Source of the DNA: Candidatus Eiseniibacteriota bacterium
GTDB taxonomy: Bacteria > Joyebacterota > Joyebacteria > Joyebacterales > Joyebacteraceae
Direction of reading: 5' to 3'
Length of the DNA stretch: 52,349 nucleotides
Assembly: GCA_030613615.1 (NCBI GenBank)
Contig: JAUWLR010000003.1
Location: forward strand, 1 to 52,349
Shown here: positions 1-52,349 of the stretch, piece after piece
Position numbering within the stretch: the stretch's first letter is position 1
Layout of the letters: each line of letters begins with the position of its first letter
Translations under genes and position numbers: made by a program
Notes under the pieces: generated by a model
The model's database searches: none
The model's input: only the letters and a program-made list of their open reading frames with translations
What the model was told of the DNA's origin: nothing

Positions 1-696
1 CGCGGAGATGGTCTTGAGCTCGCCTGTCACTTCCGCGAATCCGACGACGGCGGTCTCCATCGCGTCTATGGCCTCACCGGCCGGGTCCTTTTTCTCACTG
101 ACGAACACCCTGAGCTCGGTCGCCATCACGCTGAGGTCGGCCGTCGCCTGCCTGAGATCGAAGGAGGCGGCGTTCGCGTTGACAAGCGCCTGCTTGACGA
201 GGTCCTTGCCCTCCTGGTCAGTGAGGATCTCGTCCGCCGACTTCAGGACGGCCTGGATGCCGGCGAGAGCCTCGCCCATCGCGTGCACGACGTCACCAAG
301 TCCCTTCTCATACACCCCCTGAACGACGGTGCCCTGCTCGACGTAGACGTCGCTTCCGCCGGGTATGACCGATATGACCTTCGCCCCGATGAGGCCGTAG
401 CTGGCAACCGAGATGCGCGAGTCGATGGGGATCCTGATGTCGTTGTCCACCTCCACCTCGGCAACCACCTTACCGAACGGCGCGAGCTTCAGTGAGATGA
501 TCTCACCAGCGTCGAGGCCGGCCACAGTCACCTTGTCCCCCGCAACCCGCCCCGAGACCTCTGTGAACATGATGCTGAACCCGTAACGGCTCTCACCGAA
601 GGAGAAGCCACCCAGCCACAGAATGCCCGCCACGAGCAGCAATCCCGCGACCGTCAGGGTGATCCCCACCCTCACCTCGTTCGCGTGTTCGGTCAT
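1..696 (-). CDS. mlaD: MlaD/MCE family protein (3' end runs off the window)
   Basis: Manual translation from ATG 696 (RBS AAGGGGGA): MTEHANEVRVGITLTVAGLLLVAGILWLGG...GDKVTVAGLDAGEI...IPIDSRISVASYGLIGAKVISVIPG, i.e. a TM anchor plus MCE domain; follows mlaE/mlaF. Confidence 0.88.
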   Translation of the reverse strand, partial: MTEHANEVRVGITLTVAGLLLVAGILWLGGFSFGESRYGFSIMFTEVSGRVAGDKVTVAGLDAGEIISLKLAPFGKVVAEVEVDNDIRIPIDSRISVASYGLIGAKVISVIPGGSDVYVEQGTVVQGVYEKGLGDVVHAMGEALAGIQAVLKSADEILTDQEGKDLVKQALVNANAASFDLRQATADLSVMATELRVFVSEKKDPAGEAIDAMETAVVGFAEVTGELKTISA

Positions 697-780
697 TGCG
701 TTCCCCCTTGGATTCCCATGTGGTCCTCCGGCCGGAGGCGTGACACGTGGTTCGCGGTGCCCGGTTGGCGGTCGCCCCTC

Positions 781-1722
781 TTACTCGAACACCTCCGAGT
801 CTGTCGGACGGGCGTCCGCCGTCGATCCGATCGCCGGCGCGTGACCGCGAGCGATGAAGGTCCTCACGGCCTCGTTGTCGCTACGTCTGAGATCGTCCAT
901 CGTTCCGCAGAGCTCGATCCTGCCGTCGTGCATCAGGGCGATCTTGTCGCCCGTGAACTTGGCGCTGTGCAGGTCGTGCGTGACGACGATCGACGTAGCA
1001 TTGATCTTGCATTGAAGCGCCCTGATGAGCTCGTTGATCTGCTCGGCCATGATGGGGTCCAGCCCGGTAGTCGGCTCGTCGTAGAGGACGATGTCCGGGT
1101 CGAGCGCGATGGCGCGCGCAAGAGCCACGCGCTTCTTCATGCCGCCCGAGAGCTCAGAGGGCTGAAGGTGCGACACCTCGGCGAGTCCCACCATTTCGAG
1201 CTTCGTCTCAACGAGGTCCGCGAGTTCGTCGCCCTTGATGCCCCGGTGCTCCTTGAGCGGCAGGCCCACGTTTTCCCCGACCGTCATCGAGTCGAAGAGC
1301 GCCCCACCCTGAAAGACCATACCGAAGCGCATTCTGAGATCCTTGAGCTCGCGCGCGTCCAGTCCCGTAAGCTCGTTGCCCTCCACGATGATCGAGCCGC
1401 GGTCCGGCTTCATGAGACCGATCACGTGCTTGAGAAGCACGCTCTTGCCGCATCCCGACGGTCCCAGAACCACCATCGTCTCGCCGTCGAGAACGGTGAG
1501 GTTGATACCACGCAGGACCTCCTGGTCCCCGAACGACTTCCAGAGGTCGCGCACCTCGATGACGGGCCTGGCGGTCGTGCCTCTGCCGGGTCCCGCGGTC
1601 GTGCCGCTGCAGGGTCCCGCGGTCGTGCCTCTGCCGGGTCCCGCGGTCGCGCCTCTGTCGGGTCCCGCAGTCGTGCCTCTGTCAGGTCTCTCGGTCGTGC
1701 CTCTGTCGGGTCTCTCGGTCAT
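781..1722 (-). CDS. mlaF: ABC transporter ATP-binding protein, MlaF/Mkl family, with repetitive N-terminal extension
   Basis: Walker A GPSGCGKS, VFQGGALFDSM, LSGGMKKRVALARA, YDEPTTGLDP, VTHD. Confidence 0.93.
   Translation of the reverse strand: MTERPDRGTTERPDRGTTAGPDRGATAGPGRGTTAGPCSGTTAGPGRGTTARPVIEVRDLWKSFGDQEVLRGINLTVLDGETMVVLGPSGCGKSVLLKHVIGLMKPDRGSIIVEGNELTGLDARELKDLRMRFGMVFQGGALFDSMTVGENVGLPLKEHRGIKGDELADLVETKLEMVGLAEVSHLQPSELSGGMKKRVALARAIALDPDIVLYDEPTTGLDPIMAEQINELIRALQCKINATSIVVTHDLHSAKFTGDKIALMHDGRIELCGTMDDLRRSDNEAVRTFIARGHAPAIGSTADARPTDSEVFE
1571..1714. repeat. 6 x 24-bp tandem repeat encoding TT(A/E)(G/R)P(D/G)RG at the mlaF N-terminus
   Basis: Units like gcggtcgtgcctctgccgggtccc start at 1571, 1595, 1619, 1643, 1667 and 1691. 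Confidence 0.92.
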
Positions 1723-1749
1723 TCATCGCTCCACGGGAAAGCCGCCGGA

Positions 1750-2583
1750 CTATGCACTGAAGATGATCTGGAACAGCAGAACGGCCAGAACGTAGTCGCT
1801 CACCAGTATCAGCACGCAGCTCGTGACGACGGCCCTCGTCGCCGCCGCGCCTACGCCGACGGCCCCCCCGAAGGTGCGGAGACCGGCGGCGCAGCCCATG
1901 AGCGAGATGATGCCACCGAAGACGAACGCCTTGAGGAGTCCGCTCATGACATCGCGCGCGACGAAGTGCATCTTCATCCCCTCGATGAAGATCTTGGGCG
2001 ACAGGTCCAGGGACGCGTTCGAGACGAAAAACCCGCCGCCGATGGCCAGTATGTCCGCGAACACCGTGAGCACCGGCAGCATCACGAGGGCAGCGACTAT
2101 GCGCGGCATCGTGAGATACCTGACCGGGTCGATGCCCATCGCGTCCATGGCGTCGATCTGCTCGGTGACGCGCATGGTACCGAGTTCCGCCGCGATGGAC
2201 GCGCTGACGCGCCCGCCGACGACGAGAGCCGTCAGCACGGGCCCAAGCTCGATGACCACCGACTTGTAGATGGCCGTGCCAAGATAGATCTTGGGAACGA
2301 AGTCCTTCAGCTGATAGGCCGCCTGGACGGCCGTCACCGCGCCGGTGAAAACAGAGGTCATGATAACGAGAGGGAGCGACTCGACGCCGATGCGCCGTGC
2401 CTGCTCGATGACCAGCGGCGCGGACCGCCCGAGCTTCCGCAGGGCCCGTGCGGAGCGCCAGAGAAGGACGCTCGCAAATCCGACCTCGGTGACGAGTCCG
2501 ATGGCCACGCGGCCTATGGTGCCGAACAGGCCCGCGCCCGCGTGAGTGATCGCGTGCCCGGGCGCGAAACTAGAGTTCCTCAA
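1750..2583 (-). CDS. mlaE: ABC transporter permease, MlaE family
   Basis: IGVESLP, ELGPVLTALVVGGRVSASIAAELGTMRVTEQIDAM, GAVGVGAAATRAVV. Probable TTG start at 2583 (RBS GAGGAG) overlapping the end of dnaB; start uncertain. Confidence 0.9.
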   Translation of the reverse strand: MRNSSFAPGHAITHAGAGLFGTIGRVAIGLVTEVGFASVLLWRSARALRKLGRSAPLVIEQARRIGVESLPLVIMTSVFTGAVTAVQAAYQLKDFVPKIYLGTAIYKSVVIELGPVLTALVVGGRVSASIAAELGTMRVTEQIDAMDAMGIDPVRYLTMPRIVAALVMLPVLTVFADILAIGGGFFVSNASLDLSPKIFIEGMKMHFVARDVMSGLLKAFVFGGIISLMGCAAGLRTFGGAVGVGAAATRAVVTSCVLILVSDYVLAVLLFQIIFSA

Positions 2584-3961
2584 AGGGCTCCTCGGTCCTC
2601 CTGCTGAGGTTGTCGAACCGTGTGCACTCGGACTGGAACGCCAGGTGTACGGTTCCCGTCGGACCGTTCCTCTGCTTGCCGATGATGATCTCGGCGCGGC
2701 CGATGTTCTCGGGCGTGCGGTCGTACTGCTCGGCCCGGTAGATGAACATGACCACGTCCGCGTCCTGCTCGATCGCGCCCGATTCTCTGAGATCCGAGAG
2801 GATGGGCCTCCGGTCGCCGCCCCGCGACTCCACCGCCCGAGACAGCTGTGACAGCGCCAGCACGGGAACGTCGAGTTCCTTGGCGAGCGCCTTGAGCGAG
2901 CGCGAGATCTCAGAGATCTCCTGCTGGCGGTTCTCGGGACGTCCGAGCCCACGCATCAGCTGGAGGTAGTCGACGATGACGAGTCCGATGTCGGACTCGG
3001 CCTTGAGCCTTCTGGCCTTCGACCGCATCTCGAGCACGTTCATAGACGGCGTGTCGTCGATGTAGATGGCCGACTCCGACAGGAGCCCGGCCGCCGTCGT
3101 CAGGTCCGACCATTGCTTGTCCGCGAGGTACCCGGTCCGAAGCTTGTGCCCGTCGACGCGCGCCTCGCAGCACAGCATGCGCTGGACCAGCTGTTCTTTC
3201 CCCATCTCCAGGCTGAAGACAGCGGTCGGCGTCTTGCCGTCGATCGAGGCATGCGCCGCAACGTTGAGGGCGAAGGCCGTTTTCCCCATCGACGGCCGCC
3301 CCGCGATGACGATGAGCTCAGCCTTCTGAAAACCCGAGGTCAGCGCGTCGAGGTCGTCGAAGCCGGACGCGATCCCGGTTACGTGCTGCTTCTTGTCGTA
3401 GAGTTCCTGAATGACCTCGAAGCTGTGCTTGAGGATCTCGCGCATCGGCACGAAGTCGCGGTGGACGCGCGCCTGAGCGATCTCGAAGATAGCGTGCTCG
3501 GCCCGGTCGAGGATGTCGGCAGCTTCGCCCCCCGCGTCGTACGCTTCCTGCACAACCTCCGTCGCGACGCTGATGAGCTTCCTCAGAATCGCTTTCTCGA
3601 GGACTATCTTCGCGTGGTGCCGCACATTCGCGGTCGTGGCAACGCTGCCCAGGACCTGCGACAGATAAGCGGCCCCACCCACGTCATCCAGCACCTTCTG
3701 CCGCTTGAGCTCTTGGGTCACCGTGACCAGATCGACGGCCTCTTCCTTGGAAAAAAGCTCGATGACGGCCCTGAAGATCTTCTTGTGGGCGCCCTTGTAG
3801 AACGCGGTATCGTCGAGGACCTCACTGACCGCCCCGACCGCCGACGTGTCGAGGAGCATCGCGCCTATGACGGCTATCTCGGCATCGATCGCCTGCGGCG
3901 GGATGCGGTCGGCCACGGCCGCCCGCACCGTCTCCCGTGTTGTTCTCTCCTTGGTTGCCAT
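2570..3961 (-). CDS. dnaB: Replicative DNA helicase
   Basis: PPQAIDAEIAVIGAML, AGRPSMGKTAF, IVDYLQL, LSQLSRAVE, SDLRESGAIEQDAD, KQRNGPTG; ATG 3961 after GGAGG. Confidence 0.97.
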   Translation of the reverse strand: MATKERTTRETVRAAVADRIPPQAIDAEIAVIGAMLLDTSAVGAVSEVLDDTAFYKGAHKKIFRAVIELFSKEEAVDLVTVTQELKRQKVLDDVGGAAYLSQVLGSVATTANVRHHAKIVLEKAILRKLISVATEVVQEAYDAGGEAADILDRAEHAIFEIAQARVHRDFVPMREILKHSFEVIQELYDKKQHVTGIASGFDDLDALTSGFQKAELIVIAGRPSMGKTAFALNVAAHASIDGKTPTAVFSLEMGKEQLVQRMLCCEARVDGHKLRTGYLADKQWSDLTTAAGLLSESAIYIDDTPSMNVLEMRSKARRLKAESDIGLVIVDYLQLMRGLGRPENRQQEISEISRSLKALAKELDVPVLALSQLSRAVESRGGDRRPILSDLRESGAIEQDADVVMFIYRAEQYDRTPENIGRAEIIIGKQRNGPTGTVHLAFQSECTRFDNLSRRTEEPFEEL

Positions 3962-3982
3962 ACCCGCCTCCGGCACACTTGG

Positions 3983-4615
3983 CTAATGGTACGAGGCAAA
4001 CACCTCTGCACTCGTCACGCGGACGTCGAAGATGTGGGTGAGCACACGACTCCCCGTCCGAACAGTAAGCTCGATCATCATTCTCTTGCCTATCGCCGTC
4101 TCCGCAAGGGACTGCAGCTCGGACTTGCTCTGCCCGGAGGTGAGCGTGACGCCGAAGAACTCGGACGAGGCGTTCCAGGACCCGCCCATAGCCTTGCTGG
4201 GGAACCACTCCCACTCGGCGTGCGAGAGCGGCAGCATGCCGACGACCGTCTGCCCAAGTCCTGGGATCAGCGTGGGTGGCTGAGGCAGCTCCGGGCCCGC
4301 GTGGGGCGCCGTGGAAACCAGGGCCTCCCGTTCCTCGGACCTGTACAAGAACGTCGCTTCTTCCCAGAGAATCGCGGCCGTGGTGTCAGCGGGGTTCGTG
4401 AAGTGGGCACTCAGACCAGCGCTCGTCGCAGACCACTCGATCTTGACGGCTATCTCCTCGGTCCCGGGACCGGTCTCGGGGACGTTCTCTTCGATCACGG
4501 CCTCGTTGACCGCGACCTCGTAGCGGACCTCGTAGCTCGCCGACTGGCAGCCCGCGAGCGCCCAGCAGATCAGAATCGATGAAAGGAGCACAAGGGAAAT
4601 GTATTTCGCCTTCAT
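3983..4615 (-). CDS. Hypothetical lipoprotein
   Basis: Signal peptide with lipobox LAG-C; RBS GGAGG; no recognisable family. Confidence 0.75.
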   Translation of the reverse strand: MKAKYISLVLLSSILICWALAGCQSASYEVRYEVAVNEAVIEENVPETGPGTEEIAVKIEWSATSAGLSAHFTNPADTTAAILWEEATFLYRSEEREALVSTAPHAGPELPQPPTLIPGLGQTVVGMLPLSHAEWEWFPSKAMGGSWNASSEFFGVTLTSGQSKSELQSLAETAIGKRMMIELTVRTGSRVLTHIFDVRVTSAEVFASYH

Positions 4616-4655
4616 TGGGCGCGCCTCCCGTTAGTGATGTGGTTCGCGGTCTCGC

Positions 4656-4859
4656 CTACTTCACCTTGCACGTGTTGATCTTGAAGAGCGCGTATGCCGG
4701 GCATCTGTTTGCCAGCCCGGTCACCAGCGAGATGGCGCCGATGACGATGAGAGTCCGCCCCCAGACACCGCCTGGCATGACGAACAGCCCCAGCGCAAGC
4801 AGGGCCAGGCCGAGGACCACTCGCACGATCCGATCAGCGGAACCGACGTTGCTCTTCAC
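4656..4859 (-). CDS. DUF2892 (YgaP-like) small membrane protein
   Basis: GTG 4859 after AAGGAGG; NVGSADRIVRVVLG...TGLANRCPAYALFKINTC pattern. Confidence 0.88.
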   Translation of the reverse strand: MKSNVGSADRIVRVVLGLALLALGLFVMPGGVWGRTLIVIGAISLVTGLANRCPAYALFKINTCKVK

Positions 4860-5021
4860 GCTCTTCCTCCTTGTCGTGACCGGTGAGCCACTTCCCCGGC
4901 ACTCCCTCGGCACGTGCCCTGACGACATCGTAGCACGACTCGCTCGCATCTTCGTCCGCCAGAACAACCCCGGCCTGTCGGTCGCTGTGCCATCTGTTCT
5001 TCTCTCTTCGGGGATAACGTC

Positions 5022-5921
5022 CTACGCTTTCACGTACTCCCGCTTGATCAACTGGATGTCGTCCCAGATCGGTCGCTTGTACTTGGGGTCCCTCAGAGCG
5101 GCCGCCGGATGGTACGTCGGGATGACCTTGACGTTGCCTTCCACGTACATCTTCCCTCGCAGACTTCCCATCGACCCACGGATACCCAGGAGCGTCTGCG
5201 TCGCGGGAAGCCCCAGCGTGCATATGACCCTCGGAGCGATCAGCGCGACCTGCCTGCCCAGGTACGGGAGGCAGGCCTCGATCTCGTTGGTCAAAGGCGT
5301 GCGGTTGTTCGGCGGCCTGCACTTGATGATGTTAGCGATATAGACGTCGTCGCGCTCGATCCCGGCGGCCTCGAGAATCTTGTTGAGAAGCTGTCCCGAT
5401 CTCCCCACGAACGGGATCCCCTGGATGTCCTCGTCACGACCGGGCGCCTCGCCGATGAACATCAGGCGCGCGTTCGGGTTGCCGGCGCCGAAGACCACGT
5501 TCGTGCGACCGCCCGCCAATTCACAGTTCTGGCAGCCGACCGACCTGGCCTCGACCTGCTCAAGCGTCGTGCACGTCTCGAGTCCCGTGGACCCGGCGAA
5601 CATATCGCCCGTCGTCGCCTCCCTCGAGAACGCGAGCTTGACCTTGACGATCTCGACCGTGGGGACATCGGGCGCCTCCGGTGTCGCGGTGACGTCGGGC
5701 GCCTCCGGGGCCGCGGTGACGTCGGGCGCCTCCGGTGTCGCGGTGACGTCGGGCGCCTCCGGGGTCGCTGCGACATCAGAGGTCTTCACAGTCGAGTGTG
5801 CCTTCGGAGCATCCGCGCGGCCCGGGACAGACGGCAGATAGATCTCGGTCTCGCCTGCTTCACCGAGCTGTCTGAAGTACTCCGCCGCGAGCTTGTTGGC
5901 CTCGTCGCGTCCGCTAGCCAT
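5022..5921 (-). CDS. Uracil-DNA glycosylase family 4 (Fe-S) with Pro/Ala/Thr repeat linker
   Basis: CQNCEL, IGEAPG..ED..G.PFVG, NIIKCRPPNNR, TYHPAA. Confidence 0.93.
   Translation of the reverse strand: MASGRDEANKLAAEYFRQLGEAGETEIYLPSVPGRADAPKAHSTVKTSDVAATPEAPDVTATPEAPDVTAAPEAPDVTATPEAPDVPTVEIVKVKLAFSREATTGDMFAGSTGLETCTTLEQVEARSVGCQNCELAGGRTNVVFGAGNPNARLMFIGEAPGRDEDIQGIPFVGRSGQLLNKILEAAGIERDDVYIANIIKCRPPNNRTPLTNEIEACLPYLGRQVALIAPRVICTLGLPATQTLLGIRGSMGSLRGKMYVEGNVKVIPTYHPAAALRDPKYKRPIWDDIQLIKREYVKA
5664..5771. repeat. 4 x 27-bp tandem repeat encoding (T/A)PEAPDVTA inside the UDG gene
   Basis: Units like gacgtcgggcgcctccgg.. start at 5664, 5691, 5718 and 5745. Confidence 0.92.
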
Positions 5922-7170
5922 CTATCTTTCCCCACCCCAGTTCGTGAATGGCGAACGTCAGGACGATGTCAGCAAGCTCACTCTTGGAGACCTTGCCCAC
6001 GCTCTCCTCCAGCCCGGTCCGCCCGATGACGGTAGCGATGTTCGTGTCCGTGCCGAAACCCGCGCCCTCAACCATCGGGTTGTTGACCACGACAAGGTCC
6101 AGGCTCTTCTCTTCGAGCTTCTTCCTGGCGTTGGGTACCTCGTCCCGGGTTTCCACGGCGAAACCTACCACACCCTGTCCCAGCTGCTTCCTGCTCGCGA
6201 CCTCACTCAGGATGTCCTCGGTCCGGACGAGCTCGATATTCAGTATGTCAGCGCGCTTCTTGATCTTGTGCTCCGGGACATCCGATGGACGGTAGTCGGC
6301 CGGGGCGGCCGCCATGACGAGCAGGTGGAGTTCCGGAAGTTCCGCAAGGACGGCATCGAGCATCTCTCTGGTCGTGCCCACGCGGACGAATCTCACGCCG
6401 GCGGGCGGCTCGAGCGCCGTACGGCCGGAGATGAGAACGACCTCGGCGCCGCGAGAGAGAGCGCGTTCCGCCAACGCGAATCCCATCTTGCCCGTCGATG
6501 GGTTGCCGATGTGCCGTACCGGATCAATGGGTTCCTCGGTCGGCCCGGCCGTGACCACGACGCGCTTCCCCGCGAGGTCCCCCGGCACCAGCACGGCGAG
6601 CGCCGCGTCGACGATGGCGTCGGGGGCGGCCAGACGACCGCGCCCCACGGCACCGCTGGCGAGCCTGCCCTCTTCCGGCTCGATTATGACGACACCGCGC
6701 TCCTTCAGGGTCGTGAGGTTCTCCGTGACCGCGTCGGACAGGAGCATATTGACGTTCATGGCGGGCGCGACGAGCACGGGACAGGTCATTGCCAGTAGCT
6801 CGGTCGACAGGAAGTCATCGGCGATCCCACCGGCCATCTTGCCGATGATGTTGGCCGTCGCCGGAGCGACGATGGCAAGGTCCGCCGCTTCACTGAGCTT
6901 CACGTGCCTGAGCCGCTCGGTCTCCGACACGGCCTCCTCAAGCTCCGTGACACCGACCTTCGTCTCGGGCCACATACTGACAACGACCTCGTTGCCCGAG
7001 AGCGTCTCGAACGTCAGGGGCGCTATGAACCGCGTCGCGTTCTCCGTCATCACGACGATGACGTTGGCACCCAGCGACGCCAGTCTGCTTACGATGTGCG
7101 GGGTCTTGAACGCGGCGACGCTGCCCGTGACGCCCAGCACAACCACTTTTCCTGCCAGCAGATCTCCCAT
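5914..7170 (-). CDS. coaBC: Bifunctional phosphopantothenoylcysteine decarboxylase / phosphopantothenate-cysteine ligase
   Basis: LGVTGSVAAFK, APATANIIGK, APAMNVNM, VTAGPTEEPIDPVR, STGKMG, GFAVET; ATG 7170 after GGAGG. Confidence 0.96.
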   Translation of the reverse strand: MGDLLAGKVVVLGVTGSVAAFKTPHIVSRLASLGANVIVVMTENATRFIAPLTFETLSGNEVVVSMWPETKVGVTELEEAVSETERLRHVKLSEAADLAIVAPATANIIGKMAGGIADDFLSTELLAMTCPVLVAPAMNVNMLLSDAVTENLTTLKERGVVIIEPEEGRLASGAVGRGRLAAPDAIVDAALAVLVPGDLAGKRVVVTAGPTEEPIDPVRHIGNPSTGKMGFALAERALSRGAEVVLISGRTALEPPAGVRFVRVGTTREMLDAVLAELPELHLLVMAAAPADYRPSDVPEHKIKKRADILNIELVRTEDILSEVASRKQLGQGVVGFAVETRDEVPNARKKLEEKSLDLVVVNNPMVEGAGFGTDTNIATVIGRTGLEESVGKVSKSELADIVLTFAIHELGWGKIDG

Positions 7171-7189
7171 TCGATGGTGGCCTCCGGGG

Positions 7190-7420
7190 CTACTCGTCGT
7201 CGAGGTCTTCCGCGGCTTCGTCCTCGGTCTCGATGATCTCGTACTCGACCGCACCGTCGGTGATGAGCTTGAGCGCAAGTGAGGTGCACTTCGCCTCCGC
7301 GTCCGGCCGCTGGTCCGGATCCATCGCGTGGAGGCGCCGCGCGACCTTCGCCGCGAGCACGGCGCCCAGGAACTCGTTCTTCGCGTACTTGAGGAGATCG
7401 TTCTTCTTGAGCGGGTCCAT
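7190..7420 (-). CDS. rpoZ: RNA polymerase omega subunit
   Basis: 76 aa with NEFLGAVLAAKVARRL...LALKLI..G; canonical position between gmk and coaBC. Confidence 0.8.
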   Translation of the reverse strand: MDPLKKNDLLKYAKNEFLGAVLAAKVARRLHAMDPDQRPDAEAKCTSLALKLITDGAVEYEIIETEDEAAEDLDDE

Positions 7421-7458
7421 CGCTACCCTCCGTCTGTCAGTCTCCCCCGGCTCGTCTA

Positions 7459-8043
7459 CTACGAAACCGGTTCGGACTTCGCCTGTCGTTCTTTCGCGAT
7501 TATATCGAGTGTCTCCCGGACGGCCACGTCCAGGTCGTCGTTCACCACCCTGTGGTCGTATCTGTCGGCCCAGTCCAGCTCGCCGATCGCGTTCTTGAGC
7601 CTCGTCTCTATGACGTCCGCGTCGTCCGTCGCTCTGCTGCGCAGCCTGGTCTCCAGAACCTCGGGCGACGGCGGCAGAACAAACACGAGTACGCTCTCCG
7701 GGTACAGCTTCTTGATCGACATCCCGCCCTGGACATCGACGTCCATCACGACGTTCTTCCCGGACGCTGCGATCTCGTCTACTACGCGCTTCCGCGTACC
7801 GTAGCGAAAGCCGTGCACGACCGCCCACTCCGCGAGGTCTCCGGCCTCGACAAGCTCGTCGAACCGTTCATCCGACACGAACTCGTAGTGCGCGCGGTCC
7901 CGCTCGTCGTGCCTCGGCGGGCGCGTCGTAACCGACACCGAGTACGCGGTGCCGGGATCTTCCTTGAGCACCCTTCTCGCGATGGTCGACTTGCCGACGC
8001 CCGATGGGCCGGATACAACGATGGGAAACGCCGTGCGGTTCAC
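7459..8043 (-). CDS. gmk: Guanylate kinase
   Basis: SGPSGVGKST, SVSVTTRPPR, EWAVVHG.RYGT, DVDVQG. Confidence 0.96.
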   Translation of the reverse strand: MNRTAFPIVVSGPSGVGKSTIARRVLKEDPGTAYSVSVTTRPPRHDERDRAHYEFVSDERFDELVEAGDLAEWAVVHGFRYGTRKRVVDEIAASGKNVVMDVDVQGGMSIKKLYPESVLVFVLPPSPEVLETRLRSRATDDADVIETRLKNAIGELDWADRYDHRVVNDDLDVAVRETLDIIAKERQAKSEPVS

Positions 8044-8074
8044 TCTGCCCTCCGGCAGTCGTGGCAGGTCGATG

Positions 8075-8338
8075 TCACTGGGAATCCGAGTGGTCGTCGC
8101 GGCCCTCGAGCCTCTGCGTGATGGTCTCGGCCGCGACAGCGGACAGAATAACGTGGTCGCTGTCGGTGACGATGACCGCGCGGGGCCTTCGACCCTGGGT
8201 CGCGTCGACGAGTTTCCCGGTGTCGCGCGCGTGGTCCTTGAGCCGTTTGACCGGCGCCGAACCGGGCGTGATGATGGCCACGACCCTATCAGACGCCACC
8301 ACGTTGCCGAAGCCGATGTTCAGGAGAAGGTTGTTCAA
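8075..8338 (-). CDS. remA: DUF370 / RemA family protein
   Basis: [38 protein letters not shown]; TTG 8338 after GGAGG. Confidence 0.9.
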
Positions 8339-8352
8339 CCCCCTAGCCTCCT

Positions 8353-9228
8353 TCACTCCACGTTCTGGACCTGCTCGCGGAGCTTCTCGATCTCTTCCTT
8401 GAGCGACAGCACTGGACCGGTGACGCCGACATCGCCGCCCTTGGACCCGGTCGTGTTCGCTTCCCTCAGCATCTCCTGCACGAGGAAGTTGAACCTCTTG
8501 CCGACGGGTTCATCGGCGTTCAGGCACTCGCGCGACTGCGAGATGTGTGCCCTCAGCCTCACGATCTCCTCGGTGTAGTCGGCGCGCTCGGCCGCGATGG
8601 CGACCTCCTGCGCGAGGCGCGTCTCGTCAACGGGGATGGACCCATCGAGGAGCTTCGCGATCCTGGCGGTGAGCCGCTCCTTCATCGCCTCGGCGGCGCC
8701 GGCGGAGAACTCGTCCAGCGCCGTCACGATCCCGTCGATGGCGTCAAGCCGCCCCGCCAGTTCCTCACTGAGTTTCGCTCCCTCGGCTTCGCGCATCGCG
8801 AGGAGCCCGCCCAGTGCCTCCGACAGCACGGGCTCGAGAGACGACCAGACCTCGTCCGCGCCGGCCACGTCGCCGGACTGCTGAAAGATCTGCGGGAATC
8901 GCGTGACGACGGAGAGATCCACCTCACCGGGGACGAAGAGCTCCTCACCGAGCAGCCTGAGCTGCCTGACGAGCTCGTGCGCCGCGTGGATGTCTATGGA
9001 AGGGCTCTCATCGGCGGCGCTCTTCCATTCAATATAGACGGTGACCCGACCGCGTGCCAGCACCGACTCGACGAGCTTCCGGATCCTGTCCTCGACCCGG
9101 AGCATCGTCCGGGGCGCCTTGATCTGCACGTCGAGGAACCGCTGGTTGACGGAGCGTACCTCCACCCTGACACGCCGCTCCTCGCCGCTCTTCTCCGAGC
9201 AACCGTAGCCGGTCATGCTCCTGAGCAC
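8353..9228 (-). CDS. yicC: YicC/YloC family endoribonuclease
   Basis: [54 protein letters not shown]. Confidence 0.95.
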
Positions 9229-9265
9229 GGGCTTCCCTCCTTCTGGGTTATTGCGATAACCACGT

Positions 9266-9294
9266 ACTATACGTCCTCAACCCGGGCCGGTCAA
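9266..9294 (-). promoter_or_regulatory. Sigma70-type promoter of the yicC-gmk-rpoZ-coaBC operon
   Basis: TTGACC-N17-TATAGT on the minus strand, followed by the inverted repeat GGTTATCGCAATAACC (9246-9261). Confidence 0.7.
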
Positions 9295-9493
9295 TGAAAT
9301 CCAGAGCATTCGGGCGATTTCAGGCGATTGCGGGATTACGCTGACCGTGAACGGCGCAGTCTCTGGACTGGAGCGCTCACCTGCCGTAGACTGTAGCCTC
9401 GCACAGGAGCTTGAAGCGCATCCGGGCGCGGCCAATGCCTTCCCGCCTGCGGGTCTGCACGCTGCCTGCGGCGCACCACCACCGGAGTACGAC

Positions 9494-10924
9494 TTGGATT
9501 CCACGACGGCACGGAAGCTCATCGCTGAGATCGGTCCACGAGTAGCCGGCGCCAAGGTAGCGGATGTCATGGCTCCCGGAGCCGACTGCCTGATCCTCGA
9601 GCTCGCAGGTGACCGCCGCCTGTTCCTCGGCGCGGTCACGTTGAAGGCCCTGCCCATCCTCTTCCTCCTGGACGATTCCAGACTCGCACTCGCGCCGGGG
9701 CGCGCCGCCGCGCCGCCCTTCGCGTCCCAGCTGCGCGGCTCCACACTCGTGTCTCTCGCTCCGCTCGACGACCGACCCGGCGCGCTCGCCCACCTCAGGT
9801 GGACCAGCCAGGTGGGCCGCACCATCGAGAGATGGCTGACCATCGACCTCGGGCGCAGACCCTCGCTGTCTCTCACGGACGGGCACGCGACGCAGGCAGC
9901 TGCCGCACCCGAGACCGCCGCACCCGAGACCGCCGCGCCCGCGCCGACCGTCGCCACGTGGCACGACGACCGGGGCAGGCCGCACGCCAGGCTGTCCTCG
10001 GAGGACCGCAACGAGCCCGCGGAGGAAACGCGCGAGTTCGATTCGCTGAACGCCGCCGCCTGTTTCATGTTCACAGAGCTGTGGCCGGAGCTGGACCTGG
10101 CGCGGCGCCGCGACGCGCTCGAGCGGATCGTCGAGCGTCGCCTGAGGCGAACGCGGCGGGCGATGGAGAAGGTCCAGGTCGAGATCGACGACTCGGAGAA
10201 CGCCGCCCAGTACCGGCACATGGGCCAGCTGCTGCTGACGCGTCAGGCTGAGATAGGACGCGGCAAGTCCAGTGTCACCATCATGGACTACGACGACTCG
10301 ACGCCCGTCGTGATCGAGCTCGACCCCAGGCTCGGTCCGCAGCAGAACGCCGAGTCCCTCTTCCGGCGCGCGCGCAAGGCCGAGCGCAGGAGCGAACGGG
10401 CGCCCGTCCGTCTGGGAGAGCTGGAGGAGAAGGCCACGCAGCTGCAGAACGCGTCGGAGTCGCTCGCCGGCGCGTCAGCCGATGAACTCACCGTGCTCGA
10501 GGGGCGCTTCCTGCCGACCCAGCCTGTGGTCTCAGACAGGAAGGCGCCGAAGGAACGCGTCAGGTTCCGGACCTACAGGATCTCGGGAGGCTGGGAGGTC
10601 CTCGTCGGGAAATCGAATCGCGACAACGACCTCCTGACACACAAGATGGCGCGTCCTGACGACCTCTGGTTCCACGCGAGGCAGACCGCCGGCTCGCACG
10701 TCGTTCTGAGGAAGTCCGGGCAGAAGGCAGAGCCCGACAAGCAGGCTATTCTGGAGGCCGCCGCGATCGCGGCGTTCCACAGCAAGGCCGGCAAGTCGTC
10801 GAAGGTCTCTGTCTGCTACACCGAGAAGCGACATGTGAGAAAGGTGCGCGGCGGCAAGCCCGGTCTGGCCATCGTCGCGCGCGAGAAGGTCGTTATGGTG
10901 AGACCGAAGCTGCCAAAAAGCTGA
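9494..10924 (+). CDS. rqcH: NFACT / RqcH (Rqc2, FbpA-like) ribosome quality control protein
   Basis: TTG 9494 after GGAG; coiled coil, IELDP...QNAE...RARK, and NFACT-R motifs VGKSNRDND.LT, DLWFHA...GSHVVL, AA.IAAFHSK, YTEKRHVRK. Confidence 0.88.
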   Translation: MDSTTARKLIAEIGPRVAGAKVADVMAPGADCLILELAGDRRLFLGAVTLKALPILFLLDDSRLALAPGRAAAPPFASQLRGSTLVSLAPLDDRPGALAHLRWTSQVGRTIERWLTIDLGRRPSLSLTDGHATQAAAAPETAAPETAAPAPTVATWHDDRGRPHARLSSEDRNEPAEETREFDSLNAAACFMFTELWPELDLARRRDALERIVERRLRRTRRAMEKVQVEIDDSENAAQYRHMGQLLLTRQAEIGRGKSSVTIMDYDDSTPVVIELDPRLGPQQNAESLFRRARKAERRSERAPVRLGELEEKATQLQNASESLAGASADELTVLEGRFLPTQPVVSDRKAPKERVRFRTYRISGGWEVLVGKSNRDNDLLTHKMARPDDLWFHARQTAGSHVVLRKSGQKAEPDKQAILEAAAIAAFHSKAGKSSKVSVCYTEKRHVRKVRGGKPGLAIVAREKVVMVRPKLPKS

Positions 10925-10938
10925 CAAACTCGGCGCCC

Positions 10939-11646
10939 TCACACCGGCGCGCTCTGCTCCGCCTGAGCCTCGAGTCCCACCCGCTCGTCCGCGGCCCTCG
11001 TCAGCTCCACGAGTATGTCGTCCAGTTCCTCCGCCTCGAGCGCACCATCGGCCGCCCTGGCTATCGGCTTACCCAGCAGTACGAGGCACTTCGAGAACGG
11101 TGCGGGCATCATGTAGAGGCACCATGTGCTCCGTACCCTCCACGAGGGGCGTGCTGTCGTAGCAACGGGCACGATGGGGTAACCAAGCTTCTCCGCCAGA
11201 TAGAGGATCCCGGGCTTCGACTTGTACGCGGGCCCGCTGGGACCGTCGACCGCGAACGCCGCGGAGCATCCCGACTCCAGAGTCCGCTTCATCTCGGCCA
11301 GCGCCTGAACCGCGCGACGCCTGCTCGAACCTCTGACGATGTGGTAACCCAGCCTGGTCATGATGCCCGCCTGAATCCTGCCTGCCCACGAGAGGTCGCT
11401 CATGACGGCTATACCTTCGTGGCGGAACGACGGAACCAGAAGAAACTGCCGGCCGTGCCAGAACGCGTAGAGCACCTTCGCCGGGTCGAGCGCCGCGGCC
11501 TCCGGATGAGTGTCCCTCTCGATCCGGAGGGTCCGCGAGTACACGCGGATGACGACGCTCGACAGGGACGAGATGAACCCCACGAACGCGTCTGAGCGCG
11601 TCACTCGACGCCTGAATCTGCTGAGCCGGGAATGCCCTCCAGCCAT
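10939..11646 (-). CDS. DUF374 lysophospholipid acyltransferase family protein
   Basis: AFWHGRQ, RGSSRR, AVDGPSGP...KPG, MPAPFS; ATG 11646. Confidence 0.88.
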   Translation of the reverse strand: MAGGHSRLSRFRRRVTRSDAFVGFISSLSSVVIRVYSRTLRIERDTHPEAAALDPAKVLYAFWHGRQFLLVPSFRHEGIAVMSDLSWAGRIQAGIMTRLGYHIVRGSSRRRAVQALAEMKRTLESGCSAAFAVDGPSGPAYKSKPGILYLAEKLGYPIVPVATTARPSWRVRSTWCLYMMPAPFSKCLVLLGKPIARAADGALEAEELDDILVELTRAADERVGLEAQAEQSAPV

Positions 11647-11678
11647 ACGGTCTCGCTCCCCCTCGCACGTGGACCGCG

Positions 11679-11757
11679 CGTGAACGTGTCGCCCACCGCC
11701 GGCCCGTGAACGTGTCGCCGCCACGCCGGCCCGTGAACGTGTCGCCACCCGCCGGCG
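11679..11757. repeat. 3 x 26-27-bp intergenic tandem repeat
   Basis: cgtgaacgtgtcgcc..cgccggc at 11679, 11705 and 11732, with a partial copy near 11777. Confidence 0.85.
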
Positions 11758-11824
11758 CCCACGCGGGAATCGTCCGGTCGCCACCGCCACGCCGGCCCGG
11801 GGCGACCAATCTTACAGCAATCGG

Positions 11825-13135
11825 CTACCCCAGGTCCGCGACCCGCCCCATGAACAGGATACTGCCCGTGGCGTCATCACGGATGACGAACAGGAACGGA
11901 TGGTCGGCCCTGAAGATCGTCTCCTCCATGATCGCCAGCCGCTCCATCACCACGGCCGTCGCCGCGGCGGCCTCCGTTCCCTCCTCGTTGACAGCGACAA
12001 AGGCCTTGTGAAAGACCGAGGCGATGAAGAGGTCCCTGAGGTCGGTCATGCCTGAGAAGTCGGCCCTCTTCCCGAACGCGTTGCGGATACCGAGTGCTGC
12101 CAGGTGCTTGGAGATGTCTTCGGTTCCCCATGTCATCTCGAATCGCGGGAAGTAGACCTTGAGCTCCTGCTCGTGGAGGCGCCCTGACCAGTCGGAGAGC
12201 ATCTCGGGGGTCAGACGACTCTCAATGACCCTGAGGTTGACGAGGCTCTCGGGCCGGGGCAGGACGACCAGCATCGAGATCTCCTCGCCGCGGTACGGCA
12301 TCTCGAGAACCTGCACGTCCTCGTTCTCGAAGTACCGGAAGTCGCCCTTCTGGTACATCATCGGGACAGTCGCGTCGCCGCCGGTTCCGTGGAAGGTAGC
12401 GTCACTGGTCCTCTCCTCGTCGAACCTCGACAACCACTGGCCCTTGAAGTAGACGGCGTTCGTCAGCACCAGCGTGGTCAGCCCGTCGACCCCGCCCGGG
12501 GGAATGAGGTCCTCTATCTTCTCGCGCGTCGCCTCCTCCACCCACTGGTTGATCCTGACTCTCTCCGCGTCCGCGTTGCGCTTGAAGTCCGCGATATTGA
12601 ACCCGCCGCCGAAGTGCTTCTCGACGAGGTCCAGGAAGGACTCCTTGAACGGATAGCCCTCCTGTCCCCAGAGGCTGTTGGCGATGTGGAGTTCGTAGCC
12701 GCGCGTCTCGCGGGAAGCGACCAGGCCTTCCTGGAGAGAACCGAACGAGGCGATGACACGCTCGCGGCTGATGAACGAGGGCTCGCCCTCGACGCCCTCC
12801 GTCGGGAAGTGCAGCACGGTCGCCATCTCGCGCTCGGTGTTACCGCGCGCACCCGCTGCCGTCATGGCGAGCGCTGTTGAGATACTGTAGGGCGAGAAGA
12901 AGAAGTTGCCGTCTCCGGCCAACCTGCCGTAGAGGTCGAACGCGAACTGGTTTCCGCCGTCGACCAGAGCGGCGACGTCCTCACTGGCCGCCCTGGCGGT
13001 GGCCACGTTTCCTGCCGCGCCCCCGGCCTCGCTCACGGCCGCCGGTTCCTCGCCGCCGCACCCGGCCGTAATGGGAACCGTAAGCACCGCAAGCACAAGC
13101 AGCGAGACCACTCCGCGCGATGTGGTCGCATTCAT
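11825..13135 (-). CDS. Serpin family protease inhibitor, lipoprotein
   Basis: Lipobox TAG-C; FFSPYSISTALAM, NAVYFKGQW, hinge NEEGTEAAAAT, FRADHPFLF, ILFMGRV. Confidence 0.95.
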   Translation of the reverse strand: MNATTSRGVVSLLVLAVLTVPITAGCGGEEPAAVSEAGGAAGNVATARAASEDVAALVDGGNQFAFDLYGRLAGDGNFFFSPYSISTALAMTAAGARGNTEREMATVLHFPTEGVEGEPSFISRERVIASFGSLQEGLVASRETRGYELHIANSLWGQEGYPFKESFLDLVEKHFGGGFNIADFKRNADAERVRINQWVEEATREKIEDLIPPGGVDGLTTLVLTNAVYFKGQWLSRFDEERTSDATFHGTGGDATVPMMYQKGDFRYFENEDVQVLEMPYRGEEISMLVVLPRPESLVNLRVIESRLTPEMLSDWSGRLHEQELKVYFPRFEMTWGTEDISKHLAALGIRNAFGKRADFSGMTDLRDLFIASVFHKAFVAVNEEGTEAAAATAVVMERLAIMEETIFRADHPFLFVIRDDATGSILFMGRVADLG

Positions 13136-13207
13136 GTCTTTCCTCCTCCCGTGTGCCCGGACCGAGTGCCCGGACGGACCGGACAGAACCGCGCCAGGAG
13201 TCGAGTC

Positions 13208-13537
13208 CTACGCGGCCTTCGGCTCGTACCGCTCGTAGTAGCCGACGACCTCGCCCCCCTCGCCGCGCACCGCCCGCATGTAGATGCGTTTCTTCTCGTT
13301 GTCGGAGATGAGCCGCTCCTCCTCGCCGGCCTGAAGTGCGGCGAGAACCTCGACCATCATTCCCCGCGAGTCCTCGTTGTGGCAGTCGAGAAGCGACGTT
13401 CCCATCAGCGCTTCGCCTCCGGTGTAGTGGTCGACGGCGGCGCTGTTCATGTAGACGATGGTGTGCTCGGTGTCAGCGACGAGCACGGGGTCGACGAGGC
13501 TGTCGAGGATCTGTGCAGGCAGAGCTTCATCGGTCAC
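13208..13537 (-). CDS. Stand-alone PAS domain protein
   Basis: GTG 13537 after AAGGAG; ILDSLVDPVLVAD..HTIVYMN, GTSLLDCH, AVRGEGGEVVGYYE. Confidence 0.82.
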   Translation of the reverse strand: MTDEALPAQILDSLVDPVLVADTEHTIVYMNSAAVDHYTGGEALMGTSLLDCHNEDSRGMMVEVLAALQAGEEERLISDNEKKRIYMRAVRGEGGEVVGYYERYEPKAA

Positions 13538-13630
13538 TGCTCTCTCCTTGTCTGTCCCGGCGCCCGTCAGACGCTCGCGGCGCCGCTCCCTGTACACATT
13601 GGACCCGTAGAGCACGCAGAAGTTGGCGGC

Positions 13631-16123
13631 TCACTCGGTGTCCGCAGGCTCAGGCGCGTTCTTGACGTACTCGTCCAGCCACTGCTGCGTTTCCCAGAGG
13701 AGATGCAGAAGCGACTCGCGCGCACGGTAGCTGTGGCTCTCGTACGGCAGCTTGACGAACCTGACCGTCGCACCGTGCCCCTTGAGCGCGCTGTAGAACC
13801 GCTCGCTCTGCATGGGGAACGTCCCCGGGTTGCTGTCCTCCTCACCGTGCACGAGCAGAATGGGTTCCCTGATCTTGTCCGCGTGCATGAACGGCGACAT
13901 CTCGAAGTAGACCTCGGGCGCCTCCCACAGCGTGCGTCCCTCGGACTGGAACCCGAACGGCGTCAGCGTCCTGTTGTAGGCCCCGGTTCTCGCCAGCCCC
14001 GCAGCGAAGAGATCGGAGTGCGCCAGCAGGTTCGCGGTCATGAATGCGCCGTAGGAGTGTCCGCCTATCGCGATGCGGTGCCTGTCCGCAACACCTCGCC
14101 TGACGACCTCATCAATCGCCGCGGCGGCGCTTGCGACCAGTTGCTCGACGTAGGTGTCGTTGGGCTCGGCGTCGCCCTCACCGATGATGGGCATGGTCGG
14201 CCCGTCCAGCGCGGCGTAGCCCTGCGTGAGCCACAGCACGGGCGACCACCAGCCGACCCAGTCGAACCTGTACGGCGAGTCGTCGACCTGCCCGGCGGCG
14301 TCCGCGCTTTTGAACTCCCTCGGGTACGCCCACATCAACATCGGGAGCGGGCCGTCGACCGCGGAGTCGTAGCCGGCAGGCGTATACAGCGTCGCCGTCA
14401 GGTCCAGCCCGTCCTCACGGTTGTAGCGGATGAGTTCCTTCTGGATACCGGCGAGCTGCGGAGTGGGATGTGCGAAGAAGGTCAGCTGTCGGAGCGTCCC
14501 GTCCGCGAGGTCGCGCATGAAGTAGTTGGGAACCTCGTCGACCGACTCGCGTCTCGTTATGACGTGACGCGCCTCCTTGCTCATCACGAGCACCGGGCGC
14601 TCGTAGTACGGCGCCTCAGAGCGGAACAGCCTGGCCGTCTCACCGTGGTACGTGTCGAACGTATCGAGGAACGGCCTGTCGCCCTCTGGAGACGCCCCGT
14701 CGCCGATGAGGAAGATAGTGTTGGCGTCATCGGCGGTCAGAAGGACGCTGCGCCCGTACTCGTTCCGCACCATCACGGGCTCGCCTGGGTCGTTGTATCG
14801 GTCCTGCCAGGAGTAGTCCATCAGAAGCTCCGGCGGATCGTCAGGCGCACCGGGCTGAAGCTTCCACGCCCGTATCCTGCGATCGTCCCACCACCACTCA
14901 CCGGCGATGGCCAGTCCGTCGTGGCCCCAGTAGACGCCGTCGTAGCGCAGCTCGAACGTCATCCACGCCGTCGGCTCTCCGTCGAACGGGGCGGGCAGCA
15001 GGAAGAGCCTGTCCCTCTCCGTGGCCTCAGCACCCGCGTCGCCTCCGTCCAGCGCCTCCGCCCAGCAGAGCGTGGCCGGGGCGTCGGCCCGCCACATCAC
15101 GCTGCGTGGACCGGTCTGCACCCTCCCGCGCGCTATCGGTATCTCCTCCCGGAGCGGATGGTCGGCCACCGTGTGCACGACCTCTCCCCCAAGATCCCAG
15201 ATCTCAATGAGAAGCGGGAAACGGTAGGCGGGCACCGTGTACGAGTAGGGTCGGTGCAGCGACTGGACAAGGATGTAACGTCCGTCCGGCGACGGATCGA
15301 AGTCCCACGTGATGGCGGGGTCGCCGACTGCCGTCACCGTGCCGTCCAGTTCGACCAGCGCGAGCTGGGACGTCAGGTACAGCTCGAAGAGCGCCTCATC
15401 GTGCGGGTTCTTGAGCAGGTCCTGATACGTCCGGGCGGGCGTCTTCGTGCCGATGTTCTCCTGCACGATGGGACCCTCGGGAACACGCGGAGCCTCAAGC
15501 GCCGATCCGCCGCCCCGCTCGGCGTTCACGAGACAGCAGACCAGGGTCTCGCCGCCGTCGAGCCACGCGGGCGCCTCCCCCGCCGTCAGGCTCACGATGG
15601 GACCGGTGAGCGGCCGCGCTTCACCCGTCTCCACCTCGGCCACCCACAACTCCACACCCTGCGCGGTCGTGTTCGTGAACGCCACGCGGGCGCCGTCCGG
15701 CGACCACCGGACGTTCGTGATCCGGGGAATCTCCGGCAGGCCGGTGACCGGTCGCGACTCGAGATCAGCGCTGCGGATGCACTCGAGCCTGTTGTTAGGC
15801 CACACGCGGCTCGGCGAGAAGCTGTCAGGCTTGATTCTGAGCCCCGCGAGCTTGAGCTCGGGCTCTGCCAGCTCAGATATGGACGGGTAGCCCGGCCGCG
15901 ATATCAGGATGCCCCATTCTCTGGTCGGGCCTATGCTGAGCCTGGGCGTCTTGGGCGTATCGATGATGTCGACAAGCGCCTGGTCCGGCACGCGGTACGA
16001 TGTGGCCTCGGACACAGCCGCACTGGTCCCGCCCGCCGGCAGACCGGTCACGACCGACAGTAGAATGATGGTCGGAAGAACGTACGCGCCGAAGCGTCTG
16101 CGACGGCCAGTGGATTCACTCAT
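13631..16123 (-). CDS. Secreted S9 family (prolyl oligopeptidase / glutamyl peptidase-like) serine peptidase
   Basis: Signal peptide, beta-propeller repeats, GGHSYGAFM nucleophile, HGEEDSN, ESHSY. Start is 16123 (ATG) or 16132 (GTG). Confidence 0.92.
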   Translation of the reverse strand: MSESTGRRRRFGAYVLPTIILLSVVTGLPAGGTSAAVSEATSYRVPDQALVDIIDTPKTPRLSIGPTREWGILISRPGYPSISELAEPELKLAGLRIKPDSFSPSRVWPNNRLECIRSADLESRPVTGLPEIPRITNVRWSPDGARVAFTNTTAQGVELWVAEVETGEARPLTGPIVSLTAGEAPAWLDGGETLVCCLVNAERGGGSALEAPRVPEGPIVQENIGTKTPARTYQDLLKNPHDEALFELYLTSQLALVELDGTVTAVGDPAITWDFDPSPDGRYILVQSLHRPYSYTVPAYRFPLLIEIWDLGGEVVHTVADHPLREEIPIARGRVQTGPRSVMWRADAPATLCWAEALDGGDAGAEATERDRLFLLPAPFDGEPTAWMTFELRYDGVYWGHDGLAIAGEWWWDDRRIRAWKLQPGAPDDPPELLMDYSWQDRYNDPGEPVMVRNEYGRSVLLTADDANTIFLIGDGASPEGDRPFLDTFDTYHGETARLFRSEAPYYERPVLVMSKEARHVITRRESVDEVPNYFMRDLADGTLRQLTFFAHPTPQLAGIQKELIRYNREDGLDLTATLYTPAGYDSAVDGPLPMLMWAYPREFKSADAAGQVDDSPYRFDWVGWWSPVLWLTQGYAALDGPTMPIIGEGDAEPNDTYVEQLVASAAAAIDEVVRRGVADRHRIAIGGHSYGAFMTANLLAHSDLFAAGLARTGAYNRTLTPFGFQSEGRTLWEAPEVYFEMSPFMHADKIREPILLVHGEEDSNPGTFPMQSERFYSALKGHGATVRFVKLPYESHSYRARESLLHLLWETQQWLDEYVKNAPEPADTE

Positions 16124-16167
16124 GCGCTTCACTCTCCGGTTGTCGCGCCTGATGCTTCTCTCAAGTC

Positions 16168-17235
16168 TCACACAACTCCGAACCGCTCGTAGAACGCCCG
16201 CACCCTCGGGTCGCGAAGCAGTGGCTCGAATAGCTGATGTCCCAAGTGGGGGTAGTTGTTGCCCTCGATCACGCGGAACCCGTCGGAGGTCACGACGACG
16301 TCCCAGCCTACGTAGGGAATGTAGGACATCTGCCGCGCCAGCTCGACGAGCCCGGTGGTCACGATGTCCCAGTTCGGCACACGGACACCCTTGATGCGGG
16401 CGTGCGTGTCCGGGTGCTCGTCGAGCCAGACGTTCTCCCGTCCGCGCAGTGCGAGCGAGGCGGATTTCAGCACGCCGGTCGCCACGTCCACCTGAACGGG
16501 TATGCCTCCCTGCGAAACGTTGTCGGTCGGGATCGACGCTGTCCTGCCGAACCTGTGTCCGGCGAACGGGAGGAACGGTTCGTCCTTCTCGTAGTCCCAC
16601 ATTGAGAGGATGCGTATGGAGTTTGTGGAGTGCGGGAATATCGTGGTCGCGTAGTCGTGCTGCACGATGAACTCGCAGATGAGCGCGCCGGACAATCCCT
16701 CGATGAACGCGCGGAACTCAGTTCTGTCAACCGCCTTGCCGTTGACGGTGAGCCGACCGTCCGCCGAAGAAATGACGCGCACGCCTGCTCCCCCACCCCC
16801 GCCGACTGGCTTGACGACGAAGCGCTCGCCGGTCATGCACGCCGCTATCACGCCGTCCGCGTCGCGCATATCGTACCGGTCCCCGATGGGAAGAAGCCCG
16901 TGGTCGCAGGCGAAGCAGTAGTACTCAGGCGCCGGCCCCCCGTGACTCACGACCAGTCCCGAGAACACCAGCTTGTTGAGCAGGGCCGAAGCAAACGGCC
17001 CGTTGATCCTCGGCGTACGGATGTAGCGCGCGGTGTCGCTGACGTAGTCGTTCACGTTCTCCGGGGTGAGCCCGTACCGTGCGGTCGACTCGCTGGTGAA
17101 GCCGTGCCGCCAGCCCCACAGCTTCTTCCCGAGCGGCACGGTAGCGCGACCACAGAGTTCGGCCGAGATGAGCCGCTGCACGTTCCGCGCTGTCCTGCCG
17201 AACGACATCGCCCGCCCTGCCATGTCCCTTCGCAT
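16168..17235 (-). CDS. ATP-grasp protein (alpha-L-glutamate ligase-like / sugar-transfer-associated ATP-grasp)
   Basis: NKLVF, FVVKPVGGGGGAGV, EFIVQH, NSIRI, DNVSQGG, HPDT, YVGWDVVVT, IEGNNYP. Confidence 0.85.
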   Translation of the reverse strand: MRRDMAGRAMSFGRTARNVQRLISAELCGRATVPLGKKLWGWRHGFTSESTARYGLTPENVNDYVSDTARYIRTPRINGPFASALLNKLVFSGLVVSHGGPAPEYYCFACDHGLLPIGDRYDMRDADGVIAACMTGERFVVKPVGGGGGAGVRVISSADGRLTVNGKAVDRTEFRAFIEGLSGALICEFIVQHDYATTIFPHSTNSIRILSMWDYEKDEPFLPFAGHRFGRTASIPTDNVSQGGIPVQVDVATGVLKSASLALRGRENVWLDEHPDTHARIKGVRVPNWDIVTTGLVELARQMSYIPYVGWDVVVTSDGFRVIEGNNYPHLGHQLFEPLLRDPRVRAFYERFGVV

Positions 17236-17246
17236 CGTCACCTCCG

Positions 17247-17972
17247 CTACTTCTTCTCGATCACCGCCGCGTAGACCGGACCGCTCGTCCCGAACAACTT
17301 CGCGACTCGCCAACCCGTGCCCCCGAGGAGTTCCTTCATCTCGTCAGGAGAAACGAGCAGGTAGTCGAACCACGGTGTGATGTAGGTCTGATAGCGCACT
17401 CGGATCCTGAGCTGCCCCGCCATCCGACCGCGCCTGCGGTTGCGCCTGTGGTAGCTCATGTGACACTTGTTGGCCGTGGCGTAGGGGTTCGCGCTCTCCA
17501 CGATGATGCGGGCGCCGTCGTTCGTGATGGCCCGGTATCTCGCCAGCAGCCACTTCGCGCGCCCGGCGCCGCCGAAGAGCCCGAAGTTGTTACCGAACAT
17601 GACGATGGTGTCGAACTTGCCGAGCCTCTTCGATACCTTCGTCACCGCGAGGACCCGTGTCCTCTTGAGCCCGCGCAGCTTCGCGACCTTGATCGCGAGC
17701 GGCGATACGTCGATGCCGAGAACGTCTAGGCCCTTGTCCTGGAAGTAGAGCGAGTGTCTGCCGGCGCCGCATCCGACATCGAGCACGCGGCCCTGGGCGT
17801 AGGCCGCAGCCTTCCGAAGGTGTGATCCCCAGTCCCGGTATGCGGTGAAGTACATCTCTGGCCCGCTCGACACGTCGACGTAGCCGTCGTCCCGCTCGAC
17901 GATCTCGTAGCCGCCCTTGCCCAGGTAGTGGTCGTGGATCTCGCGACCGTATGCGTCCTGGTGTTTCTTCAT
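17247..17972 (-). CDS. Class I SAM-dependent methyltransferase
   Basis: VLDVGCGAGRH, GIDVSP, FDTIVMFGNNFG. Confidence 0.9.
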   Translation of the reverse strand: MKKHQDAYGREIHDHYLGKGGYEIVERDDGYVDVSSGPEMYFTAYRDWGSHLRKAAAYAQGRVLDVGCGAGRHSLYFQDKGLDVLGIDVSPLAIKVAKLRGLKRTRVLAVTKVSKRLGKFDTIVMFGNNFGLFGGAGRAKWLLARYRAITNDGARIIVESANPYATANKCHMSYHRRNRRRGRMAGQLRIRVRYQTYITPWFDYLLVSPDEMKELLGGTGWRVAKLFGTSGPVYAAVIEKK

Positions 17973-17996
17973 AGCGCCTTTTCCGCCAGTGTCGGC

Positions 17997-19019
17997 CTAC
18001 GCCCCGGGCGATCCCGGAACGGATATCTCCCCGCAGAAGTCCGTGTGCATGATCTCGCGCACGTCGTCTATGGAGTCGGCGCGCTTCAAGGCCCACATGA
18101 GCTTCGTCACGGTGCTCTCGATGCTCATGTCGTACGCCTGGATGGCACCGAGGTCGAGCAGCTTCGCGCCCAGGTCGTAGAGATGCATCATCGTCGCGCC
18201 CTGCAGACACTGGGTGGTCACCACGACCGGTATGCCGAGCTTCGCCGCCCGTTCTATCGTATCGTGGTAGTCGTATGCGACGTTGCCCGTACCGAACCCT
18301 CGCAACACGAGCCCCTTGATCCCGCTCTCCACGATGTTCGTCAGAACAGCGGGCGGCATTCCGGGAACGAGCGTCACTATGGCGACGTTCTCCTCGAAGC
18401 CCTTCTGGACGTCGAGTGACCCGTCGCTCCGGGTGGTGTGCTCGCCCAAGCGGACGTCGACCCGGATGTCCCCGACCATCCCGCGGTTGACCGTCGTGAA
18501 CGCGTCCAGTCTCGACTCGGAGAACTTCGTGGCGCGCGCGCCCAGGATGATCTTCCTGTCGAACACGATGAAGACACCCGAGAGGTCCATCGTCGCCACG
18601 CGCACGGCGTTGACGAAGTTCCTGCGGGCGTCTGACTCTATCCTCGCGCCCGGTATCTGCGACCCGGTGAGCACGACCGGTTTGCCCAGGCCCCTCAGCA
18701 CGAACGACAGCGCGCTCGCCGAGTAGGCCATCGTATCGGTGCCGTGCGTGACCACGAACCCGTCGTGCGCGTCGTAGTTTTCCCCGATGACGGAAGCGAC
18801 GCGGTCCCAGTGATCCGGCCGGATGTTACTGCTGTCGATGTTGTCGATGTAAGCGACCTCGATGTGCGCGAGTTCATTGAGGCGCGTCTCTATGCTGAGG
18901 AGGTTTTCGATCGCCCTGTCCAGCACCGGCGTCAGGAGACTCCCGCGCTCGTCCTCCTCCATGACGAGCGTGCCGCCGCAGAAGAGAACAAGGACCTTCG
19001 TGTCGGGAGTTCTGCTCAT
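17997..19019 (-). CDS. ansA: L-asparaginase type I
   Basis: CGGT, IDSSN, VVTHGTDTMAY, KPVVLTGSQIP, GFGTGN; ATG 19019. Confidence 0.92.
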   Translation of the reverse strand: MSRTPDTKVLVLFCGGTLVMEEDERGSLLTPVLDRAIENLLSIETRLNELAHIEVAYIDNIDSSNIRPDHWDRVASVIGENYDAHDGFVVTHGTDTMAYSASALSFVLRGLGKPVVLTGSQIPGARIESDARRNFVNAVRVATMDLSGVFIVFDRKIILGARATKFSESRLDAFTTVNRGMVGDIRVDVRLGEHTTRSDGSLDVQKGFEENVAIVTLVPGMPPAVLTNIVESGIKGLVLRGFGTGNVAYDYHDTIERAAKLGIPVVVTTQCLQGATMMHLYDLGAKLLDLGAIQAYDMSIESTVTKLMWALKRADSIDDVREIMHTDFCGEISVPGSPGA

Positions 19020-19081
19020 GTGTTGCCCCCAGCCATTGCGCCGACCGTCCCCACGCGTCCGGCGCACCCGCGGTTCTGTCT

Positions 19082-19375
19082 CTATTCCCGCGGCTTGAGC
19101 ACGACGACCGTCGCGCCCCATCCTCCGCCGCCGTGCCCCGCCGACGAATGGGAGACAACGTCCGGCAGCCGGTCGAGTATCGCGTGCACCGTACGTCTCA
19201 GAGCGCCGGTCCCCTTCCCGTGGATGATCCTCACCTCCAGGATGCCGCGCTCCCGACAGGACTCGAGGTAGTCGGGCACGAGTTCCTTGATGTCACCGGG
19301 CCTGAACGTATGGAGGTCGAGCGTCCCGTCGATGGGAAGCTCCGTATGGCCCGCCCGGTTCGCGAGGTCGCTCAT
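19082..19375 (-). CDS. Stand-alone Smr/MutS2-C domain protein
   Basis: LDLHTF, VRIIHGKGTGALR, GGWGATVV; ATG 19375 after GGAGG. Confidence 0.92.
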   Translation of the reverse strand: MSDLANRAGHTELPIDGTLDLHTFRPGDIKELVPDYLESCRERGILEVRIIHGKGTGALRRTVHAILDRLPDVVSHSSAGHGGGGWGATVVVLKPRE

Positions 19376-19442
19376 GCGTGCCCCTCCAGAGCCCGCGGGG
19401 TCGCTCGCGGGGCTCACCCCGAACCACGGGACGCCGTGCCGG

Positions 19443-19868
19443 CTAGTCATCCGACCCGGTGACCCGCCGCCTCTGCTTCTTGGCCCTGCTCTTGCGCCGC
19501 TTCGTATCGAGGCGCCTCTCCTTCGAGGCACGCGTCGGCTTCGTACGCTTCCTCGGCTTCGGCCTCACGGCCGCCCGCCGGATGAGCTCCACCAGCCTCT
19601 CGCGCGCGTCCTGCCGGTTCTTGAGCTGCGTCCGGAACTGCCTGGCGTCGAGGACGATCTCGCCGCTGTCCGTCATGCGCTTCCCCGCAAGGCGGATGAG
19701 GCGTTCGCGGACGTCGTCAGGAAGCGAGGGCGAGTTCGCGACGTCGAACCTGAGCTGGACGGCCGTCGAGACCTTGTTGACGTTCTGGCCGCCCGGCCCG
19801 GAGGCGCGAACGAACACCTCCCGTATCTCGTCCTCGTTTATGGAGATGCTGCGCGTTATCCGGATCAC
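19443..19868 (-). CDS. arfB: Alternative ribosome rescue peptidyl-tRNA hydrolase ArfB
   Basis: RASGPGGQNVNKVSTAV, RTQLKN, basic tail RKRTKPTRASKERRL. Confidence 0.95.
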   Translation of the reverse strand: MIRITRSISINEDEIREVFVRASGPGGQNVNKVSTAVQLRFDVANSPSLPDDVRERLIRLAGKRMTDSGEIVLDARQFRTQLKNRQDARERLVELIRRAAVRPKPRKRTKPTRASKERRLDTKRRKSRAKKQRRRVTGSDD

Positions 19869-19897
19869 GTGTCTACCCGTGCGTGCTCGTCACGCCC

Positions 19898-20470
19898 CTA
19901 CCCGTGCATCTTCTTGAGAAGCCAGGCCATGTTCTCACCCAGCACCTTCATCGTCTCGACGCCCTCGTCGTCCTCCTCGACTTCCCCCTTCTCGCGGCCT
20001 ATCCCTAAGTTCCAGTAGATAGAACCCGGCACGACCATCTGACCAATGAGGAAGAAGTGGTTCATCGAATCGAACGCGTGGATGCTCCCCGCCCGCCGGA
20101 CGGCGACGACGGCGGCGCCGACCTTGCGCCTGAACATGTGCCCGTTCACTCGCGCGACCAGCCCCGCCCGGTCGATGAGCGCCTTCATCTCGGACGTGAC
20201 ATCAGCGAAGTAAGTGGGCGACGCCAGGATGATGCCGTCCGAGTCCATCATCTTCTCGATGCACTCGTTCGCCACGTCGTCGACCGCGCAGCGCCCGTCC
20301 TTGTTCTTGACGCACCCGAAACAGGCCGCGCATCCACGGATCTTCCTGCCCCCCAGCTGGTAGAGCTCCGTCTCGATGCCCTCCTGCTCGAGTGCGCTGA
20401 ACACGTGGCGAATCAGGTGTGCGGTGTTGCCGTCCATCCTGGGACTGCCGTTGAACGCCGTGACCTTCAC
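19898..20470 (-). CDS. Flavodoxin family / iron-sulfur flavoprotein
   Basis: NGSPRMDGNT, CxxCxxC..C (GCAACFGCVKNKDGRC), ASPTYF. Confidence 0.92.
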   Translation of the reverse strand: MKVTAFNGSPRMDGNTAHLIRHVFSALEQEGIETELYQLGGRKIRGCAACFGCVKNKDGRCAVDDVANECIEKMMDSDGIILASPTYFADVTSEMKALIDRAGLVARVNGHMFRRKVGAAVVAVRRAGSIHAFDSMNHFFLIGQMVVPGSIYWNLGIGREKGEVEEDDEGVETMKVLGENMAWLLKKMHG

Positions 20471-20543
20471 GCGATTCCCCCCTGTGTCTGTGCCTGCCGG
20501 CTCGTGTCACCGCCCGTATCCGACCGCAGACCGCGGCCGCGCG

Positions 20544-21134
20544 TCAGATCCTTCGCGCCAGAAGCACTCCTTCCCCCACCGGCGTGACCATCGTGTCCAT
20601 CCGCTCGTCGCTCTCCGCGCGGTCCAGGAACCCGGACAGGTCCCCCGCGTGGCTGATGACGTTGTCGGCCACCAGGAGCCCGCCGCTCACCATCTTGGGG
20701 ATCACTGCCTCGTAGCACTCCTCGTAGAAGTGCTTCTCCACATCGAGGAAGCAGAACGCGATGTCGCTCTGCCCGCCGAGCTCCTCCCTGGCATCTCCGG
20801 AAACGATGCTGACTATGTCGTCCACGCCCGCCTTCCGGAACGTCTCCGTCGCGAGCGCCACCTTCTCCTCTGCGATCTCGAAGGTCGTGAGCCCGCGCCC
20901 GAGCGCGCGGCAGGCCAGGGATATCCAGAGCGCGGAGTAGCCACCGCTCGTGCCTATGTCGATGAGCTCGCCTTCAGGGGCGGTCGCCGCGATGAGTGCC
21001 AGAAAGCGGCCCGTCCCCGAGGGAATCTGTCTCAGTCGATCGAAGTGCGCCATGGCCCCGCGCCTTTCGATCGAGTCCATCTGTTCAAGCTCGCGCATGC
21101 AAGCCAGCACCTCGCCAGGGATCTGGTGAAACAC
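20544..21134 (-). CDS. O-methyltransferase
   Basis: IDIGTSGGYSALW, GDA, FLDVEK, GGLLVADNV. Confidence 0.9.
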   Translation of the reverse strand: MFHQIPGEVLACMRELEQMDSIERRGAMAHFDRLRQIPSGTGRFLALIAATAPEGELIDIGTSGGYSALWISLACRALGRGLTTFEIAEEKVALATETFRKAGVDDIVSIVSGDAREELGGQSDIAFCFLDVEKHFYEECYEAVIPKMVSGGLLVADNVISHAGDLSGFLDRAESDERMDTMVTPVGEGVLLARRI

Positions 21135-21199
21135 GTGTGTCCTCCCGTCGAGTCAGCACAGTGAAGTCGCGACCAGCATGTCCGGAGTATACACGAACA

Positions 21200-21892
21200 T
21201 CACTGCTTTGCGGCCTTGCGGCGCAGCTTCTCCTGCACCTTCTCTCCTCTAAGCTCCTTCAGCGCGTCCGCCGCGATCCACCGCGCGGCCTTCGAGTCCA
21301 GCGTCGCGATTCTTTCGGCGGTGTCGATGGCCTTCCGGTTCAGAGTCAGGTTCCGCTTCCCTATCTGCCTCAGAGCCCAGTTGACCGCCTTCTTCACGAA
21401 GTTGCGCTCGTCCGTGGCGCCTCCGCGAATCACCGTGAGGTACCGTGCGAAGCGCGAGTCAGGCGCCTTCTTGTCGTGTACGGCCAGCACGGCCATCATT
21501 GCGAAGCCCGCCCGTCTGACAAACTCCTCTTCGCGCGCGGTCCATTCCTGTGCCTTGGCGTGCGCGAGCTCGGTCTTCCTGAAGAGGTTGTTGCAGCACT
21601 GGTCACAGATGCCCCACGAGTCGAAGTCGCGCACCCAGCGCTTCATCTGCTTCTCCGTGACGCACGCGGGTTCGTCCACCAGCGGGGCGATAATGCGCGC
21701 CTCGTGGCAGCCGGACTTCCAGAGTTCGGCCGCGAGTCCGTGGTCCCTCCCCGCCTCTTTCGCGATCGATCTGAGCATCGGCACCGGAACGCCGAACGTG
21801 TTCTCCGGGTTGATGCCGAACCTGGCCATGCCCTCGACGTTCTTCGGGTTCGCGAGCTTTCTCAGGCGGGCGAGTATCTGTTCACTTGTCAC
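21200..21892 (-). CDS. DNA alkylation repair protein (AlkD-like HEAT repeat)
   Basis: GMARFGI, FDSWGICD, DERNFVKKAVNWALRQIGKR; GTG 21892. Confidence 0.9.
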   Translation of the reverse strand: MTSEQILARLRKLANPKNVEGMARFGINPENTFGVPVPMLRSIAKEAGRDHGLAAELWKSGCHEARIIAPLVDEPACVTEKQMKRWVRDFDSWGICDQCCNNLFRKTELAHAKAQEWTAREEEFVRRAGFAMMAVLAVHDKKAPDSRFARYLTVIRGGATDERNFVKKAVNWALRQIGKRNLTLNRKAIDTAERIATLDSKAARWIAADALKELRGEKVQEKLRRKAAKQ

Positions 21893-22017
21893 GCCCGGTC
21901 GCTCCTGCTCTGAGTGAGTGCGCTGCGGTCGATGCTGAGCGAAGGCGACTCTCCGCGAGAGCCGCTCACGCGAGATTAGCACATCTGGACCCGGCGGCCA
22001 CGGGGGACGGTCGCTCC

Positions 22018-22047
22018 TTGCCACAGCACGGGGACGTGTGGTATAAT
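22018..22047 (+). promoter_or_regulatory. Sigma70 promoter with extended -10 for the first C1 peptidase
   Basis: TTGCCA-N18-TATAAT, with TGn before the -10. Confidence 0.75.
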
Positions 22048-22094
22048 TGGTGGAGAAGTCTATTGGACCTGCCTACTTGAGGAAGGGGACCGCA

Positions 22095-24560
22095 ATGCTC
22101 CCGCGCAAGCCGCTCCTGAGTCTGTCTCTCGTACTTCTGATCCTCTCGATCGCTTCTCTGTCCGTCGCCCAGCTTCCCTCCTCGTTCGACCTGAGGGACG
22201 TGGGTGGTGAGGACTTCGTCACCTCGGTCAAGTCGCAGACCGGAGGGACGTGCTGGACCTTCGGCGCAATGGCCGCCATGGAGGGCAACCTCCTGATGAC
22301 CGGGGCCTGGGCCGGAAACGGCGAGACGGGCGAGCCGAACCTCGCCGAGTACCATCTGGACTGGTGGAACGGCTTCAACGAGCACAACAACGACGACAGG
22401 ATCCCGCCCGCAGGCGGCGGACTCGTGGTTCACCAGGGCGGCGACTACCGGGTGACGTCCGCGTACACCACCCGCAGCGAGGGAGCGGTGAGGGACGTGG
22501 ACGGGCAGTCCTACACGACGCCTCCCGCCAGGTCCGCCTCGAGCTTCCACTACTACTATGCGCGGGACATCGAGTGGTACGACGCGGGCGCCGATCTCTC
22601 CAACATCGACGTCCTCAAGGAAGCCGTCATGAACCACGGCGTGATGGGAACCGCGCTCTGCTACGACGGCTCCTTCATGTCCAACTACATACACTACCAG
22701 CCACCGTCGAGTCCTCTCGAGCCCAACCACGCCGTGGCCATCGTAGGCTGGGACAACGACAAGGCCACGCAGGCGCCGAACCCGGGCGCCTGGCTCTGCA
22801 AGAACAGCTGGGGAGACGGTTGGGGCCTCGACGGGTACTTCTGGATCTCATACTACGACAAGTGCGCGGGGCACCATCCGCAGATGGGCGCGGTGTCGTT
22901 CCAGAACGTGGAGCCCATGCAGTATGACCGTGTCTACTCGCACGATTACCACGGATGGCGTGACACGAAGACCGACGCGAGCGAGGCCTTCAATACGTTC
23001 ACGGACGCGGGAGACGAGCTGCTGACGAGCGTCAGCTTCTTCACCGCGGCGGACGACGTCGTCTACACGGTCGTCGTCTACGACGAGTTCACGAGCGGGG
23101 CGCTCTCGGGGCTGCTGGCGACCAAATCCGGTACGCTCACGCACGGCGGTTTCCACACGGTGGACCTGGACGCTCCGGTTCCACTCTCGCCCGGCGACGA
23201 TTTCTGCGTCTACGTCGAACTCTCTCAGGGCGGTCATGCGTTCGACAGGACCTCTGACGTTCCGGTCCTGCTGGGTGCGAGATACCGCGTCATCGTGGAG
23301 TCAGCGGCGCGCGCCGGCGAGAGCTACTTCTGGAGCGGGGTCTCGTGGGTCGACCTGACGACCGAAGACGAGACCGCGAACTTCTGCATCAAGGCTCTGA
23401 CGAAGAACGTGGGGCTGAACGTCTCCCCGGACGAGGGCCTGCGAGCCGACGGACCTGTCGGCGGACCGTTCTCACCAGGCAGCGCATCCTACACCTTCGA
23501 GTACCGCGGCGCGTCGGCGATCGACTACGAGGTGACGGTCGACCCGTGGATCGACTGGCTGACGCTCTCGGGCGACACCGGTGGGACGCTCCCGCCCGAC
23601 ACGCCCGCTTCTGTTCTCGTCGAGTTCAATGTCAACGCGGCGTCCCTGCCCGAGGGAACACACTCCGCGACCGTCTACTTCACGAACCTGACGGACCACA
23701 CCGGCGACACGACGCGCGAGGTGTCGCTGTCGATCGGTGACGCGAGCAAGCGCTACGAGTGGACGCTCGACACCGACCCGGGGTGGACCTGCGACGGCGA
23801 ATGGGAGCACGGGCAGCCGACCGGTGGAGGCGGCCAGTACGGGTACCCGGATCCCACGAGCGGACACACGGGCGTCAACGTCTACGGCTACAACCTCAAC
23901 GGCGACTACCCGAACAGCATGACCGAGGAGATGCACCTGACGAGCGGGGCGATCGACTGCTCCGACCTGGGCGCTGTCAGTCTGAGGTTCTGGCGCGGGC
24001 TCGGCGTGGAAAGCCCGGACTACGACCACGCATACGTGCGCGTCAGCAACGACGGCGCGGACTGGGTGACCGTATGGGAGAACACAGAGGAGATCACCGA
24101 CAACAGCTGGACACAGATGGAGCTCGACATCTCCGCTGTCGCGGACGGAGAGGAGACGGTGTATCTGCGCTGGACCATGGGCGAGACTGACCCCGGATGG
24201 AGATACTGCGGCTGGAACATCGACGACATCGAGATCTGGGGCCTCGATCTGATCCTGACCGGTGTCGATGACGAGCACGTCTTCGCGGCGAGGCTGGATC
24301 CGGCCAGGCCGAACCCCTTCAACCCGGTGACGACCATCGCGTTCGCGCTGCCCGAGGCAGGGCCCGCGAGACTCGCGGTCTACGACGTGAGCGGACGGCT
24401 GGTTGCTGTGCTCGCGGAGGGTGTGCACGAAGCCGGTGAGCACGAGGCCGTGTGGAACGGCAGGGACACGGCGGGCAGACAGCTCGGTTCCGGTGTCTAC
24501 TTCGTCCGCCTCGAGACCGCGGGCTCCGTGTCGACCAGGAAGATGGTCATGGTCAAGTAG
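22095..24560 (+). CDS. Secreted papain-like C1 cysteine peptidase with lectin-like, BACON-like and beta-sandwich domains and a FlgD-Ig/T9SS-like C-terminal domain
   Basis: Signal peptide, QTGGTCW (catalytic Cys), PNHAV (His), KNSWG (Asn); C-terminal PNPFNP...VYDVSGR...GVYFVRL...KMVMVK. Confidence 0.9.
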   Translation: MLPRKPLLSLSLVLLILSIASLSVAQLPSSFDLRDVGGEDFVTSVKSQTGGTCWTFGAMAAMEGNLLMTGAWAGNGETGEPNLAEYHLDWWNGFNEHNNDDRIPPAGGGLVVHQGGDYRVTSAYTTRSEGAVRDVDGQSYTTPPARSASSFHYYYARDIEWYDAGADLSNIDVLKEAVMNHGVMGTALCYDGSFMSNYIHYQPPSSPLEPNHAVAIVGWDNDKATQAPNPGAWLCKNSWGDGWGLDGYFWISYYDKCAGHHPQMGAVSFQNVEPMQYDRVYSHDYHGWRDTKTDASEAFNTFTDAGDELLTSVSFFTAADDVVYTVVVYDEFTSGALSGLLATKSGTLTHGGFHTVDLDAPVPLSPGDDFCVYVELSQGGHAFDRTSDVPVLLGARYRVIVESAARAGESYFWSGVSWVDLTTEDETANFCIKALTKNVGLNVSPDEGLRADGPVGGPFSPGSASYTFEYRGASAIDYEVTVDPWIDWLTLSGDTGGTLPPDTPASVLVEFNVNAASLPEGTHSATVYFTNLTDHTGDTTREVSLSIGDASKRYEWTLDTDPGWTCDGEWEHGQPTGGGGQYGYPDPTSGHTGVNVYGYNLNGDYPNSMTEEMHLTSGAIDCSDLGAVSLRFWRGLGVESPDYDHAYVRVSNDGADWVTVWENTEEITDNSWTQMELDISAVADGEETVYLRWTMGETDPGWRYCGWNIDDIEIWGLDLILTGVDDEHVFAARLDPARPNPFNPVTTIAFALPEAGPARLAVYDVSGRLVAVLAEGVHEAGEHEAVWNGRDTAGRQLGSGVYFVRLETAGSVSTRKMVMVK

Positions 24561-24618
24561 CACCGCCACGACCGCGCCTGATGAAGGCGGAACAGCGGCA
24601 GGGAACGAGAACCGGACA

Positions 24619-24652
24619 GGAGGGGCGGGACCCGCCGTGGGATCCGCCCCTC
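24619..24652 (+). terminator. GC-rich hairpin downstream of the first C1 peptidase
   Basis: gaggggcgg...ccgcccctc stem; weak U-tract. Confidence 0.45.
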
Positions 24653-24662
24653 AGTTCATCCG

Positions 24663-24758
24663 CGACGCCGTTCCGCTTGCCGCCGCATCCGGGCCGACGC
24701 CGTTCCGCTTGCCGATGCGTCCAAGCCGACGCCGTTCCGCTTGCCGATGCGTCCAGGG
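24663..24758. repeat. 3 x 32-bp intergenic tandem repeat
   Basis: cgacgccgttccgcttgccg(at/cc)gc.tcc... at 24663, 24695 and 24727. Confidence 0.9.
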
Positions 24759-24895
24759 TGTAGTAGATTGTACGTAACCGGACTCACATGTGAACGCCCT
24801 CCAGGCGGCCCTGCTGCTCGACCCTGCGGGGCCGAATTCGAGTCCGCGGGCCACGAGTATCCGCGTGTCTTCGCCACCCATCATGAGGATTCCAG

Positions 24896-27388
24896 ATGAG
24901 ACACAGGCGTCAGGCGCTCAGAATCACCGCACAGGCGGCGCTCGCCGCGGCTCTGGCCGTGGCCGCGGTGTGGGCAGCCGCCGGGAACGCTTCGGCTCAG
25001 CTGCCGAGCTCGTTCAACCTCAGGAACGTCGGCGGCGAGAATTACGTCACCAGCGTCAAGGAGCAGACCGGGGGCACCTGCTGGACGCATGCGGCCATGG
25101 CCGCGATAGAGAGCAATCTCCTGATGACGGGGGCCTGGGAGGAGAACGGTGAGGACGGAGAACCCGACCTCGCCGAGTACCACCTCGACTGGTGGAACGG
25201 GTTCAACCTCGAGTTCAACGAGGACGAGGCCAATCCCGAGAACCCCTCGGACGGCGTCGAGGTCCACGCCGGAGGCGACTACCTCATGACGTCCGCGTAC
25301 ACCTCCCGGGGCGACGGCGCGGTCCGGAACTCAGACGGGCAGGAGTACAACTACCCGCCGGACAGAAGCTCGCCCGACTACCACGTCTACTACGCTCGCG
25401 ACATCGTCTGGCTGACCGCCGGCGAAGACCTCTCGAGCATCGACGTCGTCAAGCAGGCCGTGATGGACCACGGGATCGTCGCGACATGCCTTCACTCCGA
25501 TGAGATGTTCATGGAGTCCTTCACACACTACCAGCCGCCCGACTCGTCGCTGGAGCCCAACCACGCGGTCTCCATCGTGGGTTGGGACGACGGCAGGCCC
25601 ACTCAGGCGCCGCACCTGGGCGCGTGGCTCGTCAAGAACAGCTGGGGGGACGACTGGGGAAACCAAGGCTACTTCTGGATCTCATACTACGACAAGCACG
25701 CGTGCAAGCAGCCGGAGATGGGCGCCGTTTCGTTCCAGAACGTAGAGCTTCAGGACTACGGCCACATCTACCACCACGATTACCACGGATGGCGCGACAC
25801 GATGGATGACGTCGACGAGGCGTTCAACGCCTTCACGATGACCGGCGACGAGATGGTCAGAGCTGTGAGTTTCTACGTGGCGGCCGACAGCGTGGACTAC
25901 ACGGTCAGGCTCTTCGACACGTTCGAGGAAGGGGTGCTCGCAGACGAGCTTGCGTCTACGTTCGGGACGTTCGAGCGGAAGGGGTTCCACACAGTGGACC
26001 TGGGCGTGCCGGTCGCGTTCTCGGCGGGCGATGACTTTCACGTTTACCTCCAGCTGTCACGCGGCGGGCACCCTTACGACACGACCAGCGAGGTCAACGT
26101 ACTCCTGGGTGCCAGCTATCGCGCGATCGTCCAGTCGTCGGCGAGCCCCGGCGAGAGCTACTACCGCGAGGACGACGCCTGGGTCGACCTCACGGACTAC
26201 GACGCCGCGGCCAACTTCTGCATCAAGGCCCTGACCGATGACCTCTCGTTCCTTATCGACCCACTCGGAGGCATCCAATCACAGGGTCCCGCGGGCGGTC
26301 CGTTCTCGCCCGACAGCGTGCGCTACGAGTTCGTGTACCACGGCGCGGAGGCGGTAGCGTATGAGATTACCGTCGATCCTCCGGTCAGTTGGCTGACTCT
26401 CGTTGGGAACACGGAGGGCACGCTCGAGACAGACGTCCCGACAGAGGTCACGGTCGTGGTGAACGCAGACGCGGCCGAGTTGGAGCCGGGCGTGCACAGG
26501 GCGCGGGTCGTCTTCGAGATCGGGTCGGAGTACCTGGGCGACGTGTTCCGGGAAGTCACGCTCTCCGTCGGCGACCGGGTCCCCCGCTACCAGTGGATGT
26601 TCGACGAAGACCCCGGCTGGACCTGCGAGGGGCTGTGGGGGTTCGGCCAGCCCACCGGCGGCGGTGGACAGAACGGAGCGCCGGATCCGACGAGCGGGCA
26701 CACGGGCGACTACGTCTGCGGATACAACTTGAACGGTGACTACCCGAACGGGATGTCCGAGGAGCACCTCACGACCGGTCCCATCGACTGCTCCGAATTC
26801 GTGCTGACGCGGTTGAGCTTCTGGCGATGGCTGGGCGTGGAGGTACCGCGTTTCGACGAGGCCCGGGTCAGCATCAGCACGGACGGCGAGTACTGGACGA
26901 CGGTGTGGGCGAACGAGTACGAGGTGACGGACCACGAGTGGACCTTGGTCGAACTAGATGTCTCCGGCGTCGCGGACGGCCAAGAGACGGTCTACCTCCG
27001 CTGGACGATGGGCGAGACGGACCTCACGGATCACTACTGCGGGTGGAACATCGACGACGTCGAGATACTCGCATACGACCTCGTTCCGCCCGACATCGAG
27101 GAGCCCGTGACCGAGCTCAAGTTGAGCCCGGCGCGGCCGAACCCATTCTGCAACGAGACGACCATCGCGTTCCTGCTGCCGGCAGAGGGCGCGGCGACCG
27201 TGTCCGTCTACGACGTGGCGGGACGTCTGCTCAGAACCCTTTCGGTGGAGCGCTACGGCGCCGGCCTGAACGAGAGGGTGTGGGACGGGACCGACGCCGA
27301 CGGCAACGAAGTCGCGTCCGGCGTCTACTTCGTGCGGGTCACGGCTGGTGGCGAGTCTGCGACCGGGAAGGTCGTGCTCGTGAGGTAG
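24896..27388 (+). CDS. Second secreted C1 cysteine peptidase, tandem paralog with the same architecture
   Basis: QTGGTCW, PNHAV, KNSWG, AEYHLDWWNGFN shared with 22095..24560; FlgD-Ig C-terminus ending GKVVLVR. Confidence 0.9.
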   Translation: MRHRRQALRITAQAALAAALAVAAVWAAAGNASAQLPSSFNLRNVGGENYVTSVKEQTGGTCWTHAAMAAIESNLLMTGAWEENGEDGEPDLAEYHLDWWNGFNLEFNEDEANPENPSDGVEVHAGGDYLMTSAYTSRGDGAVRNSDGQEYNYPPDRSSPDYHVYYARDIVWLTAGEDLSSIDVVKQAVMDHGIVATCLHSDEMFMESFTHYQPPDSSLEPNHAVSIVGWDDGRPTQAPHLGAWLVKNSWGDDWGNQGYFWISYYDKHACKQPEMGAVSFQNVELQDYGHIYHHDYHGWRDTMDDVDEAFNAFTMTGDEMVRAVSFYVAADSVDYTVRLFDTFEEGVLADELASTFGTFERKGFHTVDLGVPVAFSAGDDFHVYLQLSRGGHPYDTTSEVNVLLGASYRAIVQSSASPGESYYREDDAWVDLTDYDAAANFCIKALTDDLSFLIDPLGGIQSQGPAGGPFSPDSVRYEFVYHGAEAVAYEITVDPPVSWLTLVGNTEGTLETDVPTEVTVVVNADAAELEPGVHRARVVFEIGSEYLGDVFREVTLSVGDRVPRYQWMFDEDPGWTCEGLWGFGQPTGGGGQNGAPDPTSGHTGDYVCGYNLNGDYPNGMSEEHLTTGPIDCSEFVLTRLSFWRWLGVEVPRFDEARVSISTDGEYWTTVWANEYEVTDHEWTLVELDVSGVADGQETVYLRWTMGETDLTDHYCGWNIDDVEILAYDLVPPDIEEPVTELKLSPARPNPFCNETTIAFLLPAEGAATVSVYDVAGRLLRTLSVERYGAGLNERVWDGTDADGNEVASGVYFVRVTAGGESATGKVVLVR

Positions 27389-27417
27389 CCGTCGCGCTGC
27401 AGAGTCGACTGATGTAG

Positions 27418-27454
27418 AGAGGGGCCCGGATCTCGGTCCGGGCCCCTTTGCTTT
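27418..27454. terminator. Probable bidirectional intrinsic terminator between convergent genes
   Basis: AGAGGGGCCCGGA-tctcgg-TCCGGGCCCCTTTgcttt. Confidence 0.75.
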
Positions 27455-27480
27455 CACCGCGTGTCTCCGGGATCACTGCG

Positions 27481-28695
27481 TCACCGATACATGGCTTTGA
27501 TGCGTCCCCACCCCATCTCCTTGGCCGGGCTGCACGCGTGCCCCTCCATCCACACATCGTCGATCATGACACCCGCGGGACCGGCGAGGCTCGGTCCGCA
27601 GCCGTTCTCCGTCGTGTTCATTACCCAGAGGAAGCCGGCCGCCTCCACGAGGTCTCCCGGGCAGAACTGCCCGATATCGAAGCCCGTGTTGTAGGCTGTC
27701 GTGCACCACCCTGTCAGCCCCATGTCGCCCCAGTAGGAAGCGAGCCAGTAGTAGTTCACGCCGTCGCACGTGCCGGAATAGGCGCAGTAGTCGTTGTCGA
27801 CGGTGGGAATCGCGTAGTGGGCCGCGAAGTGGACCGTGCACGAGGCAGCGCACGGAAGATCCACGACGGGCGAGTAGAGCCCGTTGCAGAGATTCGGGGG
27901 AACCAGACCTGGCGGGACCGTGGCCGGGTCGCCGCACCACCAGCTGTGGGGATCGGAGAGCGCCGGGTTGGGGTCGTCCAACAGGTGCCAGTAGTCCCCA
28001 TAGCAAAGGGGCGGGTCCGGCATGCACAGGCCGCCGCTCTCGACGTCATCGTAGAAGTAGGTGTGTCCGCCGTAGTAGTCAAACACCTTGACGATGTCGC
28101 ACATGAAGGCGCCACCCACGGAGAGATACAGACCGTCCTGGTCGGACCACGCACCGTCCGAGATGAAGCGGAAGCGCGCGTTCACAGGATTGTCGTAGGA
28201 GGCGAGGACGTAGCCGTAGACGCCGATGTCAAGCCAGGGCTGCACCCCGTCGTAGCCGTAGTTCAGGTTCACGAAGACGCCGAGGCTCTCGGCCTGAACG
28301 TACGTGAAGTCATGCCCGACCTCTGAGTCGGTTCGAAAGGCGAACGTCAGGATCGGATAGAGCACGGTCGAAAGATCGAGCTCGGGAAGAAGCAGCCTGT
28401 CGTCCCAGTTGTTGCCGTAACCGCCGTCGGCGTCATAGTCGAAGGTCCCGCAGTACCAGGAGTGCGTGCCCTCGTAGGCCATGTAGGTATCTACGTGGAA
28501 GTGACCTGGCATGCAGGGGATGAAACTGACCGTCCTGTACTGACTGACATCACCCTCCATGTCGTCGAACCAGAACATGGTGTTGTACCGCCCCGGCTCC
28601 AGGAACTCCACGGCCGGCCTGGCCACCTCCAGCTTCGCGGCGGCCGTGCCCAGACACAGAACCAGGACAACCAATGTGATGGCGAGTTTTCTCAT
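27481..28695 (-). CDS. Secreted Cys-rich beta-sandwich protein with C-terminal WGxIKxxY motif
   Basis: ATG 28695 after GAGGAGG; signal peptide; two repeats of (W/Y)xDDxE.G...HSW(Y/W)CG; ends SPAKEMGWGRIKAMYR. Confidence 0.82.
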   Translation of the reverse strand: MRKLAITLVVLVLCLGTAAAKLEVARPAVEFLEPGRYNTMFWFDDMEGDVSQYRTVSFIPCMPGHFHVDTYMAYEGTHSWYCGTFDYDADGGYGNNWDDRLLLPELDLSTVLYPILTFAFRTDSEVGHDFTYVQAESLGVFVNLNYGYDGVQPWLDIGVYGYVLASYDNPVNARFRFISDGAWSDQDGLYLSVGGAFMCDIVKVFDYYGGHTYFYDDVESGGLCMPDPPLCYGDYWHLLDDPNPALSDPHSWWCGDPATVPPGLVPPNLCNGLYSPVVDLPCAASCTVHFAAHYAIPTVDNDYCAYSGTCDGVNYYWLASYWGDMGLTGWCTTAYNTGFDIGQFCPGDLVEAAGFLWVMNTTENGCGPSLAGPAGVMIDDVWMEGHACSPAKEMGWGRIKAMYR

Positions 28696-28763
28696 CGGTC
28701 CCTCCTCTCCCGACACGTGGGATCGTGCCAGCTGCCGACCGCCAGCTTGAGGGGGCACTGCTA

Positions 28764-28792
28764 ACGCTAGCACTCTTCAGACGTTGCGTCAA
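28764..28792 (-). promoter_or_regulatory. Sigma70-like promoter
   Basis: TTGACG-N17-TAGCGT with TG extension, upstream of 28695. Confidence 0.55.
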
Positions 28793-28914
28793 CCATGAAC
28801 ACGCCGACACACCATGTCCCGTGTACCACGTTCTGTGGGCGCCCCCGGGCAATCCGGCGCCTGACGTCCGGGGAGCGCGGGAGGCATGCCGCCAGTCGCG
28901 CGCTGCGGCATCAA

Positions 28915-29649
28915 TCATCCCGGCTGCTGGGCCGTCATCACACGCGAGAGGATCATGACGATCCCCCCGGAGACGACGTTGAACGTGAAGTGCGCGGCGA
29001 CGGCCGGCACGAGGCTCCCGGTCTTCTCCCGGTAGTACCCCGCGACCAGTCCCGCCACGGTAGCCATCACAACGATCAGAACGACCATCGGCACCGCCAT
29101 CACCCGCATCAGGCCGAGATGCACGAGCCCGAACAGCACGGCCGCGATCGCGACCGGGAGGCTTATCCGGCACCGCCCGACCTTCCACGCGCGGCGCGAC
29201 AGCGGAGAGAGAGAGCCGAGGAGCAACCCCCTGAACAGCATCTCCTCGGCGGTGCTCGCGAGAAGCCACACCGACACGACGACCTTGACGAACGAGTCGA
29301 GCCCCGGCATCCCCATGCCCGCCCCTCGCGGCCCGAGAACGGACATTACGATCATGGTCGCAACGACGACCCCCAGCGAGATCGCAGCGCTGACCCCCAC
29401 CGCCCTCCCGACGTCCCTCCACGGGCTGCCCTTGAGGCCGTAGGCGCCCGGGTTCCAGCGCCCGAGCACGAGCATCGCCACCAGTGAACCGACGAGGAAG
29501 ACCAGCTGTGTGATGTCGCTTCTGGTGAGCCACTCGGTCGCCTCGACCGCATTGCTCACGAACGAGAGTGATGGAATGACCTCCGCGGCCAGAACGAAGA
29601 CGACCGCAGCGAGGACGAGTCCAGGAACAGACAGCGCGCGGACGTTCAT
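28915..29649 (-). CDS. CPBP (CAAX/Abi) family intramembrane metalloprotease
   Basis: EEMLFRG, LFGLVH, AAHFTFN; multiple TM helices. Confidence 0.92.
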   Translation of the reverse strand: MNVRALSVPGLVLAAVVFVLAAEVIPSLSFVSNAVEATEWLTRSDITQLVFLVGSLVAMLVLGRWNPGAYGLKGSPWRDVGRAVGVSAAISLGVVVATMIVMSVLGPRGAGMGMPGLDSFVKVVVSVWLLASTAEEMLFRGLLLGSLSPLSRRAWKVGRCRISLPVAIAAVLFGLVHLGLMRVMAVPMVVLIVVMATVAGLVAGYYREKTGSLVPAVAAHFTFNVVSGGIVMILSRVMTAQQPG

Positions 29650-29702
29650 GTGAACCTCCTCCCCTGCCGGTCGGCAGGCGCGGATCGGGAAAGGGAACCG
29701 AC

Positions 29703-30302
29703 CTACGGCGAGAGCATTCGCCAGGTGTTCTCGAAGAGCCGTGCCCCCGCTGCGTCGATATCGATCGAGTGATCCATGTGGCTCAGCAGTGAGACACCCT
29801 CGATGACGGCATGAAGCTCGAGAGCCGCGACCTCGCAGTCGATATCACCCCGGATCTCGCCGCTCTCCTGTGCAGCACGGATGCGCTCGGAGAGGAGCCG
29901 CCGGGATTCGACGAAGCCCTCCTGGATTCTCCTCCGAATGTCCGGATCTCTCCTGCTCGCCGTGAGGAACAGCTCGGTGAAGCTGTACGGTGTCCCGGCC
30001 GTGTCCTTCTCGAGCAGGATGTTCGCCACGTCCCTGAAGCGCCCGATCGACGTCAGCATGGCTCTCATCAGGTCCTCAAGCGTCCTGCACGGGCGCAGCC
30101 TGGCGGCGCTCCACTCCTTCATCCCGTCGAAGAACAGAGTCAGGACCTCGTGGAAGAGAGCGTCCTTGCTCTCGTAATGGTGGTAGATCGCGGGCTTCGT
30201 CAGACCGACTTCGTCGGCGATGTCGTTGAGCGAGGTGTTCTCGTAGCCCTTGAGAAGAAAGAGCTCAAGTGCCGCCCTCGCGATGTCCTGCCTGGTTCCC
30301 AT
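29703..30302 (-). CDS. TetR/AcrR family transcriptional regulator
   Basis: AALELFLLKGYENTSLNDIADEVGLTKPAIYHHYESKDAL helix-turn-helix; ATG 30302. Confidence 0.94.
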   Translation of the reverse strand: MGTRQDIARAALELFLLKGYENTSLNDIADEVGLTKPAIYHHYESKDALFHEVLTLFFDGMKEWSAARLRPCRTLEDLMRAMLTSIGRFRDVANILLEKDTAGTPYSFTELFLTASRRDPDIRRRIQEGFVESRRLLSERIRAAQESGEIRGDIDCEVAALELHAVIEGVSLLSHMDHSIDIDAAGARLFENTWRMLSP

Positions 30303-30398
30303 GACACTCCCCCCGTGCGTGCGGCGGCCAGCTGCGACCGCCCCGGCGTTCTTCCTGGTGTTCCTGCTAGCGTTCTTCCTGGGACGTTTCTCCGACTC

Positions 30399-30450
30399 CT
30401 TACCTACCGGTCGGTAAGTAAGCATATCAGCTTGCCCCACAGCGCGTCAA
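30399..30450 (-). promoter_or_regulatory. tetR promoter with an overlapping palindromic operator
   Basis: TTGACG-N18-TATGCT (30450-30421); imperfect 24-bp palindrome CTTACCTACCGGTCGGTAAGTAAG (30399-30422). Confidence 0.75.
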
Positions 30451-30718
30451 GCACGTTTCTGGGGGCTCTAGAGTGTGTCCGGGGCTGTTTTGGGGCTCCT
30501 GGGAGCCGGCCGGCTGAGGCGGGCGCGCGCCCTGAGAGGAACTGGTGTGGGCTCAAAGAGAAGGGGGGGGGGCGGGGGCCGGCCCCCCGCGGAATCCCAG
30601 GGCTAAAAACCGCCGGCGCGCGGGGGGGGGGGGGGGCCAGGTGGGGGCGGGGGGGGTGGCCCGCCCCCTCTCTTCATCCAAGGACTAATCCGCGCCGAAG
30701 CGCGTTGAGGCTTGAGAC

Positions 30719-33700
30719 CTACTTGTCCTCGGGTCGTATCCCCATCCCACTTCTGTCCGGATACTCGGGCTTCGGCACCGGCACGAAGGGGTTCTTCTCG
30801 ATCTCGTCGAGCATGACCTCGATGGCCTTGTCGAGCTGGGGGTCTCCCCCGTCCACCATCAGCGCCGGGTCGTCGACGACCTCGATGTCCGGGTCGACAC
30901 CGTGGCCCTCGATGCCCCACGTCCCATCCTTGTTGTAGAAAGCGAAGCGCGGCACGGTCATGTAGCCGCCGTCCGTCAGAGGCGGGTTGCCGGACAGTCC
31001 GACCAGGCCGCCCCAGGTCCGCGTGCCGATGAGCGGACCCACTCCCCTCTCCTTGAACCAGAACGGGAAGGAGTCGCCGCCAGACCCGGCCGATTCGTTG
31101 ATGAGCATGCACTTGGGACCGTAGTGGCCAACCCCCGGATCCGGCGCACCCTCATCGGCACCGCGTACGGCCCAGTAGCTGCCGTGGTGGCGGTCGAACA
31201 GCTCGACAAAGCGCTCGGGCGACCAGCCGCCGCCGTTCCAGCGCTCGTCGATGATGAGGGCGTCCAGATGCATCTGCCCTCCGAATTGGCGCGCGATGTC
31301 GTTGCGTCCGGCTGAGGCGGTGTCCGGAACGTAGATGTACCCGACCGTGCCACCAGACTCCTCCTCGACGTAGGCACGGTTACCCTCTACCCACGCGCGG
31401 TAGCGGAGGTCTCTCTCCGAACCGACCGGCTCGACGACCACATGGCGGACGCTGTCGGTAATCGAAGGCTCCTCGTTGACCGAGAGCGTCACCTCCATGC
31501 CCGCGAGCCCCTGGAAGGCCGCCCACGGGTCCTTGTCGGTGTCTACCGGAACGCCGTTGACCTCGAGGACATAGTCGCCCTCGCTGACACCGATGCCCGG
31601 CTGGCTCAGCGGACCCCTGGCGTCGGAGTCCCACGGACCGCCCTGGTAGATCTTCGAAATCCTGTAGGCGCCGTCGTGGAGCTCGAAGTCGCACCCGAGC
31701 ATACCGACCGAGACGGTGGCGGGCGTGTCGCTGCCACCGCCCATGTAGTAGGCGTGGCCGACGTTGAGCTCGGCGATCATCTCGCCCAGCACGAATGAAA
31801 GATCGCCGCGCGAAGCGCAATCCCCGACCATCGGCTCGTACTGCCTCTTCACACGCTCCCAGTCGACGCCGTGCATGCCGGGGTCGTAGAAGAAGTCGCG
31901 CATGATGCGCCAGGCGTCGTGAAGTGTCGCCATCCACTCGACCCGCGGCTCGATCTCAACCATCATCCCGGACGTGGAGAGCGTCTCGTCCCAACTCTGG
32001 TCGGCCGCGGCGTCGACGATGGCAAGCGATCCCGTCTTGTTCACGGCGAGCACCTTCTCGCCGTCACCTGAGAGGTCGAAGCCGGAGACGCCAGAGAGCA
32101 CGCTCTTCTCCATCTCTTCATCGTCCTCGATGTCGACGAGCTGAAGCGTGGATGATCCTTCGTCCGAGCGTCGCAGGTAGAGCAACTTGCCCTCGTGGTT
32201 CACGGCCAGGCTGTAGAAGCCGCCGCGCTCGATGGGTAGCAGTATCGCCCGCTGCTCGAAACCCTCGATGTCGATGACGAGAGGGTCCTCGTCCTCTTCA
32301 TCTTCGGCGTCTTCGTCGCCGTCCTCGTCATCGGCATCCTCGTCGCCGTCCTCATCCTCGGCGTCGTCGTCACCGTCCTCATCCTCGGCGTCCTCGTCCC
32401 CCCACTCCTCCTCGTCGCTCTCGGGCACGAGCGGCCACTCGACGTCCGCACGCAGCGGCACGGCGAGGAGTCGGTCGGTCTTATCGTAGACCCAGGAATC
32501 CCAGTCGTCACCGGAGGTGAACGAGGTGAAGTCCTTCATGCTGGCATAGAAGAGGAAGTCGCCGGCGCGGTCGAAGGTCGGCCACGTGTCCGCGAACATG
32601 CTGCTCGTTACTTGTGTGAGTTCGTCCTCGTCAAGGTTGTAGAGGAAGACAACGGAGTTGCCCTCGCGCATACCCAGTGCATCCGCGAACGTGAGCCAGT
32701 GCGAGTCGTGCGACCAGCTGACGTTGACACCGCGTCCGCCGATGGCGCGCTTGTAGACCTCCGTCGTGTCCTTCGACTCGATGTCGAGTATGAAGAGCGT
32801 GCCGCCGCTGTCGAAGAACGCTATCTTCTCCGAGTCAGGAGACCAGGTGAGTTCCTCGATGTAGCTGCCCTTGCGGCTGGTGAGCTTCTTCGTCTCGCCA
32901 CGACCGTCCGACTGAACGACGTAGATCTCGTACTCGCCCGACTCGTCGGACGTGTAGGCTATCCACTGCCCGTCCGGACTCCAGACCGGGTTCCGCTCTA
33001 TGGCGTCGTCGGTGCGCGTGATGGCCCTGGGCATCCCGTTCTCCGCGGGGATGGTCCAGATGTCGCCCCGCGCCTGCACGACCGCGCGCTTGCCGGTCGC
33101 GGAAATGCCACCCCCGCCAAGTTCGTCCGCCGCGTCGAAGAGCTGCGGGCGGATCTTCGTGTGGTCACCGGGGATTCTCACGTCCACCGAGTTTCCGCGC
33201 TCGCTCTCGAGGTCGAGCAGGCGGAGCTCAGGACCGTACTGGTAGACGATCGCATCGGGGCCGATGGACGCCCACTTGACGTCAAAGTCGCTATGCTTTG
33301 TGATCTGGCGGGTACGTTCCGTCTTCGTGTCGTAGACCCACACATTCAGCCGGTGCGCGGGACCCGCGTCGGATACGTAGTAGAGATCGTCGCCGTGCCA
33401 CATCGGGAACGTGTCGGCGCCCTCCCAGTCTGTGATCTTCTTCGACGAGTGGTCGCGCAGGTTGAAGAGCCAGATGTCGGGCGCGCGCCCGCCCTGGTAG
33501 CGCTTCCACGTGGAGTAGTCCGTGGCGAACGGGTTGTAGGCGAGCCACTTGCCGTCGTCGCTGATGGACGCGTTCGAGCCATACGGGACCGGCAGCTGCT
33601 CCGGCATGCCGCCCTTCGGTGACACAGTGAAGAGCGCCGCCGTCCTCGAGTACAAACCCAGTCCGTATGCCCAGAAGATAATGTCGCCGTCGGGCGTCCA

Positions 33701-34057
33701 CCCGGTCGGGCGCTCTGAGTATGGATGGTGCGTCACGCGGAAAGGCGTGCCACCCTCCGTCGGAATGGTGTAGATGTCGTTGTTCCCGTCGTAGTTCGCT
33801 GTGAAGGCGATGGTCTCGCCGTCGGGGCTGAACTTGGGGAGCGACTCGTAGCCTGCGGGATTCGCGAGCGGCGAAGCCACTCCACCCTCTCGTGGCACCA
33901 TCCAGATATCGTTGGCGTAGCGGAACACGATGTGTGTCTCGCTGACGTCCGGATAGCGCAGCATTCCGGCGTGCGGCGTCGCTGCCATCGCCGCCGATGC
34001 GAACAGAATGAGTGCGATCCCGACTGCGATGGGAACGCTCGGTCGCCTCTCCAACAT
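30719..34057 (-). CDS. Tricorn protease homolog (S41B) with signal peptide
   Basis: Beta-propeller WSPDG repeats, NVGHAY, PDZ, DERWNGGG, GSGGD (catalytic Ser), TRTWGG, IEGHGVDPDIEV. Confidence 0.95.
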   Translation of the reverse strand: MLERRPSVPIAVGIALILFASAAMAATPHAGMLRYPDVSETHIVFRYANDIWMVPREGGVASPLANPAGYESLPKFSPDGETIAFTANYDGNNDIYTIPTEGGTPFRVTHHPYSERPTGWTPDGDIIFWAYGLGLYSRTAALFTVSPKGGMPEQLPVPYGSNASISDDGKWLAYNPFATDYSTWKRYQGGRAPDIWLFNLRDHSSKKITDWEGADTFPMWHGDDLYYVSDAGPAHRLNVWVYDTKTERTRQITKHSDFDVKWASIGPDAIVYQYGPELRLLDLESERGNSVDVRIPGDHTKIRPQLFDAADELGGGGISATGKRAVVQARGDIWTIPAENGMPRAITRTDDAIERNPVWSPDGQWIAYTSDESGEYEIYVVQSDGRGETKKLTSRKGSYIEELTWSPDSEKIAFFDSGGTLFILDIESKDTTEVYKRAIGGRGVNVSWSHDSHWLTFADALGMREGNSVVFLYNLDEDELTQVTSSMFADTWPTFDRAGDFLFYASMKDFTSFTSGDDWDSWVYDKTDRLLAVPLRADVEWPLVPESDEEEWGDEDAEDEDGDDDAEDEDGDEDADDEDGDEDAEDEEDEDPLVIDIEGFEQRAILLPIERGGFYSLAVNHEGKLLYLRRSDEGSSTLQLVDIEDDEEMEKSVLSGVSGFDLSGDGEKVLAVNKTGSLAIVDAAADQSWDETLSTSGMMVEIEPRVEWMATLHDAWRIMRDFFYDPGMHGVDWERVKRQYEPMVGDCASRGDLSFVLGEMIAELNVGHAYYMGGGSDTPATVSVGMLGCDFELHDGAYRISKIYQGGPWDSDARGPLSQPGIGVSEGDYVLEVNGVPVDTDKDPWAAFQGLAGMEVTLSVNEEPSITDSVRHVVVEPVGSERDLRYRAWVEGNRAYVEEESGGTVGYIYVPDTASAGRNDIARQFGGQMHLDALIIDERWNGGGWSPERFVELFDRHHGSYWAVRGADEGAPDPGVGHYGPKCMLINESAGSGGDSFPFWFKERGVGPLIGTRTWGGLVGLSGNPPLTDGGYMTVPRFAFYNKDGTWGIEGHGVDPDIEVVDDPALMVDGGDPQLDKAIEVMLDEIEKNPFVPVPKPEYPDRSGMGIRPEDK
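32286..32420. repeat. About 4 x 27-bp acidic repeat (GDEDAEDED) within the tricorn gene
   Basis: EEEWGDEDAEDEDGDDDAEDEDGDEDADDEDGDEDAEDEEDED. Confidence 0.85.
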
Positions 34058-34160
34058 ACTTCCCCCCTTGCCTCGGTCTGTGGCAGGCTCGCTGTCCCAC
34101 CGGTGGTTTCTCTACTCGTTCAGTTCGTATGGTCGCTCGTGGCACCCTTCTACTGATTCC

Positions 34161-35543
34161 TCACTGGTCCCTTGGGTTCTCGTCCGTGTGACCGTTCTCG
34201 TAGTGCCCGATGAGCTTGACCGGCGCGCCGTCGTCACCCAGCACGATCTCGAGCCGGAAGTACGGCACAGCGTCGAAACTGAACATGGTCTCGGTCATCG
34301 GCGTCGCGACGATCGGGTCACGGTCGTCGCGGTTGTAGAGCAGACGGCCACTCTCCACTCGAAGATGTCGGGGACCGTAGTCACCAGCATAGGACTCAAG
34401 CGTAGCGACGTCCACCTCAACCGGGTTCAGTCTGGCGTCGAGGCCCTGAATCGCCCAATCGAGCACGAAGGCCTCCTCGTCGCTCATGTCACGCTCGCGG
34501 AGCTTGCCCAACGCGTCGAGATACGCCGCGTCGAACGCCTGGTCGGCAGGAACCTCGATGTCGGGCGCGACGCCCGTCCCTTCCCAGTTCGTGCCCGAGA
34601 CGGGATTGATGGCCCGGCCGAACGACACGCGCATTCCCATGTTGAGGCTCGGGAAGAGATACGACGTGACCGGATGGGCGCCGCCGCCGGTTGTCTCCCC
34701 TACGATGGTGCCGCGCTCCAGGTTCTTGACGTTATAGGCGAACTCCTCGGCGGCCGAGAACGTGTGACTGCTCGTGAGGACGTAGAGTCCTGTGTCCACC
34801 ATCTTTGGCCCCGGCACGTAGGGCGCCGACCAGAACTGCTGGAGGGAATCGCCGTCGCGGATATAGAAGCTGTTCAGGTGCGTCGAGCCGTCGAGAAGGT
34901 AGGCCATGATGGTCTGAATGAGGGACGGGCTGCCGCCGCCGTTCTCAGTCAGGTCGATAATCAGCGCATCGGTGTAGCCCAGGAAGTTCATGGCCGCGAT
35001 GGCGGTCGGTCCCGAGAGCGACGTGTCGTTGAAACTGTTGAGCTTGAGGTAGCCGACGTTGCCATCGAGGATCTCCAGTTTCTTGAACTCGAAGTTGCGC
35101 TTCCTGCCTCGCTCGAAGGCCAGCTGATGCGCGACATCGGGGTCCTCGTCGCCCTGCTGGTACTCCTCCAGGAGCTCGTCGCTCATGAACTGCACGCCGA
35201 GGTGCCGGTCACTGCTGATCTCGCGCATGTCCTCCGTCAGCTGCCGAGCAAACTCCTGCACGGTCTCGAGCTCGTCGTACTCGCCCTCCTTGAGCTTGCG
35301 GCGAATGTGCTTCTCCATCTCCTTCGCTACGTCCTCGAAGACGTAGGTCCTGTTGAGAGCCCAGCTGACCGAGTCGACCGCGGCCGCCTTGAACTCGGCG
35401 CTCGCGGGCATCGAGTCGTCCTGCCCGACAACCATCCGCCGCTGAGCAAGGCACGGCGCCGCTGCCAGAAGAACGAACAGCGTCAGGAACACCAGAAGCC
35501 CCAGACGCCGTCTGAGCGACATCATCCGCTTGCCGAGCCTCAT
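34161..35543 (-). CDS. Secreted S41 family peptidase (IRBP-like)
   Basis: GNVGYLKL, IIDLTENGGGSP, TFSAAEEFAY, GETTGGGAHP, NWEGTGVAPD. Confidence 0.93.
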   Translation of the reverse strand: MRLGKRMMSLRRRLGLLVFLTLFVLLAAAPCLAQRRMVVGQDDSMPASAEFKAAAVDSVSWALNRTYVFEDVAKEMEKHIRRKLKEGEYDELETVQEFARQLTEDMREISSDRHLGVQFMSDELLEEYQQGDEDPDVAHQLAFERGRKRNFEFKKLEILDGNVGYLKLNSFNDTSLSGPTAIAAMNFLGYTDALIIDLTENGGGSPSLIQTIMAYLLDGSTHLNSFYIRDGDSLQQFWSAPYVPGPKMVDTGLYVLTSSHTFSAAEEFAYNVKNLERGTIVGETTGGGAHPVTSYLFPSLNMGMRVSFGRAINPVSGTNWEGTGVAPDIEVPADQAFDAAYLDALGKLRERDMSDEEAFVLDWAIQGLDARLNPVEVDVATLESYAGDYGPRHLRVESGRLLYNRDDRDPIVATPMTETMFSFDAVPYFRLEIVLGDDGAPVKLIGHYENGHTDENPRDQ

Positions 35544-35630
35544 GTCTCCCTCCTCTTCGCAAACACAGGCGCCCGCCAGTCCTGAGTGGCGGGCACCGGT
35601 ACGTGCAACCTGCTGGTGTGGTAGGTCGTT

Positions 35631-35723
35631 CTAGTTCACACAGGTGAGCAGCAGCGCCAGCGCCGTGAAGACGAACGCTCCCAGTCGCCTTCGTAAGCCT
35701 ATCATTCTCGTTCCGAATCTCAT
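35631..35723 (-). CDS. 30-aa mini-ORF resembling the signal peptide of the downstream S41 peptidase
   Basis: RBS AAAGGAG; MRFGTRMIGLRRRLGAFVFTALALLLTCVN* versus MRLGKRMMSLRRRLGLLVFLTL; followed by a hairpin at about 35568-35597. Confidence 0.6.
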   Translation of the reverse strand: MRFGTRMIGLRRRLGAFVFTALALLLTCVN

Positions 35724-35782
35724 GAGTCCGGTCTCCTTTCACCGCAATCTTTGACTCGCTCGGGGAAAGGACGGTTGAACAT

Positions 35783-35810
35783 GGAAAAGGGCCCTGGAAA
35801 GGGCCCTTCC
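35783..35810 (-). terminator. Intrinsic terminator after the methyltransferase
   Basis: Minus strand reads GGAAGGGCCCT-ttcc-AGGGCCCTTTTCC. Confidence 0.7.
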
Positions 35811-35834
35811 TGCTTGGAGCGGGCGCTGGGGACA

Positions 35835-36722
35835 CTACCTGATCGACAGCTCCATCCCACAGTCGTCGATGGCGAAGCAGATGCTCTCTCTGAAATGTGC
35901 CTTGTCTCGCACGAATGCTAGGTAAGGAGCGAGCTCTTTCCTCGCGGTCCAGTCGAGATTGTCGTGCGCCATGACCCAGGCGCCCTCTGGCAGGCGGTCG
36001 TAGATCTGTTTCAGTAGGATGAGATAGAGGCCGCTCACCGGCCCGAGCGGGTCTTTCTCCCCCGAAGCCTGGGCGGCGGCGCTGGCCCTGTTCTCGTACT
36101 TGGCCTCGAGATAGACGAAATCGAACGGGCCCTCGATGCGGTCGAGCGCGGTTCGCGCGTCCTCTGCGATGAGCTCGACCTCCGACACGTCCTCGAGCTT
36201 CTTGAAGTTGGCGCGAGCCTCCCTGACCATGTCGGCGTCCACGTCGATGCCGATGATCCGCTCCGCGGCGTAGGCCCTGTTGGGACCGATGCACGGCCCC
36301 GCGAACCAGCCGAGCGTGTAGCCCCAGAAGCTGCCGAGCTCGAGCAGATGCGCGGGCCGCCTCACGCTCGTCAGCATGTACATCAGCCGCTCCATCGTCG
36401 GGCTCAAGCTGGTCCACGACCCCTCGAACTTCTCCTTGAGCCGGGCGCGGTGCACATCAAGCGCGAGCCGGTCGTAGTCGGCCGAGACCGGCACGTGGCC
36501 TTCGCTCTTCAGGAGCTCGAGTGCCGAGTCGACGATCTTCGACTCCTGGGCGGTCCGCCCGAGCCGGTAGGCGAAGTACGGGTCGCGATGCGCGACCTCG
36601 CTGCGCAGCCCGTCGGGCGCGTTCTCATTGAACGCTGCGTCCGGATGCACGAGTCCGTCTGCCTTCATCTTCTCGAGGGCGAGCGCAATCGCCTCCCTCG
36701 ACGGGTGAAACGTCAGGGCCAT
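35835..36722 (-). CDS. Class I SAM-dependent (O-)methyltransferase with N-terminal extension
   Basis: LLELGSFWGYT, IGIDVD, AEDA, FDFVYLEA, VMAHD. Confidence 0.85.
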   Translation of the reverse strand: MALTFHPSREAIALALEKMKADGLVHPDAAFNENAPDGLRSEVAHRDPYFAYRLGRTAQESKIVDSALELLKSEGHVPVSADYDRLALDVHRARLKEKFEGSWTSLSPTMERLMYMLTSVRRPAHLLELGSFWGYTLGWFAGPCIGPNRAYAAERIIGIDVDADMVREARANFKKLEDVSEVELIAEDARTALDRIEGPFDFVYLEAKYENRASAAAQASGEKDPLGPVSGLYLILLKQIYDRLPEGAWVMAHDNLDWTARKELAPYLAFVRDKAHFRESICFAIDDCGMELSIR

Positions 36723-36766
36723 GGTGCCCTCCGCCGTGTGATGTCTGTAGCCGTCCTGCCCGGTTG

Positions 36767-37156
36767 CTACTCTGACTCGACTGTCACGACCGGCGTCCTG
36801 TTCGCATCGAAGACGCGGATGGTGTCGTCATGCAGCAGGACCCAGAACGAGTAGATGCCCAGCGCCGTTCCGAAGGGTATGTCGATGAGGTCGAAGGCCC
36901 CGACTATCAGCGCGAGGATCCTCGCCCACCGCCTGCGCATCAGGAGCGCGATGCCCGCGATGAGCCCCGGGACCGACAGCACGATCAGGAACGTGCCGAG
37001 GCCAATGCCCACGGCCGTCAGGATAGTCATGGCCGTCGGGTCGCCCGTGAGGCATCCCACGCTCGACAGGACACCCATGATGATGAAGCCCACTACGAGC
37101 CCCAGAACGTGGTAAGCGATGAAGAGTACACCAAGCAGCGTCACGTGCTTGTCCAT
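36767..37156 (-). CDS. Hypothetical 3-4 TM membrane protein
   Basis: Hydrophobic helices, WARIL...IPFGTALGIYSFWVL; RBS AAGGAGG; start is 37156 or 37162. Confidence 0.8.
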   Translation of the reverse strand: MDKHVTLLGVLFIAYHVLGLVVGFIIMGVLSSVGCLTGDPTAMTILTAVGIGLGTFLIVLSVPGLIAGIALLMRRRWARILALIVGAFDLIDIPFGTALGIYSFWVLLHDDTIRVFDANRTPVVTVESE

Positions 37157-37299
37157 GTTCACTTGTCCCTCCTTTTAGTATCGCATTCCCGATGCCGCAC
37201 CGCGCGAGGTGCGCTTTCCATCTATGACACCTCGATGGCGCGGTTGGTTTGGCGGTTGTTTACATGTCGTCTGGCCTTCGCCCGCGGCCGCAGGCCGCA

Positions 37300-38301
37300 C
37301 TAGGCGCTCTTCTTGACCTCCGGTATCTTCTCCCCCTCGCGCGGCTCTCTCAACACCTTCCTGAAATCCACCCACGCGGGCCGGGCCTCGAAGCCGAGCT
37401 GCAGGTTGAGGCCGAACATCGGGTTGTTCTCCTCGTTGTCGGTCTCGATTATCGTCGCGCCGTAGTCGCGCGCGAATCTGACGCCGCTGACCTTGAGCGC
37501 GGTGGCGATGCCCTTCCGCCTGTGACTTCTGACAACACCGGTAAGACCCGTGTGGAGCTTGTGTTTCTCCACCTGCGACGTCCAGAACCCGGTCAGCCCT
37601 ACGTACCTCCTTTCGTCGATGGCGACGAAGTGCGCGCTGGCGTCGTAGTTGGGTGAATCGAATCGCGACGCGAACTGCTCGAAGCTCACCCTGGTCGGCG
37701 GCTCCGGCAGCGGCACGTCCATCCAGCACTCGTTCTCGAGTTCGTACCAGCTCCGCTTCCAGTCCGGGTCGCGTGCGGGAAGGTCCGGGACGTTGACTAT
37801 CTCGATACCTTGCTCCCTCACGTGCTCTTCGACACCCTCGAACTTCGCGAAGTCGAACGTCTGTGGATTCAGGTGTGAGACGGGGTAGCGCATGGTCCGT
37901 ACGAACCCGCGCTTCGTGAGGAAGCGAATGAAATCCGGTTTGTCCTCGCGAGTGTCCGCCGTGAAGAAGAGCGGGTCGAGCGCGGCGAGGCCGGCGACCA
38001 CGTGGTCGTACATCGCCGTGCCGTAACCCATGCGCGTGTAATCCGGATGCACATCGACACCGACGAAGTACTTGCCAGGGACGTGCGTCCACTCGCTTTC
38101 GCCGCAGCTCGAGAACGCCACGATCTCCCCATCGATCTCCCCTACCACACGCCTGAACAGGTACTTCGGGTTCCGGTGCTTGTCGCGGTGCTGCCAGCTT
38201 TCCGGTGAGGAGAGCTCCTCCGGCCAAATGGCGTTCGCTATGTCGACGCAGGCTCGGTACTCCTCGTCGGTACCAGCGAACGGTCGTATCTTGATTGTCA
38301 T
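37300..38301 (-). CDS. Two-domain GNAT N-acetyltransferase (array member 8)
   Basis: VHPDYTRMGYGTAM; TGVVRSHRRKGIATALK; TDNEENNPMFGLNLQLGF. Confidence 0.92.
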   Translation of the reverse strand: MTIKIRPFAGTDEEYRACVDIANAIWPEELSSPESWQHRDKHRNPKYLFRRVVGEIDGEIVAFSSCGESEWTHVPGKYFVGVDVHPDYTRMGYGTAMYDHVVAGLAALDPLFFTADTREDKPDFIRFLTKRGFVRTMRYPVSHLNPQTFDFAKFEGVEEHVREQGIEIVNVPDLPARDPDWKRSWYELENECWMDVPLPEPPTRVSFEQFASRFDSPNYDASAHFVAIDERRYVGLTGFWTSQVEKHKLHTGLTGVVRSHRRKGIATALKVSGVRFARDYGATIIETDNEENNPMFGLNLQLGFEARPAWVDFRKVLREPREGEKIPEVKKSA

Positions 38302-38373
38302 TGTCAGGTCCTCTTGCGCCACGCTGTAGTTACACGCGGCGAGCCTGTGGTATTCGTCGGTTGCGGAGCCGGG

Positions 38374-39360
38374 CTAGTCCGTGCCGGCGACGGCCTTGTC
38401 AGCCGCACCCAGCTCCTTCCTGAACTGAAGCCAGGCCTTGGTCGGAACGAACCCGAGCCGCATGTTGAGATCGTACATCGGGTTATTCTCCTCGTTGTCT
38501 GTGACGATCACCTTAGCGCCCCGTTCCTTCGCAAACTCGTGGGCGCGCACCTTGAGCGCGGTCGCTATGCCGCGCCTACGGTGGCTCCGCACGACGCCGG
38601 TGAGTCTCGTGTAGAACTCGCCCTTCTTGACGCGCCTGTCCCAGACACTGCTCATTCCGACGTAGCGGCCACCGTCCAGCGCAAGGAAGTAGCCCTCAGG
38701 GATGAAGTCCGGATGTTTGAAGCTCTTCTCGAATTCGGAGAACGGCTCGTTGTGCAGCACATCGTCGTCCGGCACGTCGGGGATGATATCACCGTGCAGC
38801 TCCCACGTCTTCCGCATCCAGTCGGGGTCGCGCTTCGCAATCTCGCTCGCGGCCAGAATCTCGATGCCCGATGCGTGGACGCTCTCCACGACACCCGCGA
38901 ACTTCGCGGGCTCGAATGAAGCGAGGTCGAGTTCCGAGTCCTGCTCCTTCATGGAGATCCGGAATCCCCGCTGCTTGAGGAAGGCGATGCCGGCCTCGTG
39001 GTCCTCGCGCGTGAACGATTGGAGGATCTCGGGCTCATGCACCTCCAGGTGCTCGAGTATGCCGTCGAAGAGCGCCCGACCGACCCCCTGGCCCTGACGG
39101 CCGGGGCGAACCTGCGCGTAGACCAGGAACTTGCCCGTCGCCGCCGAGTCGGCCTCCTCGCGGAAGTAGCCCGTCGCCACGATGTCGCCGTCGTCCTCCG
39201 CGACGAGCCGCCCGAACGGGCTCATGGGGTCACGGCTCTCCGCGTTGTAGCGGTACATCTCGGCGGTCTTCGGGTACTCCGGCCAATTGGCCGTCCAGAT
39301 GGCGGCCGTGGCCTCGTAGTCGGCATCGGACTCGTTCATCGCTCTCACGTGCAGTGTCAA
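38374..39360 (-). CDS. Two-domain GNAT N-acetyltransferase (array member 7)
   Basis: VRPGRQGQGVGRAL; TGVVRSHRRRGIATALK; TDNEENNPMYDLN; probable TTG start at 39360. Confidence 0.9.
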   Translation of the reverse strand: MTLHVRAMNESDADYEATAAIWTANWPEYPKTAEMYRYNAESRDPMSPFGRLVAEDDGDIVATGYFREEADSAATGKFLVYAQVRPGRQGQGVGRALFDGILEHLEVHEPEILQSFTREDHEAGIAFLKQRGFRISMKEQDSELDLASFEPAKFAGVVESVHASGIEILAASEIAKRDPDWMRKTWELHGDIIPDVPDDDVLHNEPFSEFEKSFKHPDFIPEGYFLALDGGRYVGMSSVWDRRVKKGEFYTRLTGVVRSHRRRGIATALKVRAHEFAKERGAKVIVTDNEENNPMYDLNMRLGFVPTKAWLQFRKELGAADKAVAGTD

Positions 39361-39380
39361 CTCCCGTCCTCCGTTGCACC

Positions 39381-40382
39381 TCATTCGGCCGCGTCGCCCT
39401 CACGCCCACCGGCCTCTCCGCCGTCGCCCCCCCGGTGTTTCCGCATGTGCACCCACCCCGGCGTCGGCTTGAACCCCAGTTTGACGTTCAGCGGGTACAT
39501 CGGGTTCTTCTCCTCGTTGTCCGTGTCCACGAACTGCGCCTCGGTCGTCCGCGCCTTCGTGAGCGCGTGGACCTTGAGCGCGGTCGCGATGCCCTTCCGC
39601 CGGTGGCTCCTGATGACGCCGGTCAGGTCGGTCTGGAGCTTCGTGGGTTCGGCCAGGTTCAGCTCGAGCATGCTGACGCCCACGTACTCATCACCATCCA
39701 GCGCCACGAAGAACCCCTCCGGGAAGAATGTAGGCTTGTCGAAGGTCTGCCTGCAGTAGACCTCGAACTCGCGCTTCTTCGGCTCGTCGACCTCGGGCAC
39801 GTCCAGCGAGAGCAGCCAGTCGAGTTCCCAGAGCTTCATCCTCCAGTCGGAATCCTCTTCCTTGAGCTCCGTGAGCGGAACGATGCGGACGCCCGATTCC
39901 CTCACACGCTCGACGACGTCTGCGAACTTCGAGGCATCGAACTCCGCGAGCGTCAGACGCGAGTTCTGCCCACGCATCACCTGCTCGTAGCCTCGCTTCG
40001 TAAGGAAGCTCACCGCGTCGGCCTTGTCCTCACGTGTCCACGAGTCGAAGATGGTCGGTTGTCTCTCTGAGAGCACGCCCACGACGTGGTCGTAGATGGC
40101 CTTCCCGTATCCCCTGCGCTGGTGGTCAGGGTGAACCTGCACGTAGATCCAGAACTTGCCGGGAACCGGCGTCCACGACGACTCGCCGAACGAGCACGAG
40201 CCGACGGGCACACCGTCAACCTCAAGGATGACACGCTCCAGCATGTAGCTCTGGTCCCGTGCGTCGTCCCGGTGCTTGAGAAGCTCCGGGAGCTCCAGTT
40301 CGTCCGGGAAGACCGCGTTGGCGATGTCGATGATGATACCGTAGTCGTCGTCGCTCCAGTTGAACGGTCGTATATCTGCCAT
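39381..40382 (-). CDS. Two-domain GNAT N-acetyltransferase (array member 6)
   Basis: VHPDHQRRGYGKAI; TGVIRSHRRKGIATALK; TDNEEKNPM. Confidence 0.92.
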   Translation of the reverse strand: MADIRPFNWSDDDYGIIIDIANAVFPDELELPELLKHRDDARDQSYMLERVILEVDGVPVGSCSFGESSWTPVPGKFWIYVQVHPDHQRRGYGKAIYDHVVGVLSERQPTIFDSWTREDKADAVSFLTKRGYEQVMRGQNSRLTLAEFDASKFADVVERVRESGVRIVPLTELKEEDSDWRMKLWELDWLLSLDVPEVDEPKKREFEVYCRQTFDKPTFFPEGFFVALDGDEYVGVSMLELNLAEPTKLQTDLTGVIRSHRRKGIATALKVHALTKARTTEAQFVDTDNEEKNPMYPLNVKLGFKPTPGWVHMRKHRGGDGGEAGGREGDAAE

Positions 40383-40412
40383 GGTGTTGTCCCTGTCGGT
40401 CAGTTTCGGATG

Positions 40413-41411
40413 TTACCCTTCGACCCTCTCCCCCAGCTTCTTAATAAAGATGAGCCACGCGGGGACCGGCTTGAACCCCAGCCGGACGTTCAGGTCGTAC
40501 ATCGGGTTGTTTTCCTCGTTGTCTGTCTGTATCACTCTCGTACCGATGTCACGTGCGAACTCTATCGACCGAACCTTGAGCGCCGCTGCGATACCGCGCC
40601 GCCTGTGCGGCCGCGCGACGGCCGTGAGGCCGGTGCCCAGACTGCCCGGGTCGGCGAGCCGCTTCCACAGACTCGTCGCCGCCACGATCTCATCCCCATC
40701 GAACGCGAGCAGTATGGCGCCTGGAAGCCTGTTGGGCGCGTTGAGCTCGCGCTCAAACACGTCGTACGTGAACTCCATTCGGTCCACGAATATCGGCACG
40801 TCCTCGAAGAACTCCACGTACTTCTCGTGGGCCTTCCGCCGCGCGTCCGGGTCCTCCGCTTCGTATTCCTCGAACGTCTTCACCGTGATGTCGGACTCCT
40901 CGAACCGCGCCACGAGGCCCGCGAACGGCGCCGCGTCAAAGGACGCGACGTCCAGACGCGAGACCTGCTGCCTCTGCTTCTGCTCGAAGCCCCGGTCGGT
41001 CAGGAACTTCGTCGCGTGCGGCTGGTCCTCGCGGGAATCAGACACCAGGCTCAAAGGCTTGCGCTCGAGTTCGTTGAGGCGCTCGACGATGTGGTCGTAG
41101 ATCGCCGTGCCGATGCCCCTCCTCTGGTACTCGGGCAGCACTCGGATCTGCACGCCGTACATGCCCGGCTCATTGGCCCACTCGGGCTCGCGGTAGATCG
41201 CGGTCGCGACTATCTTCCCCCCGAGTTCTGCCATGAGCCGCTGGAAGAAGTGCCTCCCGCTGCGAGTCCGGTTCGAGTAACGCATGCCCTCTACCGACGT
41301 AGGCTCGTCCGGCCAGATCGCGTTCAATATGGCGACGGACGCGTCGTAGTCACGGTCGGTGTCGTCGAACGGCCTGATGGTCAGCCCTTCGGGGCTCTTC
41401 ACGTCGCTCAT
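40413..41411 (-). CDS. Two-domain GNAT N-acetyltransferase (array member 5)
   Basis: VLPEYQRRGIGTAI; TAVARPHRRRGIAAALK; TDNEENNPM. Confidence 0.92.
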   Translation of the reverse strand: MSDVKSPEGLTIRPFDDTDRDYDASVAILNAIWPDEPTSVEGMRYSNRTRSGRHFFQRLMAELGGKIVATAIYREPEWANEPGMYGVQIRVLPEYQRRGIGTAIYDHIVERLNELERKPLSLVSDSREDQPHATKFLTDRGFEQKQRQQVSRLDVASFDAAPFAGLVARFEESDITVKTFEEYEAEDPDARRKAHEKYVEFFEDVPIFVDRMEFTYDVFERELNAPNRLPGAILLAFDGDEIVAATSLWKRLADPGSLGTGLTAVARPHRRRGIAAALKVRSIEFARDIGTRVIQTDNEENNPMYDLNVRLGFKPVPAWLIFIKKLGERVEG

Positions 41412-42415
41412 CGATCCTCCTGTGCGGGCTCACCCGCCGGATTGTTCTTCGCAAGCTCGTTCTTGTACGCCAGCCACGACGGGATCGGCTTGAAGCCCAG
41501 GCGGACGTTCAACAGGTACATGGGGTTTCTCTCCTCGTTGTCCGTGCGGATGGATTCGAAGCCCATCTCTTTCGCGCCCATGATCGCGCGGACCTTGAGC
41601 GCGGTCGCGATGCCCCTCCGCCTGTGCGTACGCGCAACGCCGGTGAGCCCTGTCTGAAGGAGCTTCGGGTCCGCGAGATTCCGCCAGAGCTGCGACATGC
41701 CAACGTACCTGCCGGCGTCGACGGCGATGAACCACGACTCCGGCATGCCGTCCGGTCCATCGACTTCCGCCATGTACTGCTCGAACGGCATCTTGGTGAG
41801 CGGGTCCGGGAACGGCACGTCCTGAAGGTACTCCCAGCCGGCCTCGTACGCCTTCCTCAGCGCATCAGAATCCTCGGCCATCAGCTCTCTGAACGAGCGG
41901 ACGTCGACCTCGGAAGCATCGACACGCGTGAGCGTCTCTTCGAAGGGCGCCGAGTCGAACGACCGGACATCGAGCTTCGAGAACTGGTTGCGCTGCGCCA
42001 CGCGGAACCCGCGCTTCTCGGCGAAGCGCATGCTGTCGGGGTCGTCCTCCCGCGCGTACGCCGTCAGGACCGTCGGCTTGGGGTCGCGCCCCGCGAGCAC
42101 GCTCCAGATGTGGTCGTAGACCGCGGTGCCCCACCCGAGCCGCCGGTACTCCGGGATGACCTCGACACCGATCATGTACTTGCCCGGGTAGTGGCTCCAC
42201 TCGGCCTCTCCGTAATAGGCGGCAGCGACGGGCGTGCCGTCCAGCTCTCCGATGAGACGCTGGAACAGATACTGCTTCTGGCGGGTCTCGTCGTAATGCC
42301 GCCTGGTCTCGACGGCGACCGGCTCGTCGGGGAAGGCCGCGTTCCAGACGTCCACAATAGCCTGGTAGTCCTCGTCGGAATCGTCGAACGGCCTGATGGC
42401 GAACCCCTGACGCAT
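41408..42415 (-). CDS. Two-domain GNAT N-acetyltransferase (array member 4)
   Basis: VIPEYRRLGWGTAV; TGVARTHRRRGIATALK; TDNEERNPM. Confidence 0.92.
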   Translation of the reverse strand: MRQGFAIRPFDDSDEDYQAIVDVWNAAFPDEPVAVETRRHYDETRQKQYLFQRLIGELDGTPVAAAYYGEAEWSHYPGKYMIGVEVIPEYRRLGWGTAVYDHIWSVLAGRDPKPTVLTAYAREDDPDSMRFAEKRGFRVAQRNQFSKLDVRSFDSAPFEETLTRVDASEVDVRSFRELMAEDSDALRKAYEAGWEYLQDVPFPDPLTKMPFEQYMAEVDGPDGMPESWFIAVDAGRYVGMSQLWRNLADPKLLQTGLTGVARTHRRRGIATALKVRAIMGAKEMGFESIRTDNEERNPMYLLNVRLGFKPIPSWLAYKNELAKNNPAGEPAQEDR

Positions 42416-42416
42416 C

Positions 42417-43346
42417 TCAGACCTCCTTCAGCCACTGCCGCAAGACCCTGTAGTCGGTGAAGCCCGCTGACGCGTAGCACCTGTGGGCGGCCTCGGACTC
42501 CGAGCCGACGAACCCCATCGTGGCTCCCATCTCCCTGGCTCGCCTGAGTCCCTCATGTATGCACGCCACAGCCAGGCCTTTCCTCTGGTGGGCCGGCGAC
42601 GTCGCGACGGGCTCGCATGCGGCCGTCAGTGTGATGTCATCAAACCAGACGGTCGCGAACGACGCAACCGCCCCATCCGGCGCCACCGCGACGATGTCAA
42701 GATCGCGGCGGTAGAGCGGCGCCTTCTGGATGTTGCGATACCAGGTGACGTCCGCCCTGTTGTCGTGCGCCTGCGCCGGGTCGTCCGGGTGAAACGCCAG
42801 CCCGGACGCGTAGCACCGCTCCAGGAGCTCGGCCCCATCATTCATCGGGCGCACAACGAACCCCGCGGGCACCACCGGCTCGGGAATCTCTCCCTGGAGC
42901 GACATGTGGCGCGCGTGCTCCTCGTACCTGGGTTCGAACCCACGGCGCTCGAGGATTGTCTCTCGCGTCGTGTCGCCCTTCGTGGCCCAGACGGCCACTT
43001 TGTTCTTGCCATCCTTGGCCACGGTCCAGAGCCGCTTCTCCGCCACGGCGATCATCTCGTCCTCAAGTTCCTCGGCTCTGAACCCCGGATGCATCTGGAG
43101 GAAGGCATTGCCCTTGCCCTCGGCGTTGAGCACAGCTACGAGCTTCCCGTCCGACGTCTCCCACAGGAGGACCTTCTCCTCCAGGGGACCCTGGTCGAGG
43201 TTCGCGACGCCGTGCCACACCCAGTACTCGAACCTGTACACCTGCCAGTTGAGCTCCTCGCGGTCGTCCAGGAGGAACGTCTCACGTAAGTAGGCCCGGA
43301 TCTTCCAGAAGTCGGGAGCCTCATATGCCCTCATGGTGAGTTTCAT
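42417..43346 (-). CDS. GNAT N-acetyltransferase of a different subfamily (array member 3)
   Basis: EPVATSPAHQRKGLA...AAHRCYASAGF; lacks the TDNEEN motif. Confidence 0.88.
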   Translation of the reverse strand: MKLTMRAYEAPDFWKIRAYLRETFLLDDREELNWQVYRFEYWVWHGVANLDQGPLEEKVLLWETSDGKLVAVLNAEGKGNAFLQMHPGFRAEELEDEMIAVAEKRLWTVAKDGKNKVAVWATKGDTTRETILERRGFEPRYEEHARHMSLQGEIPEPVVPAGFVVRPMNDGAELLERCYASGLAFHPDDPAQAHDNRADVTWYRNIQKAPLYRRDLDIVAVAPDGAVASFATVWFDDITLTAACEPVATSPAHQRKGLAVACIHEGLRRAREMGATMGFVGSESEAAHRCYASAGFTDYRVLRQWLKEV

Positions 43347-43467
43347 GTATTCCCTGTCCTGTGCTTGTGCCGCGCGTGGCGGCTGGAATCAAACCGGGGC
43401 CGCCGCTCCTTTGCCTCATGGCGCGGGAGCGGCGCCGCCCCGATCGTGATGAATGGTCCTGCCGGCA

Positions 43468-44493
43468 TCAAGCGCCCTCCGACGCGCTGACCACCCGGGC
43501 GGAGCCGTCGGCGTCGACCTTGCCCGCGACCTCAGCCGCTCCGTCGAACGGGCGCCGGTACTCGGTCCACGCGGGAGTGGGCTTGAAGCCCAGCCGCATG
43601 TTGAGCTCGAACATGGGGTTCTTCTCCTCGTTGTCCGTCTCGATGAACTTCGCACCGTGCTCCTTCGCGCGCGAGAACCCGTGCACCTTGAGCGCCGTGG
43701 CGATGCCCTTCCGCCTGTGGCTCCTGACGACGCCCGTGAGTCCGGTATAGATCTTCGCGGGGTCCGCCTCGGACAACCAGAGACCGGTGTAGCCCACGAG
43801 CCGGTCGCCGTCACGAGCGAACCAGTGCATGTTCATCCGGTATCCGGGGCTGTCGAACCGCTTGCACCAGATCTCGAACGTGGGCCGCGTAGGCTCGTCG
43901 ATGAATGGCACATCCTGGAAGAGCTCCCATCCGAGGTCGTACCACGAGCGTTTCCAGTCGGGGTCGATCTCGGCGAGCTCCGTCAGACACTGGATCTCCA
44001 CGCCGAGCTCCTTCATCTTACCCGGCGTCCAGTCGAACTCCGACAGGTCGAGCGCCTCGACGTCGAGCCGCGAGACGGCGTACCGCATCGCGAACTCGTA
44101 CCCGCGCTTTGTGAGGAAGCGGACGTAGTCGGGCTTGTCGTCGCGCGTCCACGTCATGAGCGTGTCGGCGCCGCCCTTCGCGAGTTCGCCCATGAGGAAG
44201 TCGTAGAACTGACCACCGTGGCCGTGGTTCTGGTGGTCGGGATGGACCTCGACGAACACGAGGTACTTGCCCGGCACGTGGCTCCAGGTGCAGTGCCCGT
44301 AGACGCCGGACGCCACTATCTTCCCGTCCACCTCTCCCACGAACCGCGCGTGCGTGTACTTCGGGTCGCGGCTCGCGTCCTCATACTTGAACTCTGCCAG
44401 ACCCTGTTTCTCGTCGGGCCACAGCGTGTTGGATATGTCGAGCACCGCACGGTACTCGTCGTCGGTCTTCTTGAACCTGCGTATCGTCATCAT
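43468..44493 (-). CDS. Two-domain GNAT N-acetyltransferase (array member 2)
   Basis: VHPDHQNHGHGGQF; TGVVRSHRRKGIATALK; TDNEEKNPM; ATGA overlap with the upstream gene. Confidence 0.92.
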   Translation of the reverse strand: MMTIRRFKKTDDEYRAVLDISNTLWPDEKQGLAEFKYEDASRDPKYTHARFVGEVDGKIVASGVYGHCTWSHVPGKYLVFVEVHPDHQNHGHGGQFYDFLMGELAKGGADTLMTWTRDDKPDYVRFLTKRGYEFAMRYAVSRLDVEALDLSEFDWTPGKMKELGVEIQCLTELAEIDPDWKRSWYDLGWELFQDVPFIDEPTRPTFEIWCKRFDSPGYRMNMHWFARDGDRLVGYTGLWLSEADPAKIYTGLTGVVRSHRRKGIATALKVHGFSRAKEHGAKFIETDNEEKNPMFELNMRLGFKPTPAWTEYRRPFDGAAEVAGKVDADGSARVVSASEGA

Positions 44494-45464
44494 GTTGGTT
44501 TGTCTCCATTCGTGCTCTTGAGTTCTTTCCTGTAGGTCCACCAAGCCGGCACCGGCTTGAAGCCGAGACGGACATTGAGGTCGTACATCGGGTTGTTCTC
44601 CTCGTTCTCCGTTCTGATGATCCGGGCTCCACGGTCGCGCGCGAACTCGATCGATCGCGCTTTGAGCGCGGTCGCTATGCCCTTCCTGCGCTGGCTTCTC
44701 ACGGTACCGGTCAGATTCGTGTGGAGCTTGTCCTTCTCGGCCATGGACTGCCACAGGCTCGTCACGCCTATGAACCTGCCGTCCACGATCGCGACGAAGT
44801 GCGCCTCCGGAATGAAGCCCGGGTGCGTCAGCCACTTCACCCACTGCTCGAAAGGCTGCTTCGTCACCGGATCGTCGGTCGGAACATCCTGCATCAGCTC
44901 GTGCTCGAGCTCCCACATCTCTGGCTTCCAGTCGATTCCGTCGGCCTCGAGTTCCGGCACGGTTCGTATCTCGACCCCGATCTCGGCCATGCGTTCGCCC
45001 GTCCAGGCGAACGGCTCAGGATCGAAGTCGGCGACAACGAGCTCGGACATCTGGTCGCGCAAGGTCTTCTTGTACCCACGCTTCTCCAGGAAACTCATCC
45101 CCTCCTGCTTGTCCTCCCGGGCATGAGACTCGAAGATCGTGGGACCGCGCTCCGCCAGATCACCCATGATGTGGTCGTAGAGCGCCGTCCCGATCCCGGT
45201 CCTCTGGTGATCCGGGTGAACCTGCACGCTGATGAAGAACTTCCCGGGCACGTGAGTCCACTCGGACTCGCCGTAGAGGGCGCTGGCGACTATGCCACCG
45301 TCAATCTCCACGACCAGGCGCTGAAGGTAGTACCTCGGGTCGCGCCTCTTGTCGTTCTCCTTCGTGCCCTCCGGCACGCTCGGCCTGTCAGGCCAGACGG
45401 CGTTAGAGATGTCCGCGAGTGCCTGGTAGTCGTCGTCGCTGTAGTTGAACGGTCGTATCATCAT
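44490..45464 (-). CDS. Two-domain GNAT N-acetyltransferase (array member 1)
   Basis: VHPDHQRTGIGTAL; TGTVRSQRRKGIATALK; TENEENNPM; ATG 45464 after GGGAG. Confidence 0.92.
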   Translation of the reverse strand: MMIRPFNYSDDDYQALADISNAVWPDRPSVPEGTKENDKRRDPRYYLQRLVVEIDGGIVASALYGESEWTHVPGKFFISVQVHPDHQRTGIGTALYDHIMGDLAERGPTIFESHAREDKQEGMSFLEKRGYKKTLRDQMSELVVADFDPEPFAWTGERMAEIGVEIRTVPELEADGIDWKPEMWELEHELMQDVPTDDPVTKQPFEQWVKWLTHPGFIPEAHFVAIVDGRFIGVTSLWQSMAEKDKLHTNLTGTVRSQRRKGIATALKARSIEFARDRGARIIRTENEENNPMYDLNVRLGFKPVPAWWTYRKELKSTNGDKPT

Positions 45465-45503
45465 CGTTAGCAACTCCCAAGTTGTCGGTTCCTTTCGGTT
45501 GAC

Positions 45504-45689
45504 CTAGCGGGCAGGCTTGGTCTCGAGCTTGATCTTGATATTGAGAACGCGTATCACGTTCATGCTTTTGCTTCTTCCTCTGACGGCCAGGACCGCCCTG
45601 TCGGGGTCCGGCCACGCTGCGTTCGAGACGTCGAGCAGGTTTTGATACCGCCTGTCGCTCTCGTCCTGTGCGCTGATCAGATACTCCAT
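45504..45689 (-). pseudogene. 61-aa GNAT remnant or mini-protein (GNAT N-terminus fused to C-terminus)
   Basis: DESDRRYQNLLDVSNAAWPD resembles NYSDDDYQALADISNAVWPD; LNIKIKLETKPAR resembles LNLQLGFEARPAW; has its own RBS AAAGGA. Confidence 0.65.
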
Positions 45690-46045
45690 GTTCTGTTCTT
45701 CCTTTCGCGTGGACGCGGCGCGCCCACATCGCTCATGAGTTCAAGTGTCGTGTCGGCCAGCTTCGCCTCGCGCCAATCCACCTTCAGCGTCCGGACGGTC
45801 AGCTCGGCCGTCTGCTTGTCGCGGGAGCGGCTCGCGCGCGTCTGGCGCGGCTCCTCCCCGACGGCTCCCTTGGGGGGACGTAGGCTCATCAACAACATGC
45901 TCGCTGCCAGGTTCATCATCCCGATAACAAGCAGCCTCATCGTGTGATGGCCGAACATCGCCCCCAGGCAACACGCCCCTCCGGCTGCGGCGAATGCCAC
46001 CGCGGCGAGACGGTACCTCGCATGTGCTGTGATGTTCTTAGCCAT
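45677..46045 (-). CDS. Hypothetical small membrane protein, first full gene of the GNAT operon
   Basis: RBS GAGGAG plus ATG 46045; two hydrophobic segments followed by a charged tail. Confidence 0.6.
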   Translation of the reverse strand: MAKNITAHARYRLAAVAFAAAGGACCLGAMFGHHTMRLLVIGMMNLAASMLLMSLRPPKGAVGEEPRQTRASRSRDKQTAELTVRTLKVDWREAKLADTTLELMSDVGAPRPRERKNRTWSI

Positions 46046-46230
46046 AGTGTGCTCCTCGTTAGCGCTCGCTAGATCCGGCCTGCCCGCCGTCCTGCCTGCC
46101 CGAGTGTCGGACAAACAGAATGCTCCGTCACCCGATACACTCTGTTCGAGATCGGCAGCAACGAGTTGCAGGCCCCGCACTATCTCTGAGGGGCCGCTAT
46201 GCTTACACCTTGGCTAAACAGAAGAGCTAG

Positions 46231-46290
46231 CTACGAAGGTGGGCCCTCGAGGTGCGATCTCGAGCGTATCGGTCGTTCGATGTTAATCAC
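46231..46290 (-). CDS. Putative leader (attenuator/arrest) peptide MINIERPIRSRSHLEGPPS
   Basis: AGGAG-N7-GTG, 19 codons including CGA/ATA/AGA, ending GPP-S-stop; coding region complementary to the downstream UTR. Confidence 0.6.
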   Translation of the reverse strand: MINIERPIRSRSHLEGPPS

Positions 46291-46345
46291 CCGGCATCTC
46301 CTCTCGAAGGTTCATGGGTTGTACGACACGAACGGTGTGATTGGT

Positions 46346-46375
46346 ATGCTACTGGCCTGCGCCTCGCCCCGTCAA
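46346..46375 (-). promoter_or_regulatory. Sigma70-like promoter of the leader/GNAT operon
   Basis: TTGACG-N18-TAGCAT on the minus strand. Confidence 0.62.
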
Positions 46376-46560
46376 GCACTTTTTGTGCCGACACGACTAT
46401 CGGCGCATCATAGACTCTGACTGATGACGCGTCCGCCGGGTTGAACCGCGTGTCGAGTTCTTTCTTCCGACCCGTCGACCGCCGACATGCGGTGTCGCTC
46501 CTGCCTCGCGACCACTGGTTGTCTCACCTCACGACCACTGGGCGTCGTCCCCGAAATGAA

Positions 46561-46824
46561 TCATGACTCATCCACCTCGACGATCTTCTCGACGACGATC
46601 GAACACTTGGTGACGAGGGCCGCGATGGCGCCGACCGCCGCGAGCTGTGGCAGTATCAGTGCGCCGGCAACGCCCAGCGTAAGGGGGAATTCTATGAGGC
46701 TCTCCCCCTTTTCACTCTTGATGGTCACGCGCCTGATGTTCCCCCCGCGGACGATCTGCTTGACGGTCTCGATGAGCTTCTCGCCTGTGACCTCGAATTC
46801 CTCAATGCGTGTCTTCTCGGACAT
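46561..46824 (-). CDS. DUF4342 domain protein
   Basis: EEFEVTGEKLIETVKQIVRGGNIRRVTIK...EFPLTLG...LAAVGAIAALVTKCSIVVEK. Confidence 0.9.
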   Translation of the reverse strand: MSEKTRIEEFEVTGEKLIETVKQIVRGGNIRRVTIKSEKGESLIEFPLTLGVAGALILPQLAAVGAIAALVTKCSIVVEKIVEVDES

Positions 46825-47027
46825 GTGAGCCTCCATTCAGCTGGGAAACGGGCTGCCCCGGCCGGCGTAGTGCGACTCTCGAGGCCAAGGCTGCGCCCGG
46901 ACTGCCGCAAGTTCCGTGTGTGCGCCCGCTCTTCGTCGCCTCATCAGACACTACGCATGAGCCGGAGGTTTCATTCGGTGTGCAGGCAGCTGGCTCGCTG
47001 GGCAACGCGTCAAGTAGGCAGCCCCGC

Positions 47028-48395
47028 CTAGGCCGGTATCCGGGGACTGATGGCCGCGATCTCAGCGGACTCCTCGTCCCGATCGGCCTCGCGCGCGACC
47101 CGGACGCCCTCATCGACGTCGACACGCGTGAGGACGATGGCGCCCGCGATGAAGAAGATGATGACCGAGAGGATGGAGAACCGGCTCTGGCCGGTGACCT
47201 GGCTCACGAGCCCGAAGACCAACGGCCCGACGATGCCGGCGAACTTGGCGGAGAGGCTGAAGAACCCGAAGAACTCGGCCGAGCGGCTCTTGGGGACCAT
47301 CGACCCGTAGAGCGAGCGCGACAGCGCGCCGGCGCCGCCCTGCACGGTGCCGACGACGAGCGCGAGGACGTAGAAGTGGAGCGCGGTCTTCATGAAGAAC
47401 GCCGAGAAGCTCACGCCCGCATAGATGGCGAGCGTCAGCAGTATTGAGCGCTTCGCCCCAAACCTGCCGGCGTGCCGGCTGAACAGAAACGTGAACGGCA
47501 CGGCGACGAACTGGGTGATGACGAGCGCGAGCATCATATCGGTGATGCCGATACCTATCTCATCGCCGTATGCGGTCGCCATGCGGATGATGGTGCCGAT
47601 CCCGTCGCTGTAGACCCAGAAGGCGACGAGGAACACGGAGAGCTGCCTGTACTTCCGCACCTCCCCGAAGGTGCGTGCCAGGCGCGAGAATCCCTCCAGC
47701 AGGACGGCGCGATCGGGCCCGCTCCTCCTCTTCGCGTTGGCGCGCGGCTCCGGGACTCTCGCAAAGAAGGGGATGGAGAAGATCGCCCACCAGATGGCCA
47801 CGCTCAGGAAGGACGCCCTGAGCGCGAAGCCGATGTCGGGCATTCCGAACCACTCGGGGTGCGAGACCCAGAGCACGTTGATGGCAAGCAGCGTGCCTCC
47901 GCCCAGGTAGCCGATGGCGTAGCCGCGCGATGAGACCGCGTCGATGGTCTCCTTCGTCGTGATGTGCGGAAGCAGCGATTCGTAGAAGACTATGGAGCCG
48001 GAGAATCCGATGGCGGCGATCATGTACAGGAGCGATGCCAGCGACCACGTGTCGTCGCCTATGAAGATGAACGCCGCGGTCGCCACGATGCCGATCCCGG
48101 CGAAGATGCCGAGGTACCTCTTCTTCCCCCCGGTGAAATCGGAGACGGCTCCCAGGAGCGGCGAGATGACCGCGCCTATCAGGAGCGCGGCGGCGGCGGT
48201 GTAGGCCCAGAACGCGGTCGCGTCACGGACGGGAAGTCCGGCGTTTATCACGAGCGAACGGAAGAACGGCGGGAAGAGCGCCGACATGAGCGTCGTCGCG
48301 AATGGCGAGTTCGCCCAGTCGTACATGCACCACGCGGTGATGACGCGGTCGCTGATCCCCACAGAGAGGCTGCGTGGCGGCTTGGGCACGTCCAT
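47028..48395 (-). CDS. MFS transporter, UMF1/ATG22-like family
   Basis: WCMYDWANSPF, FYESLLPHI, SSRGYAIGYLGG, ALSRSLY, EFFGFF. Confidence 0.92.
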   Translation of the reverse strand: MDVPKPPRSLSVGISDRVITAWCMYDWANSPFATTLMSALFPPFFRSLVINAGLPVRDATAFWAYTAAAALLIGAVISPLLGAVSDFTGGKKRYLGIFAGIGIVATAAFIFIGDDTWSLASLLYMIAAIGFSGSIVFYESLLPHITTKETIDAVSSRGYAIGYLGGGTLLAINVLWVSHPEWFGMPDIGFALRASFLSVAIWWAIFSIPFFARVPEPRANAKRRSGPDRAVLLEGFSRLARTFGEVRKYRQLSVFLVAFWVYSDGIGTIIRMATAYGDEIGIGITDMMLALVITQFVAVPFTFLFSRHAGRFGAKRSILLTLAIYAGVSFSAFFMKTALHFYVLALVVGTVQGGAGALSRSLYGSMVPKSRSAEFFGFFSLSAKFAGIVGPLVFGLVSQVTGQSRFSILSVIIFFIAGAIVLTRVDVDEGVRVAREADRDEESAEIAAISPRIPA

Positions 48396-48630
48396 TCCTG
48401 AGTTACGGTGATTCCGGTCGATTCACCGGAATTGCAATGGCAGGTGGCCTCGTTCAAGCCACCTCAAATGACAGACTCGCAGATGTCGTCGGAAGATGCA
48501 AGGATAAATGACCAAGGGCCATCACACCCTGCGCTGAGTCCCGGTGTCCAACAGACAGGAGCACGGCCCGAGTGGAGCGATGACTCCTATCACTTGCTGG
48601 GATACCCTCTACCTTCAGGAGGTGACGAAC

Positions 48631-50226
48631 ATGGCACTGAGAACTCAGGTGCTGGCGGCGGTCGTCCTTGCGGCGTTCGCCATGGCCGCCGCGGCGGCCG
48701 CCACGCAAGGAGCCACCGACATGGAACTGGACATCCTCAGGGTCTGCGAGGGCGTCATCCAGCTCTTCGCAAGTCACGCCGCCGACATCTGGCCTGGATA
48801 CGACCTGTCCGAGCGACCGTTCCTCGTATACATCCCGGAGCGATGGGCGCTCATCCTGAACTGCGGGAACGAAGCCGAGGGGTTCGGGCCGCCTCCGCCG
48901 AGCTGGCCAGATGTCGGTACCGACATGTGCTACAAGGAGGGCCAGGTCGGGAATCTCGTCGGGCAACTCGCGTTCGGCTACGACGCCGGCGGGGTACGGA
49001 CCGTCGCCGTCGGCTTCCCGGAGTCGATGTCGGAGTCCTTCGAGGACCTCGAGCTCAAGATGTTCGGGTACGTCGTCCATGAGGCATTCCACGAGTATCA
49101 GGACGAGGTCTTCGGCGACATCGAGTGGGCGAGAGAGCAGGAGTATCCGATCGAGGACGTGGAGAACGCGGCTCTCGCCTACCTCGAGATGGCTCTTCTG
49201 GTAGAAGCTATCGAGGCCGCGTGGGCGGACGACGCACACGTTGCGAATGAGGCCACGGCGCAGTTCGTCGCCGTGCGAGCGCACAGGTGGGCGCGCGCAG
49301 ACGGCTTCATCGCGACGTACGAGGGCGGCAAGGAGACGAGAGAGGGTACGGCCCGCTACGTTGAGCTTCGCTGCCTCGACTTCGCCAGGGTACTGGACTA
49401 CGAGTCGTCGGTGCCGGGTGCCCCTCCCCTCAGGGACGACCTGGCGCACGCGGCGCTGCCGGGATACCTGCTCGACGACTTCCGCGACTCGATGGTGGAC
49501 GGCGCCATCCCGATGGAAGACCTCCCGCGCAACAGGATCTACCCGGTTGCGAGCGCTCAGGGATTCCTGCTCGACTACTTCGACGTCGACTGGCAGCCGG
49601 AGGCGGAGCAGTCCACACGGGACTTCACCTACGCGCGCCTGCTCGGGGAGCGGCTGGGACTGAGCCAAGAGGATCACGCCGCGCTCATCGAGGCCGCCAA
49701 GGCGCGGCACGGCTACCCCGAACTCCTGGCCGCGGCCGGAAGGTCGATAGAGAGTCACCTCACCGCGTACCGTGAGGCGCTGGCGGTGTTCGAGCAACAG
49801 CAGGGAAGCAGGATCGAGATCGCATTCGACACCAACGGGCTCTATCGGTCGCGCGCGACCTCAGCCACCAGGCTCGTTGTAGACCGGGGTGCGCACGAGC
49901 TCTGCGACCGCTACGACGTCTACACGCTCGAGCGCGACGGGACCTTCTTCGAGCTCCATGGTGTAGGTCTGCTTGAGGTGAACGACTACGACGGATACAG
50001 GAAGACCGTTGTGTTCTACGCCCCGGACGTCGAGACGGTCACCGTGGACGGAGATGCGATCGCCGCACCGGCCTCCGCCACTCCAGTCCCGAACGAGCGC
50101 GATGCCGAAGTACGGCACTTCACGGCACTCCGGATAGCCGGCGACGGGTTCGAGCTCACCCACGAGGGCCCCGGCACCATCGCGGTCGATGCGAGTGGAA
50201 TAGTCGTGGACCTGACGGCGGAGTAG
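48631..50226 (+). CDS. Secreted hypothetical protein, putative gluzincin-like metallopeptidase
   Basis: RBS AGGAGG, signal peptide, HEAFH (HExxH) and downstream EGTARYVE. Confidence 0.7.
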   Translation: MALRTQVLAAVVLAAFAMAAAAAATQGATDMELDILRVCEGVIQLFASHAADIWPGYDLSERPFLVYIPERWALILNCGNEAEGFGPPPPSWPDVGTDMCYKEGQVGNLVGQLAFGYDAGGVRTVAVGFPESMSESFEDLELKMFGYVVHEAFHEYQDEVFGDIEWAREQEYPIEDVENAALAYLEMALLVEAIEAAWADDAHVANEATAQFVAVRAHRWARADGFIATYEGGKETREGTARYVELRCLDFARVLDYESSVPGAPPLRDDLAHAALPGYLLDDFRDSMVDGAIPMEDLPRNRIYPVASAQGFLLDYFDVDWQPEAEQSTRDFTYARLLGERLGLSQEDHAALIEAAKARHGYPELLAAAGRSIESHLTAYREALAVFEQQQGSRIEIAFDTNGLYRSRATSATRLVVDRGAHELCDRYDVYTLERDGTFFELHGVGLLEVNDYDGYRKTVVFYAPDVETVTVDGDAIAAPASATPVPNERDAEVRHFTALRIAGDGFELTHEGPGTIAVDASGIVVDLTAE

Positions 50227-50436
50227 CACCGGTGCCGAATCGTGGTTGATCTCCCCATCAGGTAGCTCCCGCATGGCGGGGTGCAGCGGCGCGCGACACA
50301 GTGCTGCACCGTGCGTCTCCCGAACCCTTGCGTCCTGACGAGCGCGCTTCTTGGCGCGGCGCACCGATTGTGGTATCCTCAAGATGTACTCATAACGCGA
50401 GTCCGACACTGCCCACCATCCACGGAGGACCCCACC

Positions 50437-51957
50437 ATGAGAACGACCATCGCGGTGCTGCTGCTCCTCGCCTGCACGCTGACCGCCGCGGCGCAGGTGA
50501 ACGGCCACGTCCAGGTCATCGACGGCAAGCCGATACTCACGGTCTGGGGAACTCATGCCGAGCGCGGGTACGCCCAGGGCTACCTCAAGGGCGTCGAGGG
50601 CAAGGAGATGTTCGACGACTACATCGTCGGCTACTGCTGTGGCGGGTCAGTGCTGACGTACTACTTCATGCGCCTCCACTACACCAGCAACTACGCGGTC
50701 GACGCGAAGTACCAGGCGGAAGTGGACGCCGTCCTTCAGGGCATGTCCGACGCAGGCTTGAGCCTCTACAACAGCACTCTCATGAGGGACATCGACGCGA
50801 CCGACATGCTCGTCGCGAATGCCATCGTCGACCTGAGCACGTTGGCCTCGGCCGCGCCCTTCGCGTGCTCCAGCATGTCGAGCTGGGGCGGAACCACCAT
50901 TGCCGATCCGTTCCTCGACGGGCACCTCGTCATGACGAGGCTCCTCGACTGGAGCAAGCACCCCACGCTCACGGACAATCCGCTCCTTACCGTCCACTTC
51001 CCGTCGGAGGCTGACGAGCAGCCGTGGATCTCGATCGGCTACGCGGGCCTCTTCGGGGCGCTCTCCGCCATCAGTGAGTCCGGCGTGTCGGCCTCTCTCA
51101 ACATGGGCAACAACGAGAGCAGCACGGGCGGCGCTCCGTACCACCCGATCCTCCTGACCCTGCGAAACGGGATCGAGGGCGCGGACTACGACGGCAGCGG
51201 GCAGCACGCCCCGGACGACGTGGTCGCCGCCATCGCGGACCGCGCGCGCAACATAGACACCATCGTCCACGTGACGAAGGACAAGGGACTGGGGTCGAGA
51301 CCCATCGTCATCGAGTCGAATAACGAGGCGGGCGTCGCCGTACGCGATGCGTCCGATAACACCGCGGTGCCCGGCGACCACCTCGTGGCGACGAACCACT
51401 TCCGCACTCTCTACCCGCCGGTCTACTGCTACCGCTACGCCGGCATCGTCGACTCGCTCACGGTGAGCACCGACATGACGTGCGGGCGAAGCTGGTCGGT
51501 GATGGCCGGCGCGGCGGGGACGTTCGGCTCGAACATCCAGTGCATCCAGTACGTCGAGTCGGAGGGACTGCTGCTCTGGTCGATGGACACCTACTCGCAG
51601 CCGGCCTACACCGAACCGCCGACGGAGCTGTCCGTCTGGGACCTCTTCGGCTGCCAGATGGGTGTGGACGGCGCGGCCGGGGCGCCCGTGCTGAGACAGA
51701 ACTCCCCCAACCCGTTCAATCCCAGAACCGAGATCGCCTTCGGGCTCCAGGAGCCGTCCCTGTGCAGGCTCAACATCTACGACGTGAGCGGTCGTCGGGT
51801 GGCGACGCTGCTCGATGAGCTTCGCGGGCCCGGGACTCACCGGGTCGAGTGGGACGGCAGGACGGACGAGGGCATCGAGGTGGGAACCGGCGTCTACCTC
51901 TACCGGCTCGAGACGGACCGGGGGACTTTTGAGCGGAAGATGCTGCTGCTGAAGTAG
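50437..51957 (+). CDS. Secreted C45/Ntn-hydrolase family protein with FlgD-Ig/T9SS-like C-terminal domain
   Basis: GTHAERGYAQG, A-C-SSMSSWG (nucleophile Cys), TRLLDW, ATNHF; C-terminal PNPFNP...YDVSGR...KMLLLK. Confidence 0.85.
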   Translation: MRTTIAVLLLLACTLTAAAQVNGHVQVIDGKPILTVWGTHAERGYAQGYLKGVEGKEMFDDYIVGYCCGGSVLTYYFMRLHYTSNYAVDAKYQAEVDAVLQGMSDAGLSLYNSTLMRDIDATDMLVANAIVDLSTLASAAPFACSSMSSWGGTTIADPFLDGHLVMTRLLDWSKHPTLTDNPLLTVHFPSEADEQPWISIGYAGLFGALSAISESGVSASLNMGNNESSTGGAPYHPILLTLRNGIEGADYDGSGQHAPDDVVAAIADRARNIDTIVHVTKDKGLGSRPIVIESNNEAGVAVRDASDNTAVPGDHLVATNHFRTLYPPVYCYRYAGIVDSLTVSTDMTCGRSWSVMAGAAGTFGSNIQCIQYVESEGLLLWSMDTYSQPAYTEPPTELSVWDLFGCQMGVDGAAGAPVLRQNSPNPFNPRTEIAFGLQEPSLCRLNIYDVSGRRVATLLDELRGPGTHRVEWDGRTDEGIEVGTGVYLYRLETDRGTFERKMLLLK

Positions 51958-52070
51958 TGCCCCGCGAGCCAGGAATCCACGCGACCCCGAGTCAGTTGAC
52001 CCGGGGGCGTGTTTGCGTTCGGGAAGCTCGACTTCGGTGATCCGGCGGCGTGACTGCCGTCGGCCACGCG

Positions 52071-52349
52071 CTACAACGTCTTCTCCTTCTGCATCACCGC
52101 CAGCGCGACCTTCTCCGCTGTGACCGGCATCGACTTGATGCGGACCCCGAGCGCGTCCTCGACGGCGTTCGCGATCATCGGCGCCGCCGGGATCATCGTG
52201 TGCTCCCCCACTCCGCGCGCCCCGAACGGCCCGTCGGGCTGCGGCACCTCGATGATGATGGGGATCATCTCGTCCGGGACGTCGAGTGAGGTCGGTATCT
52301 TGTAGTCGGTGAAGTTCGGATTGAGGAGCCTGCCCTTCTCGTCGAACCG
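52071..52349 (-). CDS. Xanthine/CO dehydrogenase family molybdopterin-binding subunit, C-terminal part (partial)
   Basis: LLNPNFTDYKIPTSLDVP...GPFGARGVGE...APMIANAVEDALGVRI.SMPVTAEKV. Confidence 0.92.
   Translation of the reverse strand, partial: RFDEKGRLLNPNFTDYKIPTSLDVPDEMIPIIIEVPQPDGPFGARGVGEHTMIPAAPMIANAVEDALGVRIKSMPVTAEKVALAVMQKEKTL

Follow-up and report, generated by a model that had tools for sequence, protein, structure and literature searches.

A conserved array of tandem-GNAT genes behind a lineage-specific leader with a 19-codon upstream ORF in an uncultured Candidatus Eisenbacteria bacterium

The window, i.e., the whole 52,349-nt stretch of DNA analysed here, belongs to the 2.87-Mb MAG of a Candidatus Eisenbacteria member, an uncultured bacterium of marine sediment, and ORF calling revealed eight intact GNAT genes, G1–G8, on its minus strand (37300–45464). 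The array is a tight, conserved same-strand unit of intact paralogous tandem GNATs and, together with its leader, looks like a sensor-controlled enzyme panel. The explanation favored here, to which slightly better than an even chance is given, is that old tandem-GNAT paralogs and one unrelated GNAT lie behind a lineage-specific cis-regulatory leader in which the ribosome on a short upstream ORF would act as the sensor.

Seven of the genes encode paralogs of 324–341 aa, namely, G1 (44490..45464, 324 aa), G2 (43468..44493, 341 aa), G4 (41408..42415, 335 aa), G5 (40413..41411, 332 aa), G6 (39381..40382, 333 aa), G7 (38374..39384, 336 aa), and G8 (37300..38322, 340 aa), with 44–50% identity to G1. 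G3 (42417..43346, 309 aa) is a different, more divergent tandem GNAT, unrelated to the family of the other seven. The preliminary description of an eight-GNAT minus-strand array with tight junctions, containing seven intact two-domain paralogs of about 330 aa, was thus borne out. Start/stop overlaps of 4 nt occur at 44490–44493, 41408–41411, and 39381–39384, the last of which had been missing from that description; G4 and G3 are separated by 1 nt (42416), and the remaining intergenic gaps measure 121, 30, and 51 nt. No intrinsic terminator-like site was found on the minus strand between 37000 and 47100. The array is probably co-transcribed; contigs from RNA libraries span the region, but DNA carry-over is possible and such contigs cannot prove a single transcript.

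The Pfam domain Acetyltransf_1 scored above cut-off in all eight genes; the match fell into two stretches, and hence into two GNAT domains, in seven of them and covered only the C-terminal domain in G3. The full-length match of G3 to the NCBIfam MshD model was weak and sub-threshold (26.8 bits; cut-off 163.1). The seven paralogs belong to one large tandem-GNAT family of ∼2,171 representatives (E ≤ 1e-30), members of which carry generic names in the source databases; no literature on any member was found, nor was a further family copy detected elsewhere in the 2.87-Mb genome. All seven retain 24 invariant family residues, among them the CoA loop R-R-x-G-x-A of the C-terminal domain (R259, R260, G262, and A264 in G1). 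As in other tandem-repeat GNATs, both domains carry the acyl-CoA loop motif, which presumably has the role known for it in GNATs generally. The AF2 model of G1 (pLDDT 95.3) gave tandem GNATs as the best Foldseek matches (7q3a, 2wpw, 3tt2, 5kf1, and 1ozp; TMq 0.69–0.76, E 4e-19 to 3e-16), the identity of the tandem-repeat GNATs to the paralogs being only 14–20% and that of any characterised enzyme among the matches 12–20%. MAB_4324c (7q3a), ORF14 (2wpw/2wpx), and MshD (1ozp, 2c27) likewise carry two GNAT domains in one chain, and the Clostridium glucosamine N-acetyltransferase (5kf1) and Sphaerobacter 3tt2 are tandem-repeat GNATs with the layout of the paralogs (∼320–340 aa). MAB_4324c is the closest structural neighbor of the modeled fold, while ORF14 of the clavulanic acid cluster was the top sequence-profile match (E 3e-12); the MshD model scored the family at 16–27 bits (cut-off 163). 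Hence, the seven paralogs are predicted to be two-domain acyl-CoA-dependent N-acyltransferases of the MshD/ORF14/MAB_4324c-like type. Unlike the known tandem GNATs, the family possesses a characteristic block conserved near the C-terminus (consensus TDNEENNPMYDLNVxLGF) and commonly occurs in tandem arrays.

In the phylogeny, the orthologs of each paralog from the genomes of the genus form a separate clade with 100% support. The paralog lineages are therefore older than the genus, some of them older than the split between genera, and the array is no recent product of expansion in situ, the point for which a phylogeny had been suggested. Each of the seven is maintained by purifying selection, as dN/dS ranged from 0.13 to 0.25 in the 11 ortholog pairs computed (G1, 0.24–0.25; G2, 0.22–0.23; G4, 0.17–0.21; G5, 0.22–0.24; G6, 0.13 against genome G004; G7, 0.23; G8, 0.19). 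The notion that GNATs with tandem domains are usually found alone or as pairs did not hold for this family, at least two tandem copies being present at 42 of its 77 loci; lineage-specific tandem duplications recur in it, and an Anaerolineae locus contains seven tandem copies. The gene order of the array is shared by other genomes of the genus, no copy being assigned as the G6 ortholog at locus L014 of genome G006. G3 keeps its position within the genus, but the gene is internally deleted in G006, gives split matches in G003 and G004, and is affected by contig breaks in G001, G002, and G007. Across phyla, conservation of the array neighbors is absent.

Upstream of G1, a Shine–Dalgarno-like GAGGAG (minus strand, 46298..46303) is placed 7 nt 5′ of a 19-codon leader ORF (minus strand, 46231..46290), which starts with GTG at 46290, ends with TAG at 46231–46233, and encodes, after the start, INIERPIRSRSHLEGPPS. 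The leader ORF is a genuine conserved feature, since SD, start, 19 codons, and stop are aligned in three genera. The AGGAG is invariant in 15/15 sequences from these genera, the frame is open in all 10 genus-level sequences, and the ORFs of genera g3 (MSDISQASRVISRLERPVL) and g5 (MSDITQPVCVRTHLERPTT) have the same length and aligned position as in the window; a 1-nt insertion in one g5 variant (L039) results in a longer ORF. The region from SD to stop is gap-free in 14 of the 15 aligned sequences, whereas its flanks are indel-rich, and the peptide end carries an H/R-L-E-R/G-P motif common to the three genera. A search of related genomes for the array plus leader, as suggested earlier, was carried out with the pattern SD + start + 30 nt + CGYRCCTCGRGRG. 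Of 31 genomes of one Eisenbacteria family, 16 contained the pattern, each of them exactly once: 7/8 in g1, the genus of the window (the window's own genome included), 5/6 in g3, and 4/5 in g5. The reversed-pattern control gave 0 matches. Wherever array coordinates are known, the pattern lies directly 5′ of the array (G042 falls outside this comparison). It was absent from g2, g4, g6, g7, and g8 among the 31 genomes and had no match in the two Chloroflexota groups examined.

Control by leader peptides, i.e., by upstream ORFs, is established for the erm, cat, and cmlA resistance leaders, tnaC, and the WhiB7 uORF; ErmCL has 19 residues. The array leader resembles these systems in that a short ORF preceded by an SD lies a few hundred nucleotides upstream of the genes, in that the surrounding sequence can form alternative helices, and in that the peptide carries a conserved motif close to its C-terminus. 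It differs from them in the lack of a match to known leaders or Rfam, of runs of regulatory codons, of a terminator, and of a predicted SD-masking switch, and in its restriction, among the 31 genomes, to three genera, all within a single Eisenbacteria family. In the favored model, the heart of the leader would be the SD and the presumably translated 19-codon ORF within a structured 5′ UTR, and the behavior of the ribosome on this ORF would set transcription or translation into the array. The likely event would be a stall close to the conserved H/R-L-E-R/G-P end, for which a small molecule or translation stress could be the trigger, and acyltransferases that differ in acceptor specificity may thereby be switched on together as a panel. 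Different acceptors for the individual enzymes, and a link to peptidases, are purely conjectural.

The leader could instead function as a structured, riboswitch-like cis-acting RNA or a separate small RNA in which the 19-codon ORF is incidental, a reading considered rather unlikely. The ORF lies in a conserved noncoding block of ∼350 nt (minus strand, 46057..46410), single-copy in the window's genome, with 84% mean column identity and invariant runs of up to ∼50 nt in seven genus genomes. The predicted fold of the leader was more stable than that of shuffled sequences on the sense strand only (MFE z = −2.76, against −0.86 for the antisense strand), in agreement with the structured UTR described earlier. 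The core (minus strand, 46127..46319), which includes SD and leader ORF, is predicted to form a long-range helix (46246–46272/46132–46165) and hairpins at 46201–46244 and 46168–46197, and the 3′ half of the ORF falls within predicted alternative helices. Core identity between genomes is 87–97%, compared with 68–80% at four-fold sites of G1/G2; judged from these alignments, the block evolves more slowly than synonymous sites within the genus. The peptide sequence itself appears to evolve nearly neutrally, as single-step changes within genera comprise 6 synonymous and 19 nonsynonymous ones and variable columns are spread 14/14/13 over the codon positions. On the side of a translated leader ORF, synonymous wobble changes were observed at codons 2, 3, and 5 in g5 and at codons 2 and 5 in g3, with an additional one at codon 9 in G044. 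Codons 6–19 in g1 show 0 synonymous and 2 nonsynonymous changes, so that RNA-level constraint fits as well as coding constraint; for the RNA reading, it counts that the nucleotides are here more constrained than the coding content.

Further points in favor of an RNA element are a hairpin 3′ of the leader stop with two covarying pairs across genera, a possible SD:CACCTC pairing invariant in 15/15 sequences, and the concentration of variable columns in predicted loops (36/80 unpaired against 16/114 paired), a test that is partly circular as this alignment also served to predict the structure. Within the genus, 45 of 57 predicted pairs of the core are invariant and one covaries. On the other side, the three genera scarcely align beyond the leader ORF, leaving 13 consensus pairs of which two covary, and the part shared between genera coincides exactly with SD, start, 19 codons, and stop. 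The block had no Rfam match at E ≤ 1, and the covariance model R1, built on the core, retrieved nothing outside the genus at E < 0.01. The cross-genus comparison favors the leader idea; attenuation as its putative mechanism is weakened by the lack of a minus-strand terminator and of a consistent SD switch and by the nearly neutral evolution of the peptide. When the leader was masked in silico, as a crude folding analog of ribosome occupancy, the downstream SD did not become consistently more accessible across 14 sequences. A rut-like C-rich, G-poor sequence follows the leader stop in g5 only, not in the genus of the window.

Less probable still is a more specific function, in which the array would serve as an inducible panel for resistance to, or detoxification of, amine antibiotics that target the ribosome (aminoglycoside- or streptothricin-like), the sensor being a drug-stalled leader ribosome as with the erm and cat leaders and the WhiB7 uORF. 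In size, the leader ORF matches the classic resistance leaders, and recurrent lineage-specific tandem duplication is compatible with an arms race; the paralogs, however, are old and under purifying selection, and rapid diversification was not seen. The NCBIfam matches to AAC(6′), AAC(3), and STAT models were weak, all resistance models scoring far below threshold (16–25 bits against cut-offs of 140–420). Eis/AAC-type aminoglycoside acetyltransferases share the GNAT superfamily with the paralogs, with weak profile matches and a lower-ranked fold match (TMq ∼0.5), and Eis is likewise multi-domain; Eis differs in having a third domain and ∼400 aa. The nearest fold, MAB_4324c, is a WhiB7-regulon GNAT that is induced by ribosome-targeting drugs and acetylates amikacin mildly (PMC10727445), an analogy that also fits the favored model. 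Against the resistance reading stand the low identity to characterised enzymes and the absence of a predicted SD-sequestering switch.

Regulation at the DNA level only, by a promoter and an operator for a protein regulator with the ORF and folds functionless, is improbable. The promoter proposed earlier exists as a box, TTGACG-18 nt-TAGCAT (minus strand, 46346..46375), the sole such match in 10 kb; as shuffled sequences gave 1.3 matches on average, the box alone is no better than chance, and its −35 element is deleted or altered in 4/7 genomes of the genus. In support of such regulation, the GCTTGACG box is conserved in three genera, with a TA..AT hexamer 17–18 nt downstream in 4/4 g3 and 4/4 g5 sequences (TTGACC in one), ∼55–62 nt upstream of the leader ORF as estimated from the alignments, and the promoter-like box of g1 is surrounded by an invariant block together with a GCGCC...GGCGC inverted repeat. 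Conservation, however, continues for ∼280 nt downstream of the box, being strongest within and after the ORF, and fold stability is strand-specific, both of which speak against control at the DNA level only. An origin of the array as an artefact of assembly or binning, through collapsed or chimeric repeats, is hardly credible: although the contigs of several relatives end within the array, mostly in G3, and dS against G004 is unequal between its two halves, all 30 bins of 36700–47100 were covered at even depth (∼11–31) by contigs that stem from two DNA runs of two different studies, contig pieces with 0–1 mismatches bridge the junctions G5/G4/G3, G3/G2, G2/G1, and G6/G5, other genus genomes show identical gene order, and paralogs of only 44–50% identity are too divergent to collapse.

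Between the leader and G1, a 122-aa ORF (minus strand, 45677..46045) that is preceded by a good SD and encodes two hydrophobic segments corresponds to the small membrane protein of the preliminary description; it had no match in Pfam, NCBIfam, or PADLOC and is internally deleted in two of six aligned genus genomes (L012 of G001 and L014 of G006), with dN/dS of 0.34–0.58 against full-length copies. In g3, the first GNAT gene has an SD and a start similar to those of this ORF. The GNAT mini-ORF (minus strand, 45504..45689, 61 aa) is likewise present, but as a relic of a family member, comprising an N-terminal and a short C-terminal part; its residues 4–42 matched columns 12–50 of the paralog profile by hhalign (probability 92%, E 7.5e-7), and it is deleted in one of six genus genomes (L012) and shortened in L015. 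Judged from these comparisons, both ORFs are dispensable. Further upstream are genes for a 91-aa DUF4342 protein (minus strand, 46561..46836; PF14242, E 6e-24), syntenic in the genus and a conserved upstream ORF in relatives, and for an ATG22-like MFS transporter (minus strand, 47028..48395; PF11700, E 5.7e-68), which is syntenic in G006.

The contig was used entire (52,349 bp) and comes from a genome (G000) of 2.87 Mb in 288 contigs that is 94% complete. It harbors eight ORFs on the minus strand, G1 to G8, extending from 45464 down to 37300. Adjacent genes overlap by 4 nt at 44490–44493, 41408–41411, and 39381–39384, and the remaining junctions consist of a 1-nt gap at 42416 and gaps of 121, 30, and 51 nt. 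All eight products matched the Pfam model PF00583 (Acetyltransf_1) with 36–72 bits (gathering cut-off, 20.7 bits), which places them in the GNAT superfamily, and seven of the eight contained two such stretches. The array of eight GNAT genes reported in the preliminary description was confirmed by the intact ORFs, the Pfam matches, and the junctions. Seven of the genes (G1, G2, and G4–G8) are paralogs encoding proteins of 324–341 aa with 44–50% identity to G1, and they are the sole copies of their tandem-GNAT family in the genome. G3 (309 aa; 42417–43346) is a tandem GNAT of another kind and more divergent; Pfam detected only its C-terminal domain, and its relatives in other genera are located away from arrays. 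Pfam for the seven paralogs, and AlphaFold2 and Foldseek for G1, revealed an MshD-like tandem-repeat architecture, i.e., two GNAT folds in a chain of ∼300–340 aa. None of the array proteins came near the cut-off of any NCBIfam equivalog model for MshD, Eis, AAC, or RimI. With the MshD model TIGR03448 (cut-off, 163.1 bits), the best score was 26.8 bits for G3, and the paralogs that matched scored 15.8–20.9 bits; with the Eis model NF002368 and the AAC(6'), AAC(3), and STAT models (cut-offs, 140–576 bits), the scores were 14.8–25.4 bits.

The search of 1.84 billion proteins with a 40-member profile of the family yielded 2,171 representatives (clusters at 50% identity) at E ≤ 1e-30. In the source records they carry generic names ("GNAT family N-acetyltransferase", with an occasional automatic "mycothiol synthase"), and among the papers listed on tandem-GNAT and Eisenbacteria acetyltransferases none on this family or array was found. 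Among 77 loci from contigs of one genome per species, which cover at least 12 named phyla, at least two tandem copies were present in 42, at least three in 23, and at least four in nine, all these counts being lower bounds because many loci lie on short contigs. In named phyla other than Eisenbacteria, at least two copies were found in 19 of 50 loci, and the Anaerolineae locus L045 contains seven. Sister pairs within single loci (e.g., L060, L074, and L065/L066) represent independent duplications in the tree. Tandem multiplicity is a trait of the whole family, and the earlier premise that tandem-domain GNATs occur singly or in pairs is inapplicable to it. Two representatives of double length, P0121 (644 aa) and P0248 (639 aa), showed two full-length matches each and are either fused adjacent copies or read-through gene calls. 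For a large, multi-phylum, repeatedly duplicating family without a characterized member, any functional lead would be useful.

The authenticity of the array was evaluated with metagenomic contigs. All 30 bins of the region 36700–47100 were covered at even depth (∼11–31) by contigs from two DNA runs, each of a different study, several gene junctions were bridged by contig pieces with 0–1 mismatches, and the gene order was the same in other genomes of genus g1, to which the window belongs. As the seven paralogs are too diverged for an assembly collapse to be expected, that explanation of the array was not borne out. Near-identical DNA is present in cold-seep and marine-sediment metagenomes, and at least 84% of the sampled window words were found in five runs from two studies.

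The history of the paralogs was followed in a FastTree phylogeny of 160 family sequences, comprising the seven from the window and 153 full-length tblastn matches from the 77 loci; matches with fewer than 280 aligned residues or with a stop were left out. Each of the seven paralogs fell into its own clade of g1 orthologs with 100% support. With the other Eisenbacteria genera numbered g2–g8, G1 clustered with G6 and the first gene of the three-gene g3 arrays, G2 with the last gene of the g3 and g5 arrays, G8 with the first gene of the g5 arrays, and G4 and G5 with inner genes of the g5 arrays. The deep branches were poorly supported, with phyla intermixed, and were not interpreted. These groupings indicate that the paralog lineages are older than genus g1 and that several are older than the split of the genera, so that a recent expansion in situ does not hold. 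The dN/dS ratio was 0.13–0.25 in all 11 ortholog pairs computed (all seven paralogs compared with G004, and four of them with G006, both g1 relatives), and all 24 columns that are invariant among 40 diverse family members are retained in all seven paralogs, which argues that every copy is functional. The array is an old, conserved feature of a large tandem-GNAT family prone to tandem multiplication. G3 appears less secure in the relatives: in G006 it has lost an internal stretch, and in G003 and G004 its matches are split. Contigs of G001, G002, and G007 end inside G3, and dS between G000 and G004 was 0.27–0.32 for G1–G2 and 0.53–1.06 for G4–G8; the shift and the contig breaks suggest either a mosaic that arose by recombination or bins of mixed strains, and the boundary would lie close to G3.

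Approximately 1.1 kb separates G1 from the DUF4342 gene (46561–46836). Within it lies a single-copy noncoding block of ∼350 nt (46057–46410) common to seven of the eight g1 genomes and not found in the eighth, G007. It contains a 19-codon ORF (46231–46290, minus strand). The arrays of g3 (three tandem copies) and g5 (four) have conserved upstream regions of their own, and common to the three genera are an AGGAG box, a start codon 6–8 nt further on, exactly 19 codons, and a TAG stop in a TAGCT context. The predicted peptides are (V/M)INIERPIRSRSHLEGPPS in g1, MSDISQASRVISRLERPVL in g3, and MSDITQPVCVRTHLERPTT in g5. Most of the peptide is not common between the genera; an H/R-L-E-R/G-P motif is present in most sequences of all three, with C-L-E, L-G-R, and E-R-R as single-sequence variants. 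The stretch from the Shine–Dalgarno (SD) box to the stop is ungapped in 14 of 15 sequences from the three genera, while the flanks need many indels; only L039 departs from this, with one inserted nucleotide and a longer ORF. A genome pattern of the SD box, the start codon, 30 free bases, and CGYRCCTCGRGRG occurred exactly once in 16 of 31 genomes of the phylum, namely, in 7/8 of g1 (including G000), 5/6 of g3, and 4/5 of g5. It was absent from the g2, g4, g6, g7, and g8 genomes, the reversed-pattern control gave no match, and the matches lay directly upstream of the array wherever the array coordinates were known. A short upstream ORF with a ribosome-binding site, as expected of a leader peptide, is hence conserved in three genera, and this ORF with its leader, specific to the three Eisenbacteria genera, is new.

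Upstream regions of g4 and g7 lacked the leader pattern, and those of two Chloroflexota groups showed no comparable upstream ORF. At the g4 locus L124 (G016:C12, ∼1052–1100), a 12-codon ORF with an SD box upstream of the GNAT genes ends in ...CCCACCTGCTAGC, resembling the stop context of the g1 leader, and may be a diverged leader. In the Caldilineaceae/Anaerolineales loci L057, L062, and L070, the two-gene arrays are preceded, at ∼75 nt from their first GNAT gene, by a conserved T-rich box, TTTTTTGATTT.ATGGACA.TTGATGC.ATATT, which is a different element from the g1/g3/g5 leader.

The mean column identity of the g1 leader block was 84%, with invariant runs of up to ∼50 nt. Its core (46127–46319) is 87–97% identical between g1 genomes as against 68–80% at four-fold sites of G1/G2, and is thus under purifying selection. 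The covariance model R1, built on this core, matched only the seven genomes of the genus when searched against 31 family genomes; its other matches had E ≥ 0.01 and lay away from arrays, in agreement with BLASTN of the leader element. An apparent second copy in G006 was merely a contig-end overlap. The scan of metagenomes for an invariant leader 20-mer gave only three further, near-identical copies, and Rfam cmscan of 36000–48000 gave no match at E ≤ 1. The segment upstream of the core seems to vary between strains; one contig from run X1 (DNA) and one from X20 (RNA library) join 46319 to 46491 or 46526, omitting the 5' module. The invariant block 46376–46411, upstream of the promoter-like box, may act at the DNA level as an operator and not as RNA.

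The reading we prefer, with moderate confidence, is that of a translated regulatory upstream ORF within a structured leader. Its main rival, which appears unlikely, is a structured RNA carrying an incidental ORF, and conservation at the nucleotide level speaks for it. Several features argue against selection on the peptide: single-step changes in the ORF within genera comprised six synonymous and 19 nonsynonymous ones, the variable columns were distributed 14/14/13 over the codon positions without a third-position excess, and codons 6–19 of g1 showed no synonymous change; synonymous wobbles were found at codons 2, 3, and 5 in g5 and at codons 2 and 5 in g3, plus codon 9 in G044. Conservation therefore concerns the presence of the ORF, its length, and its position, along with a nucleotide block in its 3' half. 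The sense strand folded better than shuffled sequences (z = –2.76, with 1 of 100 shuffles as good; antisense z = –0.86), and the predicted folds combine a hairpin at the 5' end with a long-range helix and two further hairpins; the same CTCGAG segments can instead take part in an alternative local fold. Covariation within g1 was uninformative on this structure, as 45 of 57 pairs never vary; one pair covaried, and the observed score was reached by 23 of 500 shuffles. Variable columns were more often unpaired (36/80 vs. 16/114; Fisher p = 2.6e-6), a comparison that is partly circular since these very sequences had served to predict the structure. Even with an incidental leader, the array would be a clean case of long-term retention, with seven paralogs under purifying selection.

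For the preferred upstream ORF, several modes of control were considered. No terminator-like site for intrinsic termination was found on the minus strand of 37000–47100. Folding with parts of the leader ORF forced single-stranded, as under ribosome occupancy, did not consistently change how likely the downstream SD box or start was to be unpaired across 14 sequences of the three genera; Erm-like unmasking would involve such a change. The C>G skew, computed as a test of tna-like Rho control, revealed a C-rich, G-poor rut-like tract after the leader stop (C 37–44%, G 18–24%) in g5, not in g1 or g3. Predicted alternative helices include leader codons 7–13 and are compatible with ribosome-dependent refolding. 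A more specific and doubtful proposal is that the 19-codon ORF encodes a new ribosome-arrest or sensor peptide ending in H/R-L-E-R/G-P, which, as part of a structured leader not described before, would sense a metabolite or translation inhibitor and induce a battery of tandem GNATs with distinct amine acceptors. If true, this would constitute an "acylation panel" under leader control in an uncultured phylum and the first functional handle on a family of more than 2,000 representatives. The conserved upstream ORF offers a concrete regulatory handle; its inducer would point to substrates. The leader, as peptide or RNA, is a candidate new cis-regulatory element in Candidatus Eisenbacteria, a phylum not known to have cultured members.

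The promoter proposed at 46346–46375 is plausible but unproven. TTGACG-18-TAGCAT (46375–46346) was the only sigma-70-like match in 10 kb, which is the chance level, as shuffles give 1.3, and the -35 element is deleted or changed in four of seven g1 genomes. In its favor, counterparts consisting of GCTTGACG and a TA..AT hexamer 17–18 nt downstream are present in 4/4 g3 and 4/4 g5 sequences (one with TTGACC), and the box, as read off the alignments, lies ∼55–62 nt upstream of the leader start in the three genera. Contigs of the metatranscriptome-labeled runs X10 and X20, from one study, extended over all 30 bins with 90–99% identity, with DNA carry-over possible, and such contigs show neither transcript ends nor single transcripts. 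We infer from the gene spacing that the array may be co-transcribed.

The two small ORFs between leader and array, described earlier as a small membrane protein and a GNAT mini-ORF, are not necessary parts of the unit, as deletions occur in the relatives. The 122-aa ORF (45677–46045) has a good SD box and two hydrophobic segments and had no family match in Pfam, NCBIfam, or PADLOC; in G001 an internal segment of it is deleted in frame, in G006 its SD box, start, and 5' part are missing, and its dN/dS against full-length copies was 0.34–0.58, on few sites. Over residues 4–42, the 61-aa mini-ORF aligns with the N-terminus of the family (hhalign, E = 7.5e-7, probability 92%), and it ends in a stretch similar to the family's C-terminal strand, which marks it as a relic of a tandem-GNAT family member; G001 has lost it, and one other genome has a shortened version. 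In its SD box and start, the 122-aa ORF resembles the first GNAT gene of the g3 arrays, and thus a former first gene seems to have decayed in g1 directly behind the leader, leaving remnants there. Of the interpretation in the preliminary description, the conserved array and the upstream leader ORF stand, whereas the singly-or-in-pairs premise and the place of the small ORFs in the unit do not.

The AlphaFold2 model of G1, obtained with a 40-sequence alignment (pLDDT 95.3, pTM 0.89), contains two β-α GNAT halves. Its best Foldseek matches were solved tandem GNATs (TMq 0.69–0.76, identity 14–20%), namely, MAB_4324c (7q3a; TMq 0.75), the closest structural neighbor, along with ORF14 of the clavulanic-acid cluster (2wpw), also the best sequence-profile match (E = 3e-12), a Sphaerobacter tandem GNAT (3tt2), a Clostridium glucosamine N-acetyltransferase (5kf1), and MshD (1ozp). 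In MshD, the C-terminal domain is catalytic. Fourteen of the 24 family-invariant residues lie within residues 252–302 of G1, i.e., in the C-terminal domain, and the likeness to MshD suggests that this domain may be catalytic in the paralogs. A set of acyl-CoA-dependent N-acyltransferases that differ in their acceptors would be consistent with the fold class, with the CoA-loop motifs, intact in both domains, and with the long retention of seven diverged copies. MAB_4324c is induced via WhiB7 by ribosome-targeting antibiotics and acetylates amikacin weakly (PMC10727445), which speaks, at low probability, for an array that senses and modifies drugs. An identity of 14–20% makes transfer of substrates from the solved enzymes impossible.

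The window is rich in peptidases and related proteins. On the minus strand are a serpin (11825–13135), an S9 peptidase of 989 aa (13631–16600), an Rce1-like protease (28915–29649), a tricorn protease (30719–34057), and an S41 peptidase (34161–35543). On the plus strand are two paralogs of ∼830 aa with papain C1, lectin-like, and FlgD-Ig domains (22047–24560 and 24896–27388), one of which carries a type IX secretion sorting tail; both are probably secreted proteases. An ATG22-like transporter gene is present upstream of the array. Outside genus g1, no conserved association of the peptidases with the array was found, and as the neighbors differ between lineages, a peptide or amino-acid link is a guess. 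PADLOC anti-phage models gave no match for G1, G3, G8, the 122-aa ORF, the DUF4342 protein, or a 131-aa ORF. The product of a gene two positions downstream of G8 (35835–36722, minus strand), which has a methyltransferase domain, matched the PADLOC model mad2 (E = 3.4e-14). The search for conserved neighbors at 72 loci revealed none common to different phyla; an HAD-like protein recurred at 14 loci and a 371-aa protein at 11, and the representatives examined all belonged to Chloroflexota.

Follow-up and report, generated by a model that had tools for sequence, protein, structure and literature searches.

A conserved, very probably translated 19-codon leader ORF as a candidate translation-sensing switch upstream of tandem GNAT genes in Candidatus Eisenbacteria

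What is a short open reading frame of 19 codons for, when it stands in front of an array of acetyltransferase genes? The question is raised by a locus on the minus strand of the window, by which we mean the whole stretch of 52,349 nucleotides that was analysed. An earlier note on this DNA had described here a leader peptide ending in EGPP, and a set of mutually exclusive RNA pairings, and had proposed a ribosome-stalling switch for a downstream GNAT operon. All the features it named were located on the minus strand where it had placed them (Table 1). The strong ribosome-binding site, AGGAG followed by 7 nt and a GTG, is read directly from the sequence. The codons singled out as unusual (CGA, ATA and AGA) are indeed rare: with 1403 long ORFs of the genome as the codon-usage reference, ATT, CGA, ATA, AGA, CCA and CCT each account for 7-14% of the codons in the synonymous family concerned. 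Three leader motifs searched in the genome gave single exact copies only and no extra copies of the leader. Our reading, which we hold to be probable rather than firm, is that a lineage-specific 5' leader of about 295 nt with a translated 19-codon ORF (the uORF) would act as a switch that senses translation and controls the tandem GNAT operon.

Table 1. Positions of the leader elements and of the downstream genes in the window.
Feature	Position	Strand	Remark
Sigma-70-like promoter match TTGACG-18-TAGCAT	46346..46375	-	sole match on the strand in the scan
5' hairpin GUUCGUG...CAUGAAC, loop variable	46309..46332	-	stem kept in 10/11, lost in L036
Hairpin of the pre-SD stretch CCUUCGAG (46310-46303) with uORF codons 14-16, CUCGAGGG (46251-46244)	46244..46310	-	RNAalifold
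uORF Shine-Dalgarno (SD) AGGAG	46298..46302	-	identical in 11/11 g1 sequences; 7 nt before the GTG at 46290
uORF, 19 codons GTG...TAG, MINIERPIRSRSHLEGPPS*	46231..46290	-	indels or stops in 0/11 g1 copies; TAG at 46233-46231
Long-range pairing, 5' strand (uORF codons 7-12)	46255..46272	-	
Stop-codon hairpin CACCUU...AAGGUG with inner stem	46206..46241	-	one covarying pair in 5/11; CACCTT 46241-46236 and AAGGTG 46211-46206 flank the uORF stop
GGCCCC...GGGGCC hairpin, loop variable in length, no U tract after it	46171..46195	-	98.5% paired
CUCGUU, part of an invariant linker; can pair with AACGAG at the downstream SD	46160..46165	-	95-98% paired, one-sided changes only
Long-range pairing, 3' strand (CGAUCUCGA..GUGUAUCGG); alternative local hairpin	46132..46154	-	
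Long variable hairpin (UUCUGUUUGUCCGA/UCGGGCAGGCAGGA)	46090..46120	-	5/14 pairs changed on both sides
SD GAGGAG (46057-46052) and ATG (46045-46043) of the first downstream ORF	46043..46057	-	
122-aa ORF, hydrophobic N-terminal half, genus-specific, no known family	45677..46045	-	
Eight tandem paralogous two-domain GNAT genes, presumed regulated operon	37300..45473	-	

Is the uORF conserved in relatives? The comparison covered 11+5+4 related sequences of one family, namely 11 leader sequences from the genus-level group of the window (g1) and 5 and 4 sequences from the sister genera g3 and g5. By BLAST the leader is present in 6 of 7 other genomes of the same genus, and a covariance model recovers the same six; outside the genus BLAST gave no matches, either in 17 genomes from the rest of the family or in 16 from other families. 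The leader core is near-invariant in nucleotides within g1, where the neighbouring GNAT1 protein is 79-86% identical. The 5 g3 and 4 g5 genomes have a 19-codon counterpart (MSDISKAGRVISRLERPVL, MSDITQPVCVRTHLERPTT) with its own SD, GGAGG replacing AGGAG at the same position, and a TAG stop; the same array of tandem two-domain GNAT genes follows, its first gene 276-376 nt downstream. When 185,579 species genomes were scanned with a degenerate pattern, 18 matches came up: 12 have the uORF, all of them followed by a GNAT1 relative, and the remaining 6 have no such relative behind them; among 30 metagenome stretches found by a pattern scan, 5 are genuine relatives. Across genera the SD, the start, the 19 codons and the TAG are kept, while most of the uORF sequence and the rest of the leader diverge. 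TAG is found in 15 of 16 uORFs and is followed by C in 13 of 16. Two of the 16 are exceptions: in G042 the stop is lost (25 codons), and G024 has Arg for Pro17. The leader ORF is thus conserved in all three genera.

Is it also translated? Within g3 and g5, the variants of codons 2-5 are solely third-position synonymous ones (Ser TCT/TCG/TCC, Asp GAC/GAT, Ser AGC/AGT, Thr ACC/ACT), which argues that the uORF is translated. Other synonymous variants are seen between genera (Ile4 ATT/ATC, Pro17 CCA/CCG) and within them (Arg9 CGC/CGT in g3, Arg6 CGA/AGA in g1). The uORF is free of indels in 15 of the 16 tabulated sequences, and there are many indels in the flanking loops. By this signature of synonymous variation the short ORF is very probably translated as a conserved leader ORF, and the earlier proposal of a leader peptide gains accordingly. 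As to its transcription, the promoter match in Table 1 predicts a transcript start near 46339, about 49 nt upstream of the uORF. TTGACG-18-TATGAT or TACGAT stands at the same distance in g3 and g5, 56-61 nt before the uORF; within g1 the -35 element is deleted in 4 of 11 sequences (G004, G005, G001 and L041) and unrecognisable in L036. Contigs from 4 RNA-library runs (3 studies), with 88-99% likeness, cover the leader and both flanks alike; because neither starts and ends nor strand and level can be read from contigs, and DNA may be among them, they give no information on transcription boundaries.

Can the leader RNA form alternative structures that a ribosome on the uORF could control? The earlier note had paired a coding segment of the uORF with a segment behind its stop, and this complementarity is borne out: CCGATACGCTCGAGATCG (46272-46255) matches CGATCTCGA (46154-46146) and GTGTATCGG (46140-46132) with 9+9 pairs, including one G-U. 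The stretch from codon 7 to codon 16 of the uORF has two kinds of complement in each of the three genera: the SD region of the uORF itself, and two nested segments that lie 50-125 nt downstream. The best nested complementarity was compared with 300 dinucleotide shuffles per sequence, giving p<=0.037 (G000) and p<=0.023 (L036) in g1 and p of 0.010 and 0.086 in g5; the g3 sequences are not significant (p 0.14-0.86). All cells of the pairing are paired in g5 (100%), and in g3 one pair steps C-G, U-G, U-A. Within g1, 15 of 18 pairs never vary and are therefore uninformative on pairing; three substitutions give A-C or C-A mismatches with no compensation. G006 and G001 have a deletion of 3-4 nt that does not touch either pairing strand but reduces the loop on the inner stem of the local hairpin to 2 nt. 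The statistical support for the long-range pairing is modest. The alternative partner suggested for the downstream strand, CCGACACTC at 46110-46102, is present, but only 84.7% of cells keep the CCGACACUC pairing, which also extends over the tip of a hairpin with 5 covarying pairs. Likewise AGUGU can pair in the window with ACACT (46050-46046), immediately before the ATG at 46045, but this is broken in G001 and L036. The proposed helices overlap by one or two bases. Of the mutually exclusive pairings claimed at first, what stands is that the RNA joins alternative long-range pairings; the uncompensated substitutions of g1 and the shuffles of g3 count against our own reading.

The start region of the uORF takes part in pairing too. 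The helix of the pre-SD stretch with codons 14-16 (Table 1) is paired in 97.7% of cells in g1, with one-sided changes only, and its counterpart in g3 and g5 joins the SD itself (GAGGUGC/G) to codons 12-14, with 100% of cells paired; the predicted accessibility of the uORF SD differed among sequences. Ser, Thr or Pro stands at codon 12 (NCG), His, Arg or Cys at codon 13 (YRC), and Glu or Gly at codon 15 (GAG or GGG), and the predicted pairs are always kept. Since at these codons the residue changes and the pairing stays, the shared "HLE" looks like an RNA constraint, imposed by pairing with the uORF's own SD region, and not like a peptide motif. This bears on whether the 19-residue peptide could itself be the product, as a small protein or as a precursor or substrate of the neighbouring acetyltransferases. 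Its coding sequence has a strong SD and stands directly before the eight GNAT genes, and in g3 and g5 the N-terminal codons change only synonymously, so that MSDI(S/T) is preserved. However, codons 2-5 vary freely in g1; the changes toward the C-terminus, those just given and Pro/Arg/Tyr, are non-conservative with the pairs kept; a structured spacer of 185-320 nt precedes the next gene; and no similar uORF lies upstream of the related GNAT genes in two other genera (g4 and g7) or at 16 loci from other phyla. We regard a peptide product as highly improbable.

Does the ribosome stall at the end of the uORF, as first proposed? On that proposal EGPP(S) would work as a programmed arrest motif like RAPP/RGPP/XPP, perhaps one sensitive to EF-P, and the stalled ribosome would open the stop hairpin and switch the downstream fold. 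The hairpin itself was located around the stop, with one inner pair changing from C-G to U-A in 5 of 11 sequences. The stall site would lie on its 5' arm, and its 3' arm UUAGCCAAGGUGU can also base-pair around the start of the next gene (85% paired, with one compensatory change from U-A to A-U in L036). PP-S-stop is identical in 11/11 g1 sequences, its two Pro codons are the least used ones for that amino acid, and codon 17 is Pro in 14 of 16 uORFs across genera, with a synonymous CCA/CCG change. But consecutive prolines are limited to g1: PP is found in 0/9 g3 and g5 uORFs, which end in ERPVL, ERPAF, ERRAL, ERPTT or GRPAT or have lost the stop, and the core E-G-P-P of the window uORF is E-R-P-x in the sister genera. 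The first core position is thus Glu, and RAPP/RGPP arrest needs Arg, AAPP and Arg-mutant variants having lost arrest, according to PMC12992588. The invariance of CCA CCU in g1 is explained equally by pairing with AAGGUG(G), the residue changes at codons 12, 13 and 15 follow base pairing and not peptide chemistry, and the peptide is just 19 residues long with an N-terminal third free to vary in g1. In mgtL/mgtP-like leader ORFs, consecutive or clustered Pro codons are conserved as the sensing element; here Pro17 alone is widely kept. EGPP stalling is not supported, and we consider a programmed arrest of this kind unlikely.

If the peptide matters little, could the RNA alone be the functional element? 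A structured regulatory RNA (a riboswitch-like or protein-binding leader, or a small RNA), with the ORF carried along or incidentally translated, would agree with a g1 core that is near-invariant even at third codon positions and for about 100 nt past the stop, and with several hairpins that have variable loops and covarying stems; the loop of the 5' hairpin, for example, differs in sequence and length among g1. The fold energy has a z-score of -1.79, 4 of 100 shuffles folding as well, and in G006 the leader is retained although the SD and ATG of the next gene are deleted. On the other side, Rfam 15 gave no match at gathering score in the whole window, and at E<=10 only two chance-level snoRNA-type matches in 45600-46900, both outside the element. 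An nhmmer profile of the g1 leader matched only g1 among the collected loci, and so did the covariance model R1 across the phylum (31 genomes). Against the g3, g4, g5 and g7 loci with filters off, this model had best E of 0.23-1.5, mostly misplaced and with no usable match; since it does not find the g3 and g5 leaders above noise, RNA homology beyond the uORF and the two ribosome-binding regions is unsupported. Outside these parts the sequence shows no recognisable conservation across genera, unlike that of ligand-binding aptamers, and what the genera have in common are precisely coding features, namely the SD, the start, the 19 codons, the TAG and the synonymous variation. A purely structural RNA is therefore improbable in our view.

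How would a translated uORF act on the operon? A ribosome on the uORF would have to melt the helices that the uORF forms, and its presence, speed or pausing would therefore set the downstream fold and, through it, the level of operon expression. Under such a translation-sensing switch, the act of translating the uORF would count for more than the peptide sequence, and EGPP would not be the conserved determinant. The folds with and without the long-range pairing are within 1 kcal/mol: for the window leader, the minimum free energy is -116.4 kcal/mol, compared with -115.5 when the long-range pairing is forced and -116.1 when the start-masking helix is forced. This last helix is paired in 85% of cells in g1, and no equivalent was found in g3 or g5. 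When 16 leaders were folded with a mask for a terminating ribosome, the predicted accessibility of the downstream SD shifted by at least 0.2 in only 2; with the entire uORF masked it went down in 4 and up in 2. Masking thus has no consistent effect on this SD. RNAduplex energies of the downstream ribosome-binding region with the leader are within about 1-2 sd of shuffles. Scans of the leader strand in the window, a second g1 genome, g3 and g5 gave no intrinsic terminator, so the output is probably not of that type; it could be downstream translation initiation, or else Rho-dependent termination or RNA stability. Rho-dependent termination or RNA stability fits G006, which keeps the leader after deletion of the adjacent SD and ATG. 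As for Rho, (C-G)/40 near the uORF stop is 0.33-0.42 in g5, where a C-rich, G-poor tract (19-21 C vs 4-6 G in 40 nt) lies right at the stop; it is 0.15-0.17 in 3 of 5 g3 sequences, the other two peaking elsewhere, and 0.03-0.15 in g1.

What lies downstream of the leader? The first ORF there, of 122 aa, is partly deleted in G006 and G001; it has no Pfam or NCBIfam family, and its nearest Atlas clusters are at 0.87, below lead level. Its GAGGAGCAC context also precedes the first GNAT gene in g3. Seven genes of the array match at E<=1e-20, and the eighth lies at 42417-43346; the arrays of the lineage are unusual and expanding, with three to eight paralogous two-domain genes. For the function of these proteins, NCBIfam matches are all far below cut-off, and the best solved relative is 2wpw, a two-domain GNAT of unknown role (E 4e-6). 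The leader does precede a GNAT operon, as the earlier note had it, but the masked folds lend no consistent support to EGPP as the working part of the leader. A more specific version may be imagined by analogy with ligand-sensing leaders, such as TnaC, inhibited by tryptophan, and SpeFL, inhibited by ornithine. A small molecule related to the GNAT substrate might block RF1-dependent termination at Pro-x-x-UAG-C, or elongation just before it, and the held ribosome might keep the uORF-downstream helices open, with the operon expressed. We think this unlikely. If true, it would give an uncultured phylum an inducible nascent-chain switch that senses a ligand and co-evolves with an expanding enzyme family.

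Which of the known leaders does this one resemble? In the trpL and hisL attenuators, a translated leader ORF with a regulatory codon run is coupled to mutually exclusive pairings and to a terminator made of a hairpin and a U tract. The leader here is similar in its translated ORF and in having RNA in mutually exclusive pairings, but it has no codon run for a single amino acid (the only consecutive repeats are PP in g1 and TT in g5) and no hairpin with U-tract terminator in the four scans of the leader strand. The label 'attenuator-like' is a fair one, because a conserved and very probably translated ORF, alternative long-range pairings and a position before the GNAT operon come together. In the tnaC/speFL type the ribosome stalls at the stop codon or close to it, and termination depends on Rho. 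Compared with this type (see also PMC8429421), the likeness lies in the conserved stop with Pro three codons before it, the missing intrinsic terminator and the C-rich, G-poor tract at the g5 stop; unlike it, g1 and g3 have only a weak excess of C over G at the stop, and no conserved sensor residues stand out after the RNA constraints are accounted for. As for the RAPP/RGPP/RAGP arrest peptides (ApdA, ApdP, SecM), they share with the uORF a small ORF before regulated genes and, in g1, G-P-P near the C-terminus; unlike them, the uORF has Glu for the essential Arg, no PP in the sister genera, only 19 codons and no signal sequence, and its downstream genes are unrelated to protein localisation.

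The leader peptide of ermC also has 19 codons. In the manner of the erm/cat-type translational attenuation leaders (see also PMC5499644), a short leader ORF with its own SD is here partly complementary to a downstream segment, as seen in silico, and the position of the ribosome could select between alternative folds with no need of a terminator. It differs from them in that 50-125 nt, with two more hairpins, lie between the paired segments, that sequestration of the downstream SD or start, which in that type the stalled ribosome relieves, is predicted inconsistently, that one species keeps the leader without an adjacent ribosome-binding region, that no inducing drug is known, and that the downstream genes are GNAT acetyltransferases. 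A literature search, largely at abstract level, found no paper on this leader or on these GNAT gene arrays. The coupling of translation to RNA folding through a leader ORF is a classical principle of bacterial control, and to our knowledge the examples studied so far are nearly all from a small number of cultured phyla and of gene classes. The present leader adds a clear comparative case from an uncultured lineage, Candidatus Eisenbacteria, in cold-seep and marine-sediment data. It also suggests that conserved-looking peptide motifs such as HLE and EGPP can be by-products of RNA pairing, which calls for caution in motif-based searches for arrest peptides. The signal that is sensed, if found, would hint at the substrate of the GNAT array.

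All features listed in the earlier note are present on the minus strand, inside a gap of 515 nt that separates the DUF4342 gene (46836-46561) from the next ORF, and they are collected in the table together with a promoter-like site. Rare codons account for six of the 19 in the uORF: CGA, ATA and AGA, which had been called unusual, and also ATT, CCA and CCT. Counted over 1403 long ORFs from the genome (64% G+C), each of the six supplies just 7-14% of its synonymous family. The Rfam search proposed as a check gave no match to the leader, which is in no Rfam family, and literature searches found no published account of it.

Signals and pairing segments of the leader
Feature	Position	Strand	Remark
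SD of the uORF, AGGAG	46302-46298	-	7-nt spacer, then GTG at 46290
uORF reading frame MINIERPIRSRSHLEGPPS	GTG 46290; TAG 46233-46231	-	read from sequence
18-nt stretch of the long-range helix	46272-46255	-	complementary to 46154-46146 and 46140-46132; 9 + 9 pairs, one G-U
CACCUU/AAGGUG hairpin around the uORF stop (stop hairpin)	46241-46206	-	
CCGACACUC	46110-46102	-	alternative partner proposed in the earlier note
ACACU	46050-46046	-	directly before ATG at 46045
Sigma-70-like match TTGACG-18-TAGCAT	46375-46346	-	sole promoter-like site on the leader strand (scan)

Is the leader conserved? BLAST found it in six of the seven other genomes of the genus (group g1), in 0 of 17 in the family's other genera and in 0 of 16 in other families; a covariance model of its core recovered the same six of seven and nothing from the phylum's 23 other genomes, the phylum being sampled by 31 species genomes of one family. 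The GNAT array of the seventh genome begins at a contig end, so its missing leader may be an assembly gap. A pattern scan of metagenomes added five relatives among 30 stretches, including a more divergent lineage (loci L036 and L056). Relatives' loci in public records show 81-85% identity in GNAT1, the first two-domain GNAT gene after the leader. From the SD of the uORF to about 46130 the sequence is near-invariant, third codon positions included, among genomes whose GNAT1 proteins are 79-86% identical. Variation falls in hairpin loops, with indels, and in uORF codons 2-5, which change freely with no indel and no stop; the uORF of L036 has one synonymous change, CGA to AGA.

Counterparts exist in two sister genera (g3 and g5), where a gap of ~400 nt separates pyruvate kinase from the first gene of a tandem array of three or four GNAT genes. 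This gap holds a promoter match (TTGACG-18-TATGAT or TACGAT), ~60 nt on a GGAGG, and then a 19-codon ORF ending in TAG, which is MSDISKAGRVISRLERPVL and variants in five g3 genomes and MSDITQPVCVRTHLERPTT and variants in four g5 genomes. The promoter-to-uORF distance there is 56-61 nt and agrees with the site in the window's genome. Conservation of the ORF in relatives is thus borne out by six genomes of the genus and by these counterparts. A degenerate pattern (SD, start, 12 free codons, CTC GAG RGN CCN, two free codons, TAG) was also run against 185,579 species genomes and gave 18 stretches. Twelve have the uORF, all 12 with a GNAT1 relative 220-320 nt downstream of its stop; the other six, from other phyla, are without such a GNAT gene, and in two the frame is interrupted by stops. 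Two further genera (g4, g7) showed no similar uORF, nor did 16 loci from other phyla upstream of related GNAT genes.

What is selected in this short ORF, the frame, the peptide or the RNA? Within g3 and g5, codons 2-5 vary only at synonymous third positions (Ser TCT/TCG/TCC, Asp GAC/GAT, Ser AGC/AGT, Thr ACC/ACT), and further synonymous variants are Ile4 ATT/ATC between genera, Arg9 CGC/CGT and Pro17 CCA/CCG. Of 16 tabulated sequences, 15 retain the start, the SD, the 19-codon length and TAG; the exception (G042) lacks that stop and extends to 25 codons. Together with these kept features, the synonymous variation is, by comparative evidence, the signature of a translated frame, and an element working purely as RNA is improbable. 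The TAG, kept across three genera, is followed by C in 13 of 16 sequences; TAG then C is a weak termination context in E. coli.

At the C-terminal end residues change and base pairs stay. Codons 12 and 13 follow the patterns NCG (Ser, Thr or Pro) and YRC (His, Arg or Cys); codon 15 reads GAG (Glu) except in G022, which has GGG (Gly). Each variant keeps its predicted base pair. This is evidence that the C-terminal peptide sequence would not be what is selected, and it leaves a functional peptide very hard to credit. The shared C(A/G)C CUC GAG finds its complement in the SD region of the uORF itself, pairing in g3 and g5 with GAGGUGC(G) (100% of cells paired), and in g1 with CCUUCGAG just upstream of the SD (97.7%). 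PP occurs in g1 only, the last three residues across the set being PPS, PVL, PAF, RAL, PTT or PAT. Since residue changes keep the pairs and PP is confined to g1, 'HLE' and 'EGPP' would be better explained by RNA constraint than as a peptide motif. The earlier note had taken EGPP for a stalling motif. According to PMC12992588, arrest at RAPP/RGPP depends on Arg, and AAPP and Arg mutants are arrest-defective. The g1 uORF has Glu at that position; EGPP is not supported as an arrest motif, and a switch driven by stalling at it is unlikely. We consider it probable that the leader is a translation-sensing RNA switch for which the act of translating the uORF, not the peptide, matters.

Is such a fold supported? 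In g1, 15 of the 18 pairs of the long-range helix never vary and are therefore uninformative. The substitutions are G/A at codon 9, U/C on the partner strand and, in G001, U-to-C at codon 12; they give G-U and A-U pairs in some cases and A-C or C-A mismatches in others. Two relatives (G006, G001) have lost 3-4 nt, which leaves both strands intact and the inner stem of the competing local hairpin with only a 2-nt loop. The paired segments in g5 are GUCUGUGUG (codons 8-10) with CACACAGAC and UCGAGAGA (codons 14-16) with UCUCUCGA; those in g3 are codons 9-12 with CGAUAU(Y)(R)CG(G), and CGAGAG with CUCUCG, and one g3 pair runs stepwise through C-G, U-G and U-A. The helix is supported because its strands survive the deletion, its architecture recurs with other sequences and a g3 pair changes stepwise. 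A nested two-helix score against dinucleotide shuffles of the uORF segment (g1, p<=0.037, 0.023; g5, 0.010, 0.086; g3, 0.14-0.86, not significant) is suggestive, not conclusive. The complementarity claimed earlier is thus present and recurs, with no compensatory change among the g1 substitutions in this helix. Covariation gives good support to the stop hairpin at its inner stem, where U-A replaces C-G in 5 of 11 sequences, and to a long hairpin at 46120-46090 (5 of 14 pairs changed on both sides). The alternative partner CCGACACUC is paired in 84.7% of cells, but poorly in divergent sequences, and is the tip of the latter hairpin; G001 and L036 disrupt the proposed AGUGU:ACACU pairing. A start-masking helix can also be drawn between UUAGCCAAGGUGU, the 3' arm of the stop hairpin, and the complementary ACACUAUGGCUAA in the start region of the next gene (85% of cells; one compensatory change, L036); neither g3 nor g5 showed a counterpart of this helix.

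Compared with shuffled sequences, the leader's fold is somewhat more stable (z -1.79). Folded freely, 46339-46020 has an MFE of -116.4 kcal/mol, against -115.5 with the long-range helix forced and -116.1 with the start-masking helix forced; with energies so close, very different folds are nearly isoenergetic. This fits the mutually exclusive pairings of the earlier note. Masking of ribosome footprints on the uORF had no consistent effect on the downstream SD: a terminating ribosome lowered its predicted accessibility by at least 0.2 in 2 of 16 leaders, and a mask over the whole uORF lowered it in 4 of 16 and raised it in 2.

At which level would the switch act? Four scans, one of them of the window, predicted no intrinsic terminator on the leader strand. 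In G006 the SD and ATG of the next ORF are lost with leader and uORF intact, which speaks against a mechanism working solely by masking that ORF's ribosome-binding region. Room is left for Rho-dependent termination or RNA stability as the output. At the uORF stop, g5 has a pronounced C-rich, G-poor tract (19-21 C vs 4-6 G per 40 nt), of which g1 and g3 show a weak form. Contigs from the RNA libraries of three studies span the leader together with its flanks; such contigs carry no end information and may derive from DNA.

Control of a GNAT operon, as claimed earlier, stands as regards position: the leader precedes not a single gene but eight tandem paralogous two-domain GNAT genes, 45473 to 37300 on the minus strand. 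Seven match GNAT1 at E<=1e-20 and the eighth (43346-42417) is recognised by Pfam; their ends abut or overlap. The best solved relative is 2wpw ORF14 (E 4e-6), and loci titled Fraserbacteria, Caldilineaceae, Anaerolineae and Ardenticatenaceae have arrays of 2-3 GNAT genes as well. Downstream of the array (36722-30719, minus strand) lie genes for a methyltransferase-domain protein, an S41 peptidase and a 1112-aa tricorn-type protease. Two minus-strand ORFs stand between leader and GNAT1. One, of 122 aa (46045-45677), matched no known family and is confined to the genus; its start is the ATG that in g3 belongs to the first GNAT gene. This ORF is fast-evolving, and deletions have removed part of it in G006 (its SD and start) and G001 (an internal stretch), loci L006 and L007; its N-terminal half is hydrophobic and its RPRERKNRTWSI end conserved. 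The other, of 61 codons (45689-45504, beginning MEYLISAQDESDRRYQNLLDVSNAAWPD), has a product like the first ~35 residues of GNAT proteins and so appears to be what remains of an array member since lost. The end of the 122-aa ORF overlaps its ATG, and it is intact in G006 with 7 of 61 residues changed.

Further observations concern the region upstream. An element at 46404-46358 (minus strand), with invariant GCGCCGAUAGUCGUGUC and GGGGCGAGGCGC around a variable middle with a 9-nt indel, can form a GCGCC/GGCGC hairpin and overlaps the -35 of the promoter-like site; it is a single exact copy in the genome and may serve as an operator or belong to a longer transcript. The promoter itself appears to turn over within the genus: TTGACG-18-TAGCAT is present in the window's genome, G003, G002 and L030, and L028 keeps the -35 only. 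In the rest (among them L004, L005, L007 and L041) the -35 is deleted, and a TTGCGT-18-TAAGGT-like pair, read by eye and below the scan threshold, lies ~60 nt farther upstream (about 46420-46450, minus strand). Just past the DUF4342 stop lie two copies of a direct repeat, CCAGTGGTCG(T/C)GAGG, spaced 8 nt apart (46541-46504, minus strand).

By comparative evidence, then, the leader is a real, lineage-specific element with an apparently translated uORF, and 'attenuator-like' remains apt for it, given the conserved uORF with its translation signature and the alternative pairings. The uORF lacks the defining features of RAPP-like arrest peptides, and the leader those of terminator-type attenuators; by in silico comparison, the closest to it in working are leaders of the erm/cat or tnaC type.
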